Position numbers and translations under genes: made by a program. DNA of 44,952 nucleotides, taken from the NCBI GenBank assembly GCA_004297845.1, contig SCSP01000278.1, positions 1-44,952 of the forward strand, given 5' to 3'. The notes under the pieces are model-generated. The model did not search any database and had not been told where the DNA came from. It saw only the letters and a program-made list of their open reading frames with translations. How positions within the stretch are numbered: position 1 is the stretch's first letter; the number at the start of each line of letters is the position of its first letter. This document shows positions 1 through 44,952 of the stretch, in pieces. Source of the stretch: Bacteroidota bacterium (GTDB lineage: Bacteria; Bacteroidota; Bacteroidia; Palsa-948).

Positions 1-45
1 CAAAACTCAATAATCTGCAATTTGTAATCTATAACCTGTTACCTC

Positions 46-735
46 CTACTCAACCCTCCAATCAATTTCCTCCGCCCCTTCCTTCTTCAGCAATTCATTT
101 GTCTTTGAAAAATGTTTGCATCCGAAAAATCCTGTGTGAACTGAGAAAGGGGATGGGTGTGGCGCTTTTAACACATGATGTTTTGTAGTATCTATCAGGA
201 CTTCTTTTGCCTGCGCGAATTTTCCCCATAAAAGGAAAACAAGCCCTTCCCTTTTTTCAGAAAGAGCTATGATCGCTGCATCGGTAAATGGTTCCCATCC
301 CTGTTTTTGGTGCGAGCCTGCCTGATTGGCTCTTACCGTTAGCGTGGCATTAAGAAGCAAAACACCCTGTTTTGCCCAGGGTTCAAGATTTCCTGTTTTT
401 GGTATTGGAATATCCATGTCTGATTGTATTTCCTTGAAAATATTTTGAAGTGAGGGAGGTTGAATAACCCCATCGCTTACTGAAAAGCATAACCCGTTAG
501 CTTGCCCTTGTCCGTGATAAGGATCCTGCCCTATAATTACAACCTTCACTTTGTTAAACGGGGTGTTGTTAAATGATGCAAATATTCTGGATGCGGGAGG
601 GTATATGATATGCGTTTTTTTCTCAATAACGAGGAATTTCTTAAGTATTTTAAAATAATTACTCTGAAATTCCTTTTCAAGAATTTCCTTCCAAGAGCTG
701 TCAATTGTTGGATTTATTGTAACCTTTTCATTCAT
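46..735 (-). CDS. ung: Uracil-DNA glycosylase (family 1)
   Basis: 229-aa ORF carrying the family-1 UDG motifs GQDPYHGQGQANGLCFSV and HPSPFS near the C-terminus. Confidence 0.95.
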   Translation of the reverse strand: MNEKVTINPTIDSSWKEILEKEFQSNYFKILKKFLVIEKKTHIIYPPASRIFASFNNTPFNKVKVVIIGQDPYHGQGQANGLCFSVSDGVIQPPSLQNIFKEIQSDMDIPIPKTGNLEPWAKQGVLLLNATLTVRANQAGSHQKQGWEPFTDAAIIALSEKREGLVFLLWGKFAQAKEVLIDTTKHHVLKAPHPSPFSVHTGFFGCKHFSKTNELLKKEGAEEIDWRVE

Positions 736-752
736 TCCTGCGTAGTAAGCGA

Positions 753-760
753 CAAAACTA
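753..760 (-). promoter_or_regulatory. Bacteroidota-type -7 box (TAGTTTTG) upstream of ung
   Basis: The minus strand reads TAGTTTTG, matching TAnnTTTG, 17 nt upstream of the ung ATG. No clear -33 TTTG. Confidence 0.3.
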
Positions 761-802
761 ACAAGCCTTTTTGCTCTGTTGATAAAATTGGAACCAAATA
801 TT

Positions 803-833
803 TTTGTTCAAATCAAAAAAAATGCTACTTTTG
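803..833 (+). promoter_or_regulatory. Bacteroidota-type promoter (-33 TTTG, 19-nt spacer, -7 TACTTTTG)
   Basis: TTTG at 803-806 and TACTTTTG at 826-833 match TTTG-N19-21-TAnnTTTG. It lies upstream of the small lipoprotein ORF at 911 and is divergent from ung. Confidence 0.4.
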
Positions 834-910
834 CCTTAGTTAAAAGTTTGGCACATGTATTGTCAATAAGCATCGAACAACAATCTAAACAATAAGTAAC
901 ACGACAAAGT

Positions 911-1042
911 ATGAAGAAATTCTTAGCAATTATCGCCACCGTTGCTCTCTTCGCCATTATCCTTTCATCTTGCAAGAGCCATGAACTTTGTCCTGCTTAC
1001 GGCAAAGCGGATATTAAAGCAAAGACTGCAAAACAGGTTTAG
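911..1042 (+). CDS. Small lipoprotein (43 aa), absent from the ORF track
   Basis: ATG at 911 gives MKKFLAIIATVALFAIILSSCKSHELCPAYGKADIKAKTAKQV. It has a signal peptide with an LSSC lipobox-like cysteine and a promoter-like motif upstream. It is below the track's length cutoff. Confidence 0.5.
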   Translation: MKKFLAIIATVALFAIILSSCKSHELCPAYGKADIKAKTAKQV

Positions 1043-1073
1043 ATTACTCATTATTTTAGATACTTACCTGCTT

Positions 1074-1478
1074 TCAGAAATGGAAGCGGGTTTTTTGTTT
1101 TATATCCGGGTGAAGGCTTTTAGCCACCGGGCAGGCAAGTGCGGTATTTTCAAGTAACTGCTTGTCTTTATCGGTATAAGTGTTTTTTGGAAAATGAATT
1201 TCCACCTGTACCTCCGAAACCCTTCTCGGGTTATCAGCCATTACCTTTACAATTTCCACTTTGGTTCCATCCACATCAATAGAATGTCTTTTTGCCATGA
1301 TTCCCATAACGGTGAGCATACAGCAACCGAGAGATGTAGCAAGAAGATCAGTAGGTGAAAATGCCTCGCCTTTGCCGTTATTATCTACCGGGGCATCCGT
1401 TATGATCTGTTGCCCCGATCTTAAATGTACCGCATTTGTGCGAAGTTCTCCTTTGTAAATTATTTCAGATGTGTTCAT
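1074..1478 (-). CDS. OsmC/Ohr-family peroxiredoxin-like protein
   Basis: 134 aa with OsmC-type signatures: GKGEAFSPTDLLATSLGCCM and a second conserved Cys in ALACPVAKSL. Confidence 0.88.
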   Translation of the reverse strand: MNTSEIIYKGELRTNAVHLRSGQQIITDAPVDNNGKGEAFSPTDLLATSLGCCMLTVMGIMAKRHSIDVDGTKVEIVKVMADNPRRVSEVQVEIHFPKNTYTDKDKQLLENTALACPVAKSLHPDIKQKTRFHF

Positions 1479-1518
1479 ATAGTTTGATTTTTGCGGACTC
1501 CACCACTTTGTGGCCGGA

Positions 1519-1526
1519 CAAAAGTA
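1519..1526 (-). promoter_or_regulatory. -7 box TACTTTTG upstream of the OsmC-family gene
   Basis: The minus strand reads TACTTTTG (TAnnTTTG), 40 nt upstream of the ATG at 1478. Confidence 0.3.
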
Positions 1527-1609
1527 TTATTAACCACGTTGAGTAGTGACATTTTTTTTATTTTATATAATGCACATCCCAATCTATGGGGTTAATCCGT
1601 CAACTTTTG

Positions 1610-1617
1610 TACATTTG
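1610..1617 (+). promoter_or_regulatory. -7 box TACATTTG upstream of ORF 1633
   Basis: TACATTTG matches TAnnTTTG, 15 nt before the ATG at 1633. No -33 element seen. Confidence 0.3.
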
Positions 1618-1632
1618 CTTAGGGCGATTCCG

Positions 1633-2436
1633 ATGAAAACTACTTTTATAATCATAGGGTGTATATTGTTTTTCTTTCCTCTCTTTTGGAGAGGGGCAGG
1701 GGCTGAGGTCTCTGCTCAGGCTAACTCCAGCGGCATTATCCCTTCTGTAAGCCAAAATGAAGATGTCCAGCTTTTATATAGGAATGAACAGGAATTTGGC
1801 GCACTGGCTCACTCCTCCGGATGGGGATTAAATTACCGCAAATGCAAACACATAACGGGATACAGAAAACGGATACTGGAAGTTGAAATGGCAGGTATGC
1901 GGCATCCTAAAGAAATTAAACTTCAGGTGCCTGATATTGGCACGAAAGGATATTTCTATGGGAAGCAATTTGTTGTTACTGTTTTACGCGGAGGGTATGG
2001 TTATCATAAGGTTATTACCGGAAAAAGCGACAGAAGGGGAGTGGAATTACGTCTGTTAACCGTTGCAGGACCCTCTATTGCATTGGCTAAACCGGTATAT
2101 CTTAATATCTGGCATCAGGATCCTGTGAACCCCCCATTTGGTAATATCACTATTGAAAAATATGATCCGACTAATCTGCTTCATACACCTAATTACATCA
2201 TTGGCAGGGCAGGCTATTTCAGGGGTTTTGAACAGATGAATTTTTACCCGGGCGCGTTTTTTAAACTTGGACTCAGCTTTGAACACTCTACTTTAGATGA
2301 CGACATCAAACTTCTTGAAACCGGAATTGTGATAGATGCCTTTTATAAAACGATCCCCATTATGGCCACTGCCCGTAATAACCAGGTGTTTGTGAATGTG
2401 TATCTGAATGTTATGTTCGGAAAAAAATGGTTTTAG
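1633..2436 (+). CDS. Hypothetical secreted or outer-membrane protein
   Basis: The track ORF is 1546-2436. The likely start is the internal Met at 1633 (MKTTFIIIGCILFFF...), which gives a signal-peptide-like N-terminus. No family recognised. Confidence 0.6.
   Translation: MKTTFIIIGCILFFFPLFWRGAGAEVSAQANSSGIIPSVSQNEDVQLLYRNEQEFGALAHSSGWGLNYRKCKHITGYRKRILEVEMAGMRHPKEIKLQVPDIGTKGYFYGKQFVVTVLRGGYGYHKVITGKSDRRGVELRLLTVAGPSIALAKPVYLNIWHQDPVNPPFGNITIEKYDPTNLLHTPNYIIGRAGYFRGFEQMNFYPGAFFKLGLSFEHSTLDDDIKLLETGIVIDAFYKTIPIMATARNNQVFVNVYLNVMFGKKWF
1678..1710 (+). repeat. GC-rich palindromic element copy (CCTCTC-TTTTG-GAGAGG + GGGGCTGAGGT tail)
   Basis: Hairpin plus G-rich tail, the same architecture as the copies at 18317, 31007 and 37215. 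It is translated in-frame as PLFWRGAGAEV. Confidence 0.7.
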
Positions 2437-2451
2437 AATCCACGAAAAACG

Positions 2452-2469
2452 TCCCGATAGCTATCGGGA
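2452..2469. repeat. Perfect 18-bp palindrome TCCCGATAGCTATCGGGA (family B), intergenic copy
   Basis: Perfect palindrome 16 nt after the stop at 2436. An identical 18-mer lies inside purH at 30680-30697. It is flanked by ACGAAAA-type words. Confidence 0.85.
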
Positions 2470-2517
2470 TTGTACGAAAAGTACGAAAGAACACCTGCTC
2501 GATAATTATAATCTTCT

Positions 2518-3381
2518 GTGTCAGAAATTCTTGCGGAACCCCGTCCTAAAAAACCAGATTGGTTGCGCGTAAAGCTCCCTACCGGAGAGAATTATCTGCA
2601 TGTCCGCAAGTTAGTAGACACACACAAGCTCCACACCATTTGCGAAAGCGGAAACTGTCCCAATATGGGAGAATGTTGGGGAGCAGGCACAGCCACTTTT
2701 ATGATACTCGGAAATGTCTGCACCCGCTCCTGCGGATTTTGTGCGGTAGCTACCGGCCGGCCCAGCGCGGTGGATAAAGGTGAACCGGATCGTGTTGCCA
2801 ATTCGGTTAAGCTGATGAATGTAAAACATTGCGTGATCACTTCGGTGGATCGGGATGACCTGGCCGATGGCGGTTCCGGGATCTGGGTGGAAACGATCCG
2901 CGCAGTCCGTAAAATTTCCCCTCAAACAAAATTTGAAACCCTTATTCCCGATTTTAAAGGGGGGACGGAAAATATGGACCGTGTATTTTCAGAAAAGCCC
3001 GATGTGCTTTCCCATAATCTTGAAACAGTCAGGCGATTGACCAAACAAGTTCGCGTTCAGGCAAAATTTGATCGTAGTCTGGATGTATTGAAACGCGCAA
3101 AGCAATTCGGCCTGCGAACAAAATCCGGTATCATGCTTGGACTCGGTGAAACGGACGGTGAAATAATCGAAACCATGACTGAACTGTGCAACGCGCAAGT
3201 GGATGTGTTGACTCTCGGCCAATACTTGCAACCCACCAAACAGCATTTGCCTGTTGTTGAGTTTGTGCATCCTGACAGATTTTCGAAATACAAAAAAACA
3301 GGACTGGAAATGGGTTTCCGTTTCGTGGAAAGCGGGCCGCTGGTACGGTCTTCTTATCATGCGGAGAAGCATGTTCTATAA
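2518..3381 (+). CDS. lipA: Lipoyl synthase
   Basis: Radical-SAM CTRSCGFC cluster motif plus the auxiliary N-terminal cluster [12 protein letters not shown]. 287 aa with a GTG start. Confidence 0.95.
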
Positions 3382-3437
3382 ATAAGAAAAGAACGCCATT
3401 TTCAGAATACTCCTTATATCCATTAAACGAAATTTTA

Positions 3438-4847
3438 TCAATCGATCACTAATTTCCCGCTGGCAGAAATTTTTCCACTATGTTTTTCAACGATACTGTA
3501 TTGGTAAATGCCGGCAGGCAGTTGGTTGCGTTGGATGACAATGCTGCCTGTAGTTATATTTTCTTTTTTCATTACATGGTTGCCAAGTATGTCGTAGATT
3601 AACAATTCATGTGTTAAGCCATTCGGATTGTCGAAGCGGAATATCGCAAGATCAGAGAAAGGGTTGGGGAATACGGAATTAGACTTGATGGTGGGTTCAT
3701 CGGCCGTTCCCACGGGCAAATAAACAACTGCGATATCATCCACATAAAGTACACTTCCTGAACCGAAATAACTTGTGCTGTCAGCGAAATTGCCGGACCC
3801 AAAAACAATATTCAATGTATCAGTATAGGGAAAATTATTATACGTGAACGGAAGTTCAAAATAGGTATAGGTATTTGTGGGAGGCAGTTTTTTAAGACTG
3901 CTGTCCAGCCTTACCCCGTTGTTAAAGGTTTCTGCAGCAGCGATGGCGGTATCAAGTCCCACTGCGGTGTATTTGTACCAGCCGGTGATCTTGGATGGAT
4001 TTGCATTCACCTTCATTCCGCCTTCTGGACCATCATTTCCAAAATATCCATTGGTGACCAGACCCAGCGTGTCGCCACCAAATGCTTCGATGGTTTCGAT
4101 ACGTATGGCGTATGTACCACTATGGCTGCTGGTGCTTTTGGTTGCGGAAAGAGTAGTGGTAGCTGCAAAATTTATGGTGGTCCAGTTGTCAGGTTCTTCC
4201 GATGTTTTAGTAACCCATGTTTCAAAACTTGGGTTGGGAAATCCCTGGTTGGTTCCTTTGAAAGTAATACTGTCGATGACAAGAGTGCTACCCGGCATTT
4301 TGACCCCGTCAAGGCTGGAACTGGTAATGATGACAATGATTGAATCCGGGGCAGGAGAAACAGGAAGATTGGAAGGCATGGAGAAACGCTTGTAGGCGCT
4401 CTGTGTGCCAACGAAATATTTTGATGCAATGGTCATGATCGCACCGCTCTTTTTAAATCCAACGATCATGTAAGCGGTATCATTTGTTAAAATATTATAT
4501 CTCACGTAACTTGTAATTGAATCCGGTTGCCCTGTGTAAGGAATTCCGCCTTTCACACCTCCCTGTCCGGGTATGCCTATGAACAATCCTCCCATGATGG
4601 TATCAGTGCCGCTGGAAACAGTGGTAAGCTGTGCCGCGTAGGTGCTATGAAAGCTACCCGTGGATTTTATCACATTCCCCATGGGTAGAAATGAAAAGGT
4701 CCATTGATTGCTGCTCATGTAAGGAGTGGGTTCATCATAAAATGTTTGTACGCTCCATGTTTCAAAACCCGGGTTGGCAGGCTGCTGTGCATCCGCAATA
4801 GATGCGAGAAACAGAATATTGATCGAAAGAGTAATGATTTTCTTCAT
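3438..4847 (-). CDS. Secreted protein with T9SS type A C-terminal sorting domain
   Basis: Signal peptide, two related modules each opening with NP[GS]FETW, and a C-terminal VFPNPFSD...IYQYSI...GKLVID segment typical of Por/T9SS CTDs. Confidence 0.8.
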   Translation of the reverse strand: MKKIITLSINILFLASIADAQQPANPGFETWSVQTFYDEPTPYMSSNQWTFSFLPMGNVIKSTGSFHSTYAAQLTTVSSGTDTIMGGLFIGIPGQGGVKGGIPYTGQPDSITSYVRYNILTNDTAYMIVGFKKSGAIMTIASKYFVGTQSAYKRFSMPSNLPVSPAPDSIIVIITSSSLDGVKMPGSTLVIDSITFKGTNQGFPNPSFETWVTKTSEEPDNWTTINFAATTTLSATKSTSSHSGTYAIRIETIEAFGGDTLGLVTNGYFGNDGPEGGMKVNANPSKITGWYKYTAVGLDTAIAAAETFNNGVRLDSSLKKLPPTNTYTYFELPFTYNNFPYTDTLNIVFGSGNFADSTSYFGSGSVLYVDDIAVVYLPVGTADEPTIKSNSVFPNPFSDLAIFRFDNPNGLTHELLIYDILGNHVMKKENITTGSIVIQRNQLPAGIYQYSIVEKHSGKISASGKLVID

Positions 4848-4864
4848 GTTTATTAGTTTGAAGA

Positions 4865-4872
4865 CAAAGGTA
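4865..4872 (-). promoter_or_regulatory. -7 box TACCTTTG upstream of ORF 3438-4847
   Basis: The minus strand reads TACCTTTG (TAnnTTTG), 17 nt upstream of the ATG at 4847. Confidence 0.3.
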
Positions 4873-4977
4873 TTAGATATTCTTCAAGGACTCTATGATG
4901 ATCAGGAGGTTGATATTTCTACCAAATTGTAATTATATTTTCCTACCTTCGTCTTACTTTATGGGTAAGAAAAGAAA

Positions 4978-7900
4978 ATGAAAAAAGCGATATACATTTT
5001 TCTTGTAGGTTTTTTACTATTTTTCTTTATTCAATTTTCACATTCCCAGATAGTTATAAACGAAGTCTCTACTGCCAACGATGCGGTAATCGCTGATGAG
5101 GAGGGTGATTTTGAAGACTGGATAGAGCTGTACAATCCCACCAACGCCACCATTTCATTAAATAAATACACCTTCCTTTATGAGGTTCCAAATGAAATTC
5201 CCGTAAGCTGGACCTTTCCCGAGATATTCATCAAACCCAAACAACACTTGCTGATATTTGCTTCTAAAAAGGACAGGAAAGAAGTGATTGACCATTGGGA
5301 AGTGCCCATTTTTCCTGACAGTATTTGGAGATATAAAGTTAATACCACCTCCGGACCTGCGGCAAACTGGTACCAGCCAACTTATTCCGATGCTTCCTGG
5401 CTACAGGGAGTGGGAGGATTTGGGTATGGTGATGGAGACGATCAGACCAATACAGGAACAACATCCTCGGTTTACCTGAGAAAACTTTTTTCAGTAACCG
5501 ATACCGGTAAATGTCCATTGGGTGTTTTAAAGGTTGATTATGACGATGCATTTGTTGCTTACTTGAATGGTGTGGAAATTGCGCGTTCCAATATTGGCGT
5601 TTACGGAGATCACCCTGCCTACACTGTTTCTGCGATCGGAGAACATGAAGCAAAAGTGTATCAGGATACCGTTCCTCCTGTTGAAGGATGGGAATATTAT
5701 TTCATACCGAAACAGGTGATTCGTTCTGCGCTGAAACCGGGAAACAATGTTTTGTCAATTCAGGCGCATAACCATGCTGCCGGATTTGATGATTTATCCG
5801 TACGCCCGTATTTTATTCTTGGAGTAACAGATACAACCGCTATGTATCCTTCTATCCCGTTTGAAGTCTACATGCATACGAATTTTTCACTCTCCAACGC
5901 CAAAGGTTTTGTTATTTCCCTGAAAGATTCTTTAGGCAACCTCAGCGACACGCACACCTTTCAACCCCAAAACATGCAGGTAAATAATTCCAAAGGCAGA
6001 AATCCGGATGGAGGAAACAATTGGTGTTATTTCCATGTGCCGACTCCTGATGACACAAACGACATCACGCAATGTTTTGGAAATTATGCTCAACAGCCTT
6101 CTTTCAATCTGCCTTCCGGATTTTATTCTGGAACGCAAACGCTGAGTGTCACCGTTCCTCCCGGTGCGTATGTTTCTTATACGCGAAACGGAGACACGCC
6201 CGATGGGTCTGATCCGGTGTACACGGCCCCCATTACGATTGATTCAACACAGGTAATCCGTGCACGCGCTTTTTCAAGTGCAGGCAGCGATTTGCCAAGT
6301 AAAACCATCACCAGCACTTATTTCATCAACGAAAATATTTCGGCACAGGTCATTTCACTTTGTACGGACTCCGTTAATCTTTGGGACTGGCAGACAGGAA
6401 TTTATGTAAAAGGACCTGGTGCAGATTCAATAATCCCTTACCGGAATGCAAACTTCTGGATGGATTGGAAGCGTCAGGCGAACATCGAATTTTTTGACTT
6501 GAACGATACCCTGGGATTTGAACAGGAATGCGCCATTGCCATTCATGGAAATTACACCCGCTCTTTCCCCCAGAGAAGTTTCCGCGTTTATGCCAACGAT
6601 GATTATGGTGACCCCTATATGAATTACCAGATTTTCCAGGATAAAAATATTAATAAGTTCAGAAGTTTTAACATTCGCAATGCAGGCTTTGACTGGAACA
6701 CCTGCCATATGCGCGACCGCCTCATGCACAAGATGGCGCAGAATACGAACATTGATGTTATGGACGGAGAGCCGGTGGTGCTTTTCCTGAACGGGCAATA
6801 CTGGGGATTGTACGAAATGCGGGAACGGCAGGACGAATATTATCTGGCTGAAAATCACAATGTGGATCCCGAAAATGTGGATCTGCTGCGGTTTGAAGGG
6901 GATATTGTTAAAGGAACAAACACGGCATTTTTTAACATGGCGCAGTATATTGGCTCGAATAACATGGCCATACAGGCAAATTATGATTCAGCCCTTAAAC
7001 TGATTGATCTGCCGAACTATTGCGATTACTTTATCGCTGAAATCTATTATGACAATTATGACTGGATATATTTTTTTGGCGGAAGCAATAACATCAAGAT
7101 ATGGAGAACCATCACCCCCCCGGGTAAATGGCGTTATATCTTATGGGATGTGGATTTGGGATTACGGGCTAATGCCCCCAATCCGATCTGGGGTATCGGC
7201 ACTTATTTCACCTGTGAGGACAATAATCTTGGAAACCTTATTGCTTCATCTTCCACCGGAAGCGTCCATGCGTCTATGTTCGGAAGTTTGCTTGCCAACA
7301 ACGCTTTTCGAAATTATTTCATTACCCGCTACGCTGATCTGATGAACACCACCTTTCACCCAGTTAATTTCAGGAAAAAAATATATCAAATGCGCGATGA
7401 GATGCTGCCTGATATGGCAAGGCAGTTTGCCAAATGGGCGGGGCCTGTACATATATTTCCTCCTTTGCCGGCATACGCGGGAAGAGCAACTGATATCCCC
7501 TCATGGATGGCTGAGGTGGATACGATGGCTGACTACACCGGTTGCCGCCCGTATCACGTCCGGGATTCGCTTCAGGCAGAATTTTCTTTGGTGAAGCAAG
7601 TGGATATTACACTGGATGTTTCTCCTGCAGGAGCAGGAAATATTAAATTGAATACAATCAATAAACTTGATTCACTCCCCTGGACAGGCGTTTATTTTGA
7701 CGGGGTGCCGGTTACGATGACTGCAACTGCAAATACAGGCTATGTATTCTCACACTGGCAATCACCCATTTTGATTCCCACTCCTGTCAATACAACTTCC
7801 GTTACGCTCAATGTGACCACCAATGAACTTTTTACCGCCTATTTTACTCCTATACCACCAAACGTCAATTCAATTGAATCGAGTTTGATGTTAAGCGTTT

Positions 7901-8154
7901 TTCCAAATCCATTCAGCGGTGATTTTTCGTTAAGCTATACCCTTCTTGCCGGTGCCAAGGTTTCCGTAAAACTGTACGATAGGATAGGGCAGGAGGTAGC
8001 CGGTCTTCTTTCTTCCGAAGGTAAAGTAAAACCAGGCACATACAATCTGAAAGTTGATTCCCGAAATTATTCTCTTACAAGCGGGGTTTATTTCATTCAA
8101 TTCACGGCAGGGGAATTTTCAAAGATGATTAAGCTGGTGAAAACCAACGATTGA
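4978..8154 (+). CDS. CotH kinase-family protein (lamin-tail domain + chitobiase-C-like domain + CotH core + T9SS CTD), paralog 1
   Basis: Signal peptide. LTD-like VINEVSTAND...DWIELYNPT. CotH-like FNIRNAGFDWNTCHMRDRL, NGQYWGLYEMRERQDEYY and KWRYILWDVDLG. C-terminal VFPNPFSG...GVYFIQF...KLVK sorting domain. Confidence 0.88.
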   Translation: MKKAIYIFLVGFLLFFFIQFSHSQIVINEVSTANDAVIADEEGDFEDWIELYNPTNATISLNKYTFLYEVPNEIPVSWTFPEIFIKPKQHLLIFASKKDRKEVIDHWEVPIFPDSIWRYKVNTTSGPAANWYQPTYSDASWLQGVGGFGYGDGDDQTNTGTTSSVYLRKLFSVTDTGKCPLGVLKVDYDDAFVAYLNGVEIARSNIGVYGDHPAYTVSAIGEHEAKVYQDTVPPVEGWEYYFIPKQVIRSALKPGNNVLSIQAHNHAAGFDDLSVRPYFILGVTDTTAMYPSIPFEVYMHTNFSLSNAKGFVISLKDSLGNLSDTHTFQPQNMQVNNSKGRNPDGGNNWCYFHVPTPDDTNDITQCFGNYAQQPSFNLPSGFYSGTQTLSVTVPPGAYVSYTRNGDTPDGSDPVYTAPITIDSTQVIRARAFSSAGSDLPSKTITSTYFINENISAQVISLCTDSVNLWDWQTGIYVKGPGADSIIPYRNANFWMDWKRQANIEFFDLNDTLGFEQECAIAIHGNYTRSFPQRSFRVYANDDYGDPYMNYQIFQDKNINKFRSFNIRNAGFDWNTCHMRDRLMHKMAQNTNIDVMDGEPVVLFLNGQYWGLYEMRERQDEYYLAENHNVDPENVDLLRFEGDIVKGTNTAFFNMAQYIGSNNMAIQANYDSALKLIDLPNYCDYFIAEIYYDNYDWIYFFGGSNNIKIWRTITPPGKWRYILWDVDLGLRANAPNPIWGIGTYFTCEDNNLGNLIASSSTGSVHASMFGSLLANNAFRNYFITRYADLMNTTFHPVNFRKKIYQMRDEMLPDMARQFAKWAGPVHIFPPLPAYAGRATDIPSWMAEVDTMADYTGCRPYHVRDSLQAEFSLVKQVDITLDVSPAGAGNIKLNTINKLDSLPWTGVYFDGVPVTMTATANTGYVFSHWQSPILIPTPVNTTSVTLNVTTNELFTAYFTPIPPNVNSIESSLMLSVFPNPFSGDFSLSYTLLAGAKVSVKLYDRIGQEVAGLLSSEGKVKPGTYNLKVDSRNYSLTSGVYFIQFTAGEFSKMIKLVKTND

Positions 8155-8179
8155 TATAAAAAAAATAAAAGCAGAATTG

Positions 8180-8187
8180 TAACTTTG
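8180..8187 (+). promoter_or_regulatory. -7 box TAACTTTG upstream of CotH paralog 2
   Basis: TAACTTTG matches TAnnTTTG, 41 nt before the ATG at 8229. It lies inside the leader segment shared with paralog 1. Confidence 0.3.
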
Positions 8188-8228
8188 TCATCCTATTCCT
8201 CGTCTTAAGGTAACATTAAAGGAAGCGA

Positions 8229-11200
8229 ATGAATTTTATACGCCTTTCTCTTATAGGTTTTCTATTATCCGATGTTTGTCAACTATTATATTCTCAGGTA
8301 GTTATAAACGAGCTGTCTTCAGCCAACGATGCTGTTGTTGCCGATGAGGACGGAGATTATGAAGATTGGATAGAGCTTTATAATCCTACTAATGTTACCA
8401 TCTCCTTGAATAAATATTCTTTTTTATACGAGGTGCCCAACGAGGCTCCGGTAAGTTGGACTTTTCCTAAGATTTTTATCAAACCCAGGCAACATCTGCT
8501 GATATTTGCTTCCAAAAAGAATCGGAAAGAGGCGATTGATCACTGGGAAGTACCCATTTTTGCGGACAGTACATGGAGATATAAAGTGAATACTGCCTCC
8601 GGCCCGGCTGCAAACTGGTATCAGCCAACTTATTCTGACATATCCTGGCTTCAGGGCAAGGGTGGTTTCGGATATGCAGATGGAGATGACCAGACCAATA
8701 CCGGTGCTGCTTACTCTGTTTTCTTACGGAAAAATTTTAGTGTCACCGATACCAGCAAATATTCTTTGGGTGTGCTGATGATTGACTATGACGATGCGTT
8801 TGTTGCATTCCTGAACGGGGTGGAGGTGGCCCGAAGCAATATCGGTGCGTTCGGTGATCATCCTGTTTACAACGTATCAGCTTATGATGAGCACGAAGCC
8901 AAACTTTATCAGGGAGGCAGCCAGGAGTTTTTTTTTGTTCAGCTTAAAAATAGTTTAAAGCCAGGCAATAATGTTTTCAGTATTCAAGCACATAACTATT
9001 CGGGCGGAATGGATGACCTTACCGTTATGCCATGGCTGATATTGGGAAGCAAGGACACAGCACAGCAATTTATTTCTTTCCCGGCTGAATTCCGTATGCA
9101 TACCAATTTTTCACTTTCCTCCACCGAAGGATTCAAACTTACCTTGAAAGATTCTCTCGGTGCTATTAAAGATTCTCTCACGCTTGGACCAAAAAATATG
9201 CAGGCGAATAATTCCAAAGGCAGAAATCCGGACGGAAGTGTTAGCTGGTGTTTGTTCTGGGGGCCATCGCCTGCCGATACGAACGATGTTACCCAGTGCT
9301 TTGGAACGTATTCTGCCAAACCGGCATTTAACCTTCCTGCCGGATTTTACACAGGAGTTCAGACACTTTCTATAACGGTTCCGGCAGGAACAGCAGTTTT
9401 CTATACTCGTAATGGAAATAATCCTATGTGGACTGATTCCATGTACACCGGGTCAATTATCATTGATTCAACTCAGGTGATTCGTGCGCGCGCATTTGCG
9501 TTATCCGGTACCGATTTGCCGAGCAGTACAATCACGAACAGCTATTTCATCAACGAAAATAGTACGTTGCCCGTAATTTCTTTGTGTACGGATTCAGTAA
9601 ATCTTTGGGACTGGAACACCGGCATATATGTAATGGGACCCAATGCCGATACGGTAAATCTTCCCAACCAGAACGCTAATTTTTGGATGCCATGGAAAAA
9701 ACAGGCGCATACCGAATTTTTTACGAAGAATAAGCTGCTTGGATTTGAACAAGATTGCGCCACCGAAATCCACGGTAACTTTTCCCGCGCATGGCCCCAG
9801 AAAAGTTTCCGCATCATGGCGAACGATGATTACCAGGATCCCTACATCAACTACAAATTATTCCCGGAAAAAAATATAACCAAATTCAAATCCTTCAACA
9901 TCCGCAATGCAGGCATTGACTGGAATACCTGCCATTTCCGCGACAGGCTCATGCACGATATTGTGCAGAAAAAAACAGATATTGACATCATGGACGGGGA
10001 AGCCTGCCTGCTCTTCCTCAACGGGCAGTACTGGGGGGTATATGAAATGCGCGAGCGTCAGGACGAAAATTATATAGCAGGCAATCACAATGTTAGTCCG
10101 GACAGTATTGACCTTCTGCGCTTTGAAGGAGATATCCTGGAAGGCTCCAACGCAGCCTTTTATGGCATGGTTGGATTTCTCGCCAATAACAATATGGCTA
10201 TTCAGGCGAATTATGATTCAGCCCAAAAGCTTATTGATATTGAAAATTATTCTGATTATTTTATTACCGAAACCTATTACAACAACTGGGATTGGTTTTG
10301 GACCGATCTTGCGAACAACACCCAGGGAACAAACAACATCAAATTTTGGAGAGGAACTAACCCTGTAACCAAATGGCGTTACGTGCTTTGGGATACTGAT
10401 CTGGGCATGGCGCTGATGGACGGTGCCGCTGTCAATTGCCCGCAGAACCTTTTTGGTACTATTACAGACCCTGTCATCACTTCTCCGAGTTTGCATATTG
10501 TGATGCTGAAAGCAATGCTGCAAAATACTTCTTTCAAAAATTATTTTGTGAACCGTTATTGCGACCTCATGAATACTGTTTTTCACCCCGACAGCGTCCT
10601 CGCCAAGGTCAACAATGTGCGTACTGAACTTCAGCCTGAAATGGCAAGGCAGTTTGCAAGGTGGAACGGTGGGCCGATCACCATTTTCGGAGCATGGGAT
10701 GTGGGACGCTCAATTGACATCCCCACCTGGCTGAATGAAATTGATACGCTCGAAGAATTTGTGAATTGCCGTCCGTACAATGTACGGGATTCTTTACAGG
10801 CAGAATTTGCATTAACCAAACAGGTGGATGTGACCCTGGATGTTTCACCTGCCGGTGCCGGAAAGATACATTTGAATACGATCGACCCCGTTCCTTATCC
10901 CTGGACAGGTATTTACATGGATGGAGTACCAATTACCATGACCGCCATTCCAAATACAGGATATGTGTTTTCGCACTGGCAGGCACCCATTTTGATCCCA
11001 ACTCCGGTCAGTACGGCTTCGGTTTCGCTTAATGTTACTGTGAATGAAACTTTCACAGCGTATTTTACCCCCATCCCTCCGGGTGTCGATCCGCTTGAAG
11101 CAAGTCTGGGATTGGGTGTTTATCCGAATCCTTTCACCGATGATTTTTCGGTGACCTATACCTTGCACCAGGATGAGAAAATCTCGGTCAGACTTTTTGA

Positions 11201-11375
11201 TATTCTGGGGCAGGAAGTGATCCAGTTGGTTGCTGCAGATCAGCCTCAAAATGCAGGTGCGCATGAACTGAAAGTAAATTCTGCGGATTATGAACTCTCA
11301 GGTGGTATTTATTTTCTTAAATTCACAACCGAAGGTTTTTCCAAGATGATCAGGTTGGTGAAAACCGGTAATTAA
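8229..11375 (+). CDS. CotH kinase-family protein, paralog 2 (same domain order, T9SS CTD)
   Basis: Collinear with 4978-8154 over its full length. It carries the same LTD, NGQYWGVYEMRERQDENY and KWRYVLWDTDLG motifs and a C-terminal VYPNPFTD...GIYFLKF...RLVK. Confidence 0.88.
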   Translation: MNFIRLSLIGFLLSDVCQLLYSQVVINELSSANDAVVADEDGDYEDWIELYNPTNVTISLNKYSFLYEVPNEAPVSWTFPKIFIKPRQHLLIFASKKNRKEAIDHWEVPIFADSTWRYKVNTASGPAANWYQPTYSDISWLQGKGGFGYADGDDQTNTGAAYSVFLRKNFSVTDTSKYSLGVLMIDYDDAFVAFLNGVEVARSNIGAFGDHPVYNVSAYDEHEAKLYQGGSQEFFFVQLKNSLKPGNNVFSIQAHNYSGGMDDLTVMPWLILGSKDTAQQFISFPAEFRMHTNFSLSSTEGFKLTLKDSLGAIKDSLTLGPKNMQANNSKGRNPDGSVSWCLFWGPSPADTNDVTQCFGTYSAKPAFNLPAGFYTGVQTLSITVPAGTAVFYTRNGNNPMWTDSMYTGSIIIDSTQVIRARAFALSGTDLPSSTITNSYFINENSTLPVISLCTDSVNLWDWNTGIYVMGPNADTVNLPNQNANFWMPWKKQAHTEFFTKNKLLGFEQDCATEIHGNFSRAWPQKSFRIMANDDYQDPYINYKLFPEKNITKFKSFNIRNAGIDWNTCHFRDRLMHDIVQKKTDIDIMDGEACLLFLNGQYWGVYEMRERQDENYIAGNHNVSPDSIDLLRFEGDILEGSNAAFYGMVGFLANNNMAIQANYDSAQKLIDIENYSDYFITETYYNNWDWFWTDLANNTQGTNNIKFWRGTNPVTKWRYVLWDTDLGMALMDGAAVNCPQNLFGTITDPVITSPSLHIVMLKAMLQNTSFKNYFVNRYCDLMNTVFHPDSVLAKVNNVRTELQPEMARQFARWNGGPITIFGAWDVGRSIDIPTWLNEIDTLEEFVNCRPYNVRDSLQAEFALTKQVDVTLDVSPAGAGKIHLNTIDPVPYPWTGIYMDGVPITMTAIPNTGYVFSHWQAPILIPTPVSTASVSLNVTVNETFTAYFTPIPPGVDPLEASLGLGVYPNPFTDDFSVTYTLHQDEKISVRLFDILGQEVIQLVAADQPQNAGAHELKVNSADYELSGGIYFLKFTTEGFSKMIRLVKTGN

Positions 11376-11431
11376 TGCCTGATTTCAGAATTGCTACAGG
11401 ATTTAACATTTACTTTGTAATAAATTAATGT

Positions 11432-13087
11432 ATGAAGGTTCTTTCCGCAATTATTCTTTCTGTTGTGATTCCGGGCGTTGTGTCTGCTCAATGGAACCCG
11501 AGTTCTTCCGTCAACACATCCGTTTGCGTTCAACCGTATGACCAGCAGGATGCACGTATTGTAACCGACAGTAAAGGTGGGGCGATAATCACCTGGCTCG
11601 ATTTCAGAAATGATGCTGCACAGATCCTGGGCGATGTATTTGTACAGCGGATCGACAAGAACGGTATTAATAAGTGGACAGTAAACGGTGTTGCTGCCTG
11701 TGCAGATGCAACCAATCAAACGGCTCCTTCTGTGGTGGAGGATGGAACCGGTGGGGCTATCATTGCCTGGAACGACTGGAGAAACGGCACCCGCGATATT
11801 TATGCTCAGAAAATTGATTCAACAGGAACGGTAAAATGGGCGGTAAACGGAGTGGCCGTTGTTGCAAAGGCAAGCCATCAGCAGGATGCTAAACTTATTT
11901 CTGACGGAGCAGGGGGTGCTATCGTGGTGTGGCAGGATTCTGCCAACGGACTTTGGGATATTTATGCGCAGCGTATCAGTAGTACTGGTTCTTTGAACTG
12001 GACTGCTGCCGGAGTTCCCATTTGCAGTGCGGCCGATGCCCAGATAAATCCCCGCATTGAAACGGATGGAGCAGGAGGTGCTGTGATCGTATGGCAGGAC
12101 AAACGCGGTGGAATTGATTATGATATTTATGCCCAGCATGTGGACGCAACCGGGGCTACCACCTGGACAGCGAACGGAGTGGCGGTCTGCACAAGTATCA
12201 GCACTCAGTCAAATCCTAAAATTGAGCCGGACGGTGCCGGAGGGATGATCATTGCCTGGCAGGATAAAAGGAACGGAGTGGATTATAATGTTTATACACA
12301 ACGTCTGAGTGCTGCCGGTATTGTGCTATGGTCACCCAACGGGGTGGCGGTTTGCACAGCGGCTGCTTCTCAAAGTGCGGTAGACATGACCTCGGAAGGA
12401 ATTGCGGGTGCCATCATTGTGTGGAAAGACCTTCGAAGCGGCAACTATGATATTTATGCCCAGCGGGTAGATCTTACCGGAAATCTGCAATGGGCTGTGA
12501 ACGGGGTGGCCATTTCTACCGGCCCTGGGGCTCAGTTGAATCCAAATGCCGTGGGTGACGGTGCGGGGGGTGCTATTATTGTCTGGCAGGATTCCAGTGC
12601 GGGTTCTTCAGATATTAAAAGTCAGCGTTTAAGCAGTTTGGGAGTAGTACAATGGACGGTCGGAGGGGTTGGCGTAGGTACAGCAGCCGATAATCAGACC
12701 AGTCCTAAGAATGTTTCGGACGGATCAGGGGGGAGTATCTATGCATGGCAGGATAAAAGGAATGCCGCTGATTTTGATATCTATGCCCATCATCTTTATT
12801 CAAACGGATCGACCAGTGGGATCTTTGAGCATAATAATTATATCAGAAGTTCTGTGTTTCCAAATCCATTTAGTGAGTCGGCCGAAATACAGGTATCAGG
12901 TATAGAGTATCAGGCAAAGGGCATCCGTTTGTTTGATGTTTTGGGACAAGAGATCAGCCCGGATGTTACCAAAAACGACAAAGGATTCTTGATCAAGAGA
13001 AACAATCTTTCAATCGGCATTTATTTTTACGAGATCAAAACTTCAGAAAATATCTTTTCAACCGGAAAGTTCATTATTACGGATTAA
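11432..13087 (+). CDS. Secreted repeat protein (about eight ~54-aa repeats, propeller-like) with T9SS CTD
   Basis: Signal peptide, then repeated units GGAI[IV]xWxDxRxGxxDIYAQRxxxxGxxxWxxNGVxVC, then VFPNPFSE...GIYFYEI...GKFIITD. Confidence 0.8.
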   Translation: MKVLSAIILSVVIPGVVSAQWNPSSSVNTSVCVQPYDQQDARIVTDSKGGAIITWLDFRNDAAQILGDVFVQRIDKNGINKWTVNGVAACADATNQTAPSVVEDGTGGAIIAWNDWRNGTRDIYAQKIDSTGTVKWAVNGVAVVAKASHQQDAKLISDGAGGAIVVWQDSANGLWDIYAQRISSTGSLNWTAAGVPICSAADAQINPRIETDGAGGAVIVWQDKRGGIDYDIYAQHVDATGATTWTANGVAVCTSISTQSNPKIEPDGAGGMIIAWQDKRNGVDYNVYTQRLSAAGIVLWSPNGVAVCTAAASQSAVDMTSEGIAGAIIVWKDLRSGNYDIYAQRVDLTGNLQWAVNGVAISTGPGAQLNPNAVGDGAGGAIIVWQDSSAGSSDIKSQRLSSLGVVQWTVGGVGVGTAADNQTSPKNVSDGSGGSIYAWQDKRNAADFDIYAHHLYSNGSTSGIFEHNNYIRSSVFPNPFSESAEIQVSGIEYQAKGIRLFDVLGQEISPDVTKNDKGFLIKRNNLSIGIYFYEIKTSENIFSTGKFIITD

Positions 13088-13098
13088 CACCATGAAAT

Positions 13099-13512
13099 AT
13101 GAAAAGTAGTAAGTCAATTCTTGCCTTTTGTATACTGTGTACTGTTTACTGCGTACTACTCGTCTCCTGCAAAAAAGGCCCGGGAGAGGGCGGCAGAGCC
13201 AGCATCATCGGGAAGGTGTACACGGTGAATTACAATTCCACCATGACGGTGGCTGTTGATTCCGGTTACCTGGGAGGGCAGAAGGTGAATATTATTTACG
13301 GAGATGAGATTGCAATAGGCAAGAGCGAAGACACCAACAATGAAGGTGCTTACGAGTTCTCCTACCTCCGTAAAGGTAAATACAAAATATATCTGTACAC
13401 AAAAACAGCACAGAATATGCTGGATTCTGCTTTGGTGCAGGAAGGAGAAATAACTGAAAAGAAACAAGTGCTGGAATTGCCGGATTTTAGAATTAAAACC
13501 AACAAGAACTGA
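13099..13512 (+). CDS. Small lipoprotein, carboxypeptidase-regulatory-like beta-sandwich
   Basis: Signal peptide ending in LLVSC (lipobox). The pattern IIGKV...GAYEFSYLRKGKYKIYLY resembles CarboxypepD_reg-type domains. Confidence 0.6.
   Translation: MKSSKSILAFCILCTVYCVLLVSCKKGPGEGGRASIIGKVYTVNYNSTMTVAVDSGYLGGQKVNIIYGDEIAIGKSEDTNNEGAYEFSYLRKGKYKIYLYTKTAQNMLDSALVQEGEITEKKQVLELPDFRIKTNKN
13131..13158 (+). repeat. Degenerate heptamer tract (NNTACTG x4) within signal-peptide coding sequence
   Basis: Reads tatactg tgtactg tttactg cgtacta. It shares the core word with the perfect tract at 15624-15651. Confidence 0.7.
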
Positions 13513-13514
13513 TT

Positions 13515-14099
13515 ATGTTCCGAATTTGTTTTTTGGGATTTTTACTGATTGTTTTTTGTGCGTCTGCACAGAGCAAAAAAGAAAAGAAAGCCATTAAAAC
13601 GTATGCAGTAAAATCCATTACCGAGAATGTTACTGAATCAGTAAGCGGGAAAATGGTTACACGTAAAGATTCTTATACTGCCTTTGATAAAAATGCAAAC
13701 ATCACTTCGAACGAAGAGTATAGAAAGGACGGTACATTAAAACACAAGGAAACAGCTAAATACGATTCCCAGGGAAATAAACTGGAAGAAACAGTCTGGG
13801 ATGCCGCAGAGATTACTCCCAATCCGGAAAAATATGTAAAACAGGTTTCAAAATTTGATTCAGAAGACAGCAAGACTGAACAGCAGGAATTTGATGCAAG
13901 CGGAAAGCTTTTAAGTAAAACAAAATATTCTTACAATAACAACGGAGATAAGACCCTGGAAGAAGTTTTTGACGTCTCCGGAAAACTTATCCGCAAGTTC
14001 AAGTACTCTTACAATTCCAAGGGTCTTAAAATTGATAAGCTGGAATACGATGGATCCAATGTGCTGATCTCTTCCCGCAGATACCAATACGAATTCTGA
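13515..14099 (+). CDS. Secreted repeat protein (YD/MORN-variant-like short repeats)
   Basis: Signal peptide (FCASAQ) and repeated K[YF]DSQGNK / FDASGKL / FDVSGKL / KYSYNxxG units. Its stop overlaps the next start (TGATG). Confidence 0.55.
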   Translation: MFRICFLGFLLIVFCASAQSKKEKKAIKTYAVKSITENVTESVSGKMVTRKDSYTAFDKNANITSNEEYRKDGTLKHKETAKYDSQGNKLEETVWDAAEITPNPEKYVKQVSKFDSEDSKTEQQEFDASGKLLSKTKYSYNNNGDKTLEEVFDVSGKLIRKFKYSYNSKGLKIDKLEYDGSNVLISSRRYQYEF

Positions 14100-14890
14100 T
14101 GCCGGCACTCAGCAGTGTTATAGCAAAGTTTGAGCCCATCACCCTCTCTGAAATGGAGAATGTGAAGTTGATGGAACGGACCGATTCTAAATATGTTTTT
14201 TCCCGTGAGCAGCTTCCTGAAATCCTTGATGCGATGAACTCTTCGTACCGCCTTCTGGAGATCAACAATATGCGCCAACATCGGTACGAGTCCTTGTATT
14301 ACGACACGAAAGATTTCCAACTGTTTAAAAGGCACCATCTCGGAAGGTTGAATCGTTGGAAGTTGCGTTTTAGAAAGTATGTTGATTCCGGAGGACTAAC
14401 CTTTTTCGAGATCAAATTTAAAAACAGGAAGGAAACAACAATTAAGAACCGGGTTAAGATGAAAGAGGTCGGTAATACAATCGAAGGAAAGGCGATGGAT
14501 TTTATGAAAGAGATAACTCCCTTTGCCCCGGAGAACTTTGAACCTAAAATGTGGGTGAACTATTCGCGCATGACCTTTGTAAATAAATTTATGAAGGAAA
14601 GACTTACTATTGATACTGACCTTCATTTTAAAAAGGCTTTGGCGGACGGCAAGGTCCTTGAAGCCCGGTTTCCCGGCATGGTAATCGCAGAGGCGAAGCG
14701 GGGAAAAGCATCTTCGGTTTCAGAGTTCATCCGTATGGTGCGCCTTAATGGCATCCGTGAATCGGGAATCAGTAAATATTGCTTCGGCATTTACAACCTT
14801 TTCGACTCAGTAAAGAAGAATAACTTTAAACCCCGGGTGCGTTTCATTCATAAAATGGCGGGAATGCCTTTTTATCCAACAGGAACCTAA
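14099..14890 (+). CDS. VTC-domain (polyphosphate polymerase / CYTH-like tunnel) protein
   Basis: 263 aa with no signal peptide. Basic beta-strand motifs typical of bacterial VTC-domain proteins: ERTDSKYVF, RWKLRFRKY, FFEIKFKNRKETTIKNR and VIAEAKRG. Confidence 0.78.
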   Translation: MPALSSVIAKFEPITLSEMENVKLMERTDSKYVFSREQLPEILDAMNSSYRLLEINNMRQHRYESLYYDTKDFQLFKRHHLGRLNRWKLRFRKYVDSGGLTFFEIKFKNRKETTIKNRVKMKEVGNTIEGKAMDFMKEITPFAPENFEPKMWVNYSRMTFVNKFMKERLTIDTDLHFKKALADGKVLEARFPGMVIAEAKRGKASSVSEFIRMVRLNGIRESGISKYCFGIYNLFDSVKKNNFKPRVRFIHKMAGMPFYPTGT

Positions 14891-14907
14891 ATCTAAACTA
14901 CTGCAAT

Positions 14908-15546
14908 ATGTATCTACTACAAGAAACAACAGAATCGCTTTCAACCGGGATGGCATTATTTGACAAGCTCTCTCTCAAATTTTTTATCCGGCTTGGGATC
15001 GACCTGTCCTCGGTTTTTGTGCTGATCCGGCTTATTTATTATCCGAACTACCGCACCAAGGAATTTTTCTTCACTTTTTTCATTTTCAACCTTGTCATAT
15101 TTCTCATTACCTACATGATGAATAAGGTGGAAATGTCTATGGGAGCTGCATTCGGTCTCTTTGCCGTATTCAGCATCATGCGTTACCGCTCGGAGGATAT
15201 TTCAATCAAGGACCTCACTTATCTTTTTCTTGTAATTGCCATCGGCCTGATCACCGCAGTTTCTAAAGGGGGCTGGGACGAATTGTCGCTGATTAATTTG
15301 ATTATCATTGTGGTCACCCTGCTGCTTGAAACAAATTTGCTGATGAAAAGGGAATTGGGGAAATCAGTTCTATATGAGAATATTGAAATGATCAAGCCCG
15401 AGAATCACAAAAAATTACTGGAAGACCTGAGAACCAGAACCGGTCTCAACATTCACCGTTTCAGCATTACCAAAGTGGATTTTCTCCGAGATATGGCTAC
15501 CATAAGGGTTTATTACTACGATACAAGAAGTAAAATATCTATCTAA
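14908..15546 (+). CDS. DUF4956-like integral membrane protein
   Basis: 212 aa with about four hydrophobic helices. The GLFAVFSIMRYRSEDISIKDLTYLF core resembles DUF4956, plus a soluble C-terminal tail. The usual partner of bacterial VTC-domain genes. Confidence 0.68.
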   Translation: MYLLQETTESLSTGMALFDKLSLKFFIRLGIDLSSVFVLIRLIYYPNYRTKEFFFTFFIFNLVIFLITYMMNKVEMSMGAAFGLFAVFSIMRYRSEDISIKDLTYLFLVIAIGLITAVSKGGWDELSLINLIIIVVTLLLETNLLMKRELGKSVLYENIEMIKPENHKKLLEDLRTRTGLNIHRFSITKVDFLRDMATIRVYYYDTRSKISI

Positions 15547-15549
15547 GGG

Positions 15550-16284
15550 ATGAAGTCGCCAGTTCAAAGCCCCAAGTCACAAGCCCCAAGCTCCATGCAC
15601 AAAGGATTTTTACTGGCTGTTTTTGTCTACTGTCTACTGTCTACTGTCTACTCCCATTCTCAAGACTACCCCGATGCCGGATCATGGAACACTTTTAATT
15701 TGGAATATTCTCTCCATGCGAAATTCACAGGACTGTTTACTCAGGAATGCAGGATCAGGGAGAATTTTTCCCGCCTCAATCTATTCTATACAAATTTGGG
15801 AATCGAATACAAGGTCGCCAAGAATTTAAAAGCCGCTCTGATTTATCGTTGGATAGATAAATATGAGGACGACAACTCATTCAGTTTTCGTCATCGGATC
15901 ATGCTTGACCTTATGCTGAAGCATAAATTCGGAAAGTTTGTTACAGCATACAGGAACCGTACCCAGGTGGAAGAACGGGATATTTATTCCAGTGATGACG
16001 GACGTGTTCCCGAGTGGTATTCAAGAAATAAATTTGGAGTAAAATGTGATATGGAAAAAAGGTACACTCCTTTTGCTTCCGTTGAATTTCGTTATCAGTT
16101 TCATGATCCGCGTAACATTGACAGCGATAAAACCTGGCACCGCACCCGCTCAGTTGCTGGAGTGGAATATAAGATCAATAACAAAAATATATTTGCCGCT
16201 TATTATCTTGTTCAGATAGAGTACAATGTAGCTGCCCCACAGGATCAATACATTGTAGGTTTGGAATACACACTATCTCTATAA
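15550..16284 (+). CDS. Outer-membrane beta-barrel-like protein (DUF2490-like)
   Basis: Signal peptide followed by alternating aromatic/polar strands ending in YTLSL. The true start may be Met16 at 15595, because the first 15 codons lie in low-complexity repeat DNA. Confidence 0.55.
   Translation: MKSPVQSPKSQAPSSMHKGFLLAVFVYCLLSTVYSHSQDYPDAGSWNTFNLEYSLHAKFTGLFTQECRIRENFSRLNLFYTNLGIEYKVAKNLKAALIYRWIDKYEDDNSFSFRHRIMLDLMLKHKFGKFVTAYRNRTQVEERDIYSSDDGRVPEWYSRNKFGVKCDMEKRYTPFASVEFRYQFHDPRNIDSDKTWHRTRSVAGVEYKINNKNIFAAYYLVQIEYNVAAPQDQYIVGLEYTLSL
15624..15651 (+). repeat. Perfect tandem heptamer (TGTCTAC)x4
   Basis: Four exact 7-bp units with degenerate units on both sides. It encodes part of the signal peptide (VYCLLSTVYS). 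Confidence 0.9.
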
Positions 16285-16367
16285 TATTTTCTCTTCCCCC
16301 ACTCTGTTTTTTCTCTTTTGCATTTGTTTTCATTCGTATATTCGTAATGATTCGTTATTCGTAGAGT

Positions 16368-17765
16368 ATGAATTTTGAAGTTACCGAAGAATTTCTCGAC
16401 AAAGTTTCAGCTGCTGTCAGATCCAACGACATAAAGTGGCTCGATAAGCAATTGAAGAAATTGCATTCGGCTGATATTGCTGAAATCCTCAATGAGATAG
16501 ATCTGGATGAGGGTAAAAAATTATTTTACTTTTTGGATGATAAACTTGCTGCTGATGCCCTTATTGAAATGGAAGAAGACAGGCGAGAGCGTTTTTTGGC
16601 TCTCCTTACTTCCGAACAGATTGCTGACCAGATTGATCATCTTCCTTCAGACGAAGCAGCTGACGTTATAGCGGAACTTCCGGACAAGGTACAGGATGAA
16701 GTATTGCGCGAGTTAGAAAAGGACGATGCCGGCCAGGCAAGTGATATTGTGGACCTGCTGAAATACGATGAGAATACTGCAGGAGGCTTGATGCAGAAAG
16801 AGCTTGTAAAGGTGCGGGCGGATAAGAATATGATTGATTGCGTGCGTGAACTCCGGAAGCATGCCGATCATATTGAGGATGTTTTCGCAATTTATGTCGT
16901 AGATGACGCTGAAAGATTAGTGGGAGTTATTCCACTTAAAAAAATTCTTACAAACTCCCTCAAAGCAAAAATTTCGGACGTGTACGCTCCTGAAGTTTTT
17001 TCGGTAAAAACAAGTATGGATGCTGAGGAGGTTGCTAAGGTGATGGAAAAGTACAACCTGGTTTTTATGCCGGTGGTGGACGGACTCGGTAAACTAGTTG
17101 GGCGCATCACCATTGACGATATAGTGGATGTAATTCGTAAGGAGGAAACCGAAGATGTGCATAAAATGGCTGCGGTGCAGGTGCTGGACGAATCGTACAT
17201 GAGCAGTTCTGTTTGGGAGGTCATCAAGAAACGATCCGGATGGCTGATGATACTTTTTGTTGGAGAAAGTTTTACCGCAACTGCCATGAGTTTTTTTGAA
17301 GATCAGATCGCTAGAGCGGTTGTGCTTGCCTTGTTTGTTCCGCTCATTATTTCAAGTGGAGGCAACACGGGTTCCCAGGCAAGCACGCTCATTATCCGTT
17401 CGCTTGCACTGGGAGAAGTAACCGTGCGCGACTGGTGGAAAATATTCAGCAAGGAGATAAAAGTAGGAATCGTGCTGGGGCTCATTCTCGGCATATTTGG
17501 TTTTCTGCGTGTTGCCGTATGGAATTCCTTTCTACACGTGTATGGAGAACACTGGATCTTGGTTGCAGTTACCGTAGGGTTATCTTTGATCGGGGTGGTG
17601 CTTTGGGGAAACCTGATGGGCACCCTTTTCCCTTTCATCCTCAAACGTTTAGGTCTCGACCCTGCCGTTTCTTCTGCACCTTTTGTAGCAACCATGGTGG
17701 ATATTACAGGACTGCTTATCTACTTCACCATTGCTTCGCTGCTGCTTACCGGAGTGCTTCTTTAA
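16368..17765 (+). CDS. mgtE: Magnesium transporter MgtE
   Basis: MgtE N-domain, tandem CBS region, and a membrane domain with GGNTGSQAS and PFVATMVDITGLLIYF. Confidence 0.95.
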   Translation: MNFEVTEEFLDKVSAAVRSNDIKWLDKQLKKLHSADIAEILNEIDLDEGKKLFYFLDDKLAADALIEMEEDRRERFLALLTSEQIADQIDHLPSDEAADVIAELPDKVQDEVLRELEKDDAGQASDIVDLLKYDENTAGGLMQKELVKVRADKNMIDCVRELRKHADHIEDVFAIYVVDDAERLVGVIPLKKILTNSLKAKISDVYAPEVFSVKTSMDAEEVAKVMEKYNLVFMPVVDGLGKLVGRITIDDIVDVIRKEETEDVHKMAAVQVLDESYMSSSVWEVIKKRSGWLMILFVGESFTATAMSFFEDQIARAVVLALFVPLIISSGGNTGSQASTLIIRSLALGEVTVRDWWKIFSKEIKVGIVLGLILGIFGFLRVAVWNSFLHVYGEHWILVAVTVGLSLIGVVLWGNLMGTLFPFILKRLGLDPAVSSAPFVATMVDITGLLIYFTIASLLLTGVLL

Positions 17766-17776
17766 AGCGGATACCA

Positions 17777-18766
17777 ATGAAAATACTTTTTCTCGATTCT
17801 GCACACCCTTCCCTGAGAAAAGAACTGGAGAAGAATAATTTCATTTGCGAAGAGGATTTCATTTCTTCCAAAGAGGACATTAAAAAAAATCTTGCCAACT
17901 ATGATGGAATTATACTCCGAAGCCGTATTAATATAGATAAGCCCTTCATCGATTGTTTTCTTCTTTCAAGGCCGGGGCGGATGCCATTCATCGCCCGCGT
18001 TGGTGCCGGCATGGAGCATATTGATGTTGCTTATGCGGAAAGCAAAGGAATAAAATGCCTTTCTTCTCCTGAAGGAAACCGCAATGCTGTTGCCGAGCAT
18101 GCACTCGGTATGTTATTGAACCTCTTGAATAATATTTCCAAAGCCAATGCTGAAGTGAAAGCGGGGAAATGGCTGCGTGAACCCAACCGCGGAACTGAGT
18201 TGGAAGGAAAGACCATCGCTATTTATGGTTATGGGAATACGGGCTCTGCTTTTGCGAACGTGCTGAGAGGATTTGACGTTAATATCCTCGCATATGATAA
18301 GTACCGGGCTGTCTTGCCTCCCTTGGGAGGGGGTGTAGGGGGAGGACTTCAGGAATCCACTCCCGAAGAAATCTTTGTCCAAACCGACATCCTCAGCCTG
18401 CACCTGCCTTTGACCGAGGAAACAAAATACCTCGTTAACGATTCCTTCCTCAGTAAATTCAAAAAGAACATTTACCTCATCAACACCTCCCGCGGTCCGA
18501 TTGTAAAAACCGATGACCTGGTTAAAAACCTCCAGAGCGGAAAAGTGCTGGGCGCGTGTCTGGATGTTATCGAATATGAAGAAACATCCTTTGAGGCTGT
18601 TAAACCCGGAACATTAAACCTTGAACCCGGAACTCAAAATGATTGGGTTTTTTTATCGGATAGTAAAAATGTTATTTTGACTCCGCACATTGCCGGATGG
18701 AGCTTTGAAAGCAGCAAAAAGATGGGGAGGATATTGGCGGAGAAAATAATTGCTTTGAAAAAATAG
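17777..18766 (+). CDS. D-isomer-specific 2-hydroxyacid dehydrogenase (PGDH-like)
   Basis: The track ORF 17435-18766 overlaps mgtE. The realistic start is MKILFLDSA at 17777. NAD fold GKTIAIYGYGNTGSAF, catalytic-region TPHIAGWS. Confidence 0.85.
   Translation: MKILFLDSAHPSLRKELEKNNFICEEDFISSKEDIKKNLANYDGIILRSRINIDKPFIDCFLLSRPGRMPFIARVGAGMEHIDVAYAESKGIKCLSSPEGNRNAVAEHALGMLLNLLNNISKANAEVKAGKWLREPNRGTELEGKTIAIYGYGNTGSAFANVLRGFDVNILAYDKYRAVLPPLGGGVGGGLQESTPEEIFVQTDILSLHLPLTEETKYLVNDSFLSKFKKNIYLINTSRGPIVKTDDLVKNLQSGKVLGACLDVIEYEETSFEAVKPGTLNLEPGTQNDWVFLSDSKNVILTPHIAGWSFESSKKMGRILAEKIIALKK
18317..18345 (+). repeat. GC-rich palindromic element copy inside the dehydrogenase CDS
   Basis: CCTCCC-TTG-GGAGGG hairpin plus a GGTGTAGGGGGAGG tail, read in-frame as PPLGGGVGGG. 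Confidence 0.7.
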
Positions 18767-18790
18767 TAACTTCGTAAGACGAAATTTACC

Positions 18791-19141
18791 ATGTTTCAAA
18801 TAATAACAATAACTGATTCTGTCGCCTTATCGGAATTAAGATTGATGGCCGAAAATCAGTTTGGTTCTCTGATTAAAGGTGTAGTGGATATTGAAAAATG
18901 CATAATGGCTGTTGGAGGAGAAATGCATGCGGATGAAGAAGCGCACCTAATTGATGAAGGCAGCAGCCAGGAAAATCTTTGGGGCATAAATATTCACCCG
19001 GAAAAGGAAATGCCGGAAAGGATCGAGTTTGACTCCATGATTAACATACGTCCTTATCTGGGTAACCGCTCCCGTAGCGTTGAAAACCACGGTACTCAAA
19101 AGCGGATACTTGAAATTGTATCAAATCTTATTAAAGAATAG
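18791..19141 (+). CDS. DUF5674-like small protein
   Basis: 116 aa. VVDIEKCIMAVGGEMHADEE...ENLWGINIHPEK...FDSMINIRPYLGNRSR resembles the DUF5674 family as I recall it. Confidence 0.55.
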   Translation: MFQIITITDSVALSELRLMAENQFGSLIKGVVDIEKCIMAVGGEMHADEEAHLIDEGSSQENLWGINIHPEKEMPERIEFDSMINIRPYLGNRSRSVENHGTQKRILEIVSNLIKE

Positions 19142-19145
19142 AACA

Positions 19146-19487
19146 ATGGCATTTCAGCATTCGAATATGGCAGCGGGCAAATGGTTTGGCTATACACTCT
19201 GCCAGCAGATGGGGAATATTGGCAGCGAAGTTGGAAGAGCGGCCCGATGGCAGGGTAAGGACATGAAACTTTTTGAAGGGGCGGTTTTTCGTGCCATTGA
19301 ATTACTTGATCTTACTTTAACAGACCCCCGCTGGAAAAACCGTTTCCGCGAGATTGCCCGGGCAAAGGAAACAGTATGTGATGCATTTACCGGAGGTAAG
19401 GAGTATAATTCTACTTTTCCTGAACTTGAAAGATATTTTTATCATTTTGCCTATGCGGCCCGGAATTCCGTGGGGCGCAAAGGCTGA
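19146..19487 (+). CDS. Hypothetical small helical protein
   Basis: The track ORF starts at 19080 and overlaps the previous gene. The likely start is MAFQHSN at 19146, 4 nt after the upstream stop. No family recognised. Confidence 0.5.
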   Translation: MAFQHSNMAAGKWFGYTLCQQMGNIGSEVGRAARWQGKDMKLFEGAVFRAIELLDLTLTDPRWKNRFREIARAKETVCDAFTGGKEYNSTFPELERYFYHFAYAARNSVGRKG

Positions 19488-19545
19488 TCGCCTTCAAATA
19501 GCAGTGCAATTGCCAGGAATAATTAGATCTCTAAAAATGAGCTAA

Positions 19546-20824
19546 GTATCTGTAACGAAATAAGGTTTACAAAATTGGCTTTATTGTATAGTTCCATTCT
19601 CCATGAAATTCACTTTTTATAATATTAATTTTTCTTAGTTTTTCATCTGAGACCTTTACTCCTTTCTCGTACACTCCTTTATCCAATTTTGATTTTACTT
19701 TTAATCCTTTACTTGTTTTAGTTGCTGCAATTAAATCCACTACCAATTGAATATTGGTTAAGGGTTTCGCCCTCCAATTCATTGTAATGTGTGAAAATAA
19801 TCGATGCTCTATTTTATTCCATTTGCTTGTACCCGGTGGAAAATGACTTACTGTTATTTCTTTACCTATTTCATCTGCTAATACCTGTAACTCTATTTTC
19901 CACAATCTACTCCTCGAACTGTTACTTCCTCCGCCATCCGCTGTAATAAATAGTCGTTTCGATTCGCTGAATTTTTCTTTCCCCATTTCTTCCCACCAAT
20001 TTCTTATTGTTGATACCGCAAAACTGGCTGTATCATGGCTGATGCCAACACTTACCCAGCCTTCATTATTAGCCACATCATAAACACCGTAAGGAATTGC
20101 TTTGCCTAGATTTTTATCTATAAAGTCGTACACCTTTACCGTTGTTGGCTTTCCTTTTGAATGCCATTCTTTGCCCGCGTTCTTGAAGTTTCCAATCAAT
20201 TCTTTTTTCTTGCAATCAACCGATATTACAGGGTCGCTATTACCTAAAAAACCTTTTGCTAATTCATTAATGTAATTAAATTGTGTGTCTCTATCAATGT
20301 GCTTGCCGCCTTCATGTGTTTTCCGATTCCCTTGTAAGCTATAGCCACTATTTTTTAAAATAACACCTGCTAATTTGTGACTTATGTTGTATCCCATATT
20401 TTTGGCCGCATCAGCTATATTGCGCAAACTTTTATTTGTCCAAAGCAACGGCTTCATTGGGTCGCCCATTGTATGTGGACTAACTATTTCTTCTATTACT
20501 TTTTCTAAATTGGTATTTTTTTCCGTTTCTTTCTTTCGTCCGCCCCCTTCTTTTCTTATCCGTTCATTGGTTGTATCTTTTTTTACAGGAACTGAAGCCA
20601 ACTCTCTAATCCCAATATTTAAAGTCACCCTTGAAACTCCCGAGAGTTTCGACACTTTACTTAGTCCACCCCTTCCCATACTTTCTGCATCTGCAGCCAA
20701 TACTATTCTGGTTTGTCTCTCATTTAAATGGGGAAGTATTTTTTTATACTTCTTTCGGATAAGGATATCTGTTTGCATACATTTTGTGTTTTCACAAATG
20801 TACATATTATTTCGTTACAGATAC
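19546..20824 (-). mobile_element. Intact IS element, ISAzo13 family
   Basis: Perfect 18-bp terminal inverted repeats GTATCTGTAACGAAATAA at 19546-19563 and 20807-20824. TAA flanks both ends (19543-19545 and 20825-20827). A single transposase ORF fills the element. Confidence 0.85.
19567..20805 (-). CDS. ISAzo13-family DDE transposase
   Basis: 412 aa with PVISVDCKKKELIGNFKNAGKEW, PYGVYDVANNEGWVSVGISHDTASFAV, ITADGGGSNSSRSRLWK, HFPPGTSKWNKIEHRLFSHI and FHGEWNYTIKP. Confidence 0.9.
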   Translation of the reverse strand: MYICENTKCMQTDILIRKKYKKILPHLNERQTRIVLAADAESMGRGGLSKVSKLSGVSRVTLNIGIRELASVPVKKDTTNERIRKEGGGRKKETEKNTNLEKVIEEIVSPHTMGDPMKPLLWTNKSLRNIADAAKNMGYNISHKLAGVILKNSGYSLQGNRKTHEGGKHIDRDTQFNYINELAKGFLGNSDPVISVDCKKKELIGNFKNAGKEWHSKGKPTTVKVYDFIDKNLGKAIPYGVYDVANNEGWVSVGISHDTASFAVSTIRNWWEEMGKEKFSESKRLFITADGGGSNSSRSRLWKIELQVLADEIGKEITVSHFPPGTSKWNKIEHRLFSHITMNWRAKPLTNIQLVVDLIAATKTSKGLKVKSKLDKGVYEKGVKVSDEKLRKINIIKSEFHGEWNYTIKPIL

Positions 20825-21177
20825 TAAGATTCAATTTTTCCTGATTTTAAACAAAGCGTGGACTGCCACTCGTGTGACAACAGCCCGCTCCGTGAGACCA
20901 ACACGCTGGTAGCCGGACATATCCCCGACCCTACAACCAACGGGCCCGACAGTCTCCCTTTAACCACTTTGTCACGGTTTTTGAGATCACACACTGCTTG
21001 CACATTGCCGTGCTCGTGTCTGCGCGCGGCAAAGATCAAGCGTGAGGCTCCATCAAAAAACCGCGCCCAAAAATCACCATGCTATCCGTTCTTAGCTATA
21101 TAATCCGTAATCATTTGTTTTCAACAATTAAAATTTTTGAAGGGATATTGTATAAATTAGCCCAAAATTCAATAATA

Positions 21178-22869
21178 ATGATAAAAGAACCTGTAAAAAA
21201 GAAAAAGAGGTACAAGGTTGCCTCAAAACCTTCGGTTGTAAAAGAATGTGAAGAAAACTATTTCTTAACCCCACCGAAGCATTTAAAAAGAGAAGAAACA
21301 TTCCTATCCATTAAGGAGGCCAGTGAATTTGCCAGTAATTATCTAAAAAGAAATGTTACCACCTCAAATATTTCCTATCTCATTCAATATGGCAGAGTAA
21401 AAAAAATTGGCGACAATGGCTCTACACTCATTGATAAAAATGAATTACTCGAATATTATCAATCTTATAATGGCACAAGAGCGGTAGAATGGAAAGAAAA
21501 ATTAGGGAAGGATTTAAATTGGACTTTATCCTTTGACGAATATAAAGAAGCCGAAACTACCAAACATGTTCACCGACTCCACCCATATAAAGGAAAATTT
21601 ATTCCGCAACTAGTTGAATACTTTTTAGATGCCAAGACCGATAAATTCAAAAAGGAAGTTTATTTCAAAGAAGGTGAAATAGTTCTTGACCCATTTTGCG
21701 GAAGCGGAACAACTCTTGTTCAGGCAAGTGAATTAGGGATGCACGCAATCGGCATAGATGTTTCCACGTTCAATGCAATGATCAGCAATGTTAAGATTGG
21801 GAAATATGACATTGAAGACATAAAAAAGGAAGCCGACAAAATCTCATCCGCGCTCAATCAGTTTATTACCAATTCCAAAACAGTTGCATTTGAAACCCGA
21901 CTGCTTGAAGAGTTAAATAAATTCAATAATAAATATTTTCCTGTTCCTGAATATAAATACCAGTTAAAACAAGGTAAAATAAACGAAGATAAATTCGGAG
22001 CGGAAAAAGAAAAAGAATTCCTTCCAACATTTGACAAATTAGTTAAAGAATATAAAATTGAATTAAGGCAAAAGAAGTCTGATACATTTCTTGATAAATG
22101 GTATTTACAACATGTGCGAACAGAAATTGACTTTGTATACGATCTGATACGAAAAATAAAAAATGAAAACACGAAAAAGATTTTAAGCGTTGTACTCAGC
22201 CGAACAATCCGCTCCTGCCGTGCAACTACTCATGCAGATTTAGCAACCCTTTTCGAACCAATAACTTCCACATATTATTGCCAAAAACATGGCAAAATGT
22301 GCAAGCCATTATTTTCCATTCTTAAATGGTGGGACAGTTACAGCAAAGACACTCAGAAAAGATTAAAAGAATATAACGTATTGCGAAAAGAAACCCAGCA
22401 GGTTTGCCTTACAGGTGATTCGCGCTCGATAGACATTTTCAATGCATTGAAAGAGCAAAATCCTTCTTTCGCCCGGCTTGCAAAAGGATTAAAGATTAAA
22501 GGAATTTTTTCATCGCCACCCTATGTAGGCGTAATCGATTACCATGAACAACATGCTTACGCGTATGATTTGTTTGCCTTTGAAAGAAAAGATAGTCTTG
22601 AAATTGGTCCGCTTATTAAAGGTCAGGGGCGGGAAGCAAAAGAATCATACACAAAAGGAATTTCAGATGTATTAAACAATTGCAAAAAATTCTTTGTTCA
22701 AGATTACGATGTTTTTCTTGTCGCAAACGACAAATACAATATGTATCCAACCATTGCCGAACTTGCCGGCATGAAAATTGTTAATCAATATAAACGACCT
22801 GTATTAAACCGCACGGAGAAAGATAAAGGAGCCTATTCAGAAATCATTTTTCATTTGAAAGGGAAATAA
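21178..22869 (+). CDS. Type II DNA amino-methyltransferase (motif I upstream of SPPY)
   Basis: AdoMet motif LDPFCGSGTTLVQA and catalytic motif IFSSPPYVG about 280 aa downstream. The likely start is MIKEP at 21178; the track ORF begins at 21079. Confidence 0.82.
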   Translation: MIKEPVKKKKRYKVASKPSVVKECEENYFLTPPKHLKREETFLSIKEASEFASNYLKRNVTTSNISYLIQYGRVKKIGDNGSTLIDKNELLEYYQSYNGTRAVEWKEKLGKDLNWTLSFDEYKEAETTKHVHRLHPYKGKFIPQLVEYFLDAKTDKFKKEVYFKEGEIVLDPFCGSGTTLVQASELGMHAIGIDVSTFNAMISNVKIGKYDIEDIKKEADKISSALNQFITNSKTVAFETRLLEELNKFNNKYFPVPEYKYQLKQGKINEDKFGAEKEKEFLPTFDKLVKEYKIELRQKKSDTFLDKWYLQHVRTEIDFVYDLIRKIKNENTKKILSVVLSRTIRSCRATTHADLATLFEPITSTYYCQKHGKMCKPLFSILKWWDSYSKDTQKRLKEYNVLRKETQQVCLTGDSRSIDIFNALKEQNPSFARLAKGLKIKGIFSSPPYVGVIDYHEQHAYAYDLFAFERKDSLEIGPLIKGQGREAKESYTKGISDVLNNCKKFFVQDYDVFLVANDKYNMYPTIAELAGMKIVNQYKRPVLNRTEKDKGAYSEIIFHLKGK

Positions 22870-22871
22870 CG

Positions 22872-23061
22872 ATGAAAGAAATTACACTTTACGAAATCAC
22901 AACTGAGGATGTGATAACTGTTTCAGAAGAAATTAATATCCCCTTTACTAAAAAGGATTTACAATTTATTCAAGATAAAATCGGAGATTTTTTTAGGAGA
23001 CAAGTGGCAAGATGCTGTTGAATATGCTCTAGTAGAGTTAAATAATAACAAGAAATTATAA
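22872..23061 (+). pseudogene. Small ORF between methyltransferase and endonuclease, split at a T7 run
   Basis: Frame 0 (22872-23021) encodes 49 aa. After the T7 run at 22988-22994 the +1 frame continues as LGDKWQDAVEYALVELNNNKKL. That frame ends in a TAATG overlap with the next gene's ATG at 23061. Confidence 0.4.
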
Positions 23062-23837
23062 TGGCTCTTACAAAACTCGAAGTCCAATCCATAGAAGAAG
23101 TCCTCAAAAACTGCTTGCGTAATAAATTTCAAAATTATAAGCCAGAACCCGCATCCATGCCTTTTCATACACGTTTACTCGGCACAGACAGGTTAGCATT
23201 GTTTTCCTTTATTCATTCGCTCAACACAAATTTCGGCACTACAATTTTTGAACCCGTTGCGAAAACATTAGCAGCAAAAAACTTTAAAGCAGTTCATTCA
23301 CAGGCACAAGCAGGAGATCAAATCAGCGAAGCAGCACATAAAGTAATTCAAGGAATAATGGACAATCTGACTACTGCAGGCGCTGCTCCAAATAAAGCGC
23401 AAGAAATAGAAGCAATCCGTAAGGTTTGCCAAAAAGGGAAAATGAAAAAGATAAAACCGACATTAGTTGATGTGTGGGTAGAAAGTAAATCCGGTGAATT
23501 ATTCTTGTTTGATATTAAAACTGCAAAACCAAATGCTGGTGGCTTTAAAGAATTTAAAAGAACATTATTAGAATGGGTTGCAGTAGTCCTATCTGAAAAT
23601 CCTAAAACAAAAATTAACACAATAATCGCCATCCCTTACAATCCTTATGAGCCAAAGTCTTATTCCCGCTGGACAATGCGCGGAATGTTGGATTTGGACA
23701 ATGAATTAAAAGTGGCAGAAGAATTTTGGGACTTCCTCGGAGGAAAAGGCACTTACATAGAATTACTCGGTTGTTTTGAAAGAGTAGGAATAGAATTAAG
23801 GCCGGAAATAGATAAATATTTTTCAAGATTTAAATAA
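23061..23837 (+). CDS. Probable type II restriction endonuclease (possibly TdeIII-like)
   Basis: 258 aa, translationally coupled downstream of the MTase module. PD-(D/E)xK-like DVWVES...LFLFDIKTAKPN. The MPFHTRLLG...FSFIHSLNTNFGTTIFEPV block resembles TdeIII-family sequences from memory. Confidence 0.5.
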   Translation: MALTKLEVQSIEEVLKNCLRNKFQNYKPEPASMPFHTRLLGTDRLALFSFIHSLNTNFGTTIFEPVAKTLAAKNFKAVHSQAQAGDQISEAAHKVIQGIMDNLTTAGAAPNKAQEIEAIRKVCQKGKMKKIKPTLVDVWVESKSGELFLFDIKTAKPNAGGFKEFKRTLLEWVAVVLSENPKTKINTIIAIPYNPYEPKSYSRWTMRGMLDLDNELKVAEEFWDFLGGKGTYIELLGCFERVGIELRPEIDKYFSRFK

Positions 23838-23974
23838 TTCCTTTGCATAAGCTAATGTATTTTACAGATGCGGACATGCAGGAAATGCATGTTCTCCTCA
23901 AAGACAAGGAGATAAGTTGGCAGGCAATGAAAGAGGTGATCTGAAAGGCGGTTAAAAGTGCAACCTGATTCCCC

Positions 23975-25267
23975 TCATCTCAGGATTAATAGTCTGTTCG
24001 AATCTAATTTAATAAATATAAACAGCAGGATTGTAAACGCCCATAGCGAAGATCCTCCGTAACTGAAAAATGGCAGAGGGATTCCGATAACAGGAGCAAG
24101 GCCGATGGTCATTCCCACATTTACTGTTACGTGAAAAAATAAAATGGAAGCAACTCCATATCCGTAGATACGGCTGAAGGAGGATCGCTGTCGTTCGGCA
24201 ATAAATAGTATTCGTAAAATAAGCGCGAGGAATAAAAATAAAATAAATGCGCTTCCGAGAAACCCCCATTCTTCACCCACTGTGCAGAAAATAAAATCGG
24301 TGCTTTGTTCCGGAACAAAATTATATTTCGTTTGTGTTCCCTGTAAAAATCCTTTTCCTGAAAAGCCTCCCGATCCGATTGCGATCAGGCTTTGATTTAC
24401 GTTGTAGCCGGCTTTCTTTTTCATGTCCTTGCTTACTTCTTTTCCAAGGAAAACATTGATGCGTGTTTTCTGGTGCGGTTTCATCTTGCTGAAAGCCCTA
24501 TCAACGCCCAATACTGCTCCGGAAGCAATGATCAACAAGGCAAAAACAGCCCATATTACCCTTTTGGCTTTTTTACGGTTCCGGCTGCTTACCCATATCG
24601 CAAATGAAATGACTGCAGCTATTAAAGCTAACAGGATAACGAGCACAGTTTTATTTACCAGCAAGGCGGAGAGGAGGAGCAGCGTAGTGAAAAATCCACC
24701 GAGCAGGATATTCCCGGAAAATCCTTCCCGGAACAGAACGAATATGAATGTGGTGTACACCAGTGCTGTTCCGGCTTCTTTCTGAAGGACGATAAGCAAC
24801 GCAGGAAATAGAACGATGGAGAAAGCAATCACCTTGGTCTGGAAATGTTCCACGCGGGTGTTCATCGCGCTCATGTATTTTGCCAGCGCCAGACAAACGG
24901 CAAACTTTCCGAATTCGGCAGGCTGGAGGCCAAAATCCCCGAAGCGAAACCAGGACTTACTTCCTGAAACCTCGGTTCCGAAAAAGATGACGGCAATGAG
25001 TGACAGAACACTGGCAATGTAAATAGGGTAAGGAAAGGCGGTAAAAAAATTAGCGTCAAAGATCAGAACAACGATGGCGATGATCAGCGCTCCTGCGATC
25101 CACATCATTTGCTTTCCATACTTCTGGGAGATATCCAGAATGTTGTTGTGATCATCGTTATAAACGGCTGCATAAATATTCAACCAGCCCAGCAGCACAA
25201 GCAGCAGGAATAATCCTGTTATGATCCAGTCAATGTTCTGAAAGATATTTTTTTGCTCTCTGGACAT
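23975..25267 (-). CDS. rodA: Rod shape-determining SEDS protein RodA
   Basis: 430-aa polytopic FtsW/RodA/SpoVE-type protein (PEQSTDFIF, GLAPVIGIPLPFFSYGGSS), directly downstream of PBP2. Confidence 0.9.
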   Translation of the reverse strand: MSREQKNIFQNIDWIITGLFLLLVLLGWLNIYAAVYNDDHNNILDISQKYGKQMMWIAGALIIAIVVLIFDANFFTAFPYPIYIASVLSLIAVIFFGTEVSGSKSWFRFGDFGLQPAEFGKFAVCLALAKYMSAMNTRVEHFQTKVIAFSIVLFPALLIVLQKEAGTALVYTTFIFVLFREGFSGNILLGGFFTTLLLLSALLVNKTVLVILLALIAAVISFAIWVSSRNRKKAKRVIWAVFALLIIASGAVLGVDRAFSKMKPHQKTRINVFLGKEVSKDMKKKAGYNVNQSLIAIGSGGFSGKGFLQGTQTKYNFVPEQSTDFIFCTVGEEWGFLGSAFILFLFLALILRILFIAERQRSSFSRIYGYGVASILFFHVTVNVGMTIGLAPVIGIPLPFFSYGGSSLWAFTILLFIFIKLDSNRLLILR

Positions 25268-25321
25268 ACGATACAGATAATGCTAATAGTATCAATGAAA
25301 CAAATAATACGAATGATACCA

Positions 25322-27166
25322 TCACTGTTTTTTAATTGGTTGAATTTTATGAATGAGATCCATTTCGAACATTCTTTTTTCCACTTCAGGCCTTTTGATG
25401 GTATCTGTTGTGTATAATTCCATCATTAAGCTGGCAACTGGGGCTGCAAACTGAGATCCAAAGCCCGCGTTTTCAACCACAACTGAAATTGCAATTTTCG
25501 GATTTTCTTTCGGTGCAAAGGCAACAAATACTGAATGATCTTTTCCGTGCGGGTTCTGGGCAGTGCCTGTTTTTCCGCAGTAAGGCACGCTGTCTATTTT
25601 CTGCATGGCTGCCGTGCCGCTTTCCACCACTTTTGCCATTCCTTCCACCACAATTTCATAATGCTTGGGGTTAATTGTTGTTATCTGTTTTTTCCTGAAT
25701 CCAAGTTGATCAATGGATTTTCCGTCAATAGATTTTATAGTATGGGGGATATAATAAAAGCCTCTGTTTGCTATGATGCACATTACATTTGCCATTTGAA
25801 GTGGCAATATCCCCAACTCTCCCTGCCCGATGGAGAGCGAGACGATGGTGGATGACTTAAAATCATTTTTGCCGAAAAATTTTTTCATGTAGTATTCAAT
25901 ACTCGGTACGTTTCCTCTTAATTCATACGGAAGGTCAGACCCCAGCGGCTTGCCGAGGCCAAAAGTGAGTACATGATTTCTCCAAACCTCATATCCTTTT
26001 TTAGTGGTGCCGAATTTTTTCGCATCTATGATACCGCGGAACACATAACAGAAATACGAATTACAAGATGTGGAAATGGCGCCCACTAAGTCGCGGGGAG
26101 AACTGTGTGCATGACATTTCGGCTTTCCTCCCATGATCGGATAACCTCCTCTGCAGGGATATAAATTTTCTGGTGTGAGTGTTCCTTCCTGCAAACCGAC
26201 CAAGGAATTAATCAGCTTAAAAATTGATCCGGGAGGATAGGAAGCCATGAGTGCGCGGTTGAAAAGTGGCTTGAGTGTATCCTGCTGCAGTATTTTATAA
26301 TTTTTTGGCAGGGCGCTTCCGACCATCAGGTTGGGATCATACCCGGGGCTTGAAATAAAAGCGAGTATTTCTCCAGTGGATGGCTCGATCGCCACCACGC
26401 TTCCAATCTTGTTCAGCATGAGCTTTTCTCCGTATGCCTGAAGTTTTGCATCAATGGTGCAGACAATATCTTTTCCGGCTACGGCTGCTGTATCGTACAT
26501 TCCATTCATATAACTTCCTTGCGGACGGTTATGCACATCTACCACTTCAATATGAGTTCCTTTTATTCCGCGCAATACTTTTTCATAGGCTTTTTCCAAT
26601 CCGCTGATGCCGATGTAATCTCCATCCATATAATACGAGCTGGTATCGGTTATTTTTTCAGAAACTTCCCCTACATAGCCAAGCAAATGAGGAGCTATAG
26701 GTTCCGGATATTTCCGGAGTGTGCGGGGCTGGAGAAAGAAGCCGGGAAATTTGTACAGTTTTTCCTGCAGGATGGAGGAATGTTCTATTGAAATTTCTTT
26801 TTCAAAAATAGAAGGCTTGCGGGAAGAGTTGGGCGGCAGGATCGCTTTCTCCATTCTTTTCAGAAATATTTTCCGGTCAATGCTCAGCACTTTGCAGAAT
26901 TCTGCGGTATCAAGTTTTTTAACCTGGCGTGGGATCACAATGAGGTCATACGCTGCCTGATTGTACACCAGTCTTTTTCCTTTCCTGTCAAAAACATTGC
27001 CCCGTGCCGGATAATCCACCATGTATCGGAATGCCTGGTTACGGGCTGTAAGCTTGTATTGATCGTCAATGAGTTGTATGTAAAACAGGCGGGTTAAAAA
27101 AATAAGGATGATGGCAGAGAAGATCACAATGATCACATATTTTCTGTCTGAAAACTGCGAGGTCAT
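25322..27166 (-). CDS. mrdA: Penicillin-binding protein 2
   Basis: Transpeptidase motifs SIFK (SxxK), SCN (SxN) and KTGTA. N-terminal membrane anchor. Confidence 0.92.
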   Translation of the reverse strand: MTSQFSDRKYVIIVIFSAIILIFLTRLFYIQLIDDQYKLTARNQAFRYMVDYPARGNVFDRKGKRLVYNQAAYDLIVIPRQVKKLDTAEFCKVLSIDRKIFLKRMEKAILPPNSSRKPSIFEKEISIEHSSILQEKLYKFPGFFLQPRTLRKYPEPIAPHLLGYVGEVSEKITDTSSYYMDGDYIGISGLEKAYEKVLRGIKGTHIEVVDVHNRPQGSYMNGMYDTAAVAGKDIVCTIDAKLQAYGEKLMLNKIGSVVAIEPSTGEILAFISSPGYDPNLMVGSALPKNYKILQQDTLKPLFNRALMASYPPGSIFKLINSLVGLQEGTLTPENLYPCRGGYPIMGGKPKCHAHSSPRDLVGAISTSCNSYFCYVFRGIIDAKKFGTTKKGYEVWRNHVLTFGLGKPLGSDLPYELRGNVPSIEYYMKKFFGKNDFKSSTIVSLSIGQGELGILPLQMANVMCIIANRGFYYIPHTIKSIDGKSIDQLGFRKKQITTINPKHYEIVVEGMAKVVESGTAAMQKIDSVPYCGKTGTAQNPHGKDHSVFVAFAPKENPKIAISVVVENAGFGSQFAAPVASLMMELYTTDTIKRPEVEKRMFEMDLIHKIQPIKKQ

Positions 27167-27696
27167 TATGATTTTGGTCTAAAAAAGAAGAATTGGCTGA
27201 TAAAAACAATCGTGAGTGAGAAAAGAGAGCTGAGTATTACGCGGAACAGGGTGGAAAAGAACCCGCTGAAGTGAAAGGCTTCCATGTAGAATAAAATGAA
27301 GTGATGGACTAAGATCAAAATTCCTGCGTAAGAAAAAAACCAGCCGAATCCGAATTGTTGTACAGTGGGGCTTTGAACTGCATCGTAGCCTTCACGGGGC
27401 GATATTAATTTCAGGACGTGGTCTCGCATAAATGCCATGAATACAGACGCGGCCGCATGCATCCCTCCCGTATCTGAGAACATATCAACGCTTATGCCGG
27501 CTATAAAGGCAAGTAAAAGCGCCATCCATTTGGGTGTCTGAAACGGAAGCATGAGGACGAAAAGCACATACAGGAAGGGATTCAGATAACCGCTGAGTTG
27601 AATGTTATTGAGCACCAATACCTGGAACAGTACAAGAAAAAGAAACCGGATCGTATTTTTAATGATCTCGTTAATCATGCTGTTTGGCTTTTTCAA
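27166..27696 (-). CDS. mreD: Rod shape-determining protein MreD
   Basis: Small polytopic membrane protein between mreC and mrdA. The start may be the internal ATG at 27678, which gives an ATGATTAA overlap with the mreC stop. Confidence 0.8.
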   Translation of the reverse strand: MKKPNSMINEIIKNTIRFLFLVLFQVLVLNNIQLSGYLNPFLYVLFVLMLPFQTPKWMALLLAFIAGISVDMFSDTGGMHAAASVFMAFMRDHVLKLISPREGYDAVQSPTVQQFGFGWFFSYAGILILVHHFILFYMEAFHFSGFFSTLFRVILSSLFSLTIVFISQFFFFRPKS

Positions 27697-28501
27697 GTCC
27701 GGTTTGCTCTTCTTTCTTCAGGTTGTTCACCACATTGACGTAAGACAACCGGTTAAAATTTGTTGACAGTTTTACGGTAACATTATAAAATGTATTGCCT
27801 GCAATTTTTTTAAAGTTTTCGATCGTACCAACCATGATCCCTTCCGGGAAAATGGAAGAATAGGAACTTGTAACGATCACATCTCCTTTTTTCAGATGAA
27901 GGTGAGAGGGTACTCGATCCATTTTTGCGTGCCATTCGTCTTCTCCGTTCCAGGTTAGGATGGAGTTTTCGCCAAACTTTTGTATGGTAACAGGCACGCG
28001 CATGCTCTCATGCAGTACTGACATCACAGAGCAGAAATTGCCCGACACATCACGTACGATCCCAACGATCCCTTCGCTGCTGATCACAGCCATTTCGTTT
28101 TTCACTCCCTGATTTGAACCCGCATTAAGTGTCAGATAGTTATTTCTGCGGTTGGTGGAATTGTTCACCACTTTTGCAGTCAGATAAATGTATGATTGTT
28201 TTAGTGCTGAGTCTTTGACGGTAACCTGCAGACCGGATTTAGGCGAATAAGATTGACGTAGCTGATTGCGGAGCAGCACATTTTCATCTGCCAGTTTTTT
28301 ATTTGTTTCTTTTAAGCTGAAATAATCTGTTATGTCTGAATACGTTTCATAAATGTTTCCGGAAATTGCATTGGACGAGTTTAAGAAATGGGATCTCTGA
28401 AAATGATTGTTGCGGACTACCAGAAAGATAGCGAAGGTTTCAAGAGAAAGAAAAAGCAGGAGGTAGTAATTACGGGTGAGGAATAATATCAAGTTACGCA
28501 T
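27671..28501 (-). CDS. mreC: Rod shape-determining protein MreC
   Basis: N-terminal anchor, coiled-coil region, and beta-barrel domains (VISSEGIVGIV, GDVIVTSSYSSIFPEGIMVG). Confidence 0.88.
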   Translation of the reverse strand: MRNLILFLTRNYYLLLFLSLETFAIFLVVRNNHFQRSHFLNSSNAISGNIYETYSDITDYFSLKETNKKLADENVLLRNQLRQSYSPKSGLQVTVKDSALKQSYIYLTAKVVNNSTNRRNNYLTLNAGSNQGVKNEMAVISSEGIVGIVRDVSGNFCSVMSVLHESMRVPVTIQKFGENSILTWNGEDEWHAKMDRVPSHLHLKKGDVIVTSSYSSIFPEGIMVGTIENFKKIAGNTFYNVTVKLSTNFNRLSYVNVVNNLKKEEQTGLEKAKQHD

Positions 28502-28526
28502 GAGAGGTATAAAGCATTATATCTTT

Positions 28527-29549
28527 TTACCTGATTAAGAATGGAAACTTATCCGCATTCTTCAAAGCGATCCCTGTTCCGCGGGCTACTGCACGGAGAG
28601 GATCTTCCGCAACATGGACAGGAAGTTTTGTTTTCAAAGAAATGCGTTTGTCCAGCCCCCTGAGCAAAGCCCCGCCTCCTGTGAGGTAAATCCCGGTACG
28701 GTAAATATCCGCTGCAAGTTCCGGAGGTGTGATCTCAAGTGCATTCAATATCGCCTCTTCAATTTTAGAAATAGATTTGTCAAGCGCGTGCGCAATTTCT
28801 GAATAAGAAACAAAAATTTCTTTAGGAACTCCTGTCATAAGATCTCTTCCGTGCACAGGATAATCGGGTGGTGGATTGTCAAGATCAGGAATAGCAGCGC
28901 CTACTTCAATTTTAATTCGTTCCGCAGTGCGCTCACCCACTAAAATATTGTGCTGCCTGCGCATGTATTCTTCTATGTCAGCAGTTAATTCATCGCCAGC
29001 AATGCGGATGGATTTATCGCAAACAATTCCGCCCAGCGCAATGATCGCGATGTCGCTTGTACCACCGCCAATATCTACGATCATATTCCCCATGGGCTCT
29101 TCCACATCAATTCCTATACCAAGAGCTGCAGCCATGGGTTCGTGGATGAGATAAACTTCCTTTCCTCCTGCATGTTCCGCAGAATCTTTTACGGCACGTT
29201 TTTCAACTTCAGTAATTCCTGAAGGAATGCAAATTACCAATCGCAAGGAAGGAGCGAATAATCTTCTTCCGGGATTAATCATCTTAATCAGCCCGCGTAT
29301 CATAAATTCTGCTGCATTGAAGTCGGCAATTACTCCATCGCGGAGCGGACGAATTGTTTTTATGTTTTCGTGAGTTTTCCCGTGCATCTGCATTGCCAAT
29401 TTACCAACTGCAATCACTTTTCCGGTGTTGCGCTCAATGGCAACGATGGAGGGCTCGTCCACCACCACCCTATCGTTGTGAATAATGACTGTATTGGCGG
29501 TGCCAAGGTCAATTGCTATTTCTTGTGTGAGGAAACTGAAAAATCCCAT
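28527..29549 (-). CDS. mreB: Actin-like rod shape protein MreB
   Basis: IAIDLGTANT, VDIGGGTSDIAII and IYLTGGGALLRGL. Confidence 0.97.
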   Translation of the reverse strand: MGFFSFLTQEIAIDLGTANTVIIHNDRVVVDEPSIVAIERNTGKVIAVGKLAMQMHGKTHENIKTIRPLRDGVIADFNAAEFMIRGLIKMINPGRRLFAPSLRLVICIPSGITEVEKRAVKDSAEHAGGKEVYLIHEPMAAALGIGIDVEEPMGNMIVDIGGGTSDIAIIALGGIVCDKSIRIAGDELTADIEEYMRRQHNILVGERTAERIKIEVGAAIPDLDNPPPDYPVHGRDLMTGVPKEIFVSYSEIAHALDKSISKIEEAILNALEITPPELAADIYRTGIYLTGGGALLRGLDKRISLKTKLPVHVAEDPLRAVARGTGIALKNADKFPFLIR

Positions 29550-29717
29550 GCTGGTTACGAATTACGAATTTTGTTACGAATGTTACTAATTTCCCTCAGG
29601 CTGTTTTTTTGTATGTTTCAAATGTCGAACTCCTGATCTTAACTTTTGCATGTCGTTTTATTAGTTATCCACAAACTTTTTAACCTCGTCTTTCTCCCTT
29701 TAGGGTCGGGGCCTGTA

Positions 29718-31394
29718 CTAATGTTTAAAATGCCGAACGCCTGTAAATACCATAGACATCTTATTCTTGTCGCAGTAATCAATGGAATCCTTGTCTTTTA
29801 CCGAGCCTCCCGGCTGAACAACGGCCGTGATACCTTCGTTATGGGCTATTTCCACGCAATCGGGGAAAGGGAAAAAGGCGTCTGATGCCATTACTGCGTC
29901 TCTCAGGTCAAAACCGAAGTTTTTTGCTTTGAGAATAGCCTGCTTCAGTGCGTCCACCCGGGATGTTTGCCCAATTCCGCTGGCGAGTAGTTGCCCGTTC
30001 TTTGCCAGGACGATTGTATTCGACTTGCTATGCTTTACAATCTTATTCGCAAATACCAGGTCATTCAATTTCTCCTTGGACGGAATTGCTTTAGTGACTG
30101 GTTTCATATCATCTGCAGATTCGGTTTTAAAGTCCCGGTCCTGTTCCAGGTAGCCATTCAGGGCGGTGCGGATGAGTTTTGCAGAAAGTTCAGCAGATTT
30201 TTGCCGGAGGATTATGCGGTTTTTTTTTTGTTTTAGCAAAGTAAGAGCCGTTTTGTCATACGAAGGGGCGATGATCACTTCGAAAAAAAGTTTGTTTATT
30301 TCTTTTGCTGTAACTTCATCCACGTTTGCATTGGTTATCAGGATACCGCCAAATGCAGAAACCGGGTCACCGGCAAGGGCATTTTTCCAAACATCTGTGA
30401 GATTTTTCCCGGATGCAATCCCGCAGGCATTATTGTGCTTTAAAATGGCGAAGGTGATAGCCCCTTTTAATTCCCCCGAATGGAGAAAAATAGCATCTGC
30501 TGAACCCTCCCTTTGGTGGGTGGGTGGGCTGAATTCCGCCATGAGGTTTACCGCAGCATCAATATCCAGGAGATTATTGTAAGAAAGTTCTTTTCCGTTT
30601 AGCTGTGCGAACATCTTTTCAAAGTCACCGTAGAACGTCCCTTTCTGGTGCGGATTTTCACCGTAGCGGAGCGACTTTGTCCCGATAGCTATCGGGATTA
30701 CGGCAGAACCGCTCATCGCCTCACTCCCATCCCCTCTCCTCGGGGAGAGGGGGTCAACAGCCCCGGAAAAATAGGTGTGTATAGCCGTGTCATAGTTTGA
30801 CGAAACTCCAAATGCTTTTGTTGCCAGAAATTTTCTATCTTCAAGAGTAGAAACACCTTTTTTATCCTTTAGAATTTTTAAAAGATACGAGTATTCATTT
30901 TTGGAAGGAACAATAACCACGTCATTAAAATTTTTTGCTGCGGCACGAATGAGGGAAATTCCGCCAATGTCAATCTTCTCGATAATTTCGGTCTCGGCTG
31001 TTAGACCCCCTTCTCCCCCAGGAGAAGGGTTAGGGGATGAGGTGTGTTTTGAAACGGTCTCTTCAAACGGATACAGATCAACGATCACCAGATCTATCTG
31101 CGGAATTTTATATTCTTCCAACTGCGCCACATCGCTTTGCAGTTCTCTGCGGCTCAAAATGCCTCCGAAAATTTTAGGATGCAGTGTTTTTACTCTTCCT
31201 CCCAAAATGGAAGGGTAGGAAGTAAGCTCTTCCACCGGGGTAACTTTCACCCCTGATTTTTCTATAAACTCTTGAGTTCCTCCGGTGCTGAAAACGGTTA
31301 CGCCAAGCTCGCCTAATTTTTTTACGATGGGTTCAAGATGGTCTTTGTAAAAAACGGAAATGAGAGCGCTTTTAATTTTCTTATCTCCGGTCAT
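29718..31394 (-). CDS. purH: Bifunctional AICAR transformylase / IMP cyclohydrolase
   Basis: VFSTGGTQEFI, KTLHPKIFGGIL, IDIGGISLIRAAAKN, RYGENPHQ, ILKHNNACG and VVQPGGSVKD. The ORF is lengthened by several in-frame repeat insertions. Confidence 0.95.
   Translation of the reverse strand: MTGDKKIKSALISVFYKDHLEPIVKKLGELGVTVFSTGGTQEFIEKSGVKVTPVEELTSYPSILGGRVKTLHPKIFGGILSRRELQSDVAQLEEYKIPQIDLVIVDLYPFEETVSKHTSSPNPSPGGEGGLTAETEIIEKIDIGGISLIRAAAKNFNDVVIVPSKNEYSYLLKILKDKKGVSTLEDRKFLATKAFGVSSNYDTAIHTYFSGAVDPLSPRRGDGSEAMSGSAVIPIAIGTKSLRYGENPHQKGTFYGDFEKMFAQLNGKELSYNNLLDIDAAVNLMAEFSPPTHQREGSADAIFLHSGELKGAITFAILKHNNACGIASGKNLTDVWKNALAGDPVSAFGGILITNANVDEVTAKEINKLFFEVIIAPSYDKTALTLLKQKKNRIILRQKSAELSAKLIRTALNGYLEQDRDFKTESADDMKPVTKAIPSKEKLNDLVFANKIVKHSKSNTIVLAKNGQLLASGIGQTSRVDALKQAILKAKNFGFDLRDAVMASDAFFPFPDCVEIAHNEGITAVVQPGGSVKDKDSIDYCDKNKMSMVFTGVRHFKH
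30680..30697. repeat. Family B palindrome TCCCGATAGCTATCGGGA inside purH
   Basis: Identical to the 18-mer at 2452-2469. It is translated as part of AVIPIAIGTKS in the inter-domain linker. Confidence 0.85.
30719..30755 (-). repeat. GC-rich palindromic element copy inside purH
   Basis: CCTCACTCCCAT-CCCCTCTCC-TCGG-GGAGAGGGG, read as DPLSPRRGDGSEA. Confidence 0.8.
31007..31045 (+). repeat. GC-rich palindromic element copy inside purH (opposite orientation)
   Basis: CCCTTCTCC-CCCA-GGAGAAGGG-TTAGGGGATGAGGTG, read on the other strand as SSPNPSPGGEGG. Confidence 0.8.
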
Positions 31395-31445
31395 TGCGAT
31401 TTGTTAGGGGGTAAAGCTATCAAATTCGTCCTCCCTCTTCACCCG

Positions 31446-31453
31446 CAAAGTTA
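31446..31453 (-). promoter_or_regulatory. -7 box TAACTTTG upstream of purH
   Basis: The minus strand reads TAACTTTG (TAnnTTTG), 51 nt upstream of the purH ATG. Confidence 0.3.
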
Positions 31454-31608
31454 TGACAAATAGGGGAGTTTACTAACATAATATCAACTAAAGCACGTAA
31501 ACGAAACCATACGAAAAGAACGAAAAGAAGAATTTTTCAGGTTGTTTGTTCCTGAAAATATAGATGTACTTTTCGTACATTCGTACGAATTAGTTTTTCG
31601 AAGATTTC

Positions 31609-32853
31609 ATGTTGTTTATTACCCTTTTCAAAGAAAGTTTTCTCTTTGCCGTGCAGGCATTGGTAACCAACAAACTCAGGAGTTTTCTCTCCCTGCTCGG
31701 AATTACGATTGGAATTTTTTCAATTATTTCGGTTTTTACGATGACGGATTCTTTGGAGAAAAAACTACGCGACAGTGTAAAATCTTTGGGCGATGATGTT
31801 ATTTATATTCAGAAGTGGCCTTGGACTTTTGGCCCGGATTATCCCTGGTGGAAATACATGAACCGTCCCGTTCCGAACATAAGTGAATTGCGTGAAGTTG
31901 AAAAGTGGTGCAAGAAAGGAGATGCTTTTGCATTTATGATTTCTGCGAACGGAACGGCAAAATACAAGAGCAACAGCGTAGAAAATGCTAATATGATCTG
32001 CGTTTCCCACCAGTATGATAAGATACGTTCGTTTGTGATCAGTGAAGGAAGGTATTTTACTGAGAATGAATCCGAAAGCGGAAAATCCATCTGCATTATC
32101 GGAAATACCATTGCGGAGGGACTATTTGGCCAACTATCTGCGGTGGGGAAGGAAATTAAAGTTCGCGGCAGCAAACTTACTGTTGTTGGCGTATTGAAAA
32201 AGGAAGGAGAGAGCATGCTTGGTAACAATGTGGATACACAAATACTGATTCCTATCAATTTCGCGCGTAATCTTGTGGATCTCCGTAACGACCGGTTTGA
32301 ACCCATGATCATGGTGAAGGCCAGGGCAGGAGTGTCGAATGATGAACTTATTGATGAACTGACCGGTATCATGAGGGGGATAAGAAAACTGAAACCGATC
32401 GCTGACGATAGTTTTGCGCTCAATCAAACATCGATGATATCCAGTCAGGTGAACGAGATATTTGACGTAGTGGGGATCGCAGGATGGGCGATTGGTGGTT
32501 TTTCAATTCTGGTGGGAGGATTTGGAATTGCAAACATCATGTTTGTGTCCGTTAAGGAGAGAACCAATCTAATAGGGATACAGAAATCGCTCGGAGCAAA
32601 AAATTATTTTGTGCTGCTTCAATTCCTTGCAGAAGCAGTGATGCTTTCTGTGATGGGTGGAATCATTGGTCTTGTATTGATCTATGCCGGAACTTTTGTG
32701 GTTGAATCAGCCATGGAAATGGAAGTGCCTCTCACCCGTTCAAATGTTATTTTAGGGATGACAATTTCAGCATTAATTGGAGTAGTATCCGGTTTTGTGC
32801 CGGCTTATACTGCTTCACAATTAGATCCTGTTGAAGCAATCCGGACAAATTAA
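31609..32853 (+). CDS. ABC transporter permease (MacB/FtsX-like)
   Basis: An N-terminal TM helix, a large periplasmic domain and a C-terminal FtsX-type 3-TM bundle (GIANIMFVSVKERTNLIGIQKSLGA). No ATPase gene adjacent. Confidence 0.85.
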   Translation: MLFITLFKESFLFAVQALVTNKLRSFLSLLGITIGIFSIISVFTMTDSLEKKLRDSVKSLGDDVIYIQKWPWTFGPDYPWWKYMNRPVPNISELREVEKWCKKGDAFAFMISANGTAKYKSNSVENANMICVSHQYDKIRSFVISEGRYFTENESESGKSICIIGNTIAEGLFGQLSAVGKEIKVRGSKLTVVGVLKKEGESMLGNNVDTQILIPINFARNLVDLRNDRFEPMIMVKARAGVSNDELIDELTGIMRGIRKLKPIADDSFALNQTSMISSQVNEIFDVVGIAGWAIGGFSILVGGFGIANIMFVSVKERTNLIGIQKSLGAKNYFVLLQFLAEAVMLSVMGGIIGLVLIYAGTFVVESAMEMEVPLTRSNVILGMTISALIGVVSGFVPAYTASQLDPVEAIRTN

Positions 32854-32873
32854 GCATTTGTTATTTGTAATTT

Positions 32874-33224
32874 ATGGAAATTATCAGAAAACGCCCGCTC
32901 ATTCTCACTATCATCTGTGTGGCGGGCATTTTATGGAGCTTGATGAATTTTATTTTTATTTTCTCTCCCTTTATAAAAAAAATCAGCGATTGGGCTCCGG
33001 CAATTTATGGCGTTATTGTGGCACTCCAATTTATATCCTTTGTCGGAATCTGGCACATGAAGCGTTGGGGCGTGTTGTTTTACCTCTTCTCTTTTTTCTT
33101 AAAACAGAGTTTTACCATTCTCATTAATGATATTGGCATTTCGGAGAAGGTTGGAATTGGCATCTCTACCCTCTTTATCGTATTCTTTCTTATTTATTAT
33201 AGGCAGATGGATAAGGAATTATAA
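32874..33224 (+). CDS. Hypothetical small membrane protein
   Basis: 116 aa with about four hydrophobic segments. No family recognised. Confidence 0.5.
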   Translation: MEIIRKRPLILTIICVAGILWSLMNFIFIFSPFIKKISDWAPAIYGVIVALQFISFVGIWHMKRWGVLFYLFSFFLKQSFTILINDIGISEKVGIGISTLFIVFFLIYYRQMDKEL

Positions 33225-33229
33225 AAAAA

Positions 33230-33704
33230 TCATACACTTATCCCAATAATCATTACCGGAATATCAATATCGGCTGTTCCTCTTTTTTCTAAATCCCAAA
33301 CAAATTGTTCAAAATAAGAAACGCCCGTTGACATTTGTTCAGCTAACTCTTTGAAAGGAACAATCTCGATTCCAGCAATGATATGTCCAAGGTTTTTAAA
33401 AATAGTCATCTTAGCGCAGACATTATACACCATAAAAGAATACTTGCCAAATTGAACTTCGACACCTAATTTATTTTTTACAAAATCCATATCTCTATAT
33501 GGATAAACTTTCTTTTTGTAAGGATTATTGTAACCATTGACGTAATGATTGGTATTATAATCGCATGGTTCTTTAATATTTTTCCAGCCAAGCGGAGAAA
33601 GTTTCTTTTTCAATATTCTGTAAATTCTTGAGTGCATCTCCATGCAGTATCTCATGTTGAGCATCAGTATGGAAAAACTCTTCTATGCTTGTTTGATTTT
33701 TCAT
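33230..33704 (-). pseudogene. BglII/BstYI-like type II restriction endonuclease, frameshifted, orphan
   Basis: DMDFVKNKLGVEVQFGKY matches the BglII catalytic D-x8-E-x-Q block (DIDFGKRDILVEVQF). A plausible N-terminus (MKNQTSIEEFFHTDAQHEILHGDALKNLQNIEKE, 33573-33704) is in a different frame. The junction lies at an A5 run (plus-strand T5 at 33606-33610). Confidence 0.55.
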
Positions 33705-33743
33705 AATACAACAAATGTAAAACTATTTTTTGCAAAAGCATGA

Positions 33744-36700
33744 TCATTTCTTTATCGTTGCAAGAATACTCACCGCAGTGTCAATATCTTTTATGTTCTC
33801 AATTTTGAGTGTCAGTTTACTTTCGCCCTCATTCATGGAGCAGGTTTTTGGATTGCTTTGTACAAACTGTAAAATCTGCGAGAATTTTTTGCTTTGGTAG
33901 TAAGGCGATTTTTGGTTAGAGACAAACCAAGCGGTGATTTTTTTATTTTTCAAAATAAGTTTTTCAAAACCAAGTTCAACGGCCAGCCATCGAAGGCGAA
34001 CTACACTAATCAGTTTTTTCACCTGATTGGGAACAAGTCCAAATCGGTCTTGTAAATGTTTTTCGAAAGCGACAAGTTGATCCTCTGTTTTGCTGTTGTC
34101 TAATTGCCGGTATAGTGCAATTCGTTCCGAAATGCTTTCAACATATTCTTCCGGAATCAATACTTCCAGATCGGTATCTATTGTGCAATCGCGAACGAAG
34201 TTTCTGTCCTCTAAGTTCCGGCTTCCGGCTGTTTCATTGCCTACTGCCAACTGCCTGCCGTCTACTTCTTCACGCAATTCCTGCATCGCTTCATCCAGAA
34301 TTTTCTGATACATCTCGTAGCCAATATCCGTAATGAACCCGCTTTGCTCTGCTCCCAGCAGATTCCCCGCTCCGCGTATATCGAGATCGCGCATGGCAAT
34401 GTTGAATCCGCTGCCGAGGTCTGAAAATTCTTCTATGGCACGAAGGCGTTTTTTTGCTTCGTTGGTGAGGGATGCGAAAGGGGGAGTGAGCAGGTAGCAA
34501 AATGCTTTTTTATTGGAACGGCCCACGCGTCCGCGCAATTGGTACAGGTCGCTTAGCCCGTAGTTCTGTGCATCGTTGACAATTATTGTATTCGCATTTG
34601 CAATATCCAATCCGGATTCAATGATGGTGGTACAGACAAGCACATCGTAATCTCCCTCTATAAAATTAAGCATGGCTTTTTCAAGCGCTTCACCTGTCAG
34701 TTGCCCGTGGGCGACAAGCACTCTTGCCTTTGGGCATAACTTCTGAATGAGTTCGGCATATCGCCCAATATTCTGTACGCGGTTGTGTACGAAGAATACT
34801 TGCCCGCCCCGTTGAAGTTCGTATTCGATGCCCTCTTTGATCGTTTTTTCGTTGAACTGACCCACTTCTGTGTGAATGGGATATCGGTTAGGAGGCGGGG
34901 TGTTGATCACGGAAAGATCCCGTGCCCCCATCATGGAGAACTGAAGCGTTCGCGGAATGGGCGTTGCGGTGAGTGTAAGTGTGTCCACATTCTCTTTCAG
35001 TGTTTTCAACTTGTCTTTTGCGCCAACACCGAATTTTTGCTCTTCATCCACAACCAACAAACCAAGGTCTTTGAATTTTATGTCTTTTCCCAGAAGGCGG
35101 TGAGTACCGATAAGTATATCAACTTTTCCTGCTTCTAATTTTTTCAATGTTTCCTTTTGATCCTTCAAAGATTTAAACCGATTTATGTAATCCACCGTGA
35201 CGGGAAATCCTTTCATCCGCTCTGCAAAAGTCTTGTAGTGTTGAAGAGCGAGAATGGTGGTGGGTACGAGCACTGCAGTTTGTTTTCCATCCAATACTGC
35301 CTTGAATGCCGCACGAATGGCAATTTCTGTTTTTCCGAAGCCAACATCTCCGCAGATCAGCCTGTCCATGGGGAATTCCTGTTCCATGTCGCGCTTCACA
35401 TCTGCAGTTGATTTCACCTGGTCCGGGGTGTCTTCGTATAGGAAGGAAGATTCTATTTCATTCTGCAGATAATTATCAGGAGAAAAGGCAAACCCTTTCT
35501 GCGCTTTCCGTTTCGCATAAAGTTTGATCAGATCGAAGGCAATCTCCTTCACCTTTTTTTTTGTTTTTCGTTTCAGGTTCGTCCATGCGTTGGAGCCGAG
35601 CTTGTCCAAACGGGGTGCTTCACCCTCTTTCCCGGAATGTTTGGCAATCTGGTGAAGTGAGTGAATGCTTATGTGAAGTGTGTCGTTGTCTTTGTAAACC
35701 AATCGAATTGCTTCCTGCCACCTCACCCCCGACCCCTCTCCTGCAGGAGAGGGGAGCACTATCTTCTCCATGCCACCAAAACGACCAATCCCGTAATCAA
35801 TGTGGGTGACATAATCTCCTGGCTGAAGGGACTTCAGCATTTTAATGGTAAGCGCCTCGTTCTTTTTAAAATTGCTGTTCTTGAGTTTATATCGGTGATA
35901 GCGCCCAAATATCTGGTGATCGGTGTAGCAGGAAATTTTGTTGTCGTTGTCAATGAAACCTTCGTGTATTCCTCCCTGATCCTCTCCGAACGGAAACCGC
36001 ATAGCTATTTCCACCGTTGCTGGGAAAAGGCTTTCGTAAATTGCCCGAAGCCGTTCCATTTGCTTCGGATTGTCAAAAAGAATAAGATTGCTGTATCCGT
36101 TTGAGTTTTGTTTGTTCAGGTTCTCAAACAACAGGTCAAAATTTTTGTTGAAGGAAGGTTGGGGGGAGAAGTTGAAACCGACCTCACCCATAATCTCTCT
36201 TCTTGAGGAGTGGGGAGAAGAACTAAATTCGATGCAGGGAACATTTGAAAATTCACTTTTCAGTTCCTCGCTGGAAATGAAAAGTGTGGATGCGTCTTTT
36301 TCGAGTACTGATTTCAGCCCTTCGTCAATAGTGCTGAGAATATGGTTTTCGTTGTCGAGCCAGACGAAAAGGTTACTTTTGCTTTCCAGTATGTAGTCCA
36401 GAATAGAGGTTGATTTTCCCTCTGCTAATTTCTCCTGAATATTCGGAAGGATACTTGCTTTGTCAAAATTCTGAAGTGAGAGCTGGTTGGCGGTATCAAA
36501 TGTTCGGATGGACTCCACTTCATCTCCTGCAAGTTCGATGCGGAAGGGGGCATCATTGGCGAAAGAAAATATGTCCACAATCCCTCCGCGAACAGAATAT
36601 TGTCCCGGCTCTATCACGTAATCACACCGTTCAAACCCATACTCATTTAAAAGGTCGGTTAAAAATTGCAGGGAGATTTTTTCTCCTTTATTAATATCAA

Positions 36701-37172
36701 TCGAATTTTTTTCAAGAAACTCTTTTGAAATAACTTTTTCTGCAATGGCCTCAGGATAGGAAATGATGGTAAGTGATCCCTGTCGGATGGCATTTAATAC
36801 TTCGGCTCTAAGTTGAATGGAGGGTGTGCCCAGTTCCTCGGTAGTGAAGGGACGCTTGAAGGAAGAAGGGAAAAACCTCACCCCCGACCCCTCTCCCGCA
36901 GGAGAGGGGAGTGAAACAGCCAGGGTTTCCAGATCATTCAGAACATAGGCTGCCTGTTCTTTGTCCTGTAGAATAACCAAGTGGATACCCGGCCGGTGCT
37001 CCGAAACTGCACGGATTATGAAAGAAGCGGAAGAACCGGAAAACCCCTTTGCGGAAACCGACTTCTTTTCTCTTAGACATTCCGAAATGGACAACACCCT
37101 TTCATCTCCGAAATAAATTTTCAGAAGCGATGAAAGATCAATAGCAGAATTTTCTGCTTGCCCCATATACAT
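33744..37172 (-). CDS. mfd: Transcription-repair coupling factor
   Basis: 1142 aa. UvrB-homology N-terminus, GDVGFGKTE (Walker A), DEEQKFG, the TATPIPRT helicase core and a TRG/C-terminal domain. It holds two in-frame repeat insertions. Confidence 0.95.
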   Translation of the reverse strand: MYMGQAENSAIDLSSLLKIYFGDERVLSISECLREKKSVSAKGFSGSSASFIIRAVSEHRPGIHLVILQDKEQAAYVLNDLETLAVSLPSPAGEGSGVRFFPSSFKRPFTTEELGTPSIQLRAEVLNAIRQGSLTIISYPEAIAEKVISKEFLEKNSIDINKGEKISLQFLTDLLNEYGFERCDYVIEPGQYSVRGGIVDIFSFANDAPFRIELAGDEVESIRTFDTANQLSLQNFDKASILPNIQEKLAEGKSTSILDYILESKSNLFVWLDNENHILSTIDEGLKSVLEKDASTLFISSEELKSEFSNVPCIEFSSSPHSSRREIMGEVGFNFSPQPSFNKNFDLLFENLNKQNSNGYSNLILFDNPKQMERLRAIYESLFPATVEIAMRFPFGEDQGGIHEGFIDNDNKISCYTDHQIFGRYHRYKLKNSNFKKNEALTIKMLKSLQPGDYVTHIDYGIGRFGGMEKIVLPSPAGEGSGVRWQEAIRLVYKDNDTLHISIHSLHQIAKHSGKEGEAPRLDKLGSNAWTNLKRKTKKKVKEIAFDLIKLYAKRKAQKGFAFSPDNYLQNEIESSFLYEDTPDQVKSTADVKRDMEQEFPMDRLICGDVGFGKTEIAIRAAFKAVLDGKQTAVLVPTTILALQHYKTFAERMKGFPVTVDYINRFKSLKDQKETLKKLEAGKVDILIGTHRLLGKDIKFKDLGLLVVDEEQKFGVGAKDKLKTLKENVDTLTLTATPIPRTLQFSMMGARDLSVINTPPPNRYPIHTEVGQFNEKTIKEGIEYELQRGGQVFFVHNRVQNIGRYAELIQKLCPKARVLVAHGQLTGEALEKAMLNFIEGDYDVLVCTTIIESGLDIANANTIIVNDAQNYGLSDLYQLRGRVGRSNKKAFCYLLTPPFASLTNEAKKRLRAIEEFSDLGSGFNIAMRDLDIRGAGNLLGAEQSGFITDIGYEMYQKILDEAMQELREEVDGRQLAVGNETAGSRNLEDRNFVRDCTIDTDLEVLIPEEYVESISERIALYRQLDNSKTEDQLVAFEKHLQDRFGLVPNQVKKLISVVRLRWLAVELGFEKLILKNKKITAWFVSNQKSPYYQSKKFSQILQFVQSNPKTCSMNEGESKLTLKIENIKDIDTAVSILATIKK
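35719..35755 (-). repeat. GC-rich palindromic element copy inside mfd (copy 1)
   Basis: CACCTCACCCCCGA-CCCCTCTCC-TGCA-GGAGAGGGG, read as LPSPAGEGSGVRW. Confidence 0.85.
36876..36910 (-). repeat. GC-rich palindromic element copy inside mfd (copy 2)
   Basis: CCTCACCCCCGA-CCCCTCTCC-CGCA-GGAGAGGGG. It differs from copy 1 by one loop base and is read as LPSPAGEGSGVRF. Confidence 0.85.
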
Positions 37173-37214
37173 TATAAAGATAGCGAGAAAATCCTGATGC
37201 AGTTGGCTACTGTT

Positions 37215-37252
37215 CCTCCTCTCCTTTGGGGAGGGGGTTAGGGGGAGGGGTG
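37215..37252 (+). repeat. GC-rich palindromic element copy, intergenic (between TPR gene stop and mfd start)
   Basis: CCTCCTCTCC-TTTGG-GGAGGGGG-TTAGGGGGAGGGGTG. It ends 2 nt before the stop codon at 37254-37256. Confidence 0.8.
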
Positions 37253-37253
37253 T

Positions 37254-39425
37254 TTATTGTCCCGTCAATTCCCTAACCTTATCCCTATACTCTTCCGATT
37301 TATCTTTATCGCCCATCAGCTCGTAGGTTACCGCTAAGTTTCCCAATGCCTGTGTATTAGTGGGATACAATGCAACAACTTTGTTCAGCACTTCAATATT
37401 TTTAGGATAGTTTTTGAGCATTCCGTAGCAATTTGCCAGGTTTACGAGTGCATCTACAAAAGTTGGATTTAATTGTGTAGATTTATCCAGACAACGAGCC
37501 GCATTTACATAATCGCCTTTCGATGCGTAGTCGGTTCCGAGTTTGTAGTAGAACTGAAAATCGCGGGTATTCTCCGGTGTTGAATTCTCTACCGAATCAA
37601 GATTAGTGGAAGTAGGAAAAATCCGCACATCCAATCCTGTCTTTTTCTGGTGATTGTCCCGGTTTTTTTTACCATCCGGGAAATACGGATTCACATCTAC
37701 CGCTTTGTTATAATAATAAGATGCCACTTCATTTTTTCCGAGACCTTCATATAGAATCCCCATGTTGTTATAGCTGATCGCATAACCGGGCGCTTCCTGA
37801 ATGGCACGGGTATAATAATAGATAGCTGAATCATTATTTATCCGCACGGTTTGATACGCAACGCCTAATTTGAAATAGGCATCACCGAATCGTGGATTTA
37901 TTCTCAATGCCTCCTTGATCTGCCCGGTCCCTTTATCAAACCATTCGTTTTTTTCTTTCTGGTCCTTTGCTGAAATTCCCATGTTGATGAGCTCGCTTCC
38001 GTAATGCCTGCGTACCTGGCAGGAGTTGGGGGATGCATTTACATCGGTGGAGAAAAGCGTCATGTTATCGTGCCAAATAGGGTTGCGGGTAACTGTCTTG
38101 AAAGAATACAGAATGAAAATGACCAATAAGAGGCCCGGTCCCAAACCCTCCCGAAGGGAGGGGAGTTTGTACGACTTTTGCATCCAATAATTTTGGATTG
38201 TCGCCCAACCCGAGCTTCGCTCCCAACCTACGGTTGTCCTTTGGGGAGATACGAGAGAGGCTAAACACACAATGACTATGCTGAATCCCAGGGAGGGAGC
38301 GTATAAGAATCGTTCCGCAAAAATGCCTCCGCGAAGAAATACAAAGGCCATCGCGGGGGCCAGCGTGGCGCAGAAGAGCAGGACACCCAACGATACAGGA
38401 TTTTTTTTAAGCAGGCCTTTGAAACTGAAATATGCGAGGGTTATAGTAAGCAGGAATCCGAACAGCACACCGGCCGAGGCAAAGGTTACAGCGGGTATCT
38501 GGTTGTAGGAGTAATCATAAGTCAGCGGGTGAGGAAATAGTATCATCCGGATAGAATGCATAAAGATATAGAATGTGGTAGGGAGTTTGGTGCCTGCTTC
38601 GGCATAGGGGTAGTTTACAATGTCTTTTGGGATTTGCGCTTCAAGTGATCCAAGTACACCCAATTTGTGCATTTGAAAAATAAGTATCATTAGCGCAAAT
38701 GGAATTGCCCTGAGCAAACTTTGTTTGAAATTCAAATTGGATCTGAAAAATATTGCCAGAGGGGCGATGAGCAGTCCGGTCATGGCCGATTCTTTGGAAA
38801 GCAGGGCGAGATAAAAGAAAATAGAGGAGAGGATCAGAAGTTTGAAATTTATTTTTGTATCCTTGTAAGCTGCGAGCAAGATGTATATTCCAACGATAAG
38901 ATTGAGAAAGGATAGTATCTCATCCCGGCTTTTGATATTTGCCACTACTTCCGTGTGAATGGGGTGTGCAATAAACAGCAGCGTAATTGCAAAGGAAAAT
39001 ACGGGATGATAATTCCGGAAAAGATTCATCAAAAGCATGCAGAGGAAAAATCCGGTGAGGGCGTACAGAATCACATTTCCCAAATGGCTCACATGAGGGT
39101 TGCCCGGAAAGAATTCATTTTCAATGGCGAACGTAATCATGGAGAGGGGGCGGTAATACCCCAGGTTCACATTATCAAAATGCCACATACCAACGCTCAG
39201 GATCTTTGGAATACCGCTGATACCTTCTGTTACATATTCATTCCCGGTGATTGCGCCCACATCGTCCAGCACATATTCATGCTTAACGGTGTCCAGATAA
39301 AGACAGAAACCAACTACTGTGCATATCACCGCGAACCATATATTTGGTTCAAAGGTTGGTAATACAGCTTGTTTGGGCTTTGCCTGTTTTTGTGGAGCGC
39401 TTTTTATAGGTTTCTTGGGAGCCAT
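37254..39425 (-). CDS. Polytopic membrane protein with C-terminal TPR repeats (TMTC / PMT-like glycosyltransferase architecture)
   Basis: About 10 TM helices at the N-terminus, followed by multiple TPR units (AYFKLGVAYQ, AISYNNMGILYEGLG, VDALVNLANCYG, ALGNLAVTYE). Confidence 0.75.
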   Translation of the reverse strand: MAPKKPIKSAPQKQAKPKQAVLPTFEPNIWFAVICTVVGFCLYLDTVKHEYVLDDVGAITGNEYVTEGISGIPKILSVGMWHFDNVNLGYYRPLSMITFAIENEFFPGNPHVSHLGNVILYALTGFFLCMLLMNLFRNYHPVFSFAITLLFIAHPIHTEVVANIKSRDEILSFLNLIVGIYILLAAYKDTKINFKLLILSSIFFYLALLSKESAMTGLLIAPLAIFFRSNLNFKQSLLRAIPFALMILIFQMHKLGVLGSLEAQIPKDIVNYPYAEAGTKLPTTFYIFMHSIRMILFPHPLTYDYSYNQIPAVTFASAGVLFGFLLTITLAYFSFKGLLKKNPVSLGVLLFCATLAPAMAFVFLRGGIFAERFLYAPSLGFSIVIVCLASLVSPQRTTVGWERSSGWATIQNYWMQKSYKLPSLREGLGPGLLLVIFILYSFKTVTRNPIWHDNMTLFSTDVNASPNSCQVRRHYGSELINMGISAKDQKEKNEWFDKGTGQIKEALRINPRFGDAYFKLGVAYQTVRINNDSAIYYYTRAIQEAPGYAISYNNMGILYEGLGKNEVASYYYNKAVDVNPYFPDGKKNRDNHQKKTGLDVRIFPTSTNLDSVENSTPENTRDFQFYYKLGTDYASKGDYVNAARCLDKSTQLNPTFVDALVNLANCYGMLKNYPKNIEVLNKVVALYPTNTQALGNLAVTYELMGDKDKSEEYRDKVRELTGQ
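38133..38165 (-). repeat. Degenerate GC-rich palindromic element inside the TPR membrane protein gene
   Basis: CCCTCCC-GAA-GGGAGGG hairpin with a GGTCCCAAA flank, read as LPSLREGLGPG. Confidence 0.6.
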
Positions 39426-39476
39426 CAGAGTGAGGCGAATTTACGAATAAGTATAGTTCCTTATCTTTACATCTCC

Positions 39477-41105
39477 ATGAAAAGGATTTTTTTTCTGATA
39501 CTGTTTGCCATTCATGTATTGGCTTCTTTCGGACAACCAAAACTCGTTGTTGGCATTGTGGTGGATCAGATGCGCCATGACTATATTCAGAGATATTGGA
39601 ACAAGTTTGGAAATGAAGGTTTTAAAAGGTTGGTAAATGAGGGATTTTCCTGTAATAACACGAATTACAATTATGTACCCACCTTTACCGGACCGGGACA
39701 TGCGTCCATTTACACTGGCGCCACTCCGTCTGTTCATGGAATTGTTTCCAATGAATGGAGAGAAAAAATGACAGGCGATAGGATCTATTGTGCAGACGAT
39801 AAATCGGTTACTACTTTAGGAGGTAAGAGCAATGCCGGACAAATGTCACCGAAAAATTTAATTACGTCAACAGTGGGGGAAGAATTAAGAAAAGCAACTA
39901 ACAATGCATCAAAGGTCATAGGCATCGCGCTGAAAGACAGGGGAGCAATTTTGCCGGCAGGACATAAGTCAACCGCGGCATATTGGTTTGATGTTTCTAC
40001 CGGAAACTGGATATCCAGTTCGTATTACATGAAGGAACTCCCTGCCTGGGTAAATGGTTTTAATAAAAAGGAATCTGCAAAAAAATATTTAACCCGGCAA
40101 TGGAGTACGTTGCTTCCGATAGAGCTGTATACAGAAAGCGATGCGGACGACAATATTTGTGAAGAGTCATTCAAAGGAAAAGAAAAACCTGTGTTTCCTT
40201 ATGACTTACCTTCTCTAATGAAGAATAATGGCAGTCTTGGTTTGATACGAAGCACTCCTTTCGGCAATTCTTTCACCAAAGACTTCGTACTGGAAACAAT
40301 TAAAAATGAAAAGATGGGGAAAGGTACTGTGCCGGATTTTCTTTGCATCAGCTTTTCTTCCACGGATTATATTGGTCACCAGTTTGGTCCTCAAAGTGTG
40401 GAGGTGGAAGACTGCTACCTGCGTCTGGATAAAGACATTGCAGATTTTCTGAAATTCATGGATGAATGGGTGGGTAAGAGTAACGCACTGGTATTTCTCA
40501 CTTCGGATCATGGAGCTTCCGAAGCGGTTCCCTGCCTTCAGAAGAAGAATATGTATACGGGAGTGATCCATGAAAAAGCGATCTCGGATTCGTTGAAGAA
40601 ATTCCTGCTGCGCACCTATAAGGATACCCTTATGGTTATTGTAAATGATTTTGATGTGTATTTTGACAGAAAAAAAATAGAACTCAAGAAATACGATATT
40701 CAGGAGATCAGGCAGTCGGTCGCGGGATATCTGCCATCCCTGAAAGGAATTGCGTATGCAATTTCATCGGATAAGATACAGGAAGATCGACTTTCTTCCC
40801 CGGGCCGATGGGAACAGGACACGATTCATTTAAAAGTGAAAGCAGGATTTTATTCGGAACGTTCGGGCGATGTAACCTTCGTTCTCAAACACGGATGGCT
40901 GCAGGGATATGAAAAGGGAACTTCGCATGGCTCACCTTATAAATATGATACGCATGTGCCTCTGATTTGGTGGGGACATACTGTAAGTTACGGAAGTACG
41001 GAAGAAGATCTGACGATTACGCAGATTGCTCCTACAGTATCGGATATTTTGAAGATACCGGTGCCGAATGGATGTACAACAAAAGCAATTCAGTTAGTGA
41101 AATGA
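39477..41105 (+). CDS. pafA: PafA-type alkaline phosphatase (nucleotide pyrophosphatase/phosphodiesterase superfamily)
   Basis: Signal peptide, then VVGIVVDQMRHDY and the VPTFTGPGHASIYTG Thr-nucleophile motif, plus TSDHG. The start is at 39477; the track ORF begins at 39369. Confidence 0.82.
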   Translation: MKRIFFLILFAIHVLASFGQPKLVVGIVVDQMRHDYIQRYWNKFGNEGFKRLVNEGFSCNNTNYNYVPTFTGPGHASIYTGATPSVHGIVSNEWREKMTGDRIYCADDKSVTTLGGKSNAGQMSPKNLITSTVGEELRKATNNASKVIGIALKDRGAILPAGHKSTAAYWFDVSTGNWISSSYYMKELPAWVNGFNKKESAKKYLTRQWSTLLPIELYTESDADDNICEESFKGKEKPVFPYDLPSLMKNNGSLGLIRSTPFGNSFTKDFVLETIKNEKMGKGTVPDFLCISFSSTDYIGHQFGPQSVEVEDCYLRLDKDIADFLKFMDEWVGKSNALVFLTSDHGASEAVPCLQKKNMYTGVIHEKAISDSLKKFLLRTYKDTLMVIVNDFDVYFDRKKIELKKYDIQEIRQSVAGYLPSLKGIAYAISSDKIQEDRLSSPGRWEQDTIHLKVKAGFYSERSGDVTFVLKHGWLQGYEKGTSHGSPYKYDTHVPLIWWGHTVSYGSTEEDLTITQIAPTVSDILKIPVPNGCTTKAIQLVK

Positions 41106-41150
41106 CAATAGGATGAATATTTAGTTGAAGCAGTCTTTTAGTTTCGTGAG

Positions 41151-41187
41151 ATTGCTTCGTCCTGATCAGGGCATCAGGACTCGCAAT
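41151..41187. repeat. Compound hairpin / REP-like element (ATTGC...GTCCTGAT-CAGGGC-ATCAGGAC...GCAAT)
   Basis: An 8-bp perfect inner stem plus a 5-bp outer stem, lying between the pafA stop and the MFS ATG at 41189. No T-tract follows. Confidence 0.6.
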
Positions 41188-41188
41188 A

Positions 41189-42481
41189 ATGTTACACAAT
41201 GAAATGACCAAACAAAAAATATTTACCCGCACCATCTGGACACTCGGCTTTGTGAGCTTGTTTGCTGATATTGCCAGCGATATGCTATATCCCGTGATGC
41301 CCATCTATCTGAAATCAATTGGTTTCACGGCACTTTGGATAGGTGTTCTTGAGGGTTTTGCAGAAGCGGTTGTGGGTTTATCCAAAGGATATTTCGGAAA
41401 ACTTTCGGACGAAAAGGGAGTCAGAATGCCGTTTGTACGCTTGGGGTATTTTGCTTCCGGAATAGCAAAATCCATTATTCCATTTTTTGCTTCTCCCGTA
41501 TGGGTTCTGTTTGCCCGTTCTGCCGATCGTCTTGGGAAGGGTATTCGTACAGGAGCAAGAGACGCTGTTCTATCAGACGAATGCAGTAAGGAGAATAAAG
41601 GAAAGGTATTTGGTTTACACAGAGCTATGGACACTATTGGCGCTGCATTGGGGCCACTGGTTGCTCTGGCTTATCTGTATTATTTTCCGGAGGATTATAA
41701 AACACTTTTCTTTATCGCTTTTGCTCCGGGTATGATCAGTGTTGGGCTGACTTTTCTTGTGAAAGAACGATCTCCTCTCGAGTTGCGCCACCTGCCTCCG
41801 GTAGTCCCGAAGGGCGAGAATTTGAAGTTGCCTGTACCGCCCCCCTTTGGGTCAGACAGAAGTGCTGACTCTCGCAAAGCGGAGGGGCGGAGGGGCTTTT
41901 CTTTCTTTTCCTACTTATCCTATTGGAAGATGTCTTCTCCGGAATACAGGAAGGTGGTTCCCGGATTGCTTCTCTTTGCTGCATTCAACAGCTCGGATGT
42001 TTTTCTGCTGCTGATGGCCAAGCACATGGGCATTGCCGATCTTGATATAATCATGGTCTATATTTTTTACAATCTGGTGTATGCACTTTTCGCTCTCCCT
42101 TTCGGGCATCTTGCCGACAAAATGGGAATGAAAAAAACATTTATGCTGGGACTTATGCTTTTTTGCATCACCTATGTCGGAATGGCATTTGTGCGGGACA
42201 CACCCATGCTCTTCGGATTGTTTTTTATTTATGGATTGTTTTCCGCGGTGAATGAAGGAGTCTCCAAAGCGTGGATCGCAAAAATTGCCGATCCTCAGGA
42301 AACGGCAACTGCCATTGGATTTTTTTCCAGTGGAACCAGCATTGCAGCCATGATTGCCAGTACAGGTGCCGGATTGATATGGGTTACTGCCGGAGCGCAG
42401 ATAACATTTTTGATTTCTGCAGCGGGCGCTTTCCTCGTTTTTATTTATCATCTTCTGAACATGCGGGATCGACTTATATAA
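41189..42481 (+). CDS. MFS transporter
   Basis: 430 aa with a 6+6 TM pattern. MFS loop motif GKLSDEKGVR / RSADRLGKGIRTGARDA. The central loop is expanded by a GC-rich insertion. Confidence 0.85.
   Translation: MLHNEMTKQKIFTRTIWTLGFVSLFADIASDMLYPVMPIYLKSIGFTALWIGVLEGFAEAVVGLSKGYFGKLSDEKGVRMPFVRLGYFASGIAKSIIPFFASPVWVLFARSADRLGKGIRTGARDAVLSDECSKENKGKVFGLHRAMDTIGAALGPLVALAYLYYFPEDYKTLFFIAFAPGMISVGLTFLVKERSPLELRHLPPVVPKGENLKLPVPPPFGSDRSADSRKAEGRRGFSFFSYLSYWKMSSPEYRKVVPGLLLFAAFNSSDVFLLLMAKHMGIADLDIIMVYIFYNLVYALFALPFGHLADKMGMKKTFMLGLMLFCITYVGMAFVRDTPMLFGLFFIYGLFSAVNEGVSKAWIAKIADPQETATAIGFFSSGTSIAAMIASTGAGLIWVTAGAQITFLISAAGAFLVFIYHLLNMRDRLI
41837..41890. repeat. Long imperfect GC-rich hairpin within the MFS central-loop coding region
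   Basis: CCGCCCC-CTTTG-GGTCAG...CTGAC-TCTCG-CAAAG-CGGAGGGGCGG. It is translated in-frame (PPPFGSDRSADSRKAEGRRG). Confidence 0.6.
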
Positions 42482-42488
42482 ACATATT

Positions 42489-42520
42489 ATTGCCAAAATA
42501 AATTATAAATTATACATTTG
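42489..42520 (+). promoter_or_regulatory. Bacteroidota-type promoter (ATTG, 20-nt spacer, TACATTTG)
   Basis: TACATTTG at 42513-42520 matches TAnnTTTG. An aTTG lies 20 nt upstream. It sits 22 nt before the ATG at 42543. Confidence 0.4.
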
Positions 42521-42542
42521 CAACTGGTTGATAACATACGCT

Positions 42543-43841
42543 ATGAGGAGATTTAAAATTTTATTTACTGTTCTGCCAATCGTTATTCCAGAATTTTCGA
42601 AATCCCAAATTACCATAACGAAAACTGACATGCCTGTATTGAATGATACTGTCCGTGTAAGTGCAGCCGCTTCGTTTTCCGGGATCAATACTCAGCTTAC
42701 AGGTGCGAATTATGTATGGGATTATACTTTTTTAGAACCCGATTCGCAGCGGGTGATAAAATTTGAAGCGCCCGTTTCAACCCCCTATCCCTTTTTTGCG
42801 CTGAACGCCAAGTATGGAGTGAGAAACTACTCCCCGGATCCCTTTCCCTTTATATTATTTGGCGGAGCGCCCGAAAATGTATATGATTTTTATACTATTT
42901 CATCGGCTAATTACCGGCAAACGGGATATGGCATTACTGCGATGGCAGCTTCGTTGCCGATTTTTTACAATAAGCCGGATATTATTTATACGTTCCCCCT
43001 GAATTATGGCAAAGTGGATTCATCCCAAAGCGGATTCGGATATCCTATGCCCGGTTTAGGTTTTTATGGAATTGATAAGAATCGGTTAAATGTCGCGGAT
43101 GGATGGGGAAAACTGAAATTACCTTACGGTGAGTTTGACGCAGTGAGGGTGAAATCCACCATTAATCAATCGGATACCATTTACCTTGATACCCTGGGAA
43201 TTGGCATGCTGATCCCTCGTCCTACACGGCACGAATATAAATGGATGGGGAAAGGAAGTAAAATACCCTTGTTGCAAATTGATGAAACAGATTTTGGTTT
43301 TGGCCTGGTTACTATTAACAGAGTAGAGTACCAGGACAGCATGTTGAGCGCAATGAGCGCACAGATCATTTCCACGCCTACCTGCCCGGGAGCGAAAAAA
43401 GGAACAATGGAAGTGATTTCTCATGGAGGGAAAGCGCCTCATGTGTATTCATGGAATTCGGGGCAAACAACAACCTACCTTTCCGGCTTGGAGGAGGGAG
43501 TTTATTCGGTAACAGTTACCGATCAATACGGGGATACAATAACACTTATTGATTCAGTGGAGGGCAAAAAACAATCCGTTGAGTGCCTGATTATTCCCAG
43601 TGCTTTTACTCCAAATGATGATGGGGTGAATGAGGTGTGGAACATCCCGGGCTTAAGCGAGTTTTCCGATTGCCGGGTGGAAATTTATAACCGATGGGGT
43701 TCCCTGTTATATTCATCAACAGGATACACCAAACCCTGGGACGGAAAATACAATGGAGAAAATTCTTCAACGGGAACGTATTACTACACGATAAAAGTTC
43801 AAAGCAATATGTATCAGGGAACAGTAACTATAATCAGGTGA
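42543..43841 (+). CDS. T9SS type B sorting-domain (gliding-motility C-terminal domain) protein
   Basis: Signal peptide. The C-terminal IIPSAFTPNDDGVNEVWNIPGL...VEIYNRWGSLLY...WDGKYNG...GTYYYTIKV is the CHU_C / type B CTD signature. Confidence 0.85.
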   Translation: MRRFKILFTVLPIVIPEFSKSQITITKTDMPVLNDTVRVSAAASFSGINTQLTGANYVWDYTFLEPDSQRVIKFEAPVSTPYPFFALNAKYGVRNYSPDPFPFILFGGAPENVYDFYTISSANYRQTGYGITAMAASLPIFYNKPDIIYTFPLNYGKVDSSQSGFGYPMPGLGFYGIDKNRLNVADGWGKLKLPYGEFDAVRVKSTINQSDTIYLDTLGIGMLIPRPTRHEYKWMGKGSKIPLLQIDETDFGFGLVTINRVEYQDSMLSAMSAQIISTPTCPGAKKGTMEVISHGGKAPHVYSWNSGQTTTYLSGLEEGVYSVTVTDQYGDTITLIDSVEGKKQSVECLIIPSAFTPNDDGVNEVWNIPGLSEFSDCRVEIYNRWGSLLYSSTGYTKPWDGKYNGENSSTGTYYYTIKVQSNMYQGTVTIIR

Positions 43842-43848
43842 TAAGGGT

Positions 43849-44823
43849 ATGAAAAAACAGGCGGCCTTTTTAAGTGTTATGTTTTCCGGGGTTTTAACGC
43901 TTCCGGCACAGCAATTGCCTTTACACAGCCAATACCTGTGGAACGACTATCTCATTAACCCGGCCGTTGCGGGCATCAAAGAAGAAGAGTCGCCTGTATT
44001 TCTTTCCTACCGAACACAGTGGAGCGGGCTGGAAGGCGCACCGGTAACCCAAATGGCGGGAATGCATGGAGCGGCAAGCGGAAAAATCGGTTTGGGATTA
44101 TTGTTTACAAATGATAAAACCGGGCCCATACATAAATCTTCTTTTCAGTTTGGATATTCATACAGGTTGAAAATTGCGGATAAATGCAAAATTTCATTCG
44201 GAGTGGCGCCTGCCATCCTGCTGCACTCCCTGAAAAAATCAGAACTTACTTTCGACCAGCCCGATGCGTTCGCGGAAGGTGTAGCAGGGGAGAGCGCAGT
44301 GATGGATGCAACCGCAGGTTTGTATTTTTCCGCAGAGAAATATTTTTCGGGATTTTCGGTCCCCCAGATTTTAGAGAACAGGATATGGCAGGGCGACAAG
44401 ACTACTTATGCCAGACTGAAAAGGCACTATCTTTTGTACGGAGGGTATGAATTAGAGGTTAATGAAAAATTTACGGTGCAACCCTCTCTGTATGCTAAAT
44501 ACGCCATGGGCGCACCGGTGCAATGGGATGTAAATGTACGGGGCACTTACCATCGTTTTATCTGGATGGGGTTTTCATGGAGGGCGAATGCATCCTCCAA
44601 TTTTAATGATGCTATGGTGTTTATGATAGGAGTTTCAAAATTAAACATCCATGTTGGTTATGCCTATGATTATTCTTTTGGTAAAATTAGGAAGAGCTCG
44701 TTGGGATCACATGAGATATTCATTTCATACACGATCAGCAACAGGATAAAAGGTTCCCCAACCAGAGAGAAAAGCTATTTTTCTTCACCTTCAGCGCCTT
44801 ATAAAATTATACCTTTACGGTAA
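43849..44823 (+). CDS. PorP/SprF-family T9SS membrane protein
   Basis: The N-terminal LHSQYLWNDYLINPAVAG motif and a beta-barrel-like body. It is directly downstream of a type B cargo gene, which is the canonical pairing. Confidence 0.88.
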   Translation: MKKQAAFLSVMFSGVLTLPAQQLPLHSQYLWNDYLINPAVAGIKEEESPVFLSYRTQWSGLEGAPVTQMAGMHGAASGKIGLGLLFTNDKTGPIHKSSFQFGYSYRLKIADKCKISFGVAPAILLHSLKKSELTFDQPDAFAEGVAGESAVMDATAGLYFSAEKYFSGFSVPQILENRIWQGDKTTYARLKRHYLLYGGYELEVNEKFTVQPSLYAKYAMGAPVQWDVNVRGTYHRFIWMGFSWRANASSNFNDAMVFMIGVSKLNIHVGYAYDYSFGKIRKSSLGSHEIFISYTISNRIKGSPTREKSYFSSPSAPYKIIPLR

Positions 44824-44862
44824 CATCAATCTCAATCCCCAATCCCCTAACATCTGTTTAGA

Positions 44863-44952
44863 ATGAAAAATTGTATTTTATTTTTTTTCCTGTTAATTTT
44901 CTGCACCGCAGGAGCCCAGGATACCATTGTGAAAAAGAACGGAGATGTTATT
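44863..44952 (+). CDS. Partial CDS (5' end only), secreted protein
   Basis: ATG at 44863 gives MKNCILFFFLLIFCTAGAQDTIVKKNGDVI, a signal-peptide-like sequence. The ORF runs off the window. Confidence 0.45.
   Translation, partial: MKNCILFFFLLIFCTAGAQDTIVKKNGDVI

Follow-up and report, generated by a model that had tools for sequence, protein, structure and literature searches.

In yeast vacuoles and acidocalcisomes, polyphosphate (polyP) is both polymerized and translocated by the eukaryotic VTC complex (Vtc4/Vtc3 or Vtc2/Vtc1). In bacteria, an accessory gene set has been described in Gram-positive pelDEADAFG loci, with genes for CotH, a polyP polymerase (PPP) and a DUF4956 protein, with or without DUF4832 (Whitfield et al., 10.1101/768473, PMC7112168). 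The same trio is found in S. intermedius (SIR_1592-1594; PMC12345266) and in NELoc-2 of C. perfringens (PMC2879425). A study in mBio reported that the trio had not been found outside Pel loci; we find it without Pel at 35 Bacteroidota loci and on one Deinococcus plasmid. The Bacillus CotH protein is a spore-coat kinase (5JD9/5JDA) that works inside the mother cell, with access to cytoplasmic ATP.

The window analyzed here is a 44,952-nt stretch of contig SCSP01000278.1 from a Bacteroidota bacterium. Between positions 4978 and 16284 it contains eight co-directional ORFs (A to H), all on the + strand. The junctions from A to H measure 74, 56, 11, 2, -1, 17 and 3 nt, the -1 junction between E and F being a TGATG at 14097-14101; the coordinates reproduce exactly the short gaps and the overlap reported in the original prediction. 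No terminator was found between genes C to H, where junctions do not exceed 17 nt. The packing of A to H is tight and operon-like, and dozens of independent contigs from Bacteroidota show the same order of genes, indicating a non-random arrangement. Pfam and NCBIfam searches bore out all of the domain assignments made beforehand (CotH, lamin-tail LTD, VTC, DUF4956 and DUF2490). As in the Gram-positive Pel set, three families are adjacent, with CotH secreted, the VTC protein cytoplasmic and the DUF4956 protein membrane-bound. Unlike in that set, neither Pel nor any other exopolysaccharide locus was found within the window, nor was a DUF4832 gene, the CotH proteins are exported by the T9SS and carry LTD and Ig-like modules, and three additional conserved envelope proteins (D, E and the DUF2490 protein, H) are present. 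PorP/SprF, part of the T9SS machinery, is encoded in the window. The mgtE gene does start 83 nt past the end of H, as had been pointed out, but a connection with the cassette holds among the closest relatives alone: mgtE lies directly 3' of it only in the four closest loci and within 10 kb in 7 of 80. Being lineage-restricted, this link is best read as inherited synteny.

Comparison of 80 related loci defined a five-gene core that encodes a lipoprotein (D), a periplasmic protein (E) and the VTC (F), DUF4956 (G) and DUF2490 (H) proteins. F and G lie side by side in 76 of the 80 genome loci and in all seven plasmid loci, and the pair spans Bacteroidota, Verrucomicrobia, Deinococcota, Alphaproteobacteria and Actinomycetota. 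F (14099 to 14890; 263 aa) is a triphosphate-tunnel protein of the VTC type (Pfam VTC, 7.7e-31). It has no hydrophobic segment, in agreement with the cytoplasmic location originally proposed. Structure prediction, suggested at that stage as a check, gave a confident AF2 model (pLDDT 90.3) whose best Foldseek matches are yeast Vtc4, Vtc3 and Vtc2 (3e-12; 8i6v, 3g3r, 3g3q, 7ytj). Other TTM enzymes trail far behind, at 1e-7 or weaker; ygiF and CYTH proteins are also among the matches. Profile A7 was aligned with Vtc4 3g3q (E=2.7e-5) and the catalytic residues (listed in 10.1101/2023.01.27.525886) were mapped onto F as K31, R90, R92, K106, Y155, R157, E198, S225 and K226. F has the identical residue at all nine triphosphate- and Mn-binding positions of Vtc4, and across 74 diverse representatives these positions show little or no variation. 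They include the equivalent of Vtc4 K458, which is Ile or Leu in the inactive Vtc2/3. F is thus Vtc4-like with a complete catalytic set and may synthesize polyP. A literature search for biochemical or genetic data on bacterial VTC-domain proteins returned none.

The resemblance to the VTC complex extends to the general plan, a soluble catalytic domain that faces the cytoplasm and whose gene is linked to that of a small membrane protein with several helices. Unlike Vtc4, however, F has no SPX domain, and hence no inositol-pyrophosphate control, and both the fused DUF202-type 3-TM domain and Vtc1 are missing. The membrane partner is instead an unrelated, separately encoded DUF4956 protein, and the putative destination is the periplasm and cell surface rather than an organelle lumen. 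This partner, G (14908 to 15546; 212 aa; Pfam DUF4956, 2.7e-52), had been assigned to the right family but given about four transmembrane segments: hydropathy indeed suggests four, the AF2 model five. The C-terminus is predicted to form a beta-alpha-beta-beta (ACT/ferredoxin-like) domain. The model is of low confidence overall (pLDDT 59; about 80 for the C-terminal domain) and a structure search with it gave no significant match, the C-terminal domain resembling ACT folds weakly; a channel function is therefore structurally unsupported.

D and E, treated as minor in the original prediction, turn out to be core members of the cassette, each present in 68 of the 80 loci. D (13099 to 13512; 137 aa) is a lipoprotein with lipobox LVSC24 and Lys at +1/+2; it is predicted to contain one prealbumin/CarboxypepD_reg-like beta-sandwich, about half of its homologues giving matches to beta-sandwich families, all sub-threshold. 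C24 and a GEGG motif are invariant. E (13515 to 14099; 194 aa) has a signal peptide and is predicted to be periplasmic. It combines a lysine-rich N-terminal patch, KKEKKAIK, with hairpin repeats of the form Y-x-Y-N/D-x-x-G, and K24, K25, K28 and K33 are invariant among homologues; the family had no match in Pfam or PDB searches. H (15550 to 16284; 244 aa; Pfam DUF2490, 3.6e-23), found in 62 of the 80 loci, is a putative outer-membrane beta-barrel with a likely signal peptide beginning at M16. B. thetaiotaomicron carries at least a DUF4956 gene paired with a DUF2490 gene (BT3498-99). DUF2490 is listed in TCDB as a putative porin family (1.B.81; PMC4827864). Conserved positions on the non-lipid face of H are mostly Arg/Lys (9 basic versus 3 acidic). 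However, a preprint covering 238 DUF2490 models describes a network of buried charges, formed by 2 cations, 2 anions and a Tyr, so the conserved charges may act as a plug in the barrel instead of lining it. The predicted compartments thus agree with the cytoplasm, inner membrane, outer membrane and surface layout first proposed, with the periplasm added. In its general layout the cassette also recalls the synthase-dependent systems by which diderms export polymers across the envelope (Pel PelC/PelB, alginate AlgK/AlgE, PNAG PgaA/B), where a single operon encodes a synthase in the inner membrane whose catalytic domain is cytoplasmic, a lipoprotein and a barrel of the outer membrane, and a component in the periplasm. 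The likeness is an analogy only: no homology of the cassette proteins to components of these three systems was detected, any polymer exported here would be inorganic, and the H barrel, at about 210 aa, is much smaller.

The two CotH paralogues, A (4978 to 8154; 1058 aa; Pfam CotH, 2.1e-36) and B (8229 to 11375; 1048 aa; 1.1e-34), are 63% identical over their full length and share one architecture: LTD, CHB_HEX_C Ig-like, CotH, Flg_new_2 (InlB-B-repeat-like) and Por_Secre_tail. In A, the kinase domain covers aa 520-846 (nt 6535-7515) and the C-terminal type-A T9SS sorting domain aa 974-1055. The spacer between A and B contains a Bacteroidetes-type -7 motif, TAnnTTTG, at position 8180, so B may have a promoter motif of its own. 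The kinase-core strings described earlier are present as NGQYWGLYEMRERQDE (A605) and WDVDLG (A723) in A and as NGQYWGVYEMRERQDE (B598) and WDTDLG (B721) in B. CotH profile A2 matched B. cereus CotH 5jd9 (E=4e-29), placing the domain in the same kinase-like fold family. Both copies retain the two catalytic aspartates that align with B. subtilis D228 and D251, as D695 (NYD) and D724 (WD) in A and in the same invariant profile columns in B; loss of catalytic residues in both copies, which would have spoken against the original prediction, is not seen. Unlike the Bacillus protein, A and B are multidomain cell-surface T9SS cargo of about 1050 aa from a non-sporulating diderm. C (11432 to 13087; 551 aa) is a beta-propeller repeat protein (NCBIfam TIGR04275 repeat, 1.1e-24; TIGR04183, 4.6e-10). 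A, B and C each have an N-terminal signal-type hydrophobic segment, and TIGR04183 scores above cut-off in all three, consistent with the type-A sorting domains proposed for them. In the clade to which the window belongs, C lies immediately 5' of D, with orthologues at this place in L001-L003, L005, L006, L008, L009, L011, L020, L079 and L080. Elsewhere the upstream T9SS cargo varies from locus to locus and includes many unrelated CTD proteins.

The best-supported model, to which we would give somewhat less than an even chance, is a trans-envelope route for polyP synthesis and export. Cytoplasmic F would polymerize the gamma-phosphate of ATP into polyP within its basic tunnel. Docked on an oligomer of G, it would thread the nascent chain through the inner membrane, much as Vtc4 does on the Vtc1/3/4 membrane pore. 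Outer-membrane-anchored D, lysine-rich E and Arg/Lys-lined H would hold the polymer or pass it on through the periplasm and outer membrane. T9SS-displayed proteins encoded just upstream (here two CotH kinases and the propeller, elsewhere also arylsulfotransferase-like propellers and a metallophosphoesterase) would have the polymer as target or partner, or would work on surface substrates linked to it; that polyP serves as phosphodonor for CotH is speculation. The model is favored by the Vtc4-like fold and nine residues of F, the F-G adjacency, the addition of D, E and H in Bacteroidota and the pairing of secreted CotH with VTC-DUF4956 in other phyla (see below), the basic face of H, the invariant Lys patch of E, the tight C-to-H junctions, the upstream bias of T9SS CotH genes and the phosphate-related neighbors (see below), and the T9SS machinery in the window. 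Counting against it are the lack of a reported phenotype for an S. intermedius VTC deletion (see below), the low-confidence model of G, the possible plug in H, the fact that F, unlike Vtc4, has neither SPX nor membrane domains, and the absence of CotH from 40% of informative loci and from the three closest relatives of the window.

In other phyla, VTC-DUF4956 pairs neighbor genes for a PiT transporter, phytase-like esterases, phnDCE and an HAD acid phosphatase, a linkage that fits a polyP role. Since these are uptake and hydrolysis genes, they also suit a phosphate-economy island devoid of export, which we regard as unlikely but worth weighing. By making polyP or handling short polyphosphates, F and G would maintain a store of phosphorus or cations associated with the cell, in the cytoplasm or periplasm; D, E and H would help to take up or retain phosphate species; and CotH, the propellers and the phosphoesterase, as T9SS proteins encoded upstream, would be co-regulated scavenging or surface enzymes with other substrates, linked by shared regulation (e.g. 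phosphate limitation) and no shared polymer. In L075 a T9SS metallophosphoesterase adjoins D, and variable upstream cargo is compatible with such a role. A small anion-selective barrel could just as well take in phosphate or pyrophosphate, in the manner of the OprP/OprO barrels. On the other hand, Vtc4-type enzymes are known only with a membrane pore that clears the product from the cytosol (10.1101/2023.01.27.525886), and recruitment of a secreted CotH recurs across no fewer than four phyla. Moreover, D, E and H were not detected at Verrucomicrobia, 'Methanoperedens', Deinococcus, alphaproteobacterial or actinobacterial loci and are not among the accessory genes published for Gram-positive loci. 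These three, with a lipobox, a signal peptide and a barrel family, respectively, are Bacteroidota additions among the loci compared, and their fixed order with F and G suggests one physical pathway.

Less probable still is a regulatory or surface-assembly module independent of polyP. F would then be a triphosphatase of the tunnel type or an enzyme that processes nucleotides, and G a regulatory protein of the membrane resembling MgtC. The two would tune a surface process (such as exopolysaccharide or adhesin assembly) whose effector is phosphorylation by CotH, with ATP from elsewhere. The TTM superfamily does include triphosphatases and cyclases, and F matches some of its other members (see above). 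In S. intermedius, deletions of the DUF4956 and CotH genes alter aggregation and have opposite effects on Pel level, whereas no aggregation or Pel phenotype was reported for the VTC-domain deletion, and the authors call the DUF4956 protein MgtC-like with an ACT domain (PMC12345266), a domain that the C-terminus of G weakly resembles. That no phenotype was reported for the VTC deletion weakens a strict polymerase-to-kinase pathway. Nevertheless, no MgtC signal was obtained among 36 DUF4956 proteins, even at E<=10, F retains the full set of polymerase residues, including the one lost in non-polymerizing Vtc2/3, Vtc proteins are by far its closest structures, and the window lacks an exopolysaccharide locus.

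The position of CotH was assessed in 53 to 58 informative loci. T9SS-tagged CotH genes, always co-directional, lie upstream of the cassette in 35 of 58 and downstream in 1 of 53, and 47 of the 48 CotH ORFs near it carry a T9SS CTD. The upstream gene is missing in 23 of 58, among them the three closest relatives of the window. CotH is therefore a frequent accessory of the cassette, not a core member; the predicted linkage of VTC, DUF4956 and CTD-bearing CotH is conserved in related genomes, though not in every one. That CotH genes are mere neighbors, T9SS cargo gathering beside a conserved envelope cassette to which no function ties it, might draw on these absences, the promoter motif of B and the unrelated upstream CTD proteins, but is very improbable given the one-sided, co-directional placement and the pairing of secreted CotH with VTC-DUF4956 where no T9SS exists, on a Deinococcus plasmid and in Firmicutes and Actinobacteria (Streptococci, Clostridia, Bifidobacteria; 10.1101/768473; PMC2879425).

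Since the trio of CotH, polyP polymerase and DUF4956 has already been published beside Gram-positive Pel loci, the linkage as such is not new. What is new is its occurrence in a diderm, where three further envelope proteins and T9SS targeting accompany it and a Pel locus is missing. We view the locus as representing, in the diderm Bacteroidota, a module that is widespread among bacteria and in which the Vtc4-type protein F and its partner G form the invariant core.

The eight co-directional ORFs that fill positions 4978-16284 of the forward strand were found exactly as the original prediction had described them, with junctions of 74, 56, 11, 2, -1, 17 and 3 nt, the -1 nt junction being the TGATG at 14097-14101. 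The domain calls made for these ORFs also proved correct when checked with Pfam and NCBIfam profiles. The first two genes, A (4978-8154) and B (8229-11375), encode CotH paralogues; C (11432-13087) encodes a beta-propeller repeat protein carrying, like A and B, a type-A T9SS C-terminal sorting domain (CTD). Then come D (13099-13512), a lipoprotein gene with the lipobox LVSC24; E (13515-14099), whose product has a signal peptide; F (14099-14890), encoding the VTC-domain protein; G (14908-15546), encoding a DUF4956 protein; and H (15550-16284), encoding a DUF2490 protein. From D through H the junctions do not exceed 17 nt and no terminators separate the genes. Spacing alone suggests that A to H form an operon. 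A scan for sigma-70 promoters and terminators gave results at chance level, such a scan being uninformative for Bacteroidota, and Rfam returned no matches within the window. The divergent neighbour upstream of A (3438-4847, minus strand) combines a PCMD "putative carbohydrate metabolism domain" with a type-A CTD, the mark of T9SS cargo.

A, B and C all pass the TIGR04183/PF18962 cut-offs. The interval 42528-44823 encodes a type-B (CHU_C) CTD protein followed by PorP/SprF, the usual cargo/partner pair of type-B T9SS substrates, and the organism therefore has a T9SS. Having a CTD, an N-terminal signal peptide and a T9SS in the organism, A, B and C qualify as predicted type-A cargo. Two other parts of the window deserve mention. 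A low-GC stretch at 19567-23837 (0.35-0.37, versus about 0.43) encodes an ISAZ013-type DDE transposase (19567-20805, minus strand), an N6/N4 DNA methylase (21079-22869) and, at 23061-23837, a restriction endonuclease of the TdeIII type; these genes probably make up a mobile restriction-modification island lodged between a 2-hydroxyacid dehydrogenase gene and a rodA-PBP2-mreC-mreB cluster. At 39369-41105, 23 kb from the cassette formed by D to H, a type I phosphodiesterase/nucleotide pyrophosphatase gene (NPP family, 9.8e-49) precedes that of an MFS transporter; the NPP-family protein is another extracytoplasmic phosphoester enzyme in the window.

The product of F scores 107.9 bits against the Pfam VTC profile (PF09359; E = 7.7e-31; cut-off 23 bits), and structure prediction for 14099-14890 yielded a confident model (AF2, pLDDT 90.3) with a Vtc-like triphosphate-tunnel fold. 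The best 13 Foldseek matches in the PDB are all tunnel domains of yeast Vtc4, Vtc3 or Vtc2 (E = 3e-12 to 3.5e-9), other triphosphate-tunnel enzymes scoring 2e-7 or weaker. A single-sequence phmmer search of the PDB with F gave no matches, and an earlier VTC profile (A1) reached Vtc2 only, at E = 0.055. An exhaustive search placed 7,580 clusters at 50% identity in the bacterial VTC-domain family (E ≤ 1e-3), and a broad profile built from 74 representatives taken from it reached Vtc4 (3g3q) at E = 2.7e-5. In Vtc4, the residues that hold Mn-triphosphate for polyphosphate (polyP) synthesis are K200, R264, R266, K281, Y359, R361, E426, S457 and K458, of which K458 alone is replaced (by Ile or Leu) in the inactive Vtc2 and Vtc3 (cryo-EM, 10.1101/2023.01.27.525886). 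When F was aligned to 3g3q with the HMM, all nine positions proved identical: K31 (in RxxTKY), R90 and R92 (RLRWY), K106 (FVERK), Y155 and R157 (YNR), E198 (LEVK), and S225 and K226 (FSKF). Across the 74 aligned sequences, eight of the nine are either invariant or conserved at 90% or more; the position of Y155 falls below 90%, with Phe as the majority residue. Because the nine residues, the K458 equivalent included, are identical, the predicted signature of F is that of a polymerase and not of the Vtc2/3 type. In the eukaryotic VTC complex the catalytic subunit has an N-terminal SPX domain, a C-terminal three-TM DUF202 domain and Vtc1 partners, whereas F (263 aa) consists of the VTC domain only, with neither SPX nor DUF202, which places it in the VTC-domain family but outside the VTC complex. 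It has no hydrophobic segment, in keeping with the predicted lack of a signal peptide, and the N-terminal extensions of its homologues are hydrophilic. Among the top representatives there were no membrane-anchored VTC homologues and no VTC-DUF4956 fusions that might have served as Rosetta-stone evidence. The literature searched contained no functional work on bacterial VTC-domain proteins.

The CotH paralogues A and B share 63% identity from end to end and score 126.5 and 120.8 bits, respectively, against PF08757 (cut-off 23.8). Each comprises LTD (lamin-tail), CHB_HEX_C, CotH, InlB-B-repeat-like and type-A T9SS sorting domains, and both carry the CotH motif strings singled out in the original prediction. 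A single-sequence phmmer search of the PDB with A found no matches; a profile of 27 CotH domains (A2), both window copies among them, matched Bacillus cereus CotH (5jd9) at E = 4e-29. The invariant profile columns D191 and W219-D220 correspond to D695 (NYD) and D724 (WD) of A and align, in both window copies, to the NFD and WD of the B. cereus protein. Their Asp residues are 23 positions apart, the spacing of D228 and D251 in B. subtilis CotH, whose mutation inactivates that protein. Both copies thus keep the equivalents of the catalytic (D228) and metal-binding (D251) Asp residues. No report of CotH as a T9SS cargo was found in the literature searched.

The product of G scores 177.4 bits against DUF4956 (PF16316; E = 2.7e-52; cut-off 30.6 bits) and is predicted to have five transmembrane helices rather than the four originally counted. 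Its AF2 model (pLDDT 59) shows five helices and a C-terminal beta-alpha-beta-beta domain and retrieved nothing below E = 0.06 in Foldseek; the model being poor and unmatched, it allows neither a channel nor an MgtC relationship to be deduced. The product of H matches DUF2490 (PF10677; TCDB 1.B.81) with 82.7 bits (E = 3.6e-23; cut-off 29.8 bits) and has an N-terminal hydrophobic segment; a crude method gave about 10-14 amphipathic segments. By profile, signal peptide and amphipathic beta-strands H is a putative outer-membrane porin of this family, which is listed as putative porins with no assigned function (PMC4827864). Its non-lipid face has nine basic and three acidic conserved positions. 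A preprint describes a network of buried charges in 238 models of DUF2490 proteins, so in H these charges might block the barrel rather than line a pore. D is predicted to be a lipoprotein of the outer membrane containing a single prealbumin-like sandwich, and E to be periplasmic with an invariant lysine patch. Profile searches of the PDB with D, E and H returned nothing significant, and in Pfam the homologues of D and E showed nothing beyond sub-threshold hints of beta-sandwich and RHS/MORN families. Adjoining DUF4956 and DUF2490 genes are also found in B. thetaiotaomicron (BT3498-99; PMC10434189).

When genomes were scanned, one for each species, 289 relatives of F came to light, and the best 80 loci were examined with 10-kb flanks. 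In these 80 closest loci, mostly from MAGs and scored with home-made HMMs built from window proteins (with a Pfam cross-check on 30 proteins), DUF4956 adjoins VTC in 76, D and E are each present in 68, and DUF2490 is present in 62; many of the missing cases lie at contig ends. The linkage is thus conserved, in the canonical order D-E-VTC-DUF4956-DUF2490. As D and E, passed over in the original prediction, are conserved as much as the named domains, the core of the system is this five-gene cassette. Variations on it were seen. In six loci (L025, L026, L052, L061, L066 and L069) D-E-DUF4956-DUF2490 lie on one strand with VTC convergent immediately downstream, and CotH is upstream of none of the six. 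Tandem duplication of the D gene is frequent (L012, L036, L038, L039, L056, L059, L063 and L064), and L002 has an extra D copy between DUF4956 and DUF2490 (11452-11892).

In the 58 cassette loci whose upstream sequence extends for 3 kb or more, a co-directional CTD protein lies upstream in 43 and CotH in 35; CotH lies downstream in one of 53. A rebuilt CotH HMM detected CotH in 39 loci, and 47 of 48 CotH ORFs carry a CTD. Neighbours that had seemed to be "LTD-only" were identified by Pfam as CotH. Other recurrent upstream cargo includes arylsulfotransferase (ASST)-like propellers, CBM-like proteins and Reg_prop propellers. The ASST-like propellers, CTD proteins found just upstream of CotH in many cassette loci (L027, 3988-5676; L074, 383-3947; L075, 3080-4783) and usually followed by a 335-aa CBM20/X25-like CTD protein, are group-transfer propellers beside a putative polyP system. 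Directly upstream of D, L075 also encodes a T9SS-tagged calcineurin-like metallophosphoesterase (7865-8998). Ppn2, the yeast vacuolar endopolyphosphatase, belongs to the same superfamily, and the L075 protein may be a surface polyP-processing enzyme. In the closest relatives of the window locus (L001-L003) the order is C-D-E-F-G-H-mgtE, with no CotH within 9 kb. Therefore CotH is a frequent accessory beside the five-gene core, and the A-B pair is a lineage-specific tandem duplication. Since mgtE is directly downstream in the closest relatives only, its adjacency, which the original prediction said would fit a Mg-dependent polymerase but might be coincidental, is explained by inherited synteny and gives no evidence of a functional role; a functional mgtE link was rejected. 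The original interpretation as a whole remains plausible and is now better grounded.

Linkage of CotH, VTC and DUF4956 is already known in Gram-positives. The pelDEADAFG genes of Streptococci, Clostridia and Bifidobacteria adjoin an accessory trio of cotH, "poly-phosphate polymerase" and DUF4956 genes (10.1101/768473), which is also visible in NELoc-2 of C. perfringens (PMC2879425). Loss of either the DUF4956-like gene or the CotH gene in S. intermedius cut aggregation in artificial sputum by more than 50% and shifted Pel levels in opposite directions, no difference being reported for the VTC-domain mutant; the authors say that they were unable to locate the trio anywhere but at Pel loci (PMC12345266). 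The scanned window ORFs include no pel genes and no DUF4832, and membership of the Pel-associated cotH/PPP/DUF4956/DUF4832 set was rejected. As the window holds no exopolysaccharide genes, the trio does occur without Pel, which corrects the published impression that it is confined to Pel loci. Unlike the Gram-positive loci, the version in the window is diderm and Pel-free, adds three envelope components and has T9SS-targeted CotH; the novelty is this diderm variant. Elsewhere, the megaplasmid of Deinococcus taeanensis has consecutive genes for a CotH with a signal peptide, for a protein with a polyP-polymerase domain and for DUF4956, again without Pel. Only the VTC-DUF4956 pair occurs on contigs from Verrucomicrobia and on those assigned to the "Methanoperedens" bin. 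Following the pair, the verrucomicrobial L055 encodes (5883-8489) an 868-aa protein in which an MFS transporter is fused to a spermine/spermidine-synthase domain; the classical counter-ions of polyP include polyamines. The pairs binned as Candidatus Methanoperedens (L013, L024 and L057) are about 50% identical to the Bacteroidota protein and reflect either archaeal carriage or mis-binning; the neighbours in L013 are Fe-S, MoaA-like and AsnC-type.

The best-supported reading of these data, which we hold tentatively, is trans-envelope synthesis and export of polyP. F would polymerise phosphate from ATP in the cytoplasm while coupled to G at the inner membrane, like Vtc4 to its pore, and D, E and H would then take over the polymer beyond the inner membrane. 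It can be argued on comparative grounds that D, E and H may belong to the same pathway, because they were found here only in Bacteroidota, in fixed order and tightly packed, while none of them was found beside the pair or the trio in any other phylum that was looked at. Secreted CotH has been recruited to the pair repeatedly, in at least four phyla, which argues for a functional tie; polyP could conceivably act as CotH phosphodonor, scaffold or substrate. The result of the streptococcal VTC deletion speaks against a strictly linear pathway.

The pair might instead belong to a phosphate-economy island without export. This is doubtful, and it draws on uptake and hydrolase neighbours in other phyla: DUF4956 and VTC are accompanied by an inorganic phosphate transporter and a phytase-like esterase on a Nitratireductor megaplasmid and by a phytase-like esterase on Aminobacter and Shinella megaplasmids, and in Deinococcus QL22 the pair adjoins an acid phosphatase gene and phnDCE. 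(In the Nitratireductor and Aminobacter plasmid loci, L082 and L083, the cluster also has as neighbours a serine peptidase of family S8 and a sigma/anti-sigma pair of the ECF type, an arrangement that may indicate envelope-stress-type regulation.) We consider it quite unlikely that the genes form a regulatory triphosphate-tunnel/MgtC-like module that makes no polyP. The streptococcal DUF4956 protein has been proposed as a member of the MgtC/SapB family (PMC12345266), but among 36 DUF4956 proteins Pfam gave no MgtC match at E ≤ 10, so that membership was rejected at the sequence level, and the polymerase signature of F is intact. Mere adjacency of CotH to the cassette is very improbable in view of the 35-versus-1 upstream/downstream asymmetry and the recurrence across phyla.

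In textbooks, bacterial polyP is a matter of PPK1/PPK2 chemistry. Synthesis and export by the cassette could represent a third, Vtc4-type bacterial route built for secretion, in which the pair translocates the polymer, D, E and H deliver it, and T9SS-anchored CotH kinases use it as a phosphoryl donor or attach it to surface proteins or glycans; in this complete form the proposal is unlikely. It bears on two questions, by what route polyP gets to the surface of bacteria or into the medium and from what phosphodonor secreted CotH-type kinases draw. F and 74 diverse members of its family keep the full active-site signature of the eukaryotic polymerase, and the VTC protein is tied to a membrane protein and, in Bacteroidota, also to envelope-spanning components and surface kinases. 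Vague labels ("polyphosphate polymerase domain-containing protein", DUF4956, DUF2490) can thus be exchanged for a concrete hypothesis, one of relevance to the biofilm matrix, to the cycling of metals and phosphate and to interaction with hosts. If true, the full reading would explain how extracellular kinases can work without ATP.

Follow-up and report, generated by a model that had tools for sequence, protein, structure and literature searches.

Short hairpin repeats occur in-frame within three loops of PurH in a Bacteroidota lineage

In the majority of its relatives, PurH (the bifunctional AICAR formyltransferase / IMP cyclohydrolase) is composed of 507-508 residues, while the purH gene at positions 29718-31394, (-) strand, of the DNA considered here encodes 558. 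This DNA, referred to below as the window, is a stretch of 44,952 nt from a Bacteroidota bacterium (GenBank assembly GCA_004297845.1, contig SCSP01000278.1). The question that arises is what the 50 excess residues are, and how an enzyme could come to harbor them. An initial annotation of the window had pointed to the unusual length of the reading frame and to at least three repeats inserted in-frame. The comparison with relatives bears out the length, and four elements were found, in three loops. Site 1 contributes 14 residues, site 2 12, site 3 22 and the N-terminus 2, i.e., the extra residues are wholly accounted for (14 + 12 + 22 + 2 = 50).

The open reading frame is intact. Pfam identifies the product as PurH, with an MGS domain (E 2.1e-16) and an AICARFT_IMPCHas domain (E 1.2e-98); its best PurH matches in the PDB reach E 8.6e-96, and an AF2 model of the protein matches PurH structures (Foldseek E 1e-47). 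The family-invariant columns K69, Y108, D142, K154, K319 and H320 are kept, the IDIGG and KH(N) motifs included. Against four orthologs, at dS >1.4, dN/dS is 0.04-0.07 (about 0.05), and purH is thus under strong purifying selection. These data speak against an interrupted, non-functional gene, a condition that the initial annotation had itself named as contrary to its reading.

Four elements in three PurH loops

Site 1 is found in the IMP cyclohydrolase domain. Here, a family A repeat (31004-31046, (-), sense to purH; covariance model 48.4 bits, E 1.9e-9) is composed of a C-box, ACCTCATCCCC, a linker, TAA, and a 9-bp hairpin, CCCTTCTCC-TGGG-GGAGAAGGG (-10.1 kcal/mol). It encodes SSPNPSPGGEGG immediately upstream of IEKIDIGG, where a second A copy, opposite in orientation to that of the linker, had been placed at 31007-31045. 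The net gain of 14 residues corresponds to codons 117-130 (HTSSPNPSPGGEGG). In a codon alignment with six orthologous loci the insertion appears as a clean 42-nt gap, and the site is empty in L001, L003, L005 and L006.

Site 2, in the linker between the two domains, holds two elements. The first is a family A repeat (30715-30756, (+), antisense to purH; 44.4 bits, E 1.5e-8), whose hairpin had been recognized at 30719-30755. All 9 bp of the stem are paired in this hairpin, CCCCTCTCC-TCGG-GGAGAGGGG, which folds at -10.7 kcal/mol (z-score -3.2), and the copy encodes DPLSPRRGDGSEA, for a net gain of about 7 residues. At a spacing of about 20 nt lies the second element, the perfect 18-nt palindrome TCCCGATAGCTATCGGGA (30680-30697, no strand assigned), which the initial annotation had likewise reported and which defines family B. 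It encodes (V)IPIAIG and adds 5 residues, which are gapped in 30 of the 30 other sequences of alignment A1; its fold has a z-score of -4.6. The 14-nt core of family B occurs twice in the window, as compared with 0.04 copies expected by chance. The other copy (2454-2467, no strand assigned) is intergenic, with CGTC just before it; the preceding tetranucleotide is thus CGTC for one copy and TGTC for the other (n = 2). A copy with one mismatch is nested within the site 3 element of locus L209. A putative B copy is also seen as an LPIAIV motif in P0012.

At site 3, in the transformylase domain, the insert is a decayed palindromic element with two hairpins (30459-30530, (-)), which measures about 75-80 nt when intact and has homologs at the same place in relatives. 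Outer arms that are complementary over about 9-11 nt (AGCCCaCC...GGGGCT) enclose the inner hairpins CCCACC-AAA-GGGAGGG and TTCTCC-ATTC-GGGGGAA. The insert encodes SPPTHQREGSADAIFLHSGELKGA directly upstream of the KH-motif strand, where it adds 22 residues relative to orthologs; the codon alignment with the six loci shows a clean 66-nt gap, with L001, L005 and L006 empty. A degenerate hairpin had been proposed before ILKHNNACG, and the insertion is indeed real, but it is not a degenerate copy of family A. Because the A model gave no match at E <= 10, this assignment was ruled out, and the segment is placed instead with the long element that forms two hairpins. Homologous elements reside at the same place in L003, L208, L209 and L210 and are intact in L003, L209 and L210. 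The folding energies of intact copies are -28 and -30.8 kcal/mol, with a z-score of -4.9 for L003; that of the window copy is only -11.3 kcal/mol (z 0.1).

In the AF2 model the three sites are low-confidence coils flanked by confident helices or strands, with pLDDT <50 for residues 126-129 at site 1 (coil), 215-234 at site 2 and 293-307 at site 3. They also coincide with gaps in the alignment to the solved PurH structures 4ehi and 3zzm, and their lengths differ among orthologs, in agreement with the earlier proposal that the insertions fall in variable, tolerated loops.

The flanks of purH were considered as well. The segment GCCCCGACCCTAAAGGGAG (29691-29717, (-)), just downstream of the stop codon, had been read as a truncated repeat copy, which we regard as doubtful: the A model found no match at E <= 10, the segment forms no significant hairpin (z +0.44), and it has in common with A copies just CCCCGACCC and GGGAG, the former a 9-mer present in two A copies. 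An identical stretch of 22 nt of this segment follows the purH stop codon of L004. A candidate A copy in the 5' flank was rejected (model E 8.8, hairpin absent).

Repeat census and re-use of the loops

Family A is a unit of about 40 nt in which a C-rich box, ACCTCACCCC, precedes a hairpin with a perfect stem of 9 bp and a loop of 4 nt (consensus ACACCTCACCCCTAACCCCTCTCC-N4-GGAGAGGGGAG). The covariance model identifies seven full copies in the 45-kb window. The window contains 10 hairpins whose 5' arm is rich in C and T, as compared with 1.07 in shuffled sequences, and the exact A pattern occurs three times where none is expected. Pairing of the stem is kept through changes on both arms, as is apparent from CCCTTCTCC/GGAGAAGGG and CCCCTCTCC/GGAGAGGGG. 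Read through the consensus, four of the six frames are open.

Outside purH, three in-frame copies are found in mfd. Those at 35717-35758 ((+), VLPSPAGEGSGVRW, 50.8 bits) and 36872-36913 ((+), SLPSPAGEGSGVR, 48.4 bits) are joined by a degenerate copy at 36178-36219 ((+), 44.3 bits, seen in the alignment). The first is absent from the L005 and L006 orthologs, and L006 carries an A copy in the same mfd loop as the second, in the opposite orientation. The spacer between mfd and a TPR gene holds an A-like copy (37211-37252, (-), 33.7 bits, E 3.8e-6) from outside the set used to build the model, and L005 has an A copy in the equivalent spacer. A further copy (1671-1712, (-), 33 bits), which was among the model-building copies, is located near the 5' end of the ORF at 1546-2436, and related hairpin variants occur in the 2-Hacid_dh gene and in the TPR gene. 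Beyond the window, the exact A pattern was found in at least 120 metagenome stretches covering a wide range of G+C content; among the 120 such loci listed, none contains purH. The whole window matched no Rfam 15 family at gathering thresholds, and at permissive thresholds the purH locus gave no family, just a sub-threshold 18-bit match over the hairpin. A description of family A was not found in the literature searched.

The initial annotation had called purH a hotspot. Of the 10 window hairpins, 3 fall within this gene, which makes up 3.7% of the window (Poisson p about 0.006), an enrichment that is modest when taken within the window alone, where family A is equally frequent in mfd. With mfd, 2-Hacid_dh and TPR genes also struck, purH is not unique. 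The hotspot is nevertheless strengthened by the relatives, in which the same three loops are re-used while the adjacent mreB, taken as a control, has 340 residues in nine of nine loci. Most relatives are short at all three sites, with 5, about 20 and 3 residues at sites 1, 2 and 3, respectively, and the family as a whole does not conserve the extra segments; their conservation had been named beforehand as an outcome that would overturn the proposal.

Where the loops are filled, the occupants differ. At site 2 the window and L002 have the A copy in antisense orientation and L003 has it in sense, and a third type of element, GGGxGGG, occupies this site in P0003, P0008, P0009 and P0031; site 2 inserts are enlarged in P0009 and P0037. 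A short antisense A copy takes the place of the long element at site 3 in L002 and L004. Inserts at sites 1 and 3 are also found in more distant Chitinophagaceae (L061 and L063) and in the group of P0044, P0045 and P0083. Filled and empty states are scattered on a neighbour-joining tree. From the presence of other elements, or of the same element in opposite orientation, in the same loops of relatives it follows that the loops were hit repeatedly.

Selection, targeting and descent at the filled loops

These observations are probably best explained by small mobile hairpin repeats that inserted in-frame into tolerant PurH loops, the loops being hit again in different lineages. According to this model, the Bacteroidota lineage would carry several families of tiny, G+C-rich, dispersed hairpin repeats (A, B and the long two-hairpin element) that are mobile now or were so recently and insert genome-wide, coding sequence included. 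A copy in a gene would survive only if the net change in length is divisible by three, if the frame through the repeat lacks a stop codon, and if the resulting peptide, in which Pro, Gly, Ser, Glu and Arg abound, falls in a loop that tolerates disordered residues. PurH would offer three such loops: before the IDIGG motif of the cyclohydrolase, in the inter-domain linker, and before the KH-motif strand of the transformylase. In the window, four elements would have filled all three, so that a functional enzyme of about 508 residues would have grown to 558, and the same loops would have been hit independently in related lineages. The inserts are presumably translated and harmless. Selection rather than targeting is likely to lie behind the hotspot, i.e., the filter to tolerated loops that the initial annotation envisaged is supported as the most economical cause.

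Mobility, with the mechanism and the enzyme that it would entail, is a reading of the sequences. A sister strain that lacks an insert but has the same purH in all other respects is missing from the databases searched, and the nearest relative found is just 81-86% identical to the window PurH in protein, so that we infer mobility solely from deep comparisons. No Y1/RAYT-type transposase is encoded by the 27 window ORFs scanned, and the search for a transposase in the window gave just an unrelated ISAZ013-type DDE insertion sequence.

Some room is left for the alternative that the hotspot reflects the insertion mechanism itself, i.e., that elements prefer certain DNA targets (existing hairpins or local purH sequence) and that one insertion attracts others, but on balance we doubt it. 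The site 1 copies bear most directly on this question. Those of the window, L002, L004 and L087, all four read as DNA, coincide in position to the nucleotide, agree in orientation and frame, and have in common an additional T in the C-box. They are 75-82% identical to each other, except for L002 and L087 (61%), and 55-79% identical to other copies. Such shared features would fit better with targeted insertion, or with a single old insertion followed by precise losses, than with random hits. Targeting would also be consistent with the start of both types of site 3 insert, short A copy and long element alike, directly after GAATTC or GAATTT, and with the tendency of elements to adjoin or nest, as seen in the spacing of A and B, the B copy within the L209 element and the enlarged site 2 inserts. 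Against it, neither a conserved flanking or insertion motif nor a target-site duplication was seen in about 20 oriented copies; loops in other genes were also struck; and every surviving site is predicted by the structural model to be a permissive coil, as a selection filter would have it. Targeting and selection are compatible with each other. A stronger form, in which structure-guided integration, perhaps with precise excision, occurs at or near hairpin elements already present or at particular points of purH, is in our estimate unlikely. If it did apply, the matching site 1 copies of at least four lineages, like the family B copies nested inside other elements, would amount to homing, and the repeats would be self-reinforcing micro-transposons of coding regions that depend on a putative enzyme.

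It is rather improbable that each site was hit once in an ancestor and that the patchiness arose by repeated precise loss or by exchange of purH segments between lineages. The extra T at site 1 can be taken as a shared derived character, the copies group by site and not by genome, possible site 1 remnants are seen in P0026, P0019 and P0005, and the window has the 3' flank segment in common with L004, all of which are points in favor of a single hit. However, opposite orientations occur at site 2, and sites 2 and 3 are each occupied by more than one family of element, which makes descent from one event impossible. Furthermore, on many separate branches the empty sites match the outgroup exactly in length (5 and 3 residues), which would require many exact deletions. 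Recent recombination with L004, considered in view of the site 1 insert and the 3' flank that the two loci share, was rejected: the sliding-window identity of purH DNA revealed no mosaic, which equally argues against segment exchange.

Ordinary lineage-specific expansion or low-complexity drift of the loops, as opposed to copies of dispersed DNA elements, is highly improbable. The peptides are Pro/Gly/Ser-rich and disordered, as in many variable loops, but the repeat census contradicts this explanation: the same sequence of about 40 nt, with its perfect stem, recurs in mfd and in intergenic DNA, in both orientations, and as an exact pattern across the metagenome stretches, and its stems stay paired through two-sided changes. 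Short repeats can confuse assemblers and the window is a metagenome contig, yet a purH pseudogene or an artefact with repeats collapsed into the contig is scarcely credible given the intact frame of 558 codons, the low dN/dS, the retained invariant residues, and comparable in-frame inserts in assemblies that were made independently, with different samples and different pipelines.

Relation to known small repeats

The closest known kinds of repeat are the Rickettsia palindromic elements (RPEs) and intragenic REPs. In two accounts (PMC10969869, PMC3733652), RPEs (Ogata et al. 2000, 2002) are described as sequences of about 100-150 bp, with several families per genome, which enter housekeeping genes of unrelated kinds in-frame, do not destroy these genes and are thought to lie where fold and function tolerate them. 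The repeats of the window are similar in being palindromic, dispersed, divided into several families and in-frame in functional genes. By the same descriptions they are set apart by their size (18, about 40 and about 75-80 nt versus 100-150 bp) and their host (Bacteroidota rather than Rickettsia, in the Alphaproteobacteria), and, relative to RPEs as described there, by the presence of four elements in one gene and the re-use of the same loops across lineages. RPE copies are found in varying states of decay, as are the window repeats.

GTAG- and CGTC-tagged REPs (Di Nocera et al. 2013) are stem-loops of 20-40 bp that are mostly extragenic; when intragenic, they occur as single units or head-to-head dimers encoding 20-30 residues, often in DNA repair genes (PMC3733652). 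The CGTC type, reported from Bacteroidetes and with no known transposase, has stems of 8-9 bp and loops of 4-5 nt (PMC3733652). Family A, a short G+C-rich stem-loop with many dispersed copies, resembles this type in its 9-bp stem and 4-nt loop and in its presence inside the DNA repair gene mfd. Unlike REPs, most of its copies in the window are intragenic, and its consensus contains neither GTAG nor CGTC and has the C-rich box instead. Of the two B copies, one is preceded by CGTC.

Heterocyst-forming cyanobacteria reportedly contain small dispersed repeats (Elhai et al. 2008), mobile units of about 20-30 nt that reside within genes and nest in one another. The nesting of family B in the long element is similar, in another phylum and with another sequence. 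MITEs are typically 70-300 bp in length, with terminal inverted repeats and a target-site duplication. The window repeats share with them the small size and non-autonomous nature, and the long site 3 element alone has complementary outer arms. They differ in that duplications are absent from the roughly 20 copies and IS-like terminal repeats were not seen in them, and families A and B are far shorter.

The repeats thus extend selfish DNA inside coding genes, best known in Rickettsia, to free-living Bacteroidota of environmental metagenomes, with units of 18-40 nt that are far smaller than the Rickettsia elements. In annotation, inserts of this kind make for overlong proteins and give rise to spurious low-complexity matches. 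A systematic census of family A, together with a search for the mobilising enzyme, would probably be worthwhile. PurH itself constitutes a natural map of insertion tolerance, useful in protein engineering, in which three loops accommodate between 5 and 40 additional residues in many lineages and the remainder of the protein, like the adjacent mreB, is constant in length. The window also carries type IX secretion genes, which together with the PurH relatives identify the host as a member of the Bacteroidota.

Three variable loops of PurH

The purH gene (29718-31394, reverse strand) encodes a 558-residue protein with MGS-like and AICARFT_IMPCHas domains, which matches the solved PurH structure 4ehi at the sequence level (E 8.6e-96) and, as a predicted model, PurH structures also by fold. 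The named PurH relatives among the matches listed are all from Bacteroidota. Related contigs share a conserved gene order, i.e., a MacB-like permease, purH, mreB, mreC, an mreD-like gene, PBP2 and rodA. In the purH-mreB spacer (29550-29690) a conserved block, GGTTAAAAAGTTTGTGRATAACTAAT, is common to the window and the related loci L004 and L005, and repeated ATTCGTAA motifs are found directly upstream of mreB; the block and the motifs may be regulatory sequence.

The usual length of PurH is 507-508 residues (120 best homologs), and all length variation is confined to three segments. Site 1, a loop of the cyclohydrolase domain after EETVxK, holds 19 residues instead of the usual five (e.g., TKDEK; net +14); site 2, the inter-domain linker, holds 32 instead of about 20 (net +12); and site 3, before TFAILKHNNACG, holds 25 instead of three (e.g., SET; net +22). 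Together with two extra N-terminal residues, these sum exactly to the 50-residue excess of the window protein, which bears out the proposal of the initial annotation that inserts lengthen the reading frame.

In an AlphaFold2 model (mean pLDDT 83), sites 1-3 are all coil, with pLDDT <50 at residues 126-129, 215-234 and 293-307, and are flanked by confident elements (H110-118 and H133-139, H184-210 and E239-244, and H272-286 and E313-319, respectively). Alignments with 4ehi and 3zzm show gaps at these segments, so that mapping onto structure places the inserts in variable loops, as had been proposed. Residues 60-71 (window ~31182-31217; YPSILGGRVKTL) also have pLDDT <50; they are strongly conserved, carry no insertion and probably form a flexible loop that is poorly resolved by the monomer model. 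Because dN/dS is 0.04-0.07 (dS >1.4, versus four orthologs) and the full set of the family's invariant residues is retained, purH looks functional, with inserts that are presumably translated and neutral.

Repeat families in and around purH

Hairpins with a C/T-rich 5' arm number 10 in the window versus 1.07 in shuffled sequence. An alignment of 16 copies from the window and its relatives gave the family A consensus, ACACCTCACCCCTAACCCCTCTCC-N4-GGAGAGGGGAG, and a covariance model trained on this alignment identifies seven full copies in the window. Two reside in purH, each with a perfect 9-bp stem, at site 1 (31004-31046, sense to purH) and site 2 (30715-30756, antisense); the two oppositely oriented copies reported initially are thus recovered. 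Three are found in frame in mfd (33744-37172), at 35717-35758 (peptide SLPSPAGEGSGVR), 36178-36219 (degenerate, SSSPHSSRREIMGEV) and 36872-36913 (VLPSPAGEGSGVRW), and two elsewhere, at 1671-1712 and in the spacer that separates mfd from the TPR gene (37211-37252; left out of training).

Four of the six frames of the consensus are open; stops are found in the linker (TAA, one sense frame) and in the G-box (TGA, one antisense frame). The open frames encode peptides rich in Pro/Ser/Gly/Glu/Arg, a composition that accounts for the disordered loops formed by surviving copies. Stems remain paired despite two-sided changes, e.g., CCCTTCTCC/GGAGAAGGG vs CCCCTCTCC/GGAGAGGGG. Between the window and L002, a related locus, 1/36 stem positions differs at sites 1 and 2 while synonymous divergence is saturated, which suggests either that the hairpin is constrained or that turnover has occurred since the species split.

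Family B, as described earlier, is an 18-nt perfect palindrome in the linker (TCCCGATAGCTATCGGGA, 30680-30697). It adds five residues to PurH, present in none of the 30 other sequences aligned. The 14-nt core occurs twice in the window versus 0.04 expected by chance, the second copy (2454-2467) lying between an ORF (1546-2436) and the lipoyl synthase gene. The preceding tetranucleotide is CGTC at this copy and TGTC at the purH copy; CGTC is the tag of one REP superfamily (PMC3733652). Since a family B palindrome (TCCCGATAGCCATCGGGA) is nested inside the site 3 element of L209, family B also appears to behave as an inserting unit.

The insert before ILKHNNACG (+22 residues) is confirmed as an insertion; its origin as a degenerate family A copy is rejected, because the covariance model has no match at site 3 and comparison of the window with L003, L208, L209 and L210 reveals a separate long element (~75-80 nt), in which two hairpins are enclosed by complementary outer arms. 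The folding energies of intact copies are -28 kcal/mol (z -4.9) and -30.8 kcal/mol; the window copy (30459-30530) is decayed (-11.3 kcal/mol, z 0.1). Downstream of the stop codon, the truncated copy suggested at 29691-29717 is unsupported, i.e., this segment has no family A model match and no hairpin on folding; it has a 9-mer in common with two family A copies, and the segment itself recurs after the purH stop in L004.

Probable repeated insertion in purH and other genes

A codon alignment of seven purH genes displays clean in-frame gaps at sites 1-3, with empty sites 1 and 3 in L001, L005 and L006 and an empty site 1 in L003. The inserts are thus delimited against empty states in relatives, and with most homologs at 507-508 residues they are not conserved across the family. 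At site 2, the family A copy runs antisense to purH in L002 as in the window, but sense in L003, and P0003, P0008, P0009 and P0031 (homologous proteins) carry a third, GGGxGGG-type element. Site 3 is occupied by a short antisense family A copy in L002 and L004 and by the long element in the window, L003, L208, L209 and L210. Further, lineages at a greater distance (L061, L063 and the group P0044/P0045/P0083) carry different inserts at sites 1 and 3, and on a neighbour-joining tree (480 core columns; no bootstrap, topology details weak) lineages with filled sites are mixed with lineages with empty ones. Taken as sequence comparisons, these data are evidence for separate insertion events at sites 2 and 3. 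Because the site 1 copies of the window, L002, L004 and L087 have position, orientation, frame and an extra C-box T in common, they fit either one old insertion followed by exact losses or targeted insertion; the re-use of identical positions may reflect targeting. The PurH of L075 (Candidatus Symbiothrix dinenymphae) is extended by ~36 residues (GIAGQARKDDPVGGEAANHGSPVGSEAARHCGLDPQSPA) at a fourth site, between the KKNRIIL and FRSLLNG motifs, where the window's clade carries no insert; this peptide, too, looks as if it were encoded by a repeat.

The purH gene makes up 3.7% of the window and holds 3/10 hairpin elements (Poisson p ~0.006) and 1/2 family B copies. The hairpin share in purH rises in relatives to 3/4 in L002, 2/3 in L003 and 1/1 in L001, loci that were chosen through purH and are therefore biased. 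Of the 41 full-length PurH proteins closest to that of the window, 24 have at least one filled site, and the neighbouring mreB encodes 340 residues in 9/9 loci. The description of purH as a hotspot holds in that its inserts recur in relatives, but purH is not the sole gene hit. Apart from mfd, whose first loop in L006 carries a family A copy in the opposite orientation to that of the window, variants related to family A are found in the D-2-hydroxyacid dehydrogenase gene (2-Hacid_dh, ORF 17435-18766; in-frame, G-rich CTCCCTTGGGAGGGGGTGTAGGGGGAGG, 18313-18349, encoding LPPLGGGVGGGL) and the TPR gene (in-frame short hairpin CCCTCCC-GAA-GGGAGGG, 38146-38162, encoding LPSLREGLGPG). The L003 2-Hacid_dh has a 22-residue insert in another loop (9890-9910), the window TPR protein is ~20 residues longer than its orthologs, and the mfd-TPR spacer of L005 also holds a copy (2761-2781). 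With site 3, the 3' flank and these other genes corrected, the original interpretation of insertions into tolerated loops of purH is essentially right. Overall, 8-9 of ~10 window copies lie inside genes, roughly what coding density predicts; among 97 exact-pattern metagenome copies, 37% fall in long stop-free stretches vs 68% of random positions.

Relation to known elements and other window features

The in-frame insertion is the same behaviour as that of Rickettsia palindromic elements (PMC10969869, PMC3733652). It is also alike in intragenic REPs (Di Nocera et al.), which occur in frame either singly or as dimers, with a length of 20-30 residues, often in repair genes (PMC3733652). REPs of the CGTC type have stems of 8-9 bp and loops of 4-5 nt, and no transposase is known for them (PMC3733652). 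No target-site duplication or conserved flank was seen around the repeat copies, the family A consensus lacks a GTAG or CGTC tag, and no Y1/RAYT transposase is encoded among 27 scanned ORFs of the window. Membership in either group fails on size, host and tags, so the window repeats represent separate families of a shared kind. Rfam yielded no matching family (whole window at gathering thresholds, locus at permissive thresholds). Since exact matches to the family A pattern are common in metagenomes whose G+C content ranges from 31% to 70%, the family or its superfamily is widespread.

In L003 and L006, 2-Hacid_dh lies directly beside rodA; in the window, an island of ~5 kb (18767-23974) stands between the two. 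This island carries an insertion sequence with an ISAZ013-type DDE transposase (ORF 19567-20805; 30-nt inverted ends, 19542-19571 and 20799-20828), together with a DNA methylase (21079-22869) and a TdeIII-type restriction endonuclease (23061-23837). Type IX secretion components are likewise encoded in the window, and two tandem CotH-domain paralogs (4978-8154 and 8229-11375; DNA identity 71-76%) carry type IX secretion sorting tails; the gene after this pair (11432-13087) is internally repetitive, with seven repeat units at a period of 162-165 nt.

Follow-up and report, generated by a model that had tools for sequence, protein, structure and literature searches.

Introduction

MITEs carry terminal inverted repeats matching those of a parent IS as well as target-site duplications, and Rickettsia palindromic elements (RPEs), which are confined to Rickettsia, measure roughly 100–150 bp and fall into the families RPE-1 to RPE-8. 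To our knowledge, RPEs have neither a mirror-repeat third arm nor a known associated nuclease gene; they were reportedly described by Ogata and colleagues in 2000 and by Claverie and Ogata in 2003. RPEs are also cited in PMC2267715, MITEs that insert in-frame include the Coxiella MITEs (PMC5896051) and the Cod-2 repeat family (PMC2267715), and REP elements with their RAYT have been covered by Nunvar (2010) and Di Nocera (2013; PMC3733652).

Another repeat, the G/C-rich element called BoxC, PIT (potential intrastrand triplex) or TMECO, which occurs in E. coli and many other bacteria, has been studied by Bachellier et al. (1990s), Hoyne & Maher (2000, 2002) and Holder et al. (2015; PMC4666352). 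The published TMECO pattern, CCCTCNCCC-N3-6-GGGNGAGGG-N3-GGGNGAGGG, occurs in 262 proteobacterial genomes, G/C-rich motifs are found in cyanobacteria, and the E. coli K-12 repeat was reported to be "always intergenic" (PMC4666352). Holder et al. tied the repeat to local instability, and found no link to transposons, phages or plasmids and no triplex in vivo (PMC4666352). PIT elements block DNA polymerase in vitro, and in earlier work the repeat neither acted as a promoter or terminator nor affected RNA polymerase, and it showed no link to particular gene classes. Here, we analysed a 44,952-nt stretch of a Bacteroidota MAG (hereafter the window), in which an initial annotation had noticed two near-identical palindromic segments within mfd.

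Results

BoxC/PIT/TM motifs occur as solo copies within mfd

The host gene mfd (transcription-repair coupling factor) is a 1142-codon ORF at 33744..37172 on the minus strand, and the annotated Mfd protein (P0001) starts 2 codons downstream of the ORF start. The gene, which the initial annotation had called essential, is conserved but in general not essential. It carries two intact TM/PIT copies on the minus strand, at site 1 (36875..36911, aa 88–100, LPSPAGEGSGVRF) and site 3 (35720..35756, aa 473–485, LPSPAGEGSGVRW), and a decayed TM copy at site 2 (36181..36217, minus strand, aa 319–331, SPHSSRREIMGEV), which is read in sense frame 3. Comparison of the intact copies showed identity at 36 of 37 positions, the sole difference being the loop base already noticed in the initial annotation; both are translated in-frame as LPSPAGEGSGVR[W/F], and their gene-sense DNA reads CTCCCCTCTCC-TGC[A/G]-GGAGAGGGG-TCG-GGGGTGAGG-T. 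The hairpin pattern had 4 matches in the window and the hairpin-plus-tail pattern had 5, each against 0.00 expected, and a relaxed motif gave 0 matches over 200 shuffles of the window. Folding of the intact copies as single-stranded DNA with ViennaRNA, which models the hairpin only and not the third strand, returned the proposed 9-bp stem and 4-nt loop, with a computed energy of about −10 kcal/mol.

The unit consists of a pyrimidine arm (CCCCTCTCC), a 4-nt loop, a complementary purine arm (GGAGAGGGG), a 3-nt spacer and a mirror purine arm (GGGGTGAGG). Its first three parts, CCCCTCTCC-TGCA-GGAGAGGGG, correspond to the 9-nt pyrimidine arm, loop and purine arm of BoxC/PIT/TMECO, and TCG-GGGGTGAGG supplies the mirror arm, which, read backwards (GGAGTGGGG) against GGAGAGGGG, gives 8 G·G/A·A triads and one T·A. 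What had been described as a tail is no appendage but the third strand, a mirror repeat, of the triplex motif. Each arm shares its 8-nt core with the published pattern, with a one-position shift of the ninth pair. The core words CCCTCTCC, GGAGAGGG and GGGTGAGG are common to the window element and Table 1 of PMC4666352, and the spacer types TTA and CCG are likewise common to the published repeat and the present copies. A blastn search against E. coli genomes returned 84–91% identity over 33–39 nt in 576 genomes, where the matching copies sit in unannotated DNA. These results identify the mfd segments as solo copies of BoxC/PIT/TM, the intrastrand triplex motif, a DNA-level element of about 36 nt; the initial annotation, which was aware of no equivalent description for this lineage, had encountered a long-known repeat (PMC4666352).

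Further copies in the window

The purH gene (AICARFT/IMPCHase; 29718..31394, minus strand) encodes 558 aa, compared with 511 and 509 aa in syntenic relatives, and was entered at three sites. A good-quality TM copy at 30719..30754 (minus strand, aa 214–226, DPLSPRRGDGSEA, sense frame 3) is absent in L205, and the divergent, shorter PGIPDQGRVN present there in L121 is possibly a decayed TM copy. Another good copy, of the GGAGAAGGG/GGGGATGAGG subtype, lies at 31007..31041 on the plus strand, antisense to purH (aa 118–130, TSSPNPSPGGEGG), and is absent in both L121 and L205. The third insertion (30462..30527, minus strand, aa 290–311) is probably a decayed, expanded TM, and its site holds TPSPSERDGVR in L205 and is empty in L121. 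The initial annotation had listed the first two of these among six recurrences; the remaining four proved to be variants or partial or weak copies. They comprise a TM-like copy with a shortened C-arm and a 6-bp stem (1678..1708, plus strand, sense frame 3, PLFWRGAGAEV) within an unannotated ORF, directly behind its hydrophobic N-terminal segment; a TM-like GGGAGG-type variant (18317..18345, plus strand, PPLGGGVGGG) within the NAD-binding domain of a D-2-hydroxyacid dehydrogenase ORF; an intergenic GGGAGG-type TM variant with a TTA spacer (37215..37248, plus strand), between the stop of a TPR membrane-protein gene and the start of mfd, which L120 and L121 retain at the corresponding position; and a weak TM-like hairpin with a poor third arm (38133..38165, minus strand, aa 421–431 of the TPR membrane-protein gene, LPSLREGLGPG), orthologous in L120 and absent in L121 and L205. 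The earlier reading missed the decayed mfd copy at 36181–36217 and the purH site at 30462–30527.

At least five ORFs were entered within the 45 kb, mfd and purH at three sites each and three other ORFs at one each. Eight of nine window copies lie within ORFs and one is intergenic, and 7 of the 8 genic copies are in sense orientation. Sense frame 1 reads LPSPxGEGxGVR, sense frame 3 reads PLSxxRGxGxEV and the antisense reading is TSSPNPSPGGEGG, which bears out the earlier observation of both orientations and at least three reading frames. The TGA in GGTGAGG interrupts sense frame 2 and leaves the repeat open in five of six frames, and it is because the unit is stop-free in these frames that copies can persist in coding DNA.

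Distribution across phyla

The exact 33-nt core was found in at least 119 genome stretches, with 153 copies in about ten phyla and in unrelated flanks, and the ends of the repeat unit are sharp, at about 36 nt. An ORF-span census across phyla placed 42 of the 153 copies (~27%) inside long ORFs; ten spanning ORFs were translated, and six were recognised by eye as LeuRS, PheT, AlaRS, GatA, FolC and MetH. G-arm and third-arm variants were perfectly linked (65/65 and 20/20), which could reflect two subfamilies instead of structural selection. The element is neither new nor lineage-specific. Tandem expansions of half-repeats were also seen, with an (SPSPFQ)n run in L124–L126.

The repeats are in-frame insertions in predicted loops

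In an alignment of 40 Mfd orthologues, the segments were patchy and absent from most sequences. At the position of VLPSPAGEGSGVRW in the window, outgroup Mfd sequences read EVNGK, and none of the three mfd sites is filled in P0003, the sister of the group formed by the window and P0002. Syntenic comparison revealed extra segments in Mfd, PurH and the TPR protein at repeat sites only. The segments are thus lineage-specific in-frame insertions of repeated palindromic DNA, as the initial annotation had supposed. On the Mfd tree, their presence pattern is explained neither by one gain with exact losses nor by simple independent gains, and comparison of filled and empty mfd sites revealed no target-site duplication and no clean junction. 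The site 3 copy substitutes for the VNG turn (~9 nt) of the RNAP-interacting domain and is not a simple addition; its peptide appears to follow directly the residue aligned with E. coli L499, the RNAP-contact residue.

The AF2 model places each of the three mfd sites in coil, flanked by secondary-structure elements and marked by dips in pLDDT, and the insertions are predicted to fall in coil or beta-hairpin tips, in agreement with the surface-loop placement raised earlier. Surviving copies lie in surface loops and lengthen the gene by a multiple of three bases, and the encoded peptide of 12–13 residues is probably a passenger in the host protein.

The arms are maintained while loop and spacer vary

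The relative P0002/L120, at 84% amino-acid identity, carries both intact mfd copies at identical junctions; third-codon identity is about 0.51, which is saturated, and gene-wide nucleotide identity is 0.765. Despite this saturation, the arms of the orthologous copies are identical at 53 of 54 positions (P about 3e-6), agreement in loop and spacer is limited to 8 of 14 positions, and frozen synonymous positions are confined to the arms. The near-identity of the two mfd copies, previously read as a sign of recent spread, therefore points to DNA-level maintenance or gene conversion and not to youth. The three arms are constant across diverged orthologues, and the loop and spacer vary, the spacer tending to be genome-specific (CCG in four of five L120 copies; TCG in both intact mfd copies of the window). 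Upkeep of the arms may proceed via gene conversion among copies, selection on the folded DNA, or both. Copies that escape it decay, as at mfd site 2, where the orthologous copy is intact and reads SPLSLGRGVGGEV in L120, P0004, P0005, P0008 and P0016.

We consider it improbable that the repeat is a host-beneficial cis-element (a signal for transcription pausing, mRNA stability, recombination or replication) selected in these genes. Such a role would agree with the nucleotide-level conservation of the arms, synonymous positions included, with the retention of the intergenic copy upstream of mfd in three lineages and with the 7 sense copies among the 8 genic ones of the window, but close relatives lack copies with no visible compensation, some copies decay (mfd site 2 among them), genic copies across phyla show no orientation bias (19 sense vs 23 antisense), and earlier work saw no promoter, terminator, RNA polymerase effect or gene-class association. 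The peptide LPSPxGEGxGVR is conserved among the orthologues carrying it, yet the idea of a protein motif that is ancestral or was acquired by adaptation, with the DNA likeness a by-product, is scarcely credible: this DNA is also read in different frames and on the opposite strand and occurs between genes, it is absent from the outgroups and the close relative P0003, its synonymous positions are frozen within the arms only, and identical 33-nt stretches are found across phyla in intergenic DNA and unrelated genes. These results indicate that the repeat behaves as selfish or neutral repeated DNA, not as a protein motif.

Association with DUF559 nuclease genes

A DUF559 ORF was located within 250 nt of the repeat at 8 of 119 repeat-first loci, and four of these 8 ORFs were confirmed as PF04480 by Pfam. 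At DUF559-first metagenome loci, a sample seeded with DUF559 sequences themselves found beside repeats, 35 of 80 had repeats within 300 nt, and repeat density was 1.83/kb near the gene compared with 0.036/kb in the far flanks (about 50-fold). No repeat was detectable at the other 45 of these 80 loci, nor at four viral DUF559 loci. Around these genes the repeats form inverted terminal repeats in a stereotyped arrangement, CCTCACCCC...hairpin - DUF559 - hairpin...GGGGTGAGG. On a Synechocystis plasmid, repeats bracket an "endonuclease domain-containing protein" in the same way, and E. coli K-12 ycjD, an annotated DUF559 gene, ends in a decayed copy with an intact TMECO about 170 nt downstream. 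Whole DUF559 cassettes were also found in-frame within MetH and LeuRS; as the cassette has no splicing domains, the insert appears to stay in the host protein. A tblastn search of the 45-kb window detected no DUF559 gene, and the window copies are therefore solo units and not parts of a bracketed cassette.

We tentatively propose, at a likelihood slightly short of even, that the repeat spreads as part of a very small DUF559 (Vsr-like PD-(D/E)XK) nuclease cassette, whose terminal inverted repeat it forms. Solo copies would be non-autonomous derivatives or footprints of this cassette, standing to it as a MITE stands to its parent element, and might be copied to new sites via repair of nuclease-induced nicks or breaks.

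Spread with no dedicated enzyme seems unlikely to us. The motif would then block polymerases and provoke breaks or slippage, template switching or ectopic gene conversion would copy and homogenise it, and the DUF559 association would be secondary, in that a DUF559 gene might land in, or be retained beside, such repeats. The local instability reported by Holder et al., the polymerase block by PIT in vitro, the genome-specific spacers and the half-repeat expansions of L124–L126 all agree with this, as does the site 3 element, which overlaps a pre-existing GTGA...GG, replaces 9 nt and resembles microhomology-mediated copying rather than cut-and-paste; however, an identical core of 26 nt or more across about ten phyla and the stereotyped inverted-repeat DUF559 bracket with its about 50-fold enrichment would both be left unexplained.

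Very improbable is a REP/MITE-type element moved in trans by a RAYT/IS200-like Y1 or DDE transposase. The repeat is a short, G+C-rich, high-copy hairpin, and the window holds an intact ISAzo13-family IS with 30-nt inverted ends (19542–20828) as a candidate source, but these ends are unrelated in sequence to the repeat, the mfd sites carry no target duplication, and at loci outside the window where a gene was seen between inverted copies, that gene is DUF559, not a transposase. Nor were the REP tags enriched within 12 nt of the 153 copies (GTAG at 30 and CGTC at 19, against a rough chance of 14%). The GTAG occurrences are mostly in Prevotella-specific flanks.

Discussion

The best explanation overall, which we hold to be highly probable, is that the segments are solo BoxC/PIT/TM copies as repeated DNA, with DUF559-linked spread as its inferred part. 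A wider proposition would trace BoxC/PIT/TM repeats to a pan-bacterial, ultra-small and selfish DUF559 cassette, of which they would be the terminal inverted repeats or, where solo, derivatives; this is possible though doubtful. Solo repeats and whole cassettes would colonise coding sequence, because the repeat is stop-free in most frames, and would stay translated in Mfd, PurH, aminoacyl-tRNA synthetases and MetH. If true, BoxC/PIT/TM, orphan elements for about 30 years, would gain a parent cassette, and RPEs would have a cross-phylum analogue with an identifiable mobilising enzyme.

The present copies share with BoxC/PIT/TMECO the three-arm architecture, the inverted pairs and the decay and deletion between relatives. 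They differ from it in that they are mostly ORF-borne and translated in-frame (8 of 9 in the window) and not intergenic only, that the host is a Bacteroidota MAG, and that the ninth base pair sits at the outer end of the stem instead of next to the loop, which amounts to a 1-nt register variant; a DUF559 link is not mentioned in PMC4666352.

The RPE-like character suggested by the initial annotation holds in part. As with RPEs, palindromic repeats are inserted in-frame in unrelated conserved genes, are read in several frames and add surface peptides, and the host protein is not destroyed. By size and sequence, however, the element is not an RPE: its unit of about 36 nt and its Bacteroidota host set it apart from RPEs as generally described, its core is common to many phyla, and no sequence relationship is expected.

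Like REP/BIME with RAYT, the repeats are short (20–40 nt), G+C-rich hairpins in high copy, often in inverted pairs, with a small repeat-flanked gene as the presumed mobilising enzyme. REPs, in contrast, are extragenic and bear GTAG or CGTC tags, which are not enriched here, and RAYT is a Y1 (IS200-like) transposase, whereas the gene here encodes a PD-(D/E)XK DUF559 nuclease. Unlike MITEs, the solo copies show no terminal repeats matching an IS and no target-site duplication, and their candidate parent is a nuclease cassette, not an IS. The small DUF559 gene, placed in-frame at permissive sites of MetH and LeuRS, resembles free-standing or intein homing endonuclease genes, but unlike these the DUF559 cassette carries structured inverted repeats.

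Repeat copies in the window

Self-comparison of the window showed that the copies at 35720-35756 and 36875-36911 are identical at 36 of 37 positions and that both lie within the mfd ORF (33744..37172, minus strand, 1142 codons), confirming the pair of near-identical in-frame copies described in the initial annotation. This ORF carries the Pfam domains UvrB_inter, CarD_TRCF_RID, DEAD, Helicase_C and TRCF, and the annotated product starts 2 codons downstream of the 1142-aa ORF start. On the sense (minus) strand both copies read CTCCCCTCTCC-TGC[A/G]-GGAGAGGGG-TCG-GGGGTGAGG-T, encoding aa 473-485 (site 3, 35720-35756; peptide LPSPAGEGSGVRW) and aa 88-100 (site 1, 36875-36911; peptide LPSPAGEGSGVRF); a repeat search found a decayed third copy (site 2) on the same strand at 36181-36217. 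The hairpin pattern matched the window 4 times and the hairpin-plus-tail pattern 5 times, against 0.00 expected for each. As single-stranded DNA, intact copies folded into a 9-bp stem with a 4-nt loop (about -10 kcal/mol), and this folding was lost in the window copy at site 2. What had been described as a tail is instead the third strand of a triplex motif: GGGGTGAGG read backwards mirrors GGAGAGGGG with one T*A triad.

Among the further copies first listed, those in purH (30719-30754 and 31007-31041) were of good quality, the latter belonging to a second subtype (GGAGAAGGG paired with GGGGATGAGG), whereas the rest were shorter or variant (1678-1708, 18317-18345 and 37215-37248) or, at 38133-38165, a hairpin with a poor third arm. 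Stop-free carriage in several frames and both orientations, as first described, was confirmed, with readings LPSPxGEGxGVR in sense frame 1, PLSxxRGxGxEV in sense frame 3 and TSSPNPSPGGEGG in antisense; the TGA within GGTGAGG closes the remaining sense frame. Selection for a peptide motif fits less well than carriage at the DNA level. The host frame stays open through every genic copy in the window, and an open frame would be unnecessary if the segment were skipped; on these indirect grounds translational bypass or non-translation was rejected, and a bypassed segment also fits less well. An assembly artefact was rejected because orthologous copies are present in independent assemblies (Logan, ENA, JGI and NCBI). 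A search of the entire window against Rfam at gathering thresholds matched no family.

A second, disrupted insertion was observed at 38211-38258 (minus strand; SPQRTTVGWERSSGW) in a TPR membrane-protein gene. The corresponding site in L120, the locus of the Mfd relative P0002, reads PLLSPRRGEGW, and the window segment is probably another decayed copy with a nested insertion.

Insertion status in Mfd and PurH

We aligned 40 Mfd orthologues (57-84% identity) and took the filled or empty state of each site from the alignment. At site 3, all distant and many close sequences read ...KIEVNGKxQEAIR..., whereas VNG was replaced by LPSPxGEGxGVR in the window protein (P0001), P0002, P0004, P0012, P0016 and P0019, with shortened remnants in P0024 and P0025. 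Site 1 was filled in P0001, P0002 and P0012 and held variant insertions in P0010 and P0016. At site 2, the same DNA read in a different frame gave SPLSLGRGxGGEV in P0002, P0004, P0005, P0008 and P0016, with decayed versions in the window and P0019. P0003 (81% identity), placed by the neighbour-joining tree as sister to the window and P0002, was empty at all three sites. With EVNGK retained at site 3 in the distant sequences and P0003 empty throughout, the orthologue alignment supports the proposed reading of these segments as insertions.

L121, the contig of P0003, shares synteny with the window. Compared gene by gene, the window carries extra segments in PurH (three sites), Mfd (sites 1 and 3) and the TPR membrane protein, and PurH measured 558 aa in the window vs 511 aa in L121; MreB, MreC, FtsX, PBP2 and RodA were collinear. 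Neither a target-site duplication nor a clean insertion junction was found when filled and empty mfd sites were compared, and a conventional MITE fits less well. The site 3 element takes the place of 9 nt and overlaps a GTGA..GG that was already present, a hint of microhomology-guided copying. Exact losses restoring EVNGK are an implausible explanation of the scattered presence on the Mfd tree, and repeated independent insertion at a single codon would call for a target preference.

At site 2 of P0012 (L122:2650-2700), a different perfect hairpin, GGTCGGGATT-TGAA-ATCCCGACC, stands where other lineages have the triplex repeat; this site seems to be a hairpin-insertion hot spot.

Age and maintenance of the arms

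L120 has a copy at each of the three mfd sites, inserted at the same junction as in the window. Between the window and L120 mfd genes, third-codon identity at identical residues was 0.51 and overall nucleotide identity 0.765, and yet arm positions matched at 26/27 at site 1 and 27/27 at site 3, with a binomial P of ~3e-6, compared with only 8/14 loop and spacer positions. At site 2, 8 arm positions were lost in the window. Spacers tend to be genome-specific, with TCG in both window mfd copies vs CCG in 4 of 5 L120 copies. Given the shared junctions and the near-identical arms despite diverged third codons, the near-identity of the two mfd copies is no sign of recent insertion, and the recent spread first proposed was not upheld. 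These results indicate one of two processes: constraint on the arms at the nucleotide level, or concerted evolution in which other copies repeatedly overwrite them, a copy decaying once it escapes.

Position of the insertions in the Mfd protein

Mfd was modelled with AlphaFold2 from 43 sequences (model number = ORF number minus 2; mean pLDDT 69.6, mostly 85-92 in the N-terminal half), and all three sites, whose position on the structure had been left to be mapped, fell in predicted coil or at a beta-hairpin tip. Site 1 (model 86-98) lies in coil between helix 69-84 and strand 96-98 (pLDDT <50 at 87-92), site 2 (317-329) in coil between two short strands (block-mean pLDDT 67-70), and site 3 (471-483) at the tip of beta-hairpin 459-471 / 482-490 in the RNAP-interacting domain (pLDDT <50 at 477-481). 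HMMER alignment to E. coli Mfd (6x26) placed the start of the site 3 insert immediately behind the residue that aligns with L499, and interaction between Mfd and RNAP is abolished by L499R (PMC3001067). The modelled site 3 insert is therefore predicted to lie in a loop, but a functionally sensitive one, and one loop insertion thus adjoins an RNA polymerase-contact residue of Mfd.

Distribution across phyla and within coding sequence

We scanned one genome per GTDB species for CCCTCTCC-N4-GGAGAGGGG-N3-GGGGTGAGG and recovered at least 119 stretches with at least 153 copies. Hosts included Bacteroidota (among them cultured Prevotella, Hoylesella and Hymenobacter), Chloroflexota, Cyanobacteria, Planctomycetota, Alpha-, Beta- and Gammaproteobacteria, Myxococcota, Fibrobacterota, Ignavibacteriales, Methylomirabilota and two CPR lineages. 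The repeat is a discrete unit with sharp ends, because its flanks are unrelated between taxa; its 33-nt core is common to about 10 phyla and is tolerated within conserved proteins. A greedy ORF census placed 42 of the 153 listed copies well inside ORFs (19 sense, 23 antisense), 19 at an ORF edge and 92 between genes. Six of ten translated spanning ORFs were named by eye, as LeuRS (L065), PheT (L082), AlaRS (L073), GatA (L029), FolC (L079) and MetH (L035), and annotated records placed one copy under cas10d on a Stanieria plasmid. Judged from these predicted frames, in-frame carriage is widespread outside E. coli; no published description of it was found in the literature searched. For annotation, peptides of the forms LPSPxGEGxGVR, PLSxxRGxGGEV and LTPxPSPxGEG are passengers of a DNA repeat and not protein motifs, and the repeat is a source of loop insertions and local instability within genes.

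On the best-supported reading, the mfd segments represent solo BoxC/PIT/TM units, DNA-level passengers that survive in coding sequence because they are stop-free in five frames and sited in loops. A REP/RAYT element fits less well, and REP-type GTAG/CGTC tags were not enriched.

In oral Prevotella (L022 Prevotella veroralis DSM 19559, L084 and L107) the repeat is nested in a longer conserved unit with a shared left flank ...gcaaacagcactattcactc and right flank ctgtag..., present in up to 8 copies per 8 kb and thus a lineage-specific composite repeat built on the core.

Copies also occurred on plasmids or chromids of cyanobacteria (L206, Synechocystis sp. B12 plasmid), Prevotella, Cupriavidus (8 matching places in one record) and others. 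Virus Rctr41k (KX853513.1, uncultured Caudoviricetes) had 2 matching places, including a 95% identical intergenic copy between tail genes (L207:1504-1536). Phage, plasmid and chromid copies are possible routes for cross-phylum transfer. Phages are not an obvious main vector: a full-length copy was present in one phage record only, other phage hits were partial (59-65% of the query), and four viral loci of DUF559, a Vsr-like nuclease family, carried no repeats.

Association with DUF559 nucleases

In the LeuRS (L065:2543-3501) and MetH (L035:2235-2687) cassettes, an in-frame insert between inverted repeats holds a DUF559 domain (PF04480, E ~1e-34). Among the 119 repeat-containing loci listed, tblastn detected DUF559 in 8, in every case no more than 250 nt from a repeat and mostly with repeats on both sides. 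Conversely, we retrieved 80 metagenome loci with a DUF559 profile built from 5 sequences, all repeat-associated DUF559s; at least one repeat lay within 300 nt in 35 of these loci, and no repeat was detectable in the other 45. Repeat density was 1.83/kb within 300 nt of DUF559 vs 0.036/kb over the other 332 kb of flanking sequence. The layout was stereotyped, CCTCACCCC-N3-CCCCTCTCC-loop-GGAGAGGG ... DUF559 ORF ... CCCTCTCC-loop-GGAGAGGGG-N3-GGGGTGAGG, with either side sometimes doubled. Many bracketed cassettes read through in frame within long ORFs; repeat-free DUF559 genes were short stand-alone ORFs. Nine MetH loci (L140, L156, L159, L164, L167, L176, L180, L181 and L194, each around locus position 4001) carried the insert at one position of the protein, ...DEIINR | cassette | HExAVHTLN.... 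On a Synechocystis plasmid the same bracket surrounds an "endonuclease domain-containing protein". As predicted beforehand, the DUF559 gene ycjD of E. coli K-12 ends in a decayed copy (...NRRSPSP*), and an intact copy, TMECO no. 9, lies ~170 nt downstream.

The most likely spreading mechanism, we infer, is that a DUF559 nuclease would trigger repair-mediated copying of the repeat, a candidate activity proposed from sequence, with the repeat forming the terminal inverted repeats of the nuclease's own gene. The main rival invokes structure-induced breaks and template switching as an enzyme-independent route of copying. No DUF559 gene was detected in the window by tblastn. In the literature searched on DUF559 and on ycjD, no connection with BoxC/PIT was found. 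The DUF559 bracket is the first testable candidate for BoxC/PIT origin and spread, and points to a function for ycjD, an uncharacterised gene of E. coli.

Several further arrangements were observed at DUF559 loci. The in-frame MetH and LeuRS cassettes resemble endonuclease insertion without any splicing domain. Between ycjD and the intact TMECO (L123:1700-1935), a duplicate of the last ~60 nt of ycjD points to repeat-associated slippage or gene conversion. Downstream of DUF559 in L124 (4304-4500), and also in L125 and L126, ~8-9 tandem 18-nt units (ACTCCCTCTCCATTTCAA, (SPSPFQ)n) consist of pyrimidine arm plus loop, with a complete repeat ending the run, a half-repeat amplification.

Other features of the window

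Directly downstream of mfd, a 144-aa ORF (33230-33664, minus strand) matches only the C-terminal part of the restriction endonuclease BglII (PF09195, profile 70-162 of 163) and has no counterpart at that place in L121; a DNA methylase ORF lies at 21079-22869. An apparently intact IS at 19542-20828 has 30-nt inverted ends (87% complementary), unrelated to the triplex repeat, and a 412-aa ISAzo13-family DDE transposase (PF07592, E 1e-136). Two tandem paralogues at 4978-8154 and 8229-11375, 71-77% identical in nucleotide sequence over long stretches, each encode a CotH-kinase-domain protein of ~1050 aa that ends in a type IX secretion C-terminal sorting domain; more T9SS-tailed ORFs follow, including 11432-13087 with 162-165-nt internal periodicity (7 units).

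Comparison with BoxC/PIT/TMECO

The initial annotation knew of no equivalent description; the family is in fact already known. On its arm pattern the element is assigned to the BoxC repeat of E. coli, renamed "potential intrastrand triplex" (PIT) by Hoyne and Maher and then TMECO (Holder et al. 2015, PMC4666352). That study gave the pattern CCCTCNCCC-N3-6-GGGNGAGGG-N3-GGGNGAGGG, with 3610 copies in 262 proteobacterial genomes, abundant G/C-rich motifs in cyanobacteria, a second loop of type TTA or CCG and frequent inverted pairs (PMC4666352). The isolated strand formed a triplex in vitro and none was detected in vivo; neither promoter or terminator activity nor a transposon, phage or plasmid link was found, and local sequence variability around copies was elevated (PMC4666352). 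A host cis-regulatory element fits less well. In our DUF559-first loci, purine-arm and third-arm variants were perfectly linked (65/65 and 20/20 among 91 motif instances), for which two subfamilies could be an alternative to structural selection.

A puzzling in-frame repeat is now tied to a family studied biophysically in E. coli, previously thought intergenic and documented in proteobacteria and cyanobacteria. What is new is the setting, in which conserved genes of Bacteroidota and other phyla carry the repeat in frame, its arms are maintained at the nucleotide level and copies bracket DUF559. The 23 copies of E. coli K-12 were described as "always located intergenically" (PMC4666352), and the E. 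coli copies, at 84-91% identity to the window unit, are sited in unannotated DNA. The window unit shares the same three arms with TMECO but differs by a 1-nt register shift.
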